Of a DNA stretch of 64,000 nt, positions 1-64,000 are shown one piece after another. Made by a program: the position numbers and the translations under genes. Under the pieces are notes generated by a model, which saw nothing but the letters and a program-made list of their open reading frames with translations, ran no database searches and had not been told where the DNA came from. Within the stretch, counting starts at the first letter, position 1. Each line of letters opens with the position of its first letter. Source of the DNA: Paraspadella gotoi (Eukaryota > Animalia > Chaetognatha); assembly GCA_051294375.1 (NCBI GenBank), contig CM119268.1, forward strand, positions 1,943,486 to 2,007,485, given 5' to 3'.

Positions 1-2663
1 TCGCAGCGTCCTTTGCGGATCACGACGCTCTCCCGCCGAGCGCCCAGCGCCGTCGCGTAACGACGACGCGCGACTAGGGAGCAACGTAAACGTTTTTTTT
101 TATTACGCGGTTGTACGTTTTCTTGTTTTATTTATTTCGTCATCGTCGTCGTTCGTAATCGTTTTTACCGTCGTCGTCGTCGTCGTCGTCATCGTTGACG
201 GCACCAAAAACCGATTATCCAAAAACGACGAAATGACGATTTAACCTTCGACGAAATTTTTCTCCCATTTTTGTTCGGATTTTGTTAATTTGTGACGATT
301 TTTTTTTTACGTTTGGCGCCAAAAGTGGAAGAGATTTTCGAGTATCTCTCCTTTTTTAACTTCGAAATTTCCTGGTTATATTTTTTCGCTTCTTTCGAGT
401 CCGAAATTTGTCAACCGCTTCCGGTATCGCTTCCACGAGCGCTTCTTCATTTCTCAAACACTTCCGCCCCCCAAGCCCCCCGGAATCTCGACTCTCAACG
501 CTCGATCGAGCTGCTTGTAGTTTCTCCGAATTTAACCCAAAAATAGAACAACCAAAGATCTAATTTAAAACGCAATCGCACGACTCTGTCTCGCGATTCT
601 CAATATAGAACGACTCTGTCTCGCGATTCTTAAAAACCAAAGTAAAACCTTTGGAGAAGGTTAGATTGTATAACAATATATAATAAATTTAATATATCTT
701 CTCATTTCAATGATGTAGCATTTTAGACTATTAACCCAATATTTCAATTTTATATTAATAAAGCTGGTTTTTCGTTTCTGATCTTCAATTTTTTATTATC
801 ACCGCCATACATAAAACGGACCGTAAAAGCTTTAGCCTTTGATAAGAATGAACTTACATTGTTTTACGAATAACCCAATTATTAAATGTCAAAATTTTAA
901 TAATTTGTTAGAAGTTAAAATTTAAAATTTCAACCGTCGATAACAGATAAACAACCGTGTTATCCAGAACCTCATATTCAATCTTACTAAACTAAAGTTG
1001 ACCAATCGGACCCAATCAGAGACTGACCCACTCAGCCCTCTACTCACCCATTCCCCTCACCTGCTCCTGCGTGAATCCAAACGAAGGCAGCGGCGGCGAA
1101 GACCCAAGCGGCGTCCCGGCGCCCATTGTAGCGGCGTTGTTCGACGCCAGGTTGTTGTGGACGGCGCCGACGCCGTGAGGATGGGCGGCGCCGCTAGAAT
1201 ACCGGCGCCATTGACTCGCCCGACGTCGTTGTTGTTCTGCAAAGCCAACTGACACGCCTCACTCATTGAGCTCATCATGGAGGAGCCAAGAAGGCCTGGA
1301 TTTAAGGGGAGATTTGAAAGGATTTATTTTAGGATTTATGGGTCTAACGCGGCTGTTTAACCGGCATAAAAGTGAAAATTAAAACGATTAAAACACTTTT
1401 TTTTGTCATTTGTCTTTTTTTTCGTTCATGTCGTAGTGGAGATAGTTTAATCATACCTTATAATGAACATGGTACAATTGAAATAAAAATTATACATTTT
1501 TTCCATAGACATTAGACAAGCCATCCAACTCCGACTTGGAAGAGATAACAAATAGCAACACCGATGCATTGCATTGAAAGCTTGAGCCTGAAACTTTTCA
1601 ATCACGTCTCTCTCTCATTCTAATTTATTTACTACCAAAGTACCTGGCTTTTTTTTAAACAATGAATTGGTATAATGTGTTCCGAACTGTTTAAATTGTA
1701 TGAAAAACGACCACTCACTTACGTTAATGTTATATCAAGTAAATAAAAAATGCGCTTTTATTCAGTATGCCACATCATTAACAAACAATACACAGTGCCA
1801 CTAAGTCTAAAAAAATGTTCACCTGGCGACATCTTGGCCGAGGAGAGGCCCGCCTCCATCAACGCGTTCTGCGTCTCAACCATAGCGTTGATTTCGAAAT
1901 TGTAAGAGCGTTTTTTATTTAATTTTTAGCGTAAACTCCGCACTTTTTATTTGAGCGTCTTCGAGCGCATTCGCGTTTGTTAATTGATCTAATTAAGTTC
2001 CGTTTAATAAAAATTAAATCTTTGGTCGTATTTCTGGTTTTACTTTGGTTTTTAAGAATCGCGAGACAGAGTCGTAAGAGTCGGACGATGTGCGATTTTT
2101 AAATTGATCTTTGGTTGTTCTATTTTTGGGTTAAATTCGGAGAAACTACAAGCAGCTCGATCGAGCGTTGAGAGTCGAGATTCCGGGGGCTTGGGGGGCG
2201 GAAGTGTTTTGAGAAATGAAGAAGCGCTCGTGGAAGCGATACCGGAAAGCGGTTGACAAATTTCGGACTCGAAAGAAGCGAAAAAATATAACCAGGAAAT
2301 TTCGAAGTTAAAAAAGGAGAGATACTCTGAAAATCTCTTCCACTTTTGGCGCCAACGTAAAAAAAAAATCGTCACAAATTAACAAAATCCGAACAAAAAT
2401 GGGAGAAAAATTTGTCGAAGGTTAAATCGTCATTTCGTCGTTTTTGGATAATCGGTTTTTGGTGCCGTCAACGATGACGCGACGACGACGAACGACGACA
2501 AAAACGATTACGAACGACGACGATGACGAAAAAATAAAACAAGAAAACGTACAACCGCGTAAAAAAAAAAAACGTTTACGTTGCTCCCTAGTCGCGCGTC
2601 GTCGTTACGCGACGGCGCTGGGCGCTCGGCGGAGAGGCGTCGTGATCCGCAAAGACACGCGCG
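1..2663. repeat. Large inverted repeat: 1-649 is the reverse complement of ~2036-2663, flanking segment 650-2035
   Basis: Direct comparison. ORFs 292..546(+) and 2052..2375(-) begin with the same peptide. The copies differ by scattered indels. Confidence 0.9.
1061..1126 (-). CDS. Six1/2: Six1/2 first coding exon, copy 1 (inverted relative to the rest of the gene)
   Basis: Minus strand encodes MGAGTPLGSSPPLPSFGFTQEQ followed by a GTGAGG donor. LPSFGFTQEQ is the start of the Six1/2 Six domain and joins in phase 0 to VACVCEVLQ at 10326 (+). The N-terminus may extend to the ATG at 1278 if there is a 1-nt indel near 1200. Confidence 0.85.
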
Positions 2664-3446
2664 ATCCGCGGAGGGCGCTGTGACCGCTTAAGGGGGCGCG
2701 TTGCGATCCGCGGCGATCGGCGATCAGCGGGAAAGCGCGCGAATATCCGCCGCTCGAGAAGACGACGACGTGCTTTGGGGGGGGGAAGTGGACGGGGGGG
2801 GGGGATGGAGTTAGAGAGTTTTAAGAAAAAGATAGATTGAGACAGAGACGGTGAAAAAGTGCGCAGTTTGAGTAGAGAGGGATGTGGTTTTAGATGAAGT
2901 ATTGAATGAAGACTAAAATGAAGACTAAAACTTCTTCACAGAGGGAGAGAAAATTGCGGTAGAATGAAGACAAGAAGTTGATCTTCAGTCAAGAGGCGAA
3001 GTTGGAATCGTTCGTCAAATCTTCCGCCGATCGAATTCTTCGCGTTTCTCAAGTCGTCCTCCGTCGCTATGACGACGGCGTCGCCCTTGTCGCGCCGAAG
3101 CGACGCGCGTCGCGGATTTTCGTCGTCATGGAAACGAAGAGATGCGTCCGTCGATCTGAGATCGAAGATTTTTGGAGTTTTGGAGGTCGGCAAACGCGTC
3201 GGCGCGGCGGCGGCGGCGGCGGCGGGGCGGCGGCGGCGGGGCCGGCTTTTAATTCCGTTGGCGACGACGAAGATTTCCGAGTTTCATCCTCGTTTCTTTT
3301 TTCGTCTCGCTCTCTCGATCACTTCGCATTTCGTCTCTCGCTCTCTCGATATTTTTAGTTCTCTCTTCGAAATGTCTCCCCCAGAAAAAAAAAAACGAAT
3401 CAACCTGTTCGACGCTGAAAAAGGAGAGAGAGAAAGAAAAATCAGT

Positions 3447-3447
<1 letters not shown>

Positions 3448-3522
<75 letters not shown>

Positions 3523-3849
3523 CAAAGTTCAGAGAACCATTCTTAAATTCTCTCTCTCTTTCTCTCTTCTTTTTTTTTTCCTTTTTTTTTTTACCGATTT
3601 TACGATAATCATTCATCGAGAAAGAAGGAAAATTATTCTTGTGTCGGATTTCGCTGAGGGGAAGCGGATTTTCGAGCCCGCGACGAAAGAGACGACGACG
3701 AGAGACGACGACGACGAGACGACGACGACGACGACGACGAGAGAGAAAATGATTTTTTCCGAAGCGAGCAGACGACGCCGATGACGACGACGCAAAATAG
3801 AGAGAAAAAAAGGAGAGAGAAAACGAAGCGAAGAGGACGAAGACGATAA

Positions 3850-3887
<38 letters not shown>

Positions 3888-3988
3888 CCGCAAAACAAGA
3901 CGTCGGTTTCGAGGGATAAAAGGAAATTCACTTCAAAAATCAAATAAGCCTTGTACCAGAATAAAGTTGAGAGAGAGAGTGCGTTAAT

Positions 3989-4067
<79 letters not shown>

Positions 4068-4072
4068 AGAGG
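3448..4072. repeat. (GA)n and (GAC)n microsatellite cluster
   Basis: (GA)n at ~3448-3520 and ~3992-4070; (GAC)n at ~3690-3740 and ~3850-3885. Confidence 0.9.
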
Positions 4073-5583
4073 AAGAACAGCGGATGCATTCATCGAAATT
4101 TTGAGGAAAAAGGGATGAAAATAAATCATTCAGTTTTTTTTTTTTTCTCCTCTGTATATAAAACAATTTTCGTGAGTGACAACCACTTTTCTTTTATACT
4201 TTTTTTTTCACGTCAAAACTAAATTTAAGGTTTTGGTTGAAAGTGAAACAACTTTTTCTGTTGGTTTTTTCTGTGTTTTCATGTTTTTAGTTCAGATGCG
4301 TGGACAGAACGGACAGAACCAACCGTAATATGTTGGGAAAAATCTATCTTCAAGCCTTAGTAATACTAAATATTTAACATGATTTAAGACAGAGTTTGAT
4401 TTTAGTTTTAAACAACGATCTTTTATTTTGATTAAAAAACAGCCCTAATTGAACTCTGGAGGATGGGTATCTAGTGGTGATAGTGTAATCTTTGTTGAAC
4501 TATTTGTCTGTAAGGTTAAAACAGGTTGGGAAATAATAATTGATGTTAACAACTTTCTAGTCAATGAGAAGAAAAGTTTTACTGAAGTGATTTTAATTTA
4601 ACTCTTAACTATTTAAATATTTAACTAAAATTAATGTGTACACGTAATTGCCAGATAAAACTGAACTTTTATTCTTTCAGTATTAAAAAAAAACCCGTTA
4701 AGGGATGCTTCGTAGTTTTCTCCTCCTAACTAAGGAATTCTCTCGACCTTCAAGTTTTTCTCTGAAACAAAAAAACCAACGGTGGTTAAGAAAGGGGTTT
4801 ATTGGAGTAGTAGGGGAAGGGGGGAAAGGGGGGGGAAATGGGGGGTAAAGGGTTCGATGACATGCGTTACCCTCTAAGGGTTAACGGGAGTTAGGGATAG
4901 AGAGGGTGAGAAAATGTAATGACCTCTGGTTAAGAAAAGTCTTTCACGATAAAGAATGAAAGTTTAGAGAGGATTAAGTAAGGTTTTCATAAACTTATAA
5001 TGCTTTTTAATATTTTTTTTTACTACTATGATAAAACGATTTTGACTTAATATATCTATGGTTTTTGATTATAGTCAAATCATAGTGAGAGGTAACTAAG
5101 ACCTTTTTCATCAAGACTAGAGGTCGATATTAAAAGCCATAGGTCTGGGTGGAACTATTTTCGGCCCGAAAGAAGAAAAGGGGGGAAAAAAGGAAAAGAA
5201 AAAAAAGGGAAAAAGGAAAGATAGAAATGAACTGGGGCGTGACGACCAGGGAGGACCCGTGACGGGGGGGGGGGAAGAACCCCTGGGGAAACTCGAGAAG
5301 AGTGGGGGGGAGATTCGATGCAAGGATGTAGGGGTTCACGTTTCAGGGTTTTGCGGGGGATGGGTTAGTTGGGTAAGTTTCTAGATTTGGCGCTATGTTG
5401 GATTGTAAAGGGGAAGAGAGTTTCCTATTTAACTTTAAGCTGATGGTATAAAAATAACAATAACAACAACGATTGCCGCGTTATCAACACTAAGAACATA
5501 AAACATTTTAAGGTAAGAACTCTCAGCTATTTTTTGAGAAAGGAAGGGGTGATTGCGGAATGAGGAATAGAGTTGAGGAGGGT

Positions 5584-5622
<39 letters not shown>

Positions 5623-8439
5623 TTCTCTCTCTTTCTCTCTCTCCTCTCTTCTCTCTCTCTCTGAGAATGCCGAGGAGGCGTCGCTTTTCTCGACGAAGAA
5701 TAATAAATAATTTCGATCTCTCGATTTTAAAACACGAATCCTCAAAAGTATATTTGTGATTTTGGAATCGAAATACGAGAAGATGGGTCGGGGAAGGGGG
5801 GGGGGCTAATGATTGGGACCCGGGTGTGGAAGAGATAGAGGAAATATAGGGCGTGGATTGTGGAAGAAACATAGTATTTAGTTTTTATAAGGAACAAATA
5901 TTATTTACAATCTTTTCAAACCAGACCCGGTTTTCGAAAATTATATAATATACATATTTCATGATTCTAGAAAGTTGTTTGGACCATTCTCAGAGCTGAG
6001 TATTAAAACAGCGAGTAGTTAAAATAGTTATAAATCGCGTATTCGATTTTTGGAAAGTTTAAAACATTTAATATCATTCTTGAAGTATGGAAATCGGCCT
6101 GAATTAATTTGGGGTTAAGGATGTTTGGCTACGATGTGGGCTGTCAGGAGAGGAAGAGGAAGAGGAAGAAGACAAGGGGGGGAACTTGCTGAGCTAAATA
6201 GAGGCTCGGCCCTGAGACTAGTTCAGCCCGCGAGGCCTTGGGGGGAAAAAAAAGATGGGGCGCGGAGAAAGGGGCAGGGCTCTGGTGGGGAAAGGGGCGA
6301 GGGTTTGGGAGGGGCAAATGGGGCGAGAGAAGGAGGGCAGGGAGGAACCGGCCTTCAGCAACGAAAAAAAAATATCGACCAGCAGATTGTGTCAAACGAA
6401 ACCGCGTGGGAAGGACTTAATGTCATGGGGGTGGAAATTTGGAGGGGGGTGAAAATGGGGAAGAGGGAGAGTAAGGAAAGAAATATAAACAATTATTATT
6501 AAATAAGGGAAAGGAGATCAGTGAAATACAAAGTGGGGAAAGTTTGGTAACTAAATATGAATCGATGAGTATCGCAGCTGTCCATTGTCCAAGTCAAGAT
6601 AGCTTATTCTTTAAATGAATGAATAATTTTTATATTGGTTTTACCAATTTAATACATAGATACAATTCGCTGTCGGAAGAAGAGGAGACAAGATTAATCA
6701 AGTTGGGCGCCATTTTTAAAGGGGGAAAGGAAAGTGAGGACAGGGTAAGTTAAGCGGTGAAAATTGATTTTCGCGCCAAGGTCAGGCCATCGCGGGTCGG
6801 GCATCAATCGTCGGGCGCCTCTGGTCGGGCATTTCGGGCAGGATGTTCTAGGAGGAGGCATTTGGCATTGTTCTTTTTGGGTCGGTTCTCTTTGGTGAGT
6901 GACATTCGGGTCAGGAACTGTCATTACCGGGTCAAAAATGTCAAAGGAGAGGAGAAAGGAAAGGAAAGGATCGCTTCGAAAGAGCAAACGATTTCGTCTT
7001 GGGTAGTTGAGAGAAATCGAGATGAACATGAGGACGAACTTACCTCGAAAAAGAAGAGATGCCGCGTGGTTGGATGAGGAGGAGGAGGAGGAGGAGGAGA
7101 GAGAGAAACAAACCCGAAAGAATAAGGACGGCGAAAAGAGCGGAATACGAAAGAGGAAGAGGGATGAGGAAGGGACTCGGTTTAATTCTCTTAGGAGAAG
7201 AAAAGAGGAGAGGAGGGAGATAGGGAGAGGAGGAGGAGAGAGGAGGATGAAGTCGCGAAAAGAGGAAATGAGAAAATAGCTTGAATCCGGATCAACATAA
7301 ACAAAAGATTTTTTTTCTTTCTTTCTTTTTTTTCCTCTTCTTTTTCTAGTTTTTCTTTTTTTTTAATTCGAAATTTTATTTATAAAAAAAAAAAAAAAAA
7401 AATCAGAGACGAGAGAGAAATTGTTCCTTTTTCGGGATTTAAATCGAAAATTTTATCTTCACTCTCTCTCTCTCTCTCTCTCTCTCAGAAAAAGGGGGAG
7501 GATTAAAAGGGGGCCCGTCGCTAGAGAGGGGGGTTCGAGGGGGGGGGGTAACGGTTTGGGTTTTTATTTTCTGTTGGGGGCGGAAATTAAGGGATAGAAA
7601 TATTTATAAAAAAAGGGGAGACGTTAAATTATTGGGGAAGAAAAAAAAAAAGCGTAGAAATCGGAAATAATTTTTGATTCTCGGATGCGACCGGAGAAAA
7701 GTTCTTTTGATTTGTTTTTTTTTTTCTGAGAAGAACAAAAAGAAGAAGAAGCGATTCCCTTTTGTTTCGCCGAAACATTTTATGTTATTGTTTTTGTGTC
7801 GTTTTGTTTTTGATTCCGTTTAAAAACCGCAAATCCTAATGCGTATTGTGAGATTCTGCTTTCATGTTGGGCGATTGTAGGACGTCATTATCTGAGCAAG
7901 GATTGTTTACTTTTTTGAACGGGAGTACTGTTTCGAAAAAGATAAAAGAAAAAGAAAAAAAAACAGGGAAAATATTTGTGGGAGATTTTAATTGGCAAGA
8001 GGTTATAAATTTTTCCAATCCAGTTTTATTTTTTTTTTAAACTTTCGTAGAACGTTGAAGATAGATTTTGCACAATGTAGCTTACCGAAAATATTCTAAT
8101 AAATTTTATCAATCTTTTTTATTATTATTCATTATTATCTGACATCTATATCACTATAAATTTTTTTTTTTTGTCGATCTTACTTTTAAAAATCCAAACT
8201 TCACTGATTTAAGTCAAACCCTTTAGTCCAAGTCATTAGTCGAAGTCAAAGTCAAAGTCAAAGCCCAAATCTTTCAGTCGAAAGCCCAATCATTCTCGGG
8301 CCAAAAGGCCAAAAAAAAAAAAAAAAAAAAAAGCGGCAGACTCACGCAAGGTGGTGAATTTTCGTTAATGAGGTTCACATTATCCCGTCAATCCGGAATC
8401 CGGCGGCGGTTTTTTGTTGTGACGGATCAGAGGAAGGAA

Positions 8440-8881
8440 AGGGGGTGAGGGGGGAGAGAGGGGGGGGAGAAGAGAGGGCGTGGGGAGAGAGAGGGAACGT
8501 GAGGTGGAGGAGAGGGAGAGAGGCAGAGGCCGTGGGGAGAGAGAGGGGAACGTGAGGTGGGGAGAGAGAGAGGCTGGGGAGAGAGAGGGAACGTGAGGTG
8601 AGGGGAGGGAGAGAGGGAGAGAGAGAGAGAGGCATAGGGAAGAGAGGGAACGTGAGGTGTGAGGAGGGAGAGAGGGAGAGAGAGAGAGAGAGGCATAGGG
8701 AGAGAGAGGGAACGTGAGGTTTGGGAGGAGAGAGGAGAGAGAGAGAGAGGCGTGGGGAGAGAGAAGGAACGTGAGGTGTGGAGGGAGAGAGGAGAGAGAG
8801 AAGCGTGGGGAGAGAGAGGGAACGTGAGGTGTGAGGAGGAGAGAGGGAGAGAGAGAGAGAGGCGTAGTGAAGAGAGGGAAA
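8440..8881. repeat. Purine-rich minisatellite with core GAGAGAGGGAACGTGAGGT, unit ~40-60 bp
   Basis: About 7 recurrences of ggaacgtgaggt separated by GA-rich spacers; ends at a gap. Confidence 0.85.
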
Positions 8882-8911
8882 NNNNNNNNNNNNNNNNNNN
8901 NNNNNNATCCT

Positions 8912-10315
8912 TTTTTTTTTGGAGAAGGTTAAGATTGTATAACAATATATAATAAATATATTATTAAATATCTTCTTATTTCAATGTTGTAGCATATTTA
9001 GACTATTACCCAATTTTCAATTTTATATGTTAAAGCTGGTTTTTCGTTTCTGATCTTCAATTTCTTATTATCACCGCATACATAAAACGGACCGTAAAAG
9101 CTTTAGCCTTTGATAAGAATGAACTTACATTGTTTTACGAGGCATAACCCAATTATTAAATGTCAAAATTTTAATAATTAGTATAGAAGTTAAAATTTAA
9201 AGTTTCAACCGTCGTTTCGATAACAGATAACAACCGTAGTTATCCAGAACCTCATTATCAATCTTACTAAACTAAAGTTGACCAATTGACCCAATCCAGA
9301 GACTGACCCACTCAGCCCCTTACTCACCCATTCCCCTCACCTGCTCCTGCGTGAATCCAAACGAAGGCAGCGGCGGCGAAGACCCAAGCGGCGTCCCGGC
9401 GCCCATTGTAGCGGCGTTGTTCGACGCCAGGTTGTTGTGACGGCGCCGACGCCGTGAGGATGGGCGGCGCCGCTAGAATACCGGCGCCATTGACTCCGCC
9501 GACGTCGTTGTTGTTCTGCAAAGCCAACTGACACGCCTCACTCATTGAGCTCATCATGGAGGAGCCAAGAAGGCCTGGATTTAGGGGGGAGATTTGGAAA
9601 TGGATTTTTAATTTAGGATTTATGGGTCTAACGCGGCTGTTTAACGCGCATAAAAGTGAAAATTAAAACGATTAAAACACTTTTTTTTGTCATTTGTCTT
9701 TGTTTTTCGTTCATGTCGTAGTGGAGATAGTTTAATCATACCTTATAATGAACATGGTACAATTGAAATAAAAATTATACATTTTTTCCATAGACATTAG
9801 ACAAGCCATCCAACTCCCGACTTGGAAGAGATAACAAATAGCAACAGCCTGCATTGCATTGAAAACTTGAAGCCTGAAACTTTTCAATCACGTCTCTCCT
9901 CATTCTAATTTATTTACTACCAAAGTACCTGGCTTTTTTTAACAATGAATTGGTATAATGTGTTCCGAACTGTTTAAATTGTATGAAAAACGACCACTCA
10001 CTTACGTTAATGTTATATCAAGTAAATAAAAAATGCGCTTTTATTCAGTATGCCACATCATTAACAAACAATACACAGTGCCACTAAGTCTAAAAAATGT
10101 TCACCTGGCGACATCTTGGCCGAGGAGAGGCCCGCCTCCATCAACGCGTTCTGCGTCTCAACCATAGCGTTGATTTCGAAATTGTAGAGCGTTTTTTATT
10201 TAATTTTAAGCGTAACTCCGCACTTTTTATTTGAGCGTCTTCGAGCGCATTCGCGTTTGTTAATTGATCTAATTAAGTTCCGTTTAATAAAAATTAAATC
10301 TTTGGTCGTATTTCT
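8912..10315. repeat. Direct duplicate of 650-2035 (segment carrying Six1/2 exon 1)
   Basis: Near-identical from tttggagaaggtt to ggtcgtatttct, with small indels. Confidence 0.95.
9341..9406 (-). CDS. Six1/2: Six1/2 first coding exon, copy 2 (inverted)
   Basis: Same exon and donor as 1061-1126, inside a second copy of the ~1.4 kb segment (8912-10315). Confidence 0.8.
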
Positions 10316-10325
10316 AAAAAAAAAG

Positions 10326-14966
<4,641 letters not shown>

Positions 14967-16009
14967 AGGACTTGGGGTCGAGTCCCTCGTCACNNNNNNN
15001 NNNNNNNNNNNNNNNNNNNNNNNNNNNNNNNNNNNNNNNNNNNNNNNNNNNNNNNNNNNNNNNNNNNNNNNNNNNNNNNNNNNNNNNNNNNNNNNNNNNN
15101 NNNNNNNNNNNNNNNNNNNNNNNNNNNNNNNNNNNNNNNNNNNNNNNNNNNNNNNNNNNNNNNNNNNNNNNNNNNNNNNNNNNNNNNNNNNNNNNNNNNN
15201 NNNNNNNNNNNNNNNNNNNNNNNNNNNNNNNNNNNNNNNNNNNNNNNNNNNNNNNNNNNNNNNNNNNNNNNNNNNNNNNNNNNNNNNNNNNNNNNNNNNN
15301 NNNNNNNNNNNNNNNNNNNNNNNNNNNNNNNNNNNNNNNNNNNNNNNNNNNNNNNNNNNNNNNNNNNNNNNNNNNNNNNNTCTCTCTCCCTCTCTGTTTC
15401 CCTCCCCGACAATCTCCCATCCTCGTCTTCCTCAATTCTCTCTCTCTCACTCTCTCTCTCCTTTATCCAGTTCCTTTGTTCACTTTCAGTATTTTTGAGG
15501 TCATTACCCTTATTTATTTTTGTCCGTTTCTTTATTTTTTCCTTTTTTTTGCATGCTGACTTAAAAAAAAAAAAAAAGTTGTAATTGTCGAAATTTTTTA
15601 GCATTCTGTGTTTTTTCTCTGAATTATTGCTCCTGTCCTTAAACGAATAAAAAGAATTAAAAAAAAAAAACAGTCGTTTTATTATTTTGTTGAAAAAAAA
15701 AAGAGCACATATTTGATTCATTTTACTACTAATATATACATTAAGTGTATATATCTTGCTTGATAATAGGTAATTTTATTAGTCTGGCTGAAGCAAAAAA
15801 ATTTAAAATACTGCCAAAAACAAAAAAAAATATAGCATCAAAATTTCCCCAAAAGAAACCAATCTCTCCTGATAAAACCGGTCATGGGTCTTTTTTGGTC
15901 AGTGTGTGAGAAAAAACTGATGTGACTCTGACCTCGAATGTTTTTCTTTGTCACCCAAATCACGTGACCTTTCGAACCAACATTTGCGCAAAAAGAAAAG
16001 GAGGCAAAT

Positions 16010-16070
16010 TGGACAAAGTGGACACAGTGGACAAAGTGGACAAAGTGGACAAAGTGGACAAAGTGGACAA
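16010..16070. repeat. 9-bp tandem repeat (TGGACAAAG) x ~7
   Basis: tggacaaagtggacacagtggacaaag... Confidence 0.9.
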
Positions 16071-19000
16071 CGTGGGAAACGTTTCCAACTTAGATTCGGC
16101 GAAGGTAGAGGGAAGGAGAGGAAAATTAATTAATTAATTAATTAAAGCGATGATAAAAAAACTATGGCTTATTAAAAATAAGCAAGGACTTTCAAAAGAA
16201 GAAATAAATGGTTTTGGAAAGAGCAAAAGTCAAATAGAGAAATGAATATGAGTACCAAGAGATAATCTATACTATGTACTATATTATATAGTTAATGCGA
16301 AGAGGAGAAAGACAAGTGAGAATTGAATTGAAAGAAAAAGAAAGAAAAAAAATTGAAAAAGAAAAAGAAGAAAATAATAATGATCGCGAGTCAAGGGAGA
16401 AAATTGTGAATAAAAGATGAAGGATCAAGTTATTGATTATTAAGTATTATTAAGTATTATTATATTAAGTATATAGTATTAGATATATTAGGTATATATT
16501 AAGTATTAAGTATTATTAAGTAAAGAATAACAATCCGTAGTCTTTTTTTTTCTTCGTCGTCGTCGTGAGAAAAGAAAGGTGAGGATAAGCGACAAGAAAA
16601 AAGGTAAGTGGAAGTCGTTTGCCAAAGTCGCGGTTCTGACCTCGAAAATCAAACTGGAAAACCGGAGAGAAAATCTCGATGGCACACTGTGTCGTCGTCT
16701 TTCGTCGTCGTCGTCGTCGTCGTCGTCGTCATCGTCGCCGCCGCAAAACGCCTCCCGTCGAAGATTCGGGGGAACAACAAACAAGCCAGAACCACTTTCT
16801 CCGCGCNNNNNNNNNNNNNNNNNNNNNNNNNNNNNNNNNNNNNNNNNNNNNNNNNNNNNNNNNNNNNNNNNNNNNNNNNNNNNNNNNNNNNNNNNNNNNN
16901 NNNNNNNNNNNNNNNNNNNNNNNNNNNNNNNNNNNNNNNNNNNNNNNNNNNNNNNNNNNNNNNNNNNNNNNNNNNNNNNNNNNNNNNNNNNNNNNNNNNN
17001 NNNNNNNNNNNNNNNNNNNNNNNNNNNNNNNNNNNNNNNNNNNNNNNNNNNNNNNNNNNNNNNNNNNNNNNNNNNNNNNNNNNNNNNNNNNNNNNNNNNN
17101 NNNNNNNNNNNNNNNNNNNNNNNNNNNNNNNNNNNNNNNNNNNNNNNNNNNNNNNNNNNNNNNNNNNNNNNNNNNNNNNNNNNNNNNNNNNNNNNNNNNN
17201 NNNNTGGGCAAATAACTACTTTGGGATCTTCTGACAAAGAGGGAACAAATTGTGACAAAGTCTTTTTCACTTTCAGTTTTTCATTAGAGTCGATTTTTTG
17301 TGACGACGTCAATCCAGGGTGAAGTGGAATTTTGGGTGAAAATAGAGAATAGGAAGAAAAGAGAGGGAGTAAAGAAAAGAGGGGAAAAAGAAAAGAGAGG
17401 TAAAAAGAAAAGAGAGAGGTAAAAAGAAAAGAGAGGGGGAAAAGAAAAGAGAGGTGGAAAAAGAAAATAGAGGGGGTAAAGAAAAGAGAGGTAAAAAGAA
17501 AATAGAGGGGGTAAAGAAAAGAGACGTAAAAAGTTAAGTTAATCATCTGTTACTTATATTTATGTAAATTGCAAAATTACTTGTTTCACTATTTTTTATA
17601 TTTATATTTTATAGTATTTAACGTTTTACTATTTAGGTATATTATTTAATTATATTTATATATCTATTTATAAATATTTATTTATGTTTTCATCTAATAT
17701 TTTTTTTTTGGAAGGGGGAGGTCAATATTGTCTTCTGGTAATAGAGGGAGCATCTATACTACACGAGGTTCAATATTTTAATTTGACAAATATAGACAAA
17801 TAGACACATTTTCAGTAGATTTCTCACAAATTTATAAAATGTATAACATTACATGGTTGGTTTGAAACTTTGAATTGTTTTTAGAGAAGAATGAAGATAT
17901 TTATTATTTAATGAACTGAAATCCGAACATAACCCCCGACGAGCGTCAACAAAAAAAAATGACTAATTTGTTTAAAAAAATTTTGAAACGAGTTTGACAA
18001 AACAAATCGTGATCAGTGATAATAAGGGTTGACGATTCTTGGCCGCCGCTTCGTAGTACTAGTAGGAAGTTAAATATTTCGAAAGGAAAAGCGTAACGCG
18101 GACGAATGACGACTGACGTTCGCGATGGGCGTTGACGTCATCGTCGTCGTAGTCGTTGTCGTCGTCGTCATCGAGTTAGACGCCACGATCGAGCATCGAA
18201 AATCTCTCACGCGCATTAGAAAAAAATATTCTTATCGCGACATCTAATTATGTCAAAAGTGAACGACGACGACGACGACGACGACGAAGACGACGAAATC
18301 GACAGCCGGAAAAACGACTGCGACGTCACGAGAGAACGAGAGGGTGATAGAGAGCGAGATAGGAGGAGAGAAATAGAGAGCGAGAGGGATAGAGAGAGAG
18401 AGGGGGGGGCATGAGTTGAATCGGTAAAAATCTTTGATTCAGAGCGGATTTGATGCAACGAAGAATTAAACCAAGTCATGGGTGCTAATAGTTTATTGTT
18501 TTTTNNNNNNNNNNNNNNNNNNNNNNNNNNNNNNNNNNNNNNNNNNNNNNNNNNNNNNNNNNNNNNNNNNNNNNNNNNNNNNNNNNNNNNNNNNNNNNNN
18601 NNNNNNNNNNNNNNNNNNNNNNNNNNNNNNNNNNNNNNNNNNNNNNNNNNNNNNNNNNNNNNNNNNNNNNNNNNNNNNNNNNNNNNNNNNNNNNNNNNNN
18701 NNNNNNNNNNNNNNNNNNNNNNNNNNNNNNNNNNNNNNNNNNNNNNNNNNNNNNNNNNNNNNNNNNNNNNNNNNNNNNNNNNNNNNNNNNNNNNNNNNNN
18801 NNNNNNNNNNNNNNNNNNNNNNNNNNNNNNNNNNNNNNNNNNNNNNNNNNNNNNNNNNNNNNNNNNNNNNNNNNNNNNNNNNNNNNNNNNNNNNNNNNNN
18901 NNNNNNNNNNNNNNNNNNNNNNNNNNNNNNNNNNNNNNNNNNNNNNNNNNNNNNNNNNNNNNNNNNNNNNNNNNNNNNNNNNNNNNNNNNNNNNNNNNNN

Positions 19001-22000
19001 NNNNNNNNNNNNNNNNNNNNNNNNNNNNNNNNNNNNNNNNNNNNNNNNNNNNNNNNNNNNNNNNNNNNNNNNNNNNNGGTGTCCGGTTACAAGCTAAGGC
19101 ATACAAAATCAGGGACGGCAAAGAAATTTGAAACCGACGCAATATTAAAGACCGCGAAGCAAAGAGAGGGAGAGAGAGAGAGAGTGAGTGTGAGTGTGAG
19201 TGAGAGTGTGAGCGAGAGTGTGAGTGCCTCGATGAGTGTGCGATCATTGCATAAGAATTAGTCATGTTCATTTTTTAATTGGTAGTATTATAATATGGGG
19301 AATAATTTAAAAAAATGAAATTAATGAGGTTCACAATATAATATATCTAAAATAAAATCTAAATGAGTATATACAGCAAATCTTGTTCATAACAATGATT
19401 AAGATTAAACTAATTAACATCACATGATAATTAGAGACTCGGAGAAGAAGAATCTAACATTAAGGTGTTATGAAATGGTAGGGCGGGTAATCAATTCCAA
19501 CTTATGGAACACTTAGCGGATGGACATCTTAAGTTTGTGGATTTTTCTTTAGTTGTCTCCGATTTTAAGTTTTAATTTTACTTTGAGGCTCAAGAAAAAA
19601 TCGATGAGATACGAAACAAAAATGTCACCTTTCCTGAGATAAAAATGTTAACGTGAAATATCATCTGTCAAAGGATGACGAATCGTTAATGACATTTTTA
19701 AAAACGGATAATTATTTATTTAATAACCCCCTCTCTCTNNNNNNNNNNNNNNNNNNNNNNNNNNNNNNNNNNNNNNNNNNNNNNNNNNNNNNNNNNNNNN
19801 NNNNNNNNNNNNNNNNNNNNNNNNNNNNNNNNNNNNNNNNNNNNNNNNNNNNNNNNNNNNNNNNNNNNNNNNNNNNNNNNNNNNNNNNNNNNNNNNNNNN
19901 NNNNNNNNNNNNNNNNNNNNNNNNNNNNNNNNNNNNNNNNNNNNNNNNNNNNNNNNNNNNNNNNNNNNNNNNNNNNNNNNNNNNNNNNTCTCTCCTCCCC
20001 AATTTTCGTTCTCTTTCTTATCCAAAGCCTCTGACGGAGAGCGATCGCGCCCTCGTCATCAATCACACACAAAAAGCGCACGCAGCGCACGCAGAAATCA
20101 GGATGGCAGAAAAAGAGGGCGAGTCTCTTCAATCATCGACGTCTTGGGTGTCGTCGTCGTCGTCGTCGTCGTGGCTTCTTTTTTTTTAAACATAATTCGC
20201 AGATTATTAATGACATTACTATTCAATATCAATCATCCGACCATAACCAGCTTATAAATATATAAACTCTCCAAAATTAATTAAAATAATGTTTTTTTCT
20301 CTTTTTACCGCAGTCACTTTGGCATCGATTAACTATTTAAACATGCATTAGCCCGAAATCCGTAATTGTATTCACCGCTCTTTGTCGNNNNNNNNNNCGT
20401 CGTCGTCGTCGTCGTCGTCGTCTCCCTTCTCATATTTCGACAATGCCTTCCCTTTTCTCCCTCCATTGTTCTTTTTTTTTCCTGCCTCCTTTCATTTTCC
20501 CCATTTTCTCCTCTCTTCGTCTCATGGAAACAATCCCGGCTTTTCCTTTCTTTTCNNNNNNNNNNNNNNNNNNNNNNNNNNNNNNNNNNNNNNNNNNNNN
20601 NNNNNNNNNNNNNNNNNNNNNNNNNNNNNNNNNNNNNNNNNNNNNNNNNNNNNNNNNNNNNNNNNNNNNNNNNNNNNNNNNNNNNNNNNNNNNNNNNNNN
20701 NNNNNNNNNNNNNNNNNNNNNNNNNNNNNNNNNTTTTTTAAATTTCATTTATGCACCATTTCATTTTTTTATTCCTTTTTTTTCTGTCTTTGATGCGACG
20801 AAAGAAAAGAGAAAATAGTTTATTAGAGAATTGATGTTCTTTTGTTTCTTCCGCCGCCGCTAGAGTCTGTTTTAATTTAGCTATGCAAAAGCAAAAGCAA
20901 AAAAAAAAAAAGTGTTATTTAATTTAAGAAGAGGTTGAACAGCTGGAGGAATATTTATTTTGTTACATAAGTTTATTATATATCTAAAAAGTGCGTAAAA
21001 ATTAAAAATGAGCGAATGCTATGAAAATTACAATTCAATTTACTTTAAACTCGTGCGCATTTTTTAAAAAATTCGATAGTCCATTTGTCATGTCTTTAGC
21101 AAGATCAGAATTTCGTGGACATATTCCAAAACAGAAAAACCCTAAGGAACACGCCCATTCTCTGACCGGCCCCGCAGTTCTGATGCCTTCCCCCCCNNNN
21201 NNNNNNNNNNNNNNNNNNNNNNNNNNNNNNNNNNNNNNNNNNNNNNNNNNNNNNNNNNNNNNNNNNNNNNNNNNNNNNNNNNNNNNNNNNNNNNNNNNNN
21301 NNNNNNNNNNNNNNNNNNNNNNNNNNNNNNNNNNNNNNNNNNNNNNNNNNNNNNNNNNNNNNNNNNNNNNNNNNNNNNNNNNNNNNNNNNNTTTTTTTCG
21401 GCCTCAAAAAGTCGCGACTCGAACTCGAACCATAAAGTCGTGGTCCTCCTTCCCCGCCCGTCCGGGTCTCGCCTTCCCATATTTTCGTGCTTCGGGTTTC
21501 AAGGATCTTCGGGTGGCGACGTCGAAGAGACGTTGAGAGGGCCGAGGTGGGATGGGGGCGGCGGGGGTGGAGGAGGTGGGTCAAGGGGGCGAAAGAGGGC
21601 GGGACTGTGGAGAAACGCCTCATAAGTTTTGGAGAGAAGGAGAGTCTTCGGATATATGGGCGGAATCTTGCGGATAGCGTGGAGAATAAGTGGCCCGAGG
21701 GAATTTATATATTTGTTTTGAACTATACTTAAAGTAAAATAAAATGTATAAAATGCAATTATAAAAACTTATAAATAAATAGATATTAATAATTACTAAA
21801 AATAAACACTTAGAAACAGTTGTATCAATTTTTGTAAAAGTACTGCTGCGAAAATGCTGAAAACAAAATTCAAGATTTTTACTATTGTTGACTATAGCAA
21901 AAAAATTTTTTTACTCAGTCTCAAATAGTAAAAGTTTAAGTTTGTAAAAGTTTAGTTATCAGTTAATATTTTAAAATTTTTTTTTTNNNNNNNNNNNNNN

Positions 22001-22361
22001 NNNNNNNNNNNNNNNNNNNNNNNNNNNNNNNNNNNNNNNNNNNNNNNNNNNNNNNNNNNNNNNNNNNNNNNNNNNNNNNNNNNNNNNNNNNNNNNNNNNN
22101 NNNNNNNNNNNNNNNNNNNNNNNNNNNNNNNNNNNNNNNNNCTGCCTCCTCGACGGTGCTGCCTCCTCGACGGTGCTGCCTTCTCCGGAAGGTTTCGATG
22201 ACTTTTGATGGACACAGAGCGATTGTGGCTCAACACGCGAGAATCTAATATCGAGAACGAAATAAAAAAAAAGAAAGAAAAAATGGGGATATTGAAAAAA
22301 AAGAAAGAAAGAAATAGAAGAGAAATAAATAAGGAGCAATGAAATAAATAAATAAATAAAA

Positions 22362-22413
<52 letters not shown>

Positions 22414-22417
22414 AAAA

Positions 22418-22461
<44 letters not shown>
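22362..22461. repeat. (AAAG)n microsatellite
   Basis: About 25 tetramer units. Confidence 0.9.
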
Positions 22462-22646
22462 AGAGGCTCTCTGTCATGGTATAACGTCATCAACGGATCG
22501 AGTATCGGATGGCGAAGAATTTATGAACGCTCTCTTTTTTGCGGCGTCGTCGTCGTCGTCGTCGTTGTCGTCGTCGGTGGCGGCGCCCATCGGCGTCGGC
22601 TCAGATCGAGAGGTGGGATCTTCGTCTAGGGTTTCAAAGGTGGAAG

Positions 22647-22708
<62 letters not shown>

Positions 22709-23979
22709 GGAAAGAGAGAGAGCGGGTAGGGTCAGCCAGAGCGGTAGAGTGGGTGGGGATTTCGAAAGTAAGGAACGAGTTTTGGGGTCAGAATTAGTTC
22801 GATACCTTTTTTTTATCTGAAAGGAGACGTCAAAAAATCTCCGGGAGGGAAAACGTTGGCGGTCCTTCGTTGAGTTTATTCGTTCGTTGGGTGTTTTGTT
22901 CGTTAAATTTTATGTTCGTTGAGTTTATTCGTTCGTTGAGTTTTTAGCTTGTTTTGTTCAGAGTTCGTTAAGTTTTTCGTTTTGTTTTCATTGTTTATTT
23001 TTTATTAGTTGAGTTTCTTTAGTTTGTTTCGTTTGTGGATTTTCGCTTGTTGAGTTTTCTTTTTCTTAAATAAATTACGTTTGTTTAATAACTTTTTTTG
23101 TTGATTAAATTTTTATCTACACAGTTTGTTTCCGTTTTATATAAATTGTTGATTAATTCGTTTTTAATACATAATTCGTACTTTTAATATATATTTCTCG
23201 CTAAAATCTTTTTTCTGACTCTGTCGCTTTTAACTTTAAGTCGATAATAAGATGTTGTTGTTGTCGTTTTCCCCTCGCGGTGAAAGACGAAACTCTCGTC
23301 AAAACGGCGTCACGAACCCCCGCGGGTCGCGGGGTGACGACAACGGCGTCGCCAACGTCGGCAGCGTCTCCTCCGGCGCGATCGCCGATGAGCGAGAAGA
23401 TTAGCGACCGAGAATCCGGCAACGAAGCAACGATATATTTGTAGCGATGGAAAAAGATGGCGCTGAATGCTGAAGATGAGCGGGAAGAACGGTGTCTTGG
23501 GGTTGGGGTTGGGGGTATAAGGAGCGGCGGGTGGGGGCGCGAATTAGGGGGGGTTATTTGATCATGCTGTCCAAGTCAATAGTGAGTTTATTTTGCTGTT
23601 AAGTTTAATAAAATTTGAGTTAAACTAGTGAGGTTGAATTAATCTTCGCGAATGATTCCGAACACATGATTCCATCCTATAGTGACTCGTCTCTCGCTCT
23701 CTATCCGAAAACTGTAAATTATTTTAAATATTGCTAAAAAAAAATAATAAATAAAATTATTTTCATCCAAAAAATATGAGAAAATTTGAAATTAATCATC
23801 ATGATAAATGAAGTAGAAACTTCATTATCATTATCATGATTATGGAAACATCCGGTGGTAAAATATTTTTTTCCCACATATTTTTTTAAATTAAATTTTT
23901 TTTCTCCGATGCTAAAGAAACTCGTAAATCAAACCTGGAATCGATCTTGATCTCTGCCTTCAAAGACTGAAAATCTGAA

Positions 23980-24011
<32 letters not shown>

Positions 24012-24626
24012 GAGATTTTTAACTCGCAAAATGACAAACTCTTTTACCGGATGATCGCTGCCAACTGTTATTTTCGATTGATATTTAAAAACGAACGATT
24101 AACAATATAAATATCGGAAGAAAAAAAAACATAGCCAATCTATTAAGATTAACTGTGAAAATTAACGCTAATACTTAAGCGTAGATTCGCTTGCGTTTAC
24201 TTGCGACAGTAGATCGGGATGCGTATTTACTGACACACTGTTCATATCTTACAGTCAAACAGTCAAACAGTCAAACGCAAAATCATTCATGCGAGAAGCC
24301 AGGTAAGGAAGATTCTTTCCTTCCGTCTCTCTCTCTCTCTCTCTCCTTTCGTGCCTGAAAAGAAAAGAAATTTTTATGCCTCCGAGGAGAAAAGCGCGAG
24401 TCTTCAATGTTGTCGTTATTGGAAGCCCACGTTGAATAATGTCCTCGTTATAAGGAGACCTTCTTGAATATCCCTGACCCCGAAAAACCCTATTTGATTG
24501 GAGTCAGTCCGTTATTTGGAGCGCGTATTTTTCTAAATATTGTCACGTAGTCATTTATGATTCTAATGAAAAACAAAAATCGCTAATGAATTTCCTAAAA
24601 AAACACGTAAATGACGGCTAAGAGAT

Positions 24627-27600
24627 TCAGTAAAAATGTTATTTTCAGTTGTATTGGTAAAAATTTCAGTAAAATGTTAGTATTTAAGTGGTATTGTAAA
24701 TTTTCAGTAAAATGTTAGTTTCAGTTATTGTAATTTTTCACGTCAATGTTAGTTCTAGTTGTATTGCTCATTTAAGTAAAATCGTTAAGTTTCAGTTATG
24801 TAATTTTCAGTAAACCATATTAGTTCAGTTGTATTGTATTTTCAAAAAAATATTAGTTTCAGTTGTATTGGTAAATTTCAGTATAATACTTAGTTTCAGT
24901 TGTATTGTACATTTCACGTAAAAATTAGTTTAGTTGTAATGTAATTTTCAGTAACAATATTAAGGTTCAGTTGTATTGGTAATTTTTCAAAGTAAAATAT
25001 TAGTTTCCAGTTGTAAAATTGTAATTCTTCAGTAAAATATTAGGTTCAGTTGTATTGTTAATCTTTCAGTAAACTATATGTTTCAGTTGTATTGTAACTT
25101 TTCAGTAAAATGTTAGTTTTGCAGTTGTATTGTAATTTTCAGTAACAGATTAGGGGTGCGCTCAGGAGGGACAGTGATCTGTAAATCTCACAGCAAAATC
25201 TGGCTTGCAGTTTCAGCTTGTATTGTAACTTCCGAGAGAGAGAGAGCGCGGGAGTCTGGTGAGAGCGAGTTACCGAGAGAGCGTTATTGTTATTGATATC
25301 CATGTAATTTGTCACAGGAGTGTTAGTATCTTCAGAGAGTTGTATTGTAATTTTCAGTAAAAATGTTGTTTCAGCTTGTTTGTATTTCTCCAGCTAAACC
25401 ATGCTTACGTTTCAGTTGTATTCGTAATTTCAGTACCAACTGTTCAGTCTTCACGTACTGTAATGTTCTGTAGCGTTGTCAGTAAAAATACGTTAGTTTC
25501 AGCCTTTATTAGTACATTTTCAGTAAAATGTTAGTTTCAGTTGTAGTTGTAATTTTCAGTAAAAATGTTAGTTTCAGTTGTATTGTAATTTTTCAGTAAA
25601 ATGTTACGTTTCAGTTGCTATTGTAATTCTTCAGTAAATCATTAGTTTCACGTTGTATTTGTAATTTCAGTAAAATGTTAGTTTCAGTTGTATTGTAATT
25701 TTCAGTAAAATGGTTAGTATCAGTTGTATGTACATCTTTTCAGTAAAATTGTTAAAGTTTCAGTTGTATTGTAATTTCAGTAAAATGTAGTTCTTCAGAT
25801 TGTATTGTAATTTTCAGTAAAATGTTAGTTCAGTTGTCATTGTAATTTTCGTAAAATGTTTAGTTTCAGTTGTATTGTAATTTTCAGGTAAAATGTTAGT
25901 TTCAGTTGTATTGTAATTTCAGTAAAATATTAAGTTCTCATGTCTGTAATTGTACTTTCAAGTAAATATATTAGTTTCAGTTGTATTGTAATTATTCAGT
26001 AAAATATTAGTTTTCAGGTTGTATTGTAATTTTCAGTAAAAATATTAGTTCAGCTTGTATTGTAATTTCAGTAATATTAAGGTTCAGGTTGTATTGTAAT
26101 TTTCAGTAAAATTTAGTTTCAGTGTATTGTAATTTTACAGTAAAAATATAGGTTCAAGTTTGTATTGTAATTTTCAGTAAAATGTTAGTTTCAGTCTCTG
26201 TATTGTAATTTCAGTAAAATGTTAGTTTCAGTTGTATTGTAATTTTTCAGCTAAAAATGTTACGTCTTCAGTGTATGTAAATTATTCAGTAACGCAATGT
26301 TAGTTTCAGTTGTATCTGGTAATTTTCAGTAAAATTTTAGTTTCAGTGTATTGTAATTTGTAAAAAAAGATGTTAGTTTCAGTTGTATCTGTAATTTTCA
26401 GTAAAATGTTAGTTTCAGTTGTATTCGTAAATTTTCATAAACAGATAGTTTCAGTTGGATTGTACATTTTCAGTAAAATGTTAGTTTCAGTTGTATTGTA
26501 ATTTTTTCAGTAAAATTTAGTTTCAGTTGTATGGTAATCTTTCAGTAAATGTTAGTTTTCAGTTGTATAGTAATTTCAGTAAAATGTTAGTTTGCAGCTT
26601 GTATGTGTAATCTTTACAGTTACAAATGTTAGTATTTCAGTTGTATTAGGTATTATCCATATGAAGATGTTATATTTCAGTTTTGTATTGTAATTTTCAG
26701 TAAAATGTTAGTTTAGTTGTATTGTTATTTCCAGTAAAATCATTAGTATTCAGTTGTATTTGGTAATTTTCACGTAAAATAGTTAGTTTCAGTTGTACTC
26801 TGTTAAATTTTCAGTAAAATATTAGTTTCCAGTTGTTTTGTCACCCATTTCAGTAAATATTAAGTTTAGTTGTTGTAATTTTCAGTAAAATATTAGTTCA
26901 GTTGTATTGTAATTTTCAGTAAAATGATTGACAGTATTTCAGTAAGCGGTAACGATTTTCAGTAAATTATTAGGTTCAGTTGTTTATTGTAATTTTTCAG
27001 TAAAATGTTAGTTTAGTGTATTGTAATTTCAGTAAAATGTTAGTTTCAGTTGAATTGTAAATTTTCAGTAAAAATGTACGGTTACTGAGAGTGTATTTAG
27101 ATTTTCAGTAAATGTTAGTTTCAGTTGTATTGCTAAATTTTCAGTAGAAAAAGAAAAAATGTTTAGTTTCAAGTCTTGTATTGTTAATTTTCAGTAAAAT
27201 GTGAGTTTTCAAGTTGTATTTGGTAATTTTCGCTAAAAATGTTTAGTTTTCAGTTGTATTGTAATTTTCAAGTAATAATGTTAGTTTCCAGTGTATTGTA
27301 ATTCAGTAAAAATGTTAGCTTTATCTGCTAATTGGTATTTTTCCAGTAAAATGTTAGTTTCACAGTGTATTGTAATTTTCAGTAAAATGTTAGTTTCAGT
27401 TGTATTGTAATTTTACATGTAAAATATGTTATTCAGCTTGTATTGTTAAATTTCAGTAAAATGTTAGTTTCAGTTGTATGTAATTTTCCAGTAAAATGTT
27501 AGTTTCAGTTGTCATTGTAATTTTCAGTAAAAATGGTTAAGTTCAGTTGTCATTGTACATTTTCAGTAAAATTAGTTTCAGTTGTATTGTAATTTCAAGT

Positions 27601-28228
27601 AAAATGTTAGTTTCAAGTTGTATCTGTAGATCTTCTGTCAGTAAAAATAGTTAGTTTCCCAGTTGTATTCGTACATTTTCAGCTAATGTTAGTTTCAGTT
27701 CGTACTTGTATTTTTTCAGTAAACAGACTGTTAGTTTTCAGTTGTATGGCTAATTTTCAGTAAAATGTTAGTTTCAAGTTGTATTGTAATTTTTCAGTAA
27801 AATGTTTAGTTTCAGTTGTATTCTAATTTTCCAAGTAAAATATTAGTTTCAGTTGTAATTGTAATTTCAGTAAATATCATTGTTTCAGTTTATTGTAATT
27901 CTTCAGTAAAATATTAGTTTCAGTTGGATTGTAATTTTCAGTATATATTCAGTTGTCAGTTTGTCTTGTAATTTTCAGTAAAATATTAGCGTTTCAGTTG
28001 TTATTGTAAATTTTCAGTAAAATATTAGTTTCCATTGTAATTGTGAATTTTCAAGTAAAATATAGGTTCAGTTATTGTAATTTTCAGTAAAATGCTTAGT
28101 TTCAGTTGTCATTGTATTTTCAGTAAAATGTTAGTTTCAGCTTGTTATTGTAATTTTCAGTAAACAATGTTAGTTTCAGTTTGTATTGTAATTTTCAGTA
28201 AAAATCGTCTAGTTCAGTTGTAAATTGT

Positions 28229-28263
<35 letters not shown>

Positions 28264-31200
28264 CAGTAAAATGTTAGTTCAGTTGTATGTAATGTTTTCA
28301 GTAAATGTTAGTTTCAGTTGTATTCGTAATTTTCAGTAAATATGTTAGCTTTCAGTGTATTGTAAATTTTCAGTAAAATGTTAGTTTCCAAGTCTGTATT
28401 CGTAAATTTTCAGTAAAATGTTAGTTCCAGTTGTATTGCGTAAATTTTCAGTAAAATGTTAGTTTCCAGTTGTATTGTAATTTTCAGTAAAAATCAGTTG
28501 TATGTAATTTCAGTATGTTTTATGTTGTTCTTAATTTTCAGATTAAAATATTAGTTTCATTGTATTGGTAACTTTTTCAGTAAAATGTTAGTCTTCAGTT
28601 TTATCGTAAATTTTCAGTATAAAATATAGTTTCAGTCTGTATCTTGTCAATTTTTCGAAGTAAAAACATGTTTTTATACGTTGTTCAAGTCTGTATTGTA
28701 ATTTCGACAGGTAAAATGTTAGTTTGAGTCTGTATTGTTAATTCTGAGGTAAAATGTTAGTCTCAGTTGTATTGTAAATTTAGTTAAAATATCTTAGTTT
28801 CAGTGTATTGTAATTTTCAGGTAAAGTTTAAATAGTTATTCACAGTTTGTATGAATCCATCGTATACTAGTCATGTCTGTTAATTCATTTCCAGTAAAAT
28901 GTAGTAGTTTTCCACGTTGTATTGTAATTTCAGTAAAATATTAGTTGTCAAGTTGTATTTTGTTAATTTCAGTAAAATTGTTAGTTTTTAATCAGTATAA
29001 ATGAATGAGTCTTGTAGTATTTTTCGTAAAATGTAGTTTCGAGTTTATTGTAATTTTCAGTTAAAATGTTAGTTTTCATTATGTAATGTTCGTAAATATT
29101 GTATTCTTGTGTTCAGAATAAAAAAGTGCGTGATTACGTCAATTCAGTACTGGAGTTTCAGTTGAGTGTAATTTTCAGAACAAATAGTTAAGTGTTCAGT
29201 TGTATTTTAATTTTTCAGTGATAAACAGATGAGTTCTCAGTTGGTATTGTAATTTTCAGTTAAAATTGTTAGGTTTTCCAGTTGTATTGTAATTTTTCAG
29301 TAAAATGTTAGTTTCAAGTTATCTGTAATTTTCAGCTAAAATTTATGTTTCGAGTTTGTATATCTATGGTAATTTTTCAAGTAAAATATTAGTTTCAGTT
29401 TGTATGTAAATTTCAGTAAAATAGTTAGTTCATAGTTTCTATTTAATTTCAAGTAAAATGTTTAGTTTCATGTATTGCTAACTTTTCATAAATAGTTAGT
29501 TTCAACTTGTACTTGTAAATTTTCCCAGTTTAAAATGTTAGTTCAAGTTGTCATTGTTAAATTGTCAAGTAAAATATTATTTCAGTTGTATCTGAACAGT
29601 AACGATTGTTAAGTAGCTAAATTTAGTTTATTAGGTTTCAGTTGTATTGGTAACTTGTTCCAGTAAAATGTTAAGTTCTCAGTATGTATGTTGTAATTTT
29701 CAGTACAAAATGTTAGTTCAGTTTGTTGAGTTGTAATTTCAGTAAAATTTAGTTTCAGTTGTATTTGGTAATTTTCAGTAAGAATATTTAGTTTCAGTTG
29801 TAGTGTAATTTGCATCAGTAAAAATGTTAGTTTCAGTTGTAATGTAATTTTTCAAGCTAAAAGTTAGTTCATTGTAGTTGTAATTTCTCAGTAAAATGTT
29901 GTTCTCAGTTGTATCTGTAATTTTCCAGTAAAATGTTAGTTTTCAAGTTGTAATTGTAATTTCAGTAAAATTTGACTTTCAGTGTATTGTGTAATTTTCA
30001 GTAAAATAGTAGTTTCAGTGTTGCTTGTCGTAAATTTTCAGGTAAAAATGTTAGTTTCAGTTGTAGTTAGTAATTTTCAAGTAAAATTAGTTCAGTTGTT
30101 TTAGTTGTATTAAAATTTGTTCAGTAAAAATGTTAGGTCAGTTCAAGTGTATTGTATTTCAAGTAAAATGTTAGTTTCAGTTGATGGATCTGTAAATTTT
30201 CCAGCTTAAAATTCTAAGTTTCCAGTTGTATTGTAGATTTTCCCAAGTAAAAATTTAGTTCTTCAGTTGTTGTAATTTTCAGTAAAATGTAGTTTAGTTG
30301 TATCTGCTAATTTTCAGTAAAAATGTATGTTTCAGTTTATTTGTAATTTTTCAGTAAAATATTAGTATTAGTTGTCATTGTAATTTTCAGTAAGAAATTT
30401 AGTTTTCAGTGTTTATGTAATTTTTCAGTAAAATGTTAGTTTCATTGTTGTGTAATTTCAGATAAAATGTTAGTGTTTCAGTGTAATTGTAATTTTGGCA
30501 GTAAGAATGTTAGTTTCAGTTGTATTGTAAATTTCAGTTAAAAATTTAGTTTCAGTGTGTATTGTAAATTTTCAGAAAATATTTCAGTTCAGTTGTTTGT
30601 ATTGATTCAAGTAAAATATATAGTTTCAGTTTGCTATTGTAAATTTTCAGTAAAAATCGTTAGTTTCAAGTTTGTAGTGTATATATTTCAGTAAAATATT
30701 AGTGTTCATTGTATTGGAATTTCAGAATAAAATCGTTAGTTTCAGTTGTATTTGTAATCTTTCCTAGGTAAAATGTTTACGTTTCAGTTGTATTGTTATT
30801 TCGAGTAAAAGCATCGTGATCAGTTCATAAAATGCTAGTTTAGTGTTTGGTAATTTTTCAGTAAACATTTAGTTTCAGTGATATTGTAATCTTTCAGTAA
30901 ATGTATTCAGTTGTATGTAAAGTATATTAGTCTTCAGTTGTATGTAATTTTTCACAGTAAAAATATAGTCAGTTTAGTTGTTATTGTAATTTTCAGTAAA
31001 ATAGTTAGTTTCAGTTGTATTGTAATTTTCAGATGTAAAATATTAGGTGTTCAGTTGTATTCGTTATCAATTTTCAGTAAAATATTAGTTTCCAGTTGTA
31101 TTGTAAGTTTCAAGGTAAACATGTTAGTTTCATTTGTATGCTATTTTCAGTAAAATATTAGTTTCAGTTGTATGTGTAATTTTCCAGTAAAATGTTAGTT

Positions 31201-32762
31201 TCAGTTGTATTTTGTAATTTTTCAGTAAAATGTTAGTTTTCAGTTGTAGTGTCAATTTTCAAGTGTAAAATTACGTAGTTTCAGTTGTTCTTTAATTTTC
31301 AGTAAAATTGGACTTCAGTTGTCGGTATTTCAGTAATATATTGTATGATTGTAATGTCCAGTAAAATGTTAGTTTCAGTTGTATTGTAAATTTTCAGTAA
31401 AATGTTAGTTTCAGTTGTATTGTAATTTTCAGTAAAATGTTAGTTTCAGTTGTATTGTAATTTTCCAGTAAAAATGTTAGTTTCAGTTGTATTGTATATT
31501 TTCAGTAAATTAGTTAGTTTCAGTTGTATTGTAATTTTCAGTAAAATGTTAGTTTCAGTTGTATTGTATATTTTCAGTAAAATATATTTAGTTGTTTGAA
31601 TTTCAGTAAAAATGTTAGTTTCAGTTGTATTGTAATTTCAGTAAAATGTTAGTTTCAGTTGTATTGTAATTTTCCAGTAAAATGTTTAGTTTCAGTTAGT
31701 ATTGTAATTTTTCAGTAAAATGTTAGTTTCAGTTGATTGTAATTTTCAGTAAAATGTTAGTTTCAGTTGTATTGTAATTTTCTAGTAAAATTGTTAGTTT
31801 CCAGTTGTATTGTAATTTTCAGTAAAATGATTAGTTTCAGTTGTATTTGTAATTTTCAGTAAAATATTAGTTTCAGTTTATTGTAATTTCAGTAATAAAT
31901 GTTAGTTTTCAGTTTGATTGAATTTCAGTAAAATGTTAGTTCTCGTTGTATTGTAATTTTCAGTAAAATGTTAGTTTCAGTTGTATTGTAATTTTCAGTA
32001 AAAATGTTATTAGTTTTAATTTCAGTAAATGTTCAGTCAGTGTATTGTAATTTTCAGTAAAATGTTAGTTCAGTGTTGTATTAGTCAATTTTAGTTTCAG
32101 TTGTATTTTCAATTTTCAGTAAAATGTTAGTTTCAGTTGTTAAGTGTAATTTTCAGAAAATGATTAGTTTGTGTTGTATTGTAATTTTCAGTAAAATGAT
32201 TAGTTTCAGTTGTTATTATTCGTAATATATTATCAGTGTAGTAATTTCAGTAAAATGTTAGTTTCAGTTGTATGTAATTTTCAGTAAAATGTTAGTTTCA
32301 GTTGTATTGTAATTTTCAGTAAAAATGTTAGTTTCAAGTTGTATTGTAGAATTTTTCAGTAAAAATGTTAGTTTCAGTTGTATTGTAATTTTCAGTAAAA
32401 TGTTTAGTTTCAGTTGTATTGTAATTTTTCAGTAAAATGTTAGTTTCAGTTGTATTGTAATTTTTCAGTAAAATGTTAGTTCAGTTGTAGTTGGTAATTT
32501 TCAGTAAAATATTAGTTTCAGTGTATTTGTAATTTTCAGTAAAATGTTAGGTTTCAGTTGTATGTAATTTTCAGTAAAATTTAGTTTTCAGTTGTATTGT
32601 AATTTTCAGTAAAATGTTAGTTTCAGTTGTAGTGTAATTTTCAGTAAAATATTAGTTTCAGTTGTATTGTAATTTTCAGTAAAATGTTAGTTTCAGTTGT
32701 ATTGTAATTTCAGTAAAAATGTTAGTTTCAGTTGTATTGTAATTTTCAGTGAAAATGTTAGC
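24627..32762. repeat. AT-rich 35-bp satellite array, consensus CAGTAAAATGTTAGTTTCAGTTGTATTGTAATTTT
   Basis: Head-to-tail copies for ~8.1 kb (about 230 units by length). Clean units near 31380-32760 and indel-rich ones elsewhere. Ends at a 25-N gap. Confidence 0.95.
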
Positions 32763-33101
32763 NNNNNNNNNNNNNNNNNNNNNNNNNACAATAGCCTGAT
32801 GACATCGGATAAATAAATTTCCACTGAGGGTTCATTAGACGAAGTCACAATTAAGGCATTTATCGACTGTGCGTGCCTCGCAGCCGATCGGAAGTGTAAT
32901 CCTGTTACCGACCGCTTTCAACGATGGTTGTGAATATTCACGGATCTCTCAGTCTATGTATATTGCTCTCCTTATCTCTCTCTCTTCCTTTCATATCAAT
33001 TATTCAATCATGGGGGAAGTTAAATATCATTGTTAAAGGGCTGGAACCCGAGACTTCGCAGGCCACTATCATAACCTGGAACTCGCGTAGCTCCAAACTC
33101 G

Positions 33102-33142
<41 letters not shown>

Positions 33143-34243
33143 AGCATGAAACAGCCGTGGAAATTAGCGGATGAAAGGGTATAATTATGGTTCGGTTCGT
33201 CGCGGCGGATTTATCGAGTCTGTCGTCGAGATCGTCGTCGTCGTCACTGTCGTCGTTCGTGCCAACGAGAGTCCGGAGTTTGAAAAACGAGAGAGCGTAA
33301 CGCGCGGATCCGCGATTTAATGACCGAATCCAACAACAAACAGGAGGACGCCGCGCCGGAACGCTGGTCCCGCAGCGTCGGAACGTTGAGCCGCAGAGCC
33401 GCGATTTTTGGGGGGGGACAGCAGCGCCCGAGATTTGCGGAGTTTTTTTTTTTTTTAAAGGAAATATAAAGAAAAAAAAGGATATAGGTACAATGAAATT
33501 CACAAAAGAGTAATTACAACCAGCGAGACTATTTTAAAGTGCTTCTCAGATCTAGGAAACAGTCTACAATTTTTAAACTTATTAATTTAAACTGAATGAG
33601 TCAATGCTTTTTTTATTGGCCAATTCTTTAAAAATTGAAATAAAAAACTGAGAAGAAAAGATTCTGATCTCTCCTTGGATTTTACATCCCCAAATTGTCG
33701 GGAGTTGAAACCACGAACAAACAAACCCGATCTTCTAAGGGTGGGACCCCAAAAATTAGGGGCGACTAGATGGAATTGAAAAGGCGGGGGGGGGGTGAGG
33801 GGCGGAGCGATCGCAGCGGCTTTTTCTTTCCATTCGGTTGAATCTCTTGAATGAGAAAAATCACGGACTCATTCGTTTCATTTCAAAACCACAAAATGTT
33901 TTCGGTCCATCGTTTGTTCCACCAAATTTTCTTTTATTCGCTGGTTCTCTCTCTTTTTTTCCTTTTCTTTACTCTCTCTCTCTCTCTCTCTGAGTCTTTC
34001 GCTAATCTTTCCCCCCCGATTCTGTTCCAGTTCCTTTTTTTTCCCATATGATTAACAAATTTTTTAAATATTTTTTTTATTTTACTTTTTATTGTCAATT
34101 TAGCGATTTTCTTTCCTTCATTTTTCACTCCTTTCCCTTCATATTTCATTCGCCTTTCCCATCTTTTTTCTTTCCCTTCATCATTAGTTTTTCCTTTTAA
34201 TTTCATTCTTGCCTCTTCGTTTCTCGCTCTCCATCATTTTTCA

Positions 34244-34282
<39 letters not shown>

Positions 34283-36640
34283 CGCTTGAGTCTTCGCGTG
34301 TCATCTCTCTCTCTCTCTCCAAAGATCGACGGCGATGATAAAGATCCTTTCGCCGCCGGTGGACGAGAACGAAGGGACCAGTTCGGAAACGACGACGACG
34401 ACGACGACGACGAAATAAACGAAATCAGAAAAACGATGAACCAGAACTTCGTTCGACGAATTCAATAGAAAAGGAAAGGGAAAACAGAAAGATGATTGAA
34501 GATTAAATAAATGGCAATGATTAAAATTGTTATATGACAGCACACGAATTGCTCAGCCATGCTATTGCTATTCAAAGTATAGACTTTGGTTGACGAATTA
34601 TCCTATAATTCTTGAAATATTTATAAATTTCCAATGTTTACACCCTCCGCAAATTTAAAACAAAGAACCGATTCCTTTCTCAAAATTCTCAACGAAACAT
34701 TCCACCTGCCACGTGACCATAAAAGGAAATGGAGATTTTAATCAAAACCTCCGCCGGAGGAAAAATCCACTTTTCAAAAGTCACCAAATTTGGTCAGAAA
34801 AATGGAGAAAAGACCCCACGTGAAGATTTCCGGAGTTTAATTCAAAACGTTGGTGACATGAAATGCGGATGACCATAAAAAAGGCGCGTAGTCGAGGGGA
34901 AACGCAGAAAAGAAAAGAAAAGATTTAAATTTAGAGTTTCAGTTTTTTAAAAACAAATCATTTCTTTGAATCAATGAATGATAAAAGGGAGAACTAGAAA
35001 TGTTAACTAGAAATGTCAGAAAAAACAAAAATAAAAAAATGACAAACTGAAAAATAAATACGATTTTGAATATACGTCCTGCCCTGTCTGAAGGATTTGA
35101 TATACAATAATAAAATGAGTGGCAAAGGTTTTTTTGGGCTGTTTACTTTTATATACAATGAAACAATCTTTTTTAAGCAACAAGGCGTCGTGGATGTTTT
35201 CAAAACATTTAGTCGTTTTTATGCGCGCGCATTGTATTGCATATGATAAAAGCTATATATGTTAATATCTTTCAGTGGTCGTTTCTGAACATGACAGTGT
35301 TATGTCTTATCTTCAATTCACCTGATTTTAAGCTTTTCGTCACTATCCAAAACCAATTTAATTTTAAGATTATAACGGATATGCTTAAATTGTCAAATAA
35401 TTTATGTAATTTCTTTCATTTTAGACGCTATATTATGCATTAAGAAATCTTACATGATAAATTAAATTTTATCTATTAATATCGTTAATAAATTTATTGA
35501 TAAAAGAAATCAACAATTAATATATCGTCTAAAAGCGAAAAAAAGTACTATACAAATATTTATTCAGATTTTAAAATCATTAAGAGCTTTAGAGTAATGA
35601 TTTTTTTAAATTTTGTCTCGATATAGGGTCCCACCCCTGTTTAGCACAAATTTGACAACGCAATGAAAGAAACCTAAAAAATGAAGGATTGTTTAACGTG
35701 ATTCGCTAACTCGTGAACGTACGTGGTCAAAACGAGAAATTTGGAACGAGCCGAACTAAAAAAGGGGAAAGTCCGAAAGACTCAAAGAGAGAGAGAGAGA
35801 GATAGAGAACGATACTTTCAGTTTGAAGATGAAAAGAATTTAAACCATAGCGCGAAATCGGCGAAGCGAACGACCCAGATCGATGGGGATCGGAAGGGGG
35901 GAGAGGGGGGGGAGGGGTGGGCGGATTGGTAAGCGCTATGCGGGAGAGCGGGAGAGGGAGGAAACCAGGAAGAGCGGGAAAAGGAAGAGGAGAAGGGGGA
36001 AGGAATCGATGAAGCGACGCAACGTCGAGAAGGAGAGCGAGTGGGGAGACAGAGAGAGAGAGAGAGACCGAGTTGGCGAGAGGAAACGAGGCGTGCGACG
36101 GCGGAGCGTTGGCGGGAAAGATCTTTCCCACGGATAAAAAAACAAAATTGGACGCGATGGGCGAGAAGGAAAAATCCAAGGGGTAAGTTTGAAGTGGCGC
36201 AGTTTGGTGAGTCTATTGCGAAAGGCCGAGATGGAATGAGAATGCTGAGGCGAAAAAGAAAAACTTTTTTTTACAGAAAATAGAGAAATAGAAAATTGGA
36301 AACTCTCAATCAGTCAAGGTCGGGAAAATTCGGGAAAGAAGGAAGGGGCGACTTTTATCGAAAAATTCAACTTTAAAAATTACTGGTGAAACTTAGTCCA
36401 TACGGTATAATAATAAAATTACAGCGTGTTGACTGTATGTACATAGAGAATAGAAAATCTAAAGAATTTTTTTTATTTTTTTAAACTCGGATGAGAGATT
36501 AAAAAGTGAAGAGAGAAAGGGGTTCGGATTAAATCCGCGCCAGGAGAGAGCGCGGTTTGACACACGATTCATCGTGAAAAACAAATGGCCAACAGCCCAG
36601 TTTCATTATAACTAATCTTATTGACAATAAGATTGGTACA

Positions 36641-36975
36641 ATAAAATTGGTACCACCAATTTAAATTGTATACAATAATATTGTATTGTGGCAGCAAGAT
36701 TTAAAGCTGCCTCACTGCTGTCCGTCCTCAGCCTCGTCTCAATGGCTGAGCAGGCTAAATCATCTCATTCCATCCGTGCGTCCCGGGTTCAATCCCTGGG
36801 TATCCCGGTTCTGGCTTAAATGTGACGGTGCCGGTATAAACATGCCAGTGACAGGAGGCGGTCACTGAGGGTCCGCAGCCCCTACGCCAGTTGGTGAGAT
36901 ACCCCGCGCCCCGGGTATCACAGGCTATCCTCCCGTTGCCATAGTATACAATTTAAATTGGTGGTACAATTTTAT
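36641..36975 (+). mobile_element. TIR-flanked element containing a tRNA-derived (A box/B box) SINE-like head
   Basis: ataaaattggtaccaccaatttaaattgtatac (36641-36673) is the inverse of gtatacaatttaaattggtggtacaattttat (~36944-36975), one indel. Internal tggctgagcagg is A-box-like and gggttcaatccc is B-box-like. The interior is GC-rich in AT-rich flanks. Confidence 0.55.
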
Positions 36976-39900
36976 TTTTAATTATACTTTTTTATATTTC
37001 ATAGCATTTGCAATTGTGAACGCACAGATAATCAGATTCAGTCTCAACACACATACTTTTTGCACCAAAAAACTAGCGGATGGAATATGGCGCAGCACGA
37101 TTTGGGGAGAATATTACTAATAATAATAATAATAATATTATTATTAATTTATTATTATTAAAATTTTCCTAACCTTGGCTCAGTAACCTAACGTACGGCT
37201 TACTATAAAATGACTCAAAAGCTTTGTTTTACAATCATGATTTTTATTTTAATTAGATGCCATCCAGCTATAAATTCAATGCAATACCATAAACGAAATA
37301 CATAAATTGCGGAATTATGTTAATTTTTGCCAGATAAGTTTACAACAGTGAAAACAACACAGTAATGACAAAGGACATCTTATGATGCTCAGTTGAAAAG
37401 TTGGATTTGTGTAAATCTTTCCCTTGTAAACAACTTGGTATCGATAAATCTTATTATAACTAAATAAATGGTTAGACTCTAACAGAAACAAACGCATAAG
37501 TGTGCCGTATTTAATTAAAATAATAAAAACGAAAAATAAAAGCACCAGTATTAACAGAAATTATATTTTGTAAGGCTGTTAAGTACCAAAGACGATATTC
37601 CGAAGAATAACGACGGATAGAGGAAAGGAAATCAAAAATAAAAAAAGAGGAACATAAAATCGTTTGTTTGTTTGTCGAATGAAATAAAACTATGGACGGC
37701 TGTTGGCTAAATAAAAACGTATATCAGTCGGTAACTCGTTTCCGATATGAACGAAGAGAAGAAATAAATAATGAAATGTATTGAGCAAATTGAATCCCGA
37801 CGCCTCGCGGGCGATAGTCTTTTGTTTCCACCAAAGACAATGGGGTCAAGAAGAAATTTCAGGAATTAATTCCTCGTTTCAATTCGAAAATATTTTGGTC
37901 ACTATTACCATTATCAAAATTAACCCTGTATAGACAAATGTTATTAGTTTATTTGTAATAACCGCTTTGCAGTTAAACCCCGGGTGTGTGATTGTGTGTG
38001 CGTTTGTGCGCGTTTACCTCACATTAAAAAGGATACCATCTAATTATTAATATATATATATTCAAATGTTAGTTCTACAGTGCAAAAAAATATATATATA
38101 TTCCCTGCCTCATTCGACTAAATACCCCGGGTGAATTCTCTTTTTTAATCTAAACCTTTCTAAAATACTTAATTCAACTATTTACTACATATTTAATTAT
38201 CACAGCGCGCTGAAAGAGAGAGTTAACTTTCATTTATTAGGTCAAAATTATGGCTTGCTCCCGTTGTTTGTTCTCTGTATCTCCAACTAACAAGGAATAT
38301 CATACTTGTGCTGATTCACTCTTGGGACAAAACGGCTTTATTTAATTTTTTTTTCGAGTCATTAGATTTAAACGAAAAAGGGAATGCACGCATTACACTA
38401 GAATGAGGCATTTAGGCATTACCACCATTTTACAAAATTTTTCCATGCACTTTGTAACTATTATTACTATCATGATGTTATCATAGCAGTTATACTAATT
38501 CAACACATATATAACATGCCCTCATCATTATACATCCATGCCCTTACAATAAATTGTATAAAAGTCATTATCAAAATATGATTTAAATCTGAAACAACAT
38601 TTCCTTCCGGAAAAACGAAGCATGAACATCTGAAGAATTTTCATAACGTTATCTACTAGTAGAGTCAGAAAAATGTCAAAGCATCCAAAGAACCTAGAAA
38701 ATATTCACATATCATGCAGAATACTTGCGGGTTCTCTGATTTCTACACTACTAAAATAAAGATGGTTAAATTCTATGTAGGAAGAGCCACAAACTTTAAA
38801 TAAAATATAATGTTTTCAAAGATCCAACCCCCCCCCAAAAAAAACAACCAAAAAATGAGATCATAAAACTTTTAGAGAGATAAAAACGTAAACAAAAGTA
38901 AAAGCCAATAAATTAATGTAAAACTAAAATTTCGCAAATCGACAATAAAAATAAATGGCTAAGTTTAATGTAGAAGCAAGTGATTTCCAAGTGACAGTAT
39001 ATAAATGGCATCAATATCGTAGGTTAAATGTGATCTCGCACACACAAAAATATCTTCAACGTTAAAAACAAACAAAAAAAAATTGTTGGTGGACAAAAAA
39101 TAAATAAATGGGCGGCATGATAATCTTTTAATTTCATATAGTGCTCACCACAAAATGACTAGCGGCGAATGAGTCGTGATCAGCGTTTGTGATCTGAAAT
39201 TCTCACAGGTTACACGGAGTTCTTAACTTATTTTCTGGAGGGGCCAGCGGGGACATTTGAGACCACTTTGACTGTGAGATGAAGCGCGTCTCTTTTTTAA
39301 CTATTTAGGCCTTAAAAACGGCGAACGTAAAATAACCGTACTTGTAAATATTCAAGTATATAAGATAATAACAATCGTAATAATCATATATCGTGAAACG
39401 AAAATAGGAAAACCTTCGATTTACGTATATATAGTTTTTTTTTTTCGTTGAAATCGAACCGTTTGAGTTAGAAAAGTGAAGACGGTAAAATATAAAACAT
39501 TTCTTCCAGTGCAGAAAACTCTTGCTTTTTTTTTCCAGTGCACTTTTTTTATTCTTTTTTTTTTGGTTGTTGTTTGTTATTCGACAATCACAGGGTCACT
39601 TGTTTCACTGACAATATAACGAGAAAATAAAGGAAGTAATGACTTTTTTTCCTTAAAGTGTTCCGTTATGAAATAAGTTATCACATACGAAGAGCGGGTG
39701 TATTAACGAGTGCGTAAACGTAAAAGAGCGGGAAAGAGAAAAAGCGTGACGCGTTCAACGAACCAACGAAAAAAAACGCGTCAATTTTTCTCTTCGCTCA
39801 CATTTATTTTTTTTTCAGCGCAGACGTTCCGTAATGTTTGAGGGGGTGGGGAAGGTGGGATGCGTCATTGTAAGCGCAGAAAGTAAATACCTCTTTTTGT

Positions 39901-40100
39901 TGTTGTTATTGTTTTTTTTTGTTGTTGTTTTTAATGGTGAAATAAACAAGAAGCCGTAGAATGTGGATGTTAGATTTTTTTTTTTTGGTTTGCTTTCGAA
40001 AACGAGTAGTACCCGTTTCGAATTGACGAGAAAAAACAAAAGCTCAAGTGCCAAAAAGATCTCCCAAAGACGAGAAAGTCTCTTCCTCCTTCTCTCCGCC

Positions 40101-43100
40101 TCAAACCATGGCCTTGTCATCATGATGGCTCCCAGTGCCCGACGACCGAGACCCGCCTCGGTTGCTGGGAATCCCGTAGTGGCTTCCACTATGATGACCC
40201 CCTGAGAAAAAAAAAGGCAAGAGTCAGACTATTTAGCAAAATAACAACTTTTTGAAAAGCTTCGTCGTATCTCGCGCGGTTTCAACACGAGCGATTGGTT
40301 AATATTTTAATGCTTTTGTCTTGTTTTGTCTCGTCTCTTTCATGTCGAGACTTGCCCACTTTCAACTTTTAACAATTGTTTAACAACAACTTTAATAATT
40401 CTAACATTAACGAGTTAATGTTAATTAACGAGTGAATTCTAACATTAACTCGTTAATGTTAATTAACGAGTTAATTCTAACATTAACGAGTCTCACATCC
40501 TCGTCGATTCCATTTCCTCCTCCCTCCTCACCAGCGGCGGCGTGGACCGAGGACCCGGCGGCGCCGATGCCCACGAGCCCGCCGGATGTGGAGTGGGTGG
40601 AACAGGAGGTGGGGCAGGTGGGTTCGTGGTGGCCGCGAGGGTAGTAAGTACCTCCGCCCCCACCAGCGCCACCGCCACCGCCGGAACCGGCCACTCCCGA
40701 TCCCGGCACCGGCCCGCCCACCCCCAAGGGGGTCTCGGGATCTCGGGGGCCGAAGCCGTAGACGCGATGGAGAACGACTTCGACGACGAAGGTGACGAGG
40801 GAGAGGATCAACCCGACGAGGGGAATGAGAAAGGCAGTGTAGACATCTTGGGGGGGATAAGGAAATCCTTTATTATTCCAATATTTATAAAAAATATATA
40901 TATATATTTAACGATGACAACTCGGGACTCACCGTTGAGAGAAATCTGTACATTGGCGGGACCTTTGTTGCTGGAGGAGAAGAGATTGTTGGGGTGATTG
41001 AGCAGGTGGGGAGATATCGAGGACTCGGCGGCGAAGGCGGAGGCGCTAACGGTGACGTCGGAGGCGGTCTCCCCGCCGCCGCCGCAATGTCCGCCACCGG
41101 TGAACCATTTTCTTAAAGAGGGGGGGAGAAAGAAGAATGAGAGGTTTGGCTTTTTTTTAAAAAAATGTTACTCGAGACATTTATATAACAAGTATTCATA
41201 AAAACTATTCATATGACAAATGTTATCCTCACTGTTGCTACAATTTCTTTATCAACAGAACTCGTTTTAGCGTCTTGGAAACTCGATTCTTCGGTTTCCC
41301 CAAACGACGCGACTTTGTGAAAAAAATCTATTGTGAAAAAGTCGCGTCGAGAAAAACAATTCGTTTCTCAATTCGCATTCACGGTATCAGAAATCGTGAG
41401 TCGAGACAATAGACAAGAAGCCAACGCTCGAGACTAAAGAAACAAAAGCCCTCAAGTGAAGCCCGAGTTCCTTTTGTATTTAACGACGCTGACTCGTTTA
41501 AAATTCCTTCTTCAGTCACACGAGCTAAACTGAGATCGATCAAACAGAATCTGCGTCTTATTCGAATATTTCCGATTTGCTATTTTTTCGAAATCTTCGA
41601 CGTCAAAAAATTTAAAAAAAAATCAATTCCGAAAAAGAAATTCGCAACAAAATGAAGTTTTTAAGAAGAACGTCGAGCAATTACGCCCAGGAACTCTCCA
41701 ATATTTTTTGCCGATCGCGCGAACATCCGCAAATCGTGAGTCGACGACGACGTTCGACGGGGATGCCTTTTTTGGTCAAGACGGCGCCGGTCCAGCGGAC
41801 GAGCCTTTCCGTCTTCGCCGCATCCACGCGCACCGACGCGCGTCAAGTCCACCGAGTTCGTCGTATGATCGAGTCTTCGCCGGAGGAAATGTTTCAAGTC
41901 GTCGCCGACGTCGACGCTTACGAGAACTTTCTGCCCTTTTGCGCCAAGAGCGAAATCCTGGAGAGACGCGGCGACGACCTGTTCCGGTGCCGACTTCACG
42001 TCCGATTTCCACCGTTCGCCGAGAGCTTCGATTCCGAGGTGCGGGGTTTGGGCCCATTAACAAATGGTCAGCTGTAACTAACAGTTTTGGTCACCCGTCT
42101 AAAAATTTTAAACTTATGAAATAACGATCGCTTTTGCAGACTCATAATAATGAAATTATAATTTTTTTTTTTTTAGGTGGAGATTGTTCGCCCTCATCGC
42201 ATCAGAGTCATCGGCGAATCCGGAAATCTCTTCCGGCGCCTCAAGGCCGAGTACCGCTTCCATCCGGTACCGACTGGGCCCTCAGGCGGAACAACGAAAT
42301 GCCTTCTCGACTTTTCTATCGCCTACGAATTGCAGAATCCGTGGCTGGGGTCCATCGCCAACGCGGCATTCGCATCAGTGCAACGACAACAGATCGACGC
42401 TTTCGTCGCGCGAGCGACGAAGTTATTCGGGAAGAAGGAAACAACAGAAACCAAGTCCGGGGAACGATGCAGTTATTAGATTAATTTAAAGTAGTGATTC
42501 TCTAACAAATGTAGAACGCAATAAATGAGTTGCAAAGTGATGATATTTTCAACGTGTCATCCTTTATACAAAATTTCTTTGTATGAAAACCGTTCGGGAG
42601 CGCAAGAGTTTTCTTTTTTTTTAATTGGGAGAAAATTGTATTCTAGTTCTACTGGCGCGCCAACGCATTTTATCATTAATAAATTCTCACAATCCCGAAA
42701 CCTGTGTTTTGTCTTCTGTTTCAAAACAAGAAACTTACCTGTAAAGAGATTGAAGATACCCATTTTCTTGAAGCTGCAGTAAAGCAAGACTAAGTGCGTC
42801 TCTCAAGGAAGAGTTCTGAGGCGTGGCAAGACCGTAGGCAATCATGTTGATGTCTCCCGGATGAACCTGAAAGCAATAAGTTTATTGTCATTATTGCCGA
42901 AACGATTTAAATCAATTAAACCCGTATAAGTTATTATTATGAACCTAAGAGCAATAAGTCTATTGTCAAAGGAGCGGAGCCTTACCACAAGCTCGCAATG
43001 TCGCGACGCGGAGTAATCGGCCATGACCCTTTCCAAGAAAAAGGCAAAGGGTTCCCTCAGCGCCCGCTGGACCCCTTCGGACACGGAGCCGACGAAGAGC

Positions 43101-45840
43101 TCGGGGTTGTCAACCATTCGGTCGTACATCGACTCGTAAAGGGAGCTATGGGAGCGACGGAAGAAGTTGTGGGTCGAACCGAACTGCAGAGTACCGTATC
43201 TAAATAATAAGAAGCCGTGGATTAGTTAAATTAAGTCATTGACAATTATTATCGCCCCTAGTTCCGTCAGCCGTCTCAGCTTCTCACTTGAGAATCCTTT
43301 TGTGGACAAGCGAATGGACGTTGGGGATGATGGTGGCGGATCCTTGGCCGCCCTGGGTCGTCACGTTGAAGAGAAGCCGCGTGGAGGCGCCGGCGGTCAG
43401 GAAGACGACGACAACGACGCAGAAGAACCACCAGGAGATGAGCAGCACCCGCACGGAGGAAGACACCGTCGACTGCGACATGCCTGTTAAAACAAAACTT
43501 TATTTAAATAACGATTTTTACACACAGTTAAATGTCATATGATACGCAGTTGGACTAATATCCAGTGAAGTGTTTTTCCCCCTAGGCTTAGTTGTGGAAA
43601 CCAAACTATCTCTTTACAATAAGCATATTCACTATTTTCCAAATCAAATACATTTGACATGCCCTAAGCGTCACCTTTTGGCGAAATCCCCGACACGAGC
43701 ATCCAAAGGCAATCGAGCAGACCCAGGTGGTGCTCCGGTCGCGTCTTGGAGTCGTGGAGGATCCCGTTGGCGCGGGACGAGGATCGAGACGGAGGCCGAC
43801 CAACGTGCGTCGCCGACAATTCTCGATCGGGGCCCAAGTTGAAAGGGCTGAAACGCTAGAGGAGAGGAATAAGGTCTTTAATTATAGGGTGCTCAATGAG
43901 GAGTTAATATCGAATGACTGAATACGGAAAAAAGAATAACTTCCGATCGCTTTTTTTAAAATCATTTTGCTTTCCCATCGCCAATTACTTTTTGTTACTA
44001 ATCACGTTACATCATTCGCCAAAACGTTATTAACGATCAAAAACAATGATAAATATTCGGTTATCAAAACTTCCATCCGTCCCTCCTCCCCAAAGATCCC
44101 ATCGACCGCCATCGCCCCTTTCCCCTCAAACCTGCAAGAACATGAGGGCGATGGCGGTGATGAAGAAGGAGGCGCCGATGAGGAGCCAAAGCTCGAGGGC
44201 GAAGACGCCGAGGAGTTGGCGATCCCAAGTGGTGGAGGGAATCGAGGGCGGTTTGTAGAGGAAGGTCACTCCCGTCGAGAGGAAGGGCTTCGTGAAGTCC
44301 ACGATTCTGGAAAAGAGGGGGAAATTAACAATTATTTCTTATTGTCAAAAAATCTATCCACGGAGTTGCGAATCACTCGCTAATTTCATATATGTCGACA
44401 ACTAAAATTAACCAACGCGTTGATGACAAAATTAAAGGCCAAAGACAAAAATCAAAGACAAAGCTTTTAACTCAACTAAGCTATAATTCTGATCTTCCCT
44501 CTCAAACCCAACGCTCACCGTTCTCGGGTCATGGTTATCGTGAGAGGGGCCGCCGCGAGATCCGCTTTGTTTTTAAGCAGTTGACCGATGATGCCGTTCC
44601 ATTCGGAATGCCCGATTTCGGATCCGTATTTTCCGTCGGGAACTTTTATCGAAATAAGAGATATCGAATTGATGAAATGACAATAAATTAATAATTAATT
44701 ATGGCAAAAAAAAAGATTCATTCGTACCCAAGTAAAGCATGTAGGGACGATCGAGGTACTGAGACAGTTTTTCGAGTAAATCCTTGATGTATCCCCTGAA
44801 TCTGTGGTTGCCGCTGAGACCCTCTCCCTCCAGCATGAGAAAGGGCGGTTCCAAGATGGAGACGACCCGCAGGGGAATCTTCTCCAGCGACGCCGTCATC
44901 ATGGCCGACCTCTGACCCATGTGACCTCGAAGGCCCGGGGTCAGCCCAGGCGGGGCACCGGGGCCGGGTCGGACCAGGGTGGATGACCCGCCGGATGATC
45001 CGCCGTCAGATCCTGGGAAAAGATTTTCATTAATTTCAATAAAGTAACATTAACTACACGAGTTGAGGTTAAAGACGCAGCAACAGAAAACCTTTCCTTT
45101 TTTTCCTCACCCGATTGAAGCGTGTATACGACGGTGTCGCTCTCTGGACCGTAACCTCCGCTGTTGCGGGCGCGGACCTTGAAAAAGTACGTCGCGTCCT
45201 GATAGAGATTTCTGACGACGAGGGAGAGCGTGTCGGCGTAGACGCCTTCCACCGTCCACGACGCCGACGATCCGCCGAGCGGAAGGCCACGCCCACCGGG
45301 CAACGCGCCGCTGGGGATGGCGCCGCCGCCCAACGGTTTCGCGGCCGCGGCGGCCTCCTGGGCCGACTTGGAAGAGGATTCGCCAGAGTTTTGCGGAGGC
45401 ACCGAAGAAGGATCTTTGGGTTTGTAGAAGATCAAGTAGCCTGGAAAATGGGGAGGAGGCGGTGAAGAGTTCAAACTCTCCCTCTCTCAGACTTAAATGA
45501 AATGAAATAGCTTTGTATGGCCTATTGTTTTATTTTGTGCCTAAAGCCCCATTGTCATTGAATAAATTCAAATTCTCTCTCTCTCTCTCTCACCCGTAAT
45601 CTCCCCCTGCGGCTCGCTCGGCGCTTCCCAGTTGAGGCGCACCGCATCGGGGTTGCCCTCGACCGGGTGAATCGTCAGCCGCTGCGGCGCCGAAGACGGC
45701 GGCGCCTGCTGCATCTCCCCGAGCAACACCGCCGGCAGCGTTGCCAGCATCAGCGAGCGGAGCCATTTGGCGCGCAACGGCGGCGCTCCGTAGCGGCGCC
45801 GGCGGGAAGGGAAGCGTAGCGGGCGGGAAATGAAAAGCAT
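40101..45840 (-). CDS. Divergent ionotropic glutamate receptor-family protein with an N-terminal FN3 domain; exons 45840-45594, 45440-45111, 45012-44728, 44642-44519, 44306-44132, 43855-43675, 43483-43288, 43199-42986, 42866-42739, 41111-40933, 40846-40532, 40201-40101
   Basis: S1 (LRVVSILEPPF...FRGYIKDLL...PDGKYGS...WNGIIGQLLKNKADLAAAPLTITMTRERIVDFTKPFLSTGV), M1 (LWLLIGASFFITAIALMFLQRFSP), M2 (DCLWMLVSGISPKG), M3 (RVLLISWWFFCVVVVVFLTAG), S2 (YGTLQFGSTHNFF...EGVQRA...FAFFLE...YGLATPQNSSLRDALSLALLQLQENGYLQSLYRKWF...C), M4 (DVYTAFLIPLVGLILSLVTFVVE). All junctions are GT-AG and in phase. Confidence 0.9.
41652..42479 (+). CDS. COQ10: COQ10-like START/polyketide-cyclase domain protein; exons 41652-42038 and 42177-42479
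   Basis: SPEEMFQVVADVDAYENFLPFCAKSEI...FPPFAESFDSEV...LFRRLKAEYRF...CLLDFSIAYELQNPWLGSIANAAF...IDAFVARATKLFG matches the COQ10 pattern. The N-terminus is Arg/Ser-rich like a mitochondrial presequence. The intron is phase 0. Confidence 0.9.
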
Positions 45841-45888
45841 CGTCGGCGGGATTTTTTCTTTCGATAAAGTTGGTCGCGGGAGGGGAAG

Positions 45889-45961
<73 letters not shown>

Positions 45962-47771
45962 AAATGGAATTCACTCGTTTTCTCCAGGGTCTTGGACCTT
46001 CGTCGATAGGAGTCTTCGAAGGAGGATGCGAAGCATCGTGGAAGCAAACATCGCGACGCTCTTGATTATTAATTGTAGACTTTCTTCCCGTTTATTCGCA
46101 TAAATCGCGAGAAATGGCAAGTTTTGCGTATAATTTTTTTTTTTTAGCTACATTCAAAACAAAAATATGCTTAATAAACTATCGTATCATAGAGATTATT
46201 CGGCTTACTGATTCGTAAAGTTAATGAAAGATCAACATACAATTTTTGTCTTAAATATTATGATGATGATGATGGATATTGATACCATTAAGAAACACAA
46301 TACAAAACAGGTCGGTGAAAAGGACGCCACTCGGTGGTTTTGTTTGGTTTTTTTTTGTTTTTTTTTTGTTTTGGTTTTTGAAACTAGAAAATTAAACTGT
46401 TTAGAAGAACCAGTTTTTTATAATGAATTACTAGAATTGTTAAAAAAAATTAAACCAACTTTGACTAATCTGATTTAGAATCAAACTGTATTCTGTATCT
46501 GTAACAGGAACAGAAAAAAAAATTATTCTAATAAAACTTTTTGACTAAAAACGTAAAATACTGTATAAAAATAAACACTGCATCTTGCCAATGCCTTAAA
46601 TAGTAAGGAATGTAAAGAATGTAAGGAAGTAAATTTTTAAATAACCTTCACTACAAGTCGTGCCAAATATTAGCTATTACTCGGTAAGAAATAATTAACG
46701 CAATAACATAATAAAAAGAAAAATAATGCTCTAGGGTAATATTAACGATCAATCGACGTACTGTACAATTACTGTCTGCGTTCTTGTTTTTTTTACAAAT
46801 GTCTAAGTTGAAAGACTAATTGCAATATATGATAAAAAGCTTAATATCTATAACCTTTCCGCAAAAGGTTTGCATCAGACTTCAATTTGAATACTAATTA
46901 AAAACTAAATGAGAGTAAAAATGGTCATCATCATCAACAAGAGGGGCTCTAAATGTACATGGATTGCTATTGCAAAATGTCATGGTAAATCTCTTACAGT
47001 AAAAGCCGTCGTCTATTCGTGTCGAATAAATAAATACAGCAGTTCAGCTGATAAAGGATATTTCAAAATATTGTAGCAACAGATCATTTCACATTTATAA
47101 TATAAATCGTATATATTGTATTCCAATATTTCTTCCAAATCAACGCTTTTACTGGACTGACGAAAATTCTTAATTTTTTATCCTTTTTTTTTTAGATTAG
47201 TAACCTATGAGAACATCAAAAAACAGCGAACAAGTGAGTTGGTAAAAAGGTGAAACGCTTTTAAAGTTGAGTTAGTAGACAATACCAAACACATCGTCTG
47301 TCTCTTTATTTTCAGACAAGTGCGAAAAAATAAAATCCCATCTTCTCACTCCGCCCCCAAAAAAATATGAGATCGTCAGGAAATAAATTTTGGTTTTGGG
47401 TAACAAGAGTATTTCGAGAGGAATCCAGCCTCAGTTCTGAGTAACAATAGCATCACTTACGTATAAAACGCATTTTGGGTTGACAAGGATTTTTTTTTTT
47501 ACATTTTTTATCGTTAAGATTTCGTTAGTAATTTTTGATTGTCACGGGGAAAACTGATTGTAAATGGTAAAGTGAGTAACGTTGTCTAAAAACGGACGAA
47601 CAAAAACCAATCAAAGGCATTAAAAAAAAAAGATAATGAGAATGATTTAAATTGGCCCAAAAAATATCCGTTTCACCCATCCCCGCATCTCTAACACGCA
47701 AGATACAAAATACACGCACACACGCACGTCGCACGCAGAGAAAAATAAATTTCGCCGAAACGTTTGTTGAA

Positions 47772-50700
47772 TTAAACGTCCGTTCCTTTTCCTTCCAACT
47801 CCGGCGTGAATCTGACTTTCATGTTGTGAGGGTGAGGGAGCGTATTCGACGAGAAGGGAGGTCGCATGCCGGGTTGGAGTTGCTGCAGTTGCTGCCGCTG
47901 CCGCGGAGGTTGCAGAGGATTAGACAGCCTCGGCGGCGCCGGGGCCGGCGTAGACCGAGCGTCGCTGGCGACGACGACGACAGCGGGAGCGGAGAATCCC
48001 GCCCCTGACGCCGGCGTCGGGGAAGCGGCGCTATTCTCGGAAACGAAAGATCTTTGGGGGAACAGGTGATGCGATGGCGTCTGCGGCAGAAGGTTACGCT
48101 GCTGCTGCTGCTGTTGCAGCAGATGGTGTTGCGGGTTAAAGTCGGCGGGGGGCAGATTGACGGGCGTGGCGGTGGAGACAACGGAACCGGAAGTGGGCGA
48201 TGAGGAGGGAGAGGCGGCGAATCTAGGATCCGTCCGCTCGGCCTCGCCCTCCTCGCTCAGCCCGCGATGGGGCGACGCCATTTCCGAAAAGTCGAGGAGT
48301 TCGGGCGGCGGCGGCGTGAGTCCCAGCGCCACACGATGCGCCGCCTCCTCCGGCGACAGGTTGCGCGAGAGTTGCTGATAATAATTTTGGCTGAGAGGAT
48401 CCGCCACCCAGAAGGGCGTCTCGTCGGCGACGTTGTAGACGCCGCCAACGTCGTCACCGCCTCCTTCAACCACCGACGACAAGAGCTCGTCGAGATCGGG
48501 CGGCCGACCCCCGGCGGCGATCCGCTGCGAGAGCGCCAAGCACTCCAGCGGGGACAGGCCGAGAAGGGCAGGGTGATTGGCGGGAAGGGATTGGCTGGAA
48601 GCAGGGAGGAGGCCCGGCATGTCGCCGAGGTGAGAGGGCGGCAGTATAGAGTTGGGAGAGAGGGCGTGGGAGGGGAGTTTGCCGGAAGGAAAGATGGGCG
48701 TCTCGAGGACGGAGGCGGGACCGACGAGGCGGGGTGAAGAGAGGGTGGCGGGGTCGGACGAATCGAGATGATCCCTGTCTTCGTCCTCGCCGTCGGGGCC
48801 GTCGAGCTCCATGGCGCTGGTGAGTTGACGCCGCTCCGAGTCCACCATCATTTCCACCCCAGGCTCTTCGACGATCGGAGCAAAGAGATTGCCTAAGAGG
48901 GAAATAAAAAAGAAGGTAAGAATTATTAATCCATCCCTTCCACTCCCCAGCCTTTTTAATTATTAGTAATTATTAATCTATCCCTTACACTCCCCCAGCC
49001 TTTTTAATTATTAATTATAAATCCATCCCTTCCACTCCCCCTGCCTTTTTAATTATTATTAAACATTAATCCATCCCTTCTACTCCCCCAGCCTTTTTAA
49101 TTATTAATTATTATTAATCATTAATTCATTCCTTCCACTCCCCCAGCCTTTTTAATTATTAATTATTATTAATCATTAATTCATTCCTTCCACTCCCCCA
49201 GCCTTTTTTCAATCACCTGTCAACGCCGCCAATCGATCTTCTCCGGTCAGACTCCGCGGGTCCTCCCGGTAAATCCCGCCGAGAAGTCCCTCGATCGGGA
49301 CTTCGTCCTCGGCGTGGGAGAGGCCCATGGGAAAGCGGAGGCCCAACCCGGGAAACGCCCCCTTCGCCTCTTGCTCCTTGAGGAAATTCTGCAGCTTTTC
49401 TTCGTCCGGAACGGGGACCATAGGCGGGGGAGGATGATGGGGCGGATGGGGCGGCGGCGGAACCGGCGCGGGCGGCGCCGACGGCTCTATCGGGGGCAGG
49501 TCGTCTGTAGAGGAGTTTTAGGCACCGACTCATTGACCGAGTCGCGGCGGGAGGGTTCCTCGACGGAATGGGGTTGTCCGACAAGCCTTCCGCCTCCGCC
49601 GCCAGAACCTGACGCTGCCGCCGCGTTTGTCTTCATCGGGCTTGGCGTCTTTGGCGTCGGATTCGTTGGTCGTCGAAGGACTCGCCATGGTGGTCACCGT
49701 CGAGGTGGGCTCCTGTATCCGGGGTGAGGGGGGTTCGTCCATGAAGTATATATATTATTTAAAAGTTAAAATTGGTATAAATTATAATCTATGACGATAA
49801 TTCGAGCTACGATAACTTCGAAAACCTCACCTGCGCGGGGACCTTGCTGAAGGGTACGTTGTCGAACCCTGCCAGGCAAGTTTTGGACCTCAACTTGTCG
49901 TCGCGCAGCTTCTTTTGCCATCGAAAGACGACGGTGCCGACGGCGAAGACGACGATGAAAAGCAAGAGCGCGATGACGCCCATGATGAGTTTTATGAGGA
50001 GGGTGCTGCCGCGCGGCCGGAACGCGTCGTCAGCGTCGCCCTCGTAGCCGGAGACGGTTCCGACCGTGGAGGGCGCAACGAGCGGCGGTCGCGGGACGAC
50101 GGCGATGTGCGTCACCATCTGCACCTGACCCGCGCTGTTGGAGGCGAGACACTTGAATTCCCCGCTGGTGGCGTTGGTCATATAAGGAATGCGCAGGGTG
50201 CTGACTTTGGTGCGGTGGCCGCTGGCTTCAGGAGTGGAATTGAGGGATGAGAATAAAATGAGAAATTTATCGTCATCCGCAGTTGACATCCGGATCGAGA
50301 GACTCACCCTTGGTGGTGATAACGAATTCCTTGTCACCCCAAGGAATTTCCCTTCCGTCGTGAAACCAGCGAGGCTTGGTGGGCGGATCCGAGTAGACTC
50401 GACACGTGAGATTCGTCGCTCCAGAGTTTTCCTCGAAGGTTTTCGTCGCGATGTCGGGGACGAGCAGCTCCGGAGCGCAGGCGAACGACACCGGATCGAG
50501 ACTTCGCCAGTTGCGGTCCTGGAAACGAGGAAAGAAATTTTGTTTTCGTTTTTACGGAAAACAACCGCAGCGATACAAGATATCAACGACAATATCCATT
50601 ATCCAATATCCTTTTCACCACCGTCACCTGCACGGTGTCCGGAGACGCGCATTTCGTGAACTTTGACACGAGATCGTAAGTAACGTTGGGCGTTCCGACG

Positions 50701-51882
50701 AGAACGCGGAGCCACCGGAGATCGCACGTGCAGTGCCATTTGTTGTTGTATAAGTAAAGGACGTTGAGGTGCGAGCGCGCGTCGTCCAACACGGAATATC
50801 GCATCGTGCGCAGACTTATGCAATAAAAGAAATATCCCTCGGTTAAACATTTTATCCAGCATAGCCGGAGCGAAATATCACCAACGATTTTTATATTTCC
50901 AACACCTGTTGTGCGCCAGGTGGAGAAATCTGAGACTGTAGAGCCCCCTGAAGGCTGTCGGTTGGAGTTCTCTCAGACCGCACCCGTTCAACTCCAACTT
51001 CTCCAAAGAAGGTAGATGAATGAAGGAGTCGTTCTGGATCACTTCCAACTTTGAATTGTGACTCAGTTTCAGCCTGGAGATCACGAGAAGAAAAGGAGAG
51101 AAAGACGTCTTCAAACTTTTCGCCTTCAACGCGGCCATTCTCTTTCCTCATTCTTTTACCTCTGCAAATATTTGGTGTCGGTGAAAACTTCCTTGGATAT
51201 GCGGACGATCCTGTTGGAAGAGAGATCGAGCTCCGCGAGATTGACGAGTCCCCTGAAGGCGCCGGGCTCGATGGTGGTGATGGCGTTGTTGCTCAGGTAC
51301 AACTTTTGAAGTTCTGGCAGTCCGGCAAAGGCCCCGTCGGCTGAAACGGCGAAAATTATGGATGGATCTTTTGAATACGTAGTACGTACAATTAATTATT
51401 GTTATTATTATTATTATTATTATCGAAAAAAATTCACACAAATATTATTACGGAAGAAATTAGAGAATATTTCCCTCACCTAATTTAGCGAGTTGATTGT
51501 GATTCATGTACAAAATGATTGTTTCCGTGTCGACGGTCGGAATGACGCTCAGACTCAAGTGATTGCACTTGGTCTGCTTCTGTCCATTGATCAGCTTGGT
51601 GGTGCACTCGGAAGCCCCTGGTCGCGACACACCGCGGGCCCATTGGGGCAGACTCAGCCAGTAGCAGGCTAGTAGCCATGGCAACCACCGACCGTATTTC
51701 GTGGGACGACGTCCCTTTTTCACTGATCGTGAAAAGGCTACGGGTCGGCGCGTACGATTCGAGAGCGCCTGCGACGAGTCGAGCGTCGGGACGCGTGACG
51801 GCGTCCACGCCCACCGCGGATCGAGCGCGCGGCGTCCTTTCTCGATTTGGCGCATTTCATTATTGGAATCGGAAGTTATCAT
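47772..51882 (-). CDS. LRR-Ig single-pass membrane protein, kekkon-like; exons ~51882-51480, 51340-51160, 51073-50906, 50814-50628, 50518-50308, 50225-49831, ~49713-49217 (internal structure uncertain), 48892-47772
   Basis: Signal-like stretch, LRRNT (CNHLSLSVIP), LRRs (LQKLYLSNNAI, LAELDLSSNRI, LEKLELNGCGL), LRRCT (NKWHCTCDLRWL...CASP), one Ig domain (NLTCRVYSDP...W...SGEFKCLASNSAG), a TM helix (LIMGVIALLLFIVVFAVGTVVF), and a long tail ending GTDV*. Confidence 0.85.
48920..49208. repeat. Intronic minisatellite (aattattaatccatcccttccactcccccagccttttt) x ~6
   Basis: Tandem ~45-55 bp units in the last intron of the LRR-Ig gene. Confidence 0.9.
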
Positions 51883-52709
51883 GGGAGCTTCCGCTTAAAT
51901 GAAGCGTTATTTTTACATTCAGACTTTTTTTTATTCAGTTTTGTTTTTGGTTTTCAGACAATTTTGAAAAAAAATCCAGGACTTTGAAAGATGTGAAAAT
52001 TGCCGATGGCGAAATAAAATGATGTTCGCCAAGAAAATAAACGATGCAAATTGACTAGAATGGTTTCCTGTGTTTTCTGGTAAATTTTGAAAAATATTTT
52101 TGTTTTGTTTTTTTAAGTCCCGAACTTTTGGTAAAGAAAAAGTTGGAATGAAATCAATCCGTTCCGAATGGCATCAAAAACAATTTGGCGAGACTAAAAA
52201 TAAATAAAATGACTAGCATAATGTCGATGAGCCCAATTATCAGAAAAGCCACGCATACCGTTTTTTAAATTTTTTTGAGAATTTTTTTGTGTTTTTTTAA
52301 ATAATCCGGAAGAATCGTGAATTTCGTTTGTTGAAAAAAGAAAACTCTTTGGCTTGACTTAATTCGTTCCAGTGTAAAATCGGATCAAACGGTGAGTAAA
52401 AGTGAAAAGAAAAAAACGTCACATTTTTTGACGTTCTCCTTTTTTTAAAATTTGGTTTCGGTCAACTTGTGCACAAAGATTCCGTGATTTTTATTCCATA
52501 AATAAGCGGGTGTTGACAAATAAAAATCTGAAAAAATATAAAACAAAAAACGATCCCAAAACATAACGAAGATAACGTTATTTACAAAATAACAAACGTG
52601 CTAAAGCTACCAAATTACTAGTGACTAGTAACAACAAACGTGTAGCAACAAAGAAGTTCTAGCTAACCCGCTAGAATAAAATCATTATGGCCTTCTCGAC
52701 TAATCAATG

Positions 52710-55700
52710 TCAGTCTTTATCAATATATTCGGCTAAGGCAGAGTTCTCGCGCATCTCCTCCGCCGACATTTGTTTCGTGTCCAAGAGGTGATCGAAAAAA
52801 GTCTTACGAGTCTTGAAGTCGGCGAATCCCACGTGGACTTCTTTGCCGTCGAGCGAAGTTCCTTCGATCGCCATCACAGCCTCCATCGCCGTTTGCTTCT
52901 TGTCGAACCGGATCAGACCCTTAAAAGAAGGGGGGGGGGGAGAAAATTGATGTAAAATGTTGGTAATTGTTTCACGTTAATTAAAACTAGTTGATAATTT
53001 TCCGCCATTTCCGCAAATCTGTTGAGCCGTATATGTATCATAGTTTAACAACATTTTTCTTATCTCTTCTTCTACCCCCTAACACATTAGCCCAAAGAAA
53101 CAGATCTACCTACCTGGGAATTTTTCCTGTCGATAAAGACGTCTTTGACGACTCCGTATTGTCCGAACTGAGTTCTGAGATCAGAGGTAGAGATGAAGGA
53201 CGCGACGCCTCCGCCGAGAAAAACCCAAGCGGTCATCCGGTTGGCCAACTCTTCCTTGTGAAACTCCACATGTAGATTTCGTTTTCTGAATGGAAATCAA
53301 ACGCAACATTACATTCAGTATTCAACAGATTGGTTCGAAAAACAGCAGAACTTACACCAGTCTCTTCAGAGGCGTGGGTTCTTATCTTAATAACAAAGAA
53401 TAAATATTTAATTTCAACGATTTTATCCTAATATCTGACCTCAGGGAGTATCGTTGGCATCTCGTCTCTCGCCTTTTTAAGGCTGGCGAAAGAGGCGAAG
53501 CTGATGTAGGCAGTTTTGGTGGGACCGCGGTAGGCGATAAAAGACCTTGACAACTTTGCCATATTGTCCGAAGATCGACTTCAACTCGTCCATCGAGACT
53601 TCATTATCGACGTTGGCCACGTAGAGGGTCCAGGTGTCGGAGTCGGCCTTGGAAGAGTTGCGTCGTTGTAGTCTTCGTCGACGTCGCTGTGGAGGCCGCC
53701 GTCACGGAGTCAGCCATGGGTCCGGCTTCTTTGCCTCGAGAATTCGTTATAATCTTCCTCGGATCCGAAAACTAGCTCTTCGGCGACGGCGGTGCCGTGG
53801 AAAGCCAAGAGCCCTCGCCGACCGTAGTCTTCGTTCTGGTAGACGACGAGCGCGTCGATTCCTGGGTCGGTTCGGCGAAACAGAATCTCCTTAAGGATTG
53901 AAGAGTGGGAGGGGAGGTAATAAAATGTTAGCTAAACAGTTTTGCCCACGAACTTACCAAGACAGATCCGTAGTGGTCGAACTGCGAGTACAGGTCATTC
54001 TTAGTGAGGTGCGTGGAAATATTTCTCAGAGGATCATCGGGGATAAAGTTCTGTAGGAAACTGGGATAATGAGAGGATACTTTCCCCCCGCGAGGCTTTT
54101 GAGGCGATTCCGAAGTCCGTTGGTATCGCGAACTGCGGCGACGACGGATTTGAATTCGACAAAGTCACGTAGACTTGAACTTGACCCTCGACTTGGAGCC
54201 GTTTGAATATCTGTGGCCTTAACTCAATGTCCAGAAGTCTCCGTATCGGATAGATCTTCTCGAGGGTCTCTCCGGTCGTGAACTCGGCGTCGAGTCTTCC
54301 CAGAAACAAAACGGCGGGAGGTCGATTCTCGGCCGGTAGGGGGCGGAGTTCTTCCACGTTGGAGGACAAGCGCAGAATCAATCCGCCGAATTGACGCTGG
54401 ATCGGTTTGTAAACGCCGCCGTTCTTAAAGGGAGGAAGTAAATATTATTGTAAATAGCTGGTTAAAACATCCAATATAACTTTAGTCCACCAAAAAAACC
54501 CCTTTCTGTTCAACAATAAGAATATTAATAGTTTTTCAATATTGACTTTCTATCAAGAACAGAGGGCAGAAAGCATTTTAACCTCGTTTTGCATTCGCAA
54601 ATTAAGAATTGGTTTTAAAAATTTATTCAAGTAGTCCTGTAATTTTTATAACACATTCAACCAGTCAATAATATATTTTTAACATTTCATAGCACCTTGA
54701 ATAGTTTTCTGGCGACGGCGACCGAAAAAGAGACAAAGGCCGCTTTTCGCCCTTCGAAATCGACGTTAATGTGAGAGCGTTCGACGCCCTTTTGTTTGAA
54801 TTCGTCGTAGATGGCATCTTGAAGATGGCGCTGCGTCAGATAAGCCGGAAATCCTTGAAGACGGACGTCGACTCGAGCTTCGGAAGCGGATCCCGCGGCG
54901 GAACTGGAAGCGGTTGGGTCCGCAGAACCCGATTTGCGTCGCGGGGAGGAAGATTTTCCCCCCGGTCGTCCGGAACGGCCTTTTCCCTGGTCCCGCGAAG
55001 ATGAACGATCTGTCGGCCCAGCGCTAGGACTTTTTCCGCGCTCCGACGAGATGGACCGTTTTTCCGGCAAAGCCGTACGCTTCTTTTCGCGCTCCGGCGA
55101 AGCGGATCGTTTTCCCGGCCGAGCGGAATGGTCTTTAACGACGGGAACGTTGCGAAGATGCGGGGAATGGGATCTTCCACTCGTGGGATCTGTCGATTCT
55201 TTGCCGGTTAAAAGCTCGGGGGAGGCCTCGTTGGGAGAAGAGGTGACGAGTCGATGGACTTGAGGTCCGTTGGAGATGCTGATTTTCAGCGGTTTGATCA
55301 CGGGAGAAGCGGATGCGGTTGCGGCGACGGATGTACTCGGAATCGGCAAGAGAGTTCGACGGACTTGACGCGTTTCGGAAACCGTCGCAGCTGTCTTGGT
55401 CAATGTACGATCCTTCGCTAAAAGGAGATTGCGGAAAGAAACGAGGGTTAATCACGCGGACGTGTTATTCAATATGAAGAAAAGGATGTACTCACTTTGA
55501 GTGTTTTTCCTCGATTTCAACCGAAAGGCTTTGATAGCCGTCTCTATCTCTCCACCTCCAACATCTCGTCGCTTCTTTTTCTCGACTGGGCTGAAACCAA
55601 AGACATAGGTTTGTACTGACAAGTACCAACTAAATGTAGCCATCTATAATGGAATTCGTAAGATGGCTGGAACAGATGGAAAAGCGTCAGAAACTTATTT

Positions 55701-56257
55701 GTGTTATGCTGACATTTATCAGATTTTTAAAAATAAATTTTTAAAAATAAAACGATTAATTCCTATGAAAAATATGGATATTTTTTCTCATTGCCTTCTT
55801 AATTCTATCTTGTTGCTGAATCATTCTTGACATGAAATAAAATTTCAATAACTGAGTTTGTCCACGATGTTTCTCATTAAGTGCAACTTTCACCAACCTC
55901 CTTTCTGCTTCGACCAGCGAGGGATTTTCGTCGGGGCGCAACTGAACTTCCGCGTCGCTTCCGGTGGATCTAATGGCGTCGTCGAAGTAGGCGTCGACGA
56001 GAGACTTGGAGCCGGCGACGCGGCGATTCTCACACGCGTCCTCCTCCACCAGCAACAGCATTCGTCTCGACGTCAGGGTTGACATCTTTAGAAACGATTC
56101 TGCGAAATGAGGAAGGGTTTTGTTTAAAGCGTCTCTCTCTCTCTCTCTCTGTTTCTCTCTCCTCACCTAAAATGATTTTGGTCAACTCATTCTCGCGTTC
56201 CCGAATCGTAGATTCGAGTTTCTGAACGGCGGGGTCAATACTTTTTGATTTTTCCAT
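52710..56257 (-). CDS. Multi-RRM protein (Spen-type RRMs) with N-terminal MADS-like module, multi-exon
   Basis: Exons include 56257-56167, 56099-~55899, ~55590-55496, ~55418-54696, ~54423-, ~54050-53958, 53889-, ~53600-53440, ~53285-53114, 52919-52710. RRM-like segments are VRLQGFPAYLTQRHLQDAIYDEFK, TLYVANVDNEVSMDELKSIFGQYGKV and WVFLGGG...FGQYGVVKDVFIDRKNSQGLIRF...LDGKEVHVGFADFKTRKTFFD. Splicing between ~54170 and 53600 is not fully resolved. Confidence 0.7.
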
Positions 56258-56738
56258 GGTTTTATCGGGAATCTGTCTGATGTATAAATATTAAACAGGT
56301 TTTAAAAATAAGTTCGCGAGTGACTTAAATAATAACGAATCATGAAGATGGCAGAGAAGATTTCCAAGGAGAGAAATGAGATTGCTCGAATACATTCGTT
56401 TGGTGAGCTCTACGTACTATCTTTGGGAAAATATTTCCAAATTGCTAGTAATGCAAATTTATTCTTACCTTCCGAAAAAAGTAAGTAAATAATGTATAAT
56501 TGTACATGAAAAGTCACTTAGTCTGCATTCCCGAAATATCTAGATGCTATTTACTATTAAATTATTTGTGAAAAAATGTATTATATAGGTACGTATAATA
56601 ATGATAAAATAAAAATTTTCGCGCGTCTTTTCATTTCCCAGATAGCCATAAGCGAGACAAACAAAACTAAACGTCAAATAAAAAAACATGCACAGAAAAT
56701 AAACTTCAAATATCATTATAAATAACTTTAAACAACTT

Positions 56739-58777
56739 CTACATGCTAGTTAATCCCAAGTTGGAATCGTTGTGCAACGAATTCGCGTTGGGTGGCAAGT
56801 GGTTCAAGTCTTGGGAGAGAGATTGCATGTGGCCCGAGTATTGCCGCTTGTGCTCCATGTCTTGCAAGACCTTGTCGAGGGTGTTGCCGAAATAGCGCTG
56901 CATCGTCTCTCGAACACTCCCTCGAAGCGGCAACATTTTCTTGCCCTTTTGCAACTTGACTCCTTTGTTGTTGAGCTCCTTCACGGGAAGAGGGTAGGAG
57001 GTAAAAAGCTCCATCTCAGGAGGCGGGGAAAAAAACCTCAAAAACACCAAACCTGCAAAAACGGAAACTGGCTCCACCAAAGTTCGAAGATCTTGTTGAA
57101 GAACATCTTGGCCTCGACGGCCTTTTTGTTTTTTATGGCGCAGTTCTCGGCGATGGCGCGACCCACGGTGTAGAGGACGGAGTGGAGCAGGCGATTAGAG
57201 GTGGAGTGCTTCTCCGCGATGGAGTCGTCGCGGATTTGCTGGAGCGCTTGGATCTTTGGGTTGGACGAGAGGAAGGCGCCGAGATCCCAACCGCCCACGT
57301 TGTTCAATTGTCCCGGATGTGGAGGCTGATACGGCACGACGGCCTTGGAGACGGGAGACCTCTGCTTGGACGACCTGCTCCGCCCCCTCTTCCCGAAACC
57401 CCTCGTCGACTGAAGCGGAGAGCGATGGAGGTGATGCATGGGAGGTAATTGGGTTTGACTCGAATAATTCTCGTTCCATTGATTGTGGTGGTTGTCGTAA
57501 AAAGGGTCGCCGATGCCATCGTCCATCACCGCCGCCGCATCGGCGCCGCAAACAAAGTCGGCGTTGACGTCGAGCCGATGCCGCGCGAAGTCGGACTCGT
57601 CGAAGTCGATCGACTGGACGACGGCGTGGATCTCGGCCCCGGCGCCGGCAGCCGCGACGCCGAGAGGCGTCGGGAGGTAGTTGTCGCAGATGACGTCGTC
57701 GTCGTCTTCGACGCAATCTCCGTCGAAGGCCGGCGTCAACGCCTTTGTCCGCCGCATAAGGAGTCCCGTCTCCGCGTCGAGATCTTCTTCCGTCGTCTCC
57801 ACTTTCACGTCCATCGCCAAGTCCTTCTGGAATCTTCGCGGCGACTGCGACGGGAGGCCGGGTCGGCGGCGGTGCCGGCGCCGCCGGGGAGAGATCGAAT
57901 CTGGCGCCGCCGAAAGATCGTCGCCGGAGAGGTCGGAACCCGCGCCGGTCGCGTTGGGGTCGGTAGAGTCTTCGAAGAAAGGCTAAAAAAAGAAGAAAAA
58001 AAGATGTGCGTTGAAAACTCCGCACAATATAGTATTCCCCGATCTAATGTGGTCTTTTCATGCGATTGAAACATTCTTTGAAATATTATACCACTTCATT
58101 GAGAGGGGAGTGAATAACCGAGACCGTGAGAGAGTCTGGGTTCAAAGCTTGCAGGGACCTGCTATGTCATTATCTTGTAAGAGTGATGGAGGCCTTAAAC
58201 CACCAAAGCCTGTCCAAAGTCAGGGGCAAGATAGCTTAGTAATTAAACGAATGGATAATTTTCATATTGGTTGTAACAATTTCATAATTATTCTTATGGC
58301 TTATGGCTTTTAACCTGATAACCATCGTTCCCTCCACCCTTGTCCGCCGACGGAGTAATGATTCGTCTCTCGCTGACGCCTGTCGTCGCCACGTTGACGT
58401 CCATCTCAACGTCGTTGCCGATCGGCGAAAGCGAGGAGCGAGCGTAGGCGTCGCAAAGATGGCGCGCGCCGCAAAAACGGCGCCCTGTGCTCGTCTCGAC
58501 CAACAGGAAAATGTTGGCGTCTGAGGGGGAAAAAAAATTAAAATGATGATTAAACGGGAAATAAATAACTGACATAAAAGATAAGGTCATCGGAGCCAGT
58601 CGGAGGAACTACAAATCGAATTTTTTCGCCGAATAAACCCGTACAATATCTGAAGAGAGCATTTTCACCTGTCAGCGAAGAGATCTTCATTGCACTTTCC
58701 ATCAGAATGACGGCCATGCTCGACTCGAGCGACTGCAGCTGATTCATGAGACCCAACAGACTCGACTTGGACGCCAT
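56739..58777 (-). CDS. Uncharacterised protein with N-terminal MADS-like module, acidic linker and helical C-terminal domain; exons 58777-58669, 58520-58315, 57982-57053, 57014-56739
   Basis: In-phase GT-AG joins give MASKSSLLGLMNQLQSLESSMAVILMESAMKISSLT|DANIFLLVETSTGRRFCGARHLCDAY...|PFFEDSTD...RRRRHRRRP...DVKVE...LWWSQFPFLQ|MELFTSYP...LGLTSM*. Codon composition is GC-rich like the neighbouring genes. Confidence 0.75.
58041..58299 (+). mobile_element. Dispersed ~260-bp repeat, intronic copy
   Basis: Reverse complement of 63283-63567; shares gcctgtccaaagtcagggNcaagatagctta and ttggttgtaNcaatttcataat. Confidence 0.75.
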
Positions 58778-59001
58778 TTTTCCCCTTTTAAACTAATCAC
58801 ACTGAAAAAAGAAATTGAGCACAATTTTTATCAACGAGTATTAAACTAAAAGAAATCGGGAGAACAACAAATGAGAACTGAGAAGGAAAACTGAGTTGCT
58901 TAAATTTTATGAGTGAACAGTAAGAAACAGAGAGAGAGAAAAAACTGGATGGCACGGCTTGACGAGAGAGAGAGAGGGAGAGCGAGACAGATAGAAGACG
59001 G

Positions 59002-60936
59002 TTAATCTTCGCAGAGGATAATTTCCCTGGTGCCGATCAACGTTCCTTGCATCTTGTCCACGGCCTCGACGAGCGAGTTCCGCCGCGCGAACTCGACGAA
59101 GGCGCATGCGTCTTCTCCTCCGCGATACTTGATCTTGACTCCCACGACGGGACCGAAGGGCGAGAAGTGACGCCGCAATTCGTTTTCGTTGATGGTTTTG
59201 TCCAGGTTTCCCACGAAGACAACGTGCTGCAAAGAAGAAATCAATTCTTGCAAATCTACTCAATAAATTAGCCACAATTTCCCACCCCCCAATTTTGTAC
59301 GTGGTACCTTTTCAACTTTCTCCGCCGAAGACTCAATCGTGGACGGATGAGATCGAGTCCCCTCCTCAACACTCTTTTCCGTGACGACGTCTTTTTCCTT
59401 CTTCACCGAAACCGATCCGTTCACGACGAGGGGTCCTGGGTCTCGCGACGAAGTGCCAAAATCCAAAGTCTCGGTCGAAGTGTCGGAAATCTCTATCCCT
59501 CCCAAGTTATTAGAACATCTGCCGCCGTCCCCTTCCTCGCTTTCGGAAAAGTTTTCGCCGGAAACGTCGCTCATGTAATCCTCCGCCGTTTTTTTCTGCG
59601 GTTGTTTTTTTAGTTGGACGTTGGCGGCGGCGTCGCTCGAGCTACCGCCGCCTCCGTCGCCGCAGCTTCCCGAATTCGCGTCCAAAAACTTGTTTTGAAA
59701 ATCTCTACCGGCAAAATCGACCTCGAGGTAGTTCCCGCCTAAAGAGGTGCTGTTTCTGAGGGCGCGCTCGGCGCGGCACGCTTCTTCCTCCGAATCGAAG
59801 TATACGAGGGCGTTGTTGGGCGAGCGGTTGATGAAGACGTCGACGACGTTGCCGAAAAGTCGACAAAAGGCTTCGATCTCCGCGTTATTGATAGAGTCCG
59901 GCAGGCCGCCAATCCACACGCAGTTGGAGGGCACAGCCTTGGCGTAGGACAGCCCCACGGTAGAGCTCGGAAAATGCTGCCGGTACTTTCGCAGAGCCTT
60001 GGCCGCTTGTGAGATGGTAGCGTATTCGACTTGCAGGGTGTCGTGAGCGAGGTCCTCGATGGTCGGGGCGGAGAGGTCCACGACGTCGCCGTAGTGAGAC
60101 AAGCGCTCGCGAAGAGTAGGAGCGGGAACGGAGGCAGCGTTACTGAGGAGAAGCGTCTTCCGCGCCTGGTCCGGGATCTTTCGGTAGAAAGCGACCTCTA
60201 CTTTGGCGTATTTGGAGAAGGAGTTGAAGAGCAACAAGTGGGAGCGATAGGCCTTCATCGCTTGCGCCGAAAATGGAAACTCTACGATGGCGAATCTCTT
60301 CGATCCTTCTCCCTCTACGCGGATCGAGTCAACCGAAAAGGACGAGTAAACTTTTTCCAGATCCGCGCGAACCGCGGCGTCGGCGATTTCGGCCGGAAGG
60401 CGGCGGACACAGAGAAGACGGCAATTGGCGTTCGAAAGCGCGGGAGAGACGCTCGGTTTGCGTCTCTTAATCGACCCGGCGGCGTCGTCGGTGGCGGGAG
60501 GGGGAGCGTCGCGCTTGCGCTTGAGGACGTAGTCCCGCATTAAAGGGGGAGGAGCCGCTTCGGACTCGCGGGATCCGCTGGAGCGGGCCTCGTTCGTGTC
60601 GCGAGACTCTCGACCCTCGGCGATCTTTGCCCGCAGGTCCTCTTTACGCCTCGAAAAGGCGGAAAGACGATCCGCGGAGGAAGACGGCGTCGGACCTTCG
60701 GACAAGTTGATGTCGCGAACGGAAGGTTTTAAGTTTCCAGCGTCGTATTGTTCCTTCATGAGGCCTTTGGAGTAGATGAACCTGGCGCCCAAGTCCGACT
60801 CGACGGCGAAGAAGACTCCCGCGTCCATCAGCGTCGAGAACTGTTGCACAGTTTGAAAAAGGATTTTCACGACCTCCACGGATGAGACCGTCGTCTTCCC
60901 TCCAACGCGATCCATGGCAAAGTTTTTCACGTTCAT
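59002..60936 (-). CDS. Spen-like multi-RRM protein with N-terminal MADS-like module; exons ~60936-59308 and ~59227-59002
   Basis: Long ORF with three RRMs. SYAKAVPSNCVWIGGL and LGGNYLEVDFAGRDFQNKF resemble Spen/SHARP RRM4 (GFGKSMPTNCVWLDGL...IGGNKIKVDFANRESQLAF, from recall). A fourth RRM (VFVGNLDKTINENELRRHFSPFGPV...AFVEF) lies in the short last exon. Confidence 0.8.
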
Positions 60937-62072
60937 TTGATTGAGATTAAAAAGCGTCTTCAAAGAGTTTTAAATTAGATTCGACGGGTTTTATGAGGTA
61001 ACTTTTTTCTCAGCTCGATGCATGTCCCTGGATAAAAGTTTCATTATCAATCGAGATATTCGAGTTGGCCTGGGAGACGATTTATGCAGGTTTTTGTTCA
61101 TCTTTAAGCAAATTCTTTTAAACATAGGAAAATAATATTTCTCTAAACTTTATAACTATGTAAAATTATTTGACAAGTCAGCCAATTTAACGGATTAACC
61201 CTCTAAATAACAAAATCTGACGTAGATGATAAGCGAAATAAAATCTAAGTTGCCCCAGAAAAAAAGTTTTTGCATCGACGGATTGTAGAAAGGTGCCTAA
61301 ATACAGATTCAATTATGATTAAATTGAAGATACACTAAAATTTGAAACGGGAATTTCTCATAAGGTTGATTAGTTTTTTAAAGAGCTATCTTTCTAACAA
61401 AACTTTTGTTTGCCATTAAATATTATAAAATAACAAAGCGAAAAGTACAATACATAGGTGGGAACCAATTTAGATAAAGTACAAAAGTATAAAGCGCGAG
61501 AGAAAATAAATTCCAATTTTGAAGAAAAAAAAAATTAGACCAAAATTAATACAATAATATTACATTCAATGAAAAAAAAATATTTAAAACGGTCGCTTGC
61601 GTGTAAGTGATTAAAAACATGGACTGCAGAGGGTGCTTCTAATAATGACTGTTAACTAAAGTTTTATCACTTCATTAATCACTAGGTAACAAAGCTACAG
61701 GTCAATAACAAATACTTACGTGTTTTATTCTTTCAACAAATACGTAAAGATTCAAAAAAATAGAAATAAAATAAATACAAACGGTTAATAAATAAAATAC
61801 AAACCCACGGGCGATTTCCCGCTTTTGCTTCTTTTCGCCGTTGGAAAGCATTTTGCAATGACCGGTTAAATTGCGGCAATCAATATTTAAAATCTAGGCC
61901 GGTTTTTGACGACGCAAGAAAAAAAAAATGGTAAAAAAATAAGGTCTTAACCCAAAAGTCAGAGATGGGAGCGTGCTAGTCAAAAAGGTAAAAAAAGTAA
62001 TAAAGCGTATCACTAATGCGGCAAAAGGCTCGACCTTAAATATTCCCTTGAAAGAAAGATTAGAAGGCGGGA

Positions 62073-62474
62073 TCACGATCCCTTAGAGAATCGTTCTTTC
62101 GATTGAGACCGGCGAAGGTTATCTCTGGAGGGAGATCGTGGCGCCGCAGCATTTTCTGAAAATCGGAAAGAAACAAACAACTTTTAAGAGTAGGAGTACG
62201 ACTACGAGATTATCATAGTAAAGTAGTATAGTAGAGTAATTCGTGGATCATTTCATTCGCGTATCGTCGTGGACCGATGCTATATTAACAAATTATCACT
62301 TTAAGATGGGAATCGATCTCAATACCTGAAACATTGGAAGTCAGCGATTCTTTGGGAGTGTTGGACCCGCTGCCGCCGGATCCGGTCGACGCCGTCCCGG
62401 GTTTCCCGCTCTTCTTCTTAGAGCGAATGGCGCAGTCCTCTAGCGTTTCGGCGGCTTCGTACTTTCCCTGCATT
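62073..62474 (-). CDS. KLC: Kinesin light chain, last two coding exons (62474-62326, 62155-62073); the gene continues beyond the window
   Basis: RMQGKYEAAETLEDCAIRSKK matches the KLC post-TPR motif (RQGKFEAAETLE). It splices in phase to ENAAAPRSPSRDNLRRSQSKERFSKGS*. Confidence 0.8.
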
Positions 62475-63282
62475 CTGTTTAATATCAAAGAAAAGTTGGA
62501 AACGGAGACATTGAAAAATTAAATTTTTGTTCCAGGTCTCATTGAGTCGAAAATAAGCAGGTAGATAAGTTCAAAGGCGAAATATTTTAACTCGACATGT
62601 CAAACAGTTAATTTTGAACGGTTTTTAAAGGGTCTTAAAAATTTTTGTTTGGTACATTCGGGGGCATGCGAATGCATCGCACTTAACACTCAGTATTCGT
62701 GTCAAATTTGATAAAAACTGGACTCGAGAAAATATTATTTCCTAAAAATAAAAGAGAAACCAATGAAAACAAAAGAATTACATGCAAAATAAAATTATTG
62801 AAATCAGAACAAAGAGCAGTGTCGTATCAAATTGAATTTTGAGACTACATTCTAGGTAAGAATAGGTTAATCATGACAAAAACTATCTTGCACCGTTGAT
62901 TACTTCTCAAAATATTAACAGTGCCTAACTATGAACATTAAAAAAAAATTTTTTAGTCGTTCACCTAGACTGTTTAACCAGACAGAAAACAAAAAAAGTA
63001 TCGTGCATCTTGAGAAAGCGTTCAATGCGAGAAGCATCAGGAAAAAATAAATATTTATGGCAAATTTTTCGCAAAGAAAAATATCAATTGCATTCGGTTT
63101 GAGATAAAATTAAAAATGAATAATGTCGAATGAGAAACGCCATTCCTTTTCTTGACCCATTCATCCTCGCATCAACATTTTTTTAAACGTTAAAAAATAA
63201 TTTTTTTAAAAAAATATATATTTCATTTTTAATTCAAGGGCCCCCAATATATGTTTATTTTCATGTAATGATAATATTTACC

Positions 63283-63567
63283 CCATAAAAAGTTATTATG
63301 AAATTGGTACAACCAATATAAAAATTATCCATTCATTTAATAAATAAGCTATCTTGCCCCTGACTTTGGACAGGATTTGGTGGTTTAAGGCCTCCATCAC
63401 TCTTACAAGATAATTACATAGCAGGTCCCTGCAAGCTTTCAATCAAGACTCTCTCACAGTCCCGTTTATTCACTCCCAGAGTACCTGGCTTCCCTATCAA
63501 TGAAGTGGAAAATATTTCGAAGAATGTTTCAATTGTATGAAAAGACCACTCCCTTAAGTATTAGATC
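63283..63567 (-). mobile_element. Dispersed ~280-bp repeat, same family as 58041-58299
   Basis: Aligns by eye to 58041-58299 (inverse). Degenerate or partial copies at ~1465-1725, ~9750-10005, ~6578-6650 and ~11793-11885. Confidence 0.75.
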
Positions 63568-64000
63568 TTATATTATGAAAGTTGCCAAATTATATTATTA
63601 TATTATTTTCATGTAATGATAATATTTACCCCATAAAAAAGTTTACCCGAAGACAAAAGAGGGAAAAGAGTGTGAGAAGAGAGGCGAAGGAAGAAAGGAA
63701 AATGATTCTTTGGGTCGCGAAGTAAGAGGATTGCAAGAGATGGGAATACGGGAGGGGAAAGGGACGGAGCTGGAATGTTGGGAGGATTTAGAAGACGAAT
63801 TAAACAAAGCTTTATAATTCTATGGAATACTCAGAGGAAACCCTGGCTTCTGTATACGCTAAGTACAAACCAAAATAGTGGTAGCCAACTAGGAAACAAA
63901 AAAGTACGGTCTCAAAATTCAATGTTCCAGTAAGAAGGTGTTTTTTTTCCCTGAATCGAGACTGCTCTCTCTTCAAAAAAAAATAGTGTACGTATTAAAT

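Follow-up and report, generated by a model that had tools for sequence, protein, structure and literature searches.

On the minus strand of the 64,000-nucleotide stretch of DNA analysed here (the window) lies a gene of 12 exons, spanning 45840–39815, whose 919-residue product comprises, in order, a predicted signal peptide, a single fibronectin type III (FN3) domain, a linker, the ionotropic glutamate receptor (iGluR) core S1-M1-M2-M3-S2-M4 and a tail. The three exons delineated in a preliminary description of the locus, 45840–45594 (247 nt), 45440–45111 (330 nt) and 45012–44728 (285 nt), constitute its 5′ start and lie exactly where placed there. They have GT donors and AG acceptors, and the two introns between them, of 153 and 98 nt, are both in phase 1 and leave a single open frame. 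The frame runs past exon 3 through nine further exons to a stop that ends at 39815. A Pfam scan of the kind proposed in that description, applied to 11 exons one at a time, identified both fn3 and glutamate-receptor domains. Taken as gene architecture alone, the combination of an FN3 domain with an iGluR core that has no amino-terminal domain (ATD) is almost certain. Also present within the window is a Six-family gene, and the DNA is of animal type.

The first 41 residues (exon 1, 45718–45840) consist of an Arg-rich stretch and a hydrophobic core (residues 29–41) visible as a hydropathy peak, and are predicted to be a signal peptide removed by cleavage just before Glu42; translation may instead begin at Met31. 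The remainder of exon 1 (residues 42–82, 45594–45717) encodes the N-terminal half of the FN3 domain, identified by Pfam, by PDB matches and by 82% identity in the relative P0164, and exon 2 (residues 83–192, 45111–45440) encodes the rest, identified by Pfam, by PDB matches and in the RNA-type record 1 described below. Inserted into the FN3 loop after strand C is a low-complexity Gly/Ala/Pro/Ser segment of ~45–50 residues (~45411–45262). Owing to the division of the domain between two exons, the exon-wise Pfam fn3 scores (E of 0.037 for exon 1 and 7e-5 for exon 2) each lie under the curated cut-off. Exon 3 (residues 193–287, 44728–45012) begins with a Gly/Pro/Ser linker of ~43 residues and continues into the start of S1 (Lig_chan-Glu_bd, E of 3e-7). 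The spliced model reveals no second FN3 in the window, and the product has one FN3 only.

Both halves of the FN3 domain match, in order, the last FN3 (FN6) of DCC and neogenin, bearing out the likeness to these receptors proposed in the preliminary description. For the exon 1 half, the best PDB matches are the second domain of the DCC FN5-6 constructs 5x83 and 4urt (E of 2.9e-6), followed by neogenin, including 1x5k, which like 2ede is a single-domain entry. The exon 2 half matches integrin beta-4 (1.7e-7) slightly better than the last FN3 of neogenin and DCC (4e-6 to 2e-5). Searched against longer proteins, exon 2 returned one bacterial-type FN3/LRR protein among 1,351 candidates; DCC and neogenin were not returned either, hence this blank carries little weight. 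A DCC/neogenin stalk, considered as a source of the linker, does not appear among the best 60 of the 207 PDB matches of exon 3.

The search with exon 1 produced a single match (one candidate), the 71-residue P0164 from ENA, with 82% identity over 55% of the query. P0164 carries a different, textbook signal peptide; similarity resumes at the equivalent of Glu42, spans the FN3 half, whose best PDB match is again DCC/neogenin FN6, and ends at the same intron point. As the mature start of P0164 is the Glu42 equivalent, it supports the predicted cleavage site, and it shows that an exon with a predicted signal peptide plus FN3 exists in another genome. The origin of the domain by shuffling through phase-1 introns, suggested in the preliminary description, was not supported as stated: the FN3 has introns at mid-domain and at its 3′ border only, and the signal peptide and the beginning of the FN3 lie together in exon 1 both here and in P0164, which is not the layout of a symmetric phase 1-1 module. 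A better fit would be the fusion, at intron 2, of the S1 exon to a 5′ fragment carrying signal and FN3, or else the loss of an intron at a later time.

Further relatives were found for the clamshell. Exon 3 matched P0001 with 92% identity over 64 residues (one of 275 candidates), and exon 8, compared with 1.84 billion representatives, gave 237 matches at E ≤ 0.001, of which the top two, the JGI/IMG and ENA fragments P0003 and P0004, are 94% identical and the next are at most 48% identical. These pieces are separate gene calls, each on short unspliced contigs, and may come from more than one species; no M3 fragment of the relatives was found. Across the fragments, the signal peptide changes freely while the mature FN3 (82%), S1 (92%) and S2 (94%) are kept. 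A scan of JGI metagenomes, with 427 pattern matches and one locus, yielded a 16-residue match at 69% that is not an orthologue.

There is no room upstream of the FN3 for the LIVBP-like ATD of canonical iGluRs, a point of the preliminary description upheld by upstream stops, by upstream composition and by the ATD search. In-frame stops lie 76–77 codons upstream of the ATG, with no Met in between. The 1.9 kb separating the ATG from the stop of the upstream neighbour has a GC content of 32%, versus 58–70% in the exons measured, and contains no stop-free frame longer than 83 codons. The neighbour has its own stop near 47775, and its unspliced last exon, 48891–46384, includes a 3′ region reaching to 46384; from 32787 to 64000 the window contains no N. 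None of 14 ATD queries matched the window at E ≤ 0.1, and Pfam detected no PF01094 on exons 1–3. Loss of the ATD has precedent: it is missing in five of the 17 iGluR relatives chosen for a Pfam scan and, according to the part of the source available, in most IRs (PMC2924276).

The receptor core is formed by the clamshell halves S1 and S2 (PF10613 and PF00060), which are split by M1–M3 and recognized by Pfam, PDB comparison and alignment. Lig_chan-Glu_bd is found on exons 3–5 and Lig_chan on exon 7 (E of 0.004). Exon 4 (44519–44642) encodes S1 with Tyr293, Pro320, Thr322 and Arg327, corresponding to GluA2 Y450, P478, T480 and R485, and exon 5 (44132–44306) encodes the S1 end, pre-M1 and M1 (~44197–44132), placed by Pfam, hydropathy and alignment. 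The cytoplasmic loop and M2 pore helix follow in exon 6 (43675–43855) and M3 in exon 7 (43288–43483). S2 is contributed by exon 8 (42986–43199), with Gly520-Ser521-Thr522, Glu569 and Met572 as equivalents of G653, S654, T655, E705 and M708, by exon 9 (42739–42866), in which Tyr595 aligns with Y732, and by exon 10 (40933–41111), which holds the end of S2, the second Cys of the disulfide and a long linker from S2 to M4. M4 (~40838–40770) and a Gly-rich tail are encoded by exon 11 (40532–40846), and the coding part of exon 12 (39815–40200; joint 40200/40531) adds a 128-residue tail of low confidence (GC3 of 0.49 and UTR-like composition). Hydropathy peaks at ~359–389, 431–444, 453–488 and 685–718 are in register with GluA and GluK and correspond to three membrane helices and a re-entrant pore loop.

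In an alignment with the rat GluA3 ligand-binding domain (P0144) and GluK5 (P0121), the equivalents of E402, Y450, P478, T480, R485, G653, S654, T655, E705, M708 and Y732 are kept, as are both S2 cysteines, and the T686 equivalent is Val (GluA2 numbering). Glutamate binding is expected where R485, an acidic residue at 705 and Gly653/Thr655 occur together (PMC6307864, section 7, in the part available). The corresponding residues here are Arg327, Glu569, Gly520 and Thr522, so that glutamate is the predicted ligand.

The pore departs from the canonical pattern. Of the gate motif SYTANLAAF, described as ‘essential for channel gating’ in the available text of PMC6307864, two of nine positions are kept (Thr3 and Ala4) in a register free of gaps against GluA and GluK. 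Within the gate region (43403–43377), Thr482 (43382–43380) occupies the lurcher position A8, and position 7 is changed too. The Q/R site is Pro446 (43681–43679) and is followed by Lys447, and the acidic +4 site is Ser; the Gly of the pore loop is retained, as is the spacing. These alterations of gate and pore go beyond what the preliminary description had observed.

Best PDB and protein-library matches of the core are of the AMPA/kainate/delta/phi (AKDF) type: GluD2 and GluK1/2 for exon 3, and GluK1/3 and GluK4/GluA4 for the other clamshell exons, with no iGluR at E ≤ 1 for exon 7 (M3). By identity, the closest protein is the Acanthaster GluK2-like XP_022103507.1 (35% over 414 columns). In trees that contained no named delta, phi, epsilon, NMDA or IR rows, the core forms a long branch in no supported class, both with 64 rows (without P0155, P0162 and P0163) and with 34 chosen rows under a mixture model, where the bootstrap was unsettled; the set with a support of 98* that holds it in the 64-row tree is a long-branch group.

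Transcript evidence comes from Logan contigs of run X1, from one study, which were compared with the genome over 39000–50000; the RNA nature of the run is presumed, as none of the listed runs is on record as RNA. X1 contains a fraction of 0.52 of the sampled sequence words, and runs X2 and X3 contain next to none. Splice joints in X1 correspond to 10 of the 11 introns of the model, all GT-AG and all at a depth of 26.3. Among them is the 45111/45012 junction between FN3 and S1, for which the preliminary description had proposed a check in RNA: it is present as joint 45011/45110, skipping 98 nt, with 255 letters on its shorter side. In record 1 (5,318 nt, depth 26.3), exon 2 occupies positions 327–658 and exon 10 positions 1961–2139, and the distance of 1,303 nt between them equals exons 3–9 to the base. 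Over the exons of the gene, contig and genome differ at a single synonymous third position (40719), and the M3 gate region in exon 7 shows no letter differences. Depth bins agree with record 1 alone within 0.5 in six of the 13 bins checked, an agreement given no weight as evidence of expression. A contig is an assembly rather than a single molecule, and the RNA support is that of one run and one study.

The joint absent from the X1 list is that between exons 1 and 2; two joints at repeats were filtered, and a GA run flanks the donor of intron 1. The 326 nt that precede exon 2 in record 1 are not a continuation into intron 1, and were this intron retained, the frame would stop at codon 91. Splicing of intron 1 is supported only indirectly, by the positions in record 1 and by the relative P0164.

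The missing joint leaves a place for an artefact or for two genes, with the FN3 exons on another transcript and the channel starting from ATG 44920. In keeping with such a division, P0001 begins at the Met equivalent to 44920, and Logan contigs are not single molecules. P0001, however, was predicted from unspliced DNA and runs on into the intron, and a start at 44920 would have no signal peptide. Set against two genes are also the GT-AG joint from FN3 to S1, with its 255 letters and exact register as far as exon 10, the lack of any N between 32787 and 64000, and the upstream neighbour, whose frame closes with a separate stop near 47775 and whose 3′ region extends unspliced as far as 46384. This explanation is largely refuted, and we regard it as extremely improbable.

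Accepting one gene, the worn pore raises the alternative of a non-conducting organiser, which would bind glutamate and, via the FN3, a trans-cellular partner, and would signal or scaffold without ions, in the manner of vertebrate delta receptors when they serve in adhesion. The gate with two of nine positions, the Pro at the Q/R site with its adjacent Lys and the lost +4 acid are all consistent with it, as are the adhesion-type domain at the tip, the best match of the S1 start to GluD2 and the behaviour of exon 7, which matches no PDB iGluR at E ≤ 1 whereas the clamshell exons do. Nevertheless, none of the four membrane segments is lost and the Gly of the pore loop is kept along with the spacing, the pocket signature is that of glutamate and not of glycine or D-serine, and channel activity is documented for invertebrate delta receptors (PMC10861852, in the part available); an organiser of this kind is a serious though unlikely alternative. 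The same gate could instead make a natural lurcher channel, homo- or heteromeric, leaking at rest via the Thr at position 8 with the leak tuned by glutamate. Thr482 aligns with A8 without gaps, position 7 is altered as well, and the available text of PMC3434102 reports substantial constitutive activity of A8T in delta, AMPA and kainate receptors but little effect in NMDA receptors. As seven of the nine motif positions differ, the rule derived from the single mutant may not transfer, and Thr482 is known from this gene alone, no M3 fragment of the relatives having been found; a leak channel appears improbable. A guidance-cue receptor channel, to which the preliminary description points, would have netrin or RGM bound by the FN3 and the cue coupled to channel position or gating; it draws on the closeness of the domain to DCC/neogenin FN6 and on RGM contacts with both FN5 and FN6. 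In the available part of PMC8063088, netrin is placed on FN4 and FN5 of DCC/neogenin-type receptors, and the minimal RGM-binding region is FN5-6, with the specificity loop in FN5. Canonical binding of netrin or RGM by a lone FN6-like domain is therefore unlikely, and such binding was not supported. The insert of 45–50 residues within the domain and the slightly closer match of exon 2 alone to integrin beta-4 than to neogenin count against it too, and we consider such a receptor very improbable.

As architecture the chimera is real: a predicted signal peptide and one DCC/neogenin-FN6-like domain stand in for the ATD of a divergent non-NMDA subunit. In the reading that we tentatively favour, to which we give close to, though short of, an even chance, its product would act as a glutamate-binding accessory subunit, tethered extracellularly by the FN3, that would gate poorly alone. 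The signal peptide would place the FN3, linker and clamshell extracellularly, where the intact pocket would bind glutamate and then close. IRs are reported, in the part of the source available, to be obligate heteromers of a co-receptor and divergent tuning subunits (bioRxiv 10.64898/2026.09.30.755715); by analogy with ATD-less insect IR tuning subunits, which assemble with co-receptors, the clamshell and membrane helices of this ATD-less subunit would mediate its assembly, and its partners would most probably be conventional subunits. The ATD anchors AMPA receptors at synapses, although ATD-less receptors still arrive there (PMC5370185, in the part available). The FN3, on its flexible 43-residue linker, would assume this anchoring role via an extracellular partner, though not by canonical binding of netrin or RGM. 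In the mixed channel, the changed M2 and M3 would affect gating, polyamine block and the permeation of Ca2+. Poor conduction is not proven by a worn gate, since worn gates occur also in some Lambda and Phi receptors, for which the available text of PMC6307864 treats the effect of the wear as an open question. A bolder version, which we think quite improbable, merges two signalling systems of the nervous system in one channel subunit, open or primed at rest via a natural lurcher Thr, sensing glutamate, and positioned or switched by an extracellular guidance or adhesion ligand at the DCC/neogenin-derived domain.

The interpretation in the preliminary description stood in part: a DCC/neogenin-like FN3 and an ATD-less iGluR core lie on one transcript and no described case was found, whereas the mode of shuffling and the binding of netrin or RGM were not supported as stated. 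None of 188 proteins with an iGluR core that were compared, 72 of them with at least 80 residues before S1, has an FN3; fn3 is absent from all 17 relatives in the Pfam scan, including the five ATD-less ones, and from the family sets of the 30 Atlas clusters closest to an ATD-less iGluR, a comparison restricted to clusters with at least 50 members and without PF01094. In a non-exhaustive literature search covering titles and the starts of abstracts, PMC5536051 included, no FN3-iGluR fusion was found, and neither ‘fibronectin’ nor ‘FN3’ occurs in the main text of the iGluR phylogenies PMC12226733 and PMC6307864. Two short motifs of the protein had no match in the text supplements of these two papers, in which gapped alignments could hide a motif, and a short-motif search of the PMC10861852 supplement had none either. 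The swap of FN3 for ATD is thus likely to be undescribed: loss of the ATD is already known, and the FN3 in its place is likely what is new. The domain swap, on a known receptor core, is real and expressed, and it is apparently restricted to a lineage.

The intact glutamate pocket combined with a rebuilt gate, whose lurcher and Q/R sites are Thr and Pro, respectively, bears on whether iGluRs with worn gates conduct, a question open for Lambda and Phi in the available part of PMC6307864. The ATD is the part seen as anchoring iGluRs and setting their partners, and its natural variants so far are to be kept, lost or decayed. A conserved, expressed exchange of the ATD for a guidance domain provides a natural test of the modularity of the tip and of whether an adhesion domain can do the job of the ATD.

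DCC, neogenin and frazzled are built of four Ig domains, six FN3 domains, a single membrane helix and a P1–P3 tail, a layout not shared by the product, with its one FN3. Both halves of this FN3 align to DCC/neogenin FN6 (2ede, 1x5k and the second domain of 4urt, 5x83 and 4bq6), but it stands alone behind a signal peptide, without Ig domains or FN1–5, and contains a loop insert of 45–50 residues; where FN6 precedes a single membrane helix, here an iGluR clamshell comes next. The ATD-less iGluR relatives, namely insect tuning IRs, Lineus XP_064648822.1 and chordate ‘probable glutamate receptor’ clusters, which we take to be of the kainate-binding-protein type, resemble this gene in having a signal peptide soon before S1 and often a worn M2/M3. 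They differ in that their signal peptide leads to S1, or their N-terminus has no known domain. With vertebrate GluD1 and GluD2, the protein would have in common an adhesion role at the tip joined to a ligand-binding core (PMC10861852), and with the lurcher A8T mutant a Thr at A8 (PMC3434102); in the available parts of these sources GluD, unlike this protein, has a gate motif that is intact and uses a genuine ATD, and lurcher is a single mutation. With the AKDF non-NMDA subunits (GluK1–5, GluA2–4 and GluD1–2) it shares the S1-M1-M2-M3-S2-M4 order, the glutamate-pocket residues and the S2 disulfide cysteines, and it differs from them in bearing an FN3 and linker for the LIVBP-like ATD, a gate motif kept at two of nine positions, a Pro at the Q/R site and a long end branch.

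Immediately upstream of the receptor gene and on the same minus strand is a gene encoding leucine-rich repeats (LRR; 46384–51395), which were identified by Pfam scan. The repeats are accompanied by a probable Ig-like part, and the protein has one membrane helix followed by a long Pro/Gln-rich tail. As the unspliced 3′ region of this neighbour extends as far as 46384, leaving about 540 nt to the receptor ATG, and the depth of the RNA-type contigs persists beyond it across 45973–46339, the two transcripts either abut or read through.

At the other end of the receptor transcript, the depth in the bin 40101–40531 is 21.8, of which 7.2 is accounted for by the spliced contig. This excess possibly reflects an isoform retaining intron 11, with a shorter tail; the 128-aa tail of the spliced form is UTR-like in appearance. 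Harboured in antisense orientation within receptor intron 9 (1627 nt) is a two-exon COQ10-like START-domain gene (41530–42621, plus strand; PF03364; Atlas 0.91), which has a separate RNA-type contig of its own.

Elsewhere in the window, several open frames with RRM were detected by Pfam scan on the minus strand (52713–60969), including one of 569 codons (59263–60969; RRM_1, E = 2e-14). On the plus strand is a Six1/2-type homeobox gene (10188–11095; SIX1_SD, E = 4e-18), with His/Ala-rich sequence interspersed with assembly gaps downstream of it. Upstream, near-identical translated stretches recur in three pairs (2–241 and 2425–2604, 944–1323 and 9282–9662, 1761–1925 and 10064–10195), representing either a local duplication or haplotypes duplicated in the assembly.

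Among the iGluR relatives scanned with Pfam, the single 989-aa annotation XP_064648822.1 of Lineus longissimus comprises two ATD-less iGluR cores in tandem, each of which begins with a signal-like stretch and has a worn gate, and is probably an annotation merger of two adjacent genes. In Steinernema KAK0425193.1, a full iGluR is preceded by a BAR domain; as shorter members of its cluster do not have this domain, this annotation is probably likewise a merged gene model.
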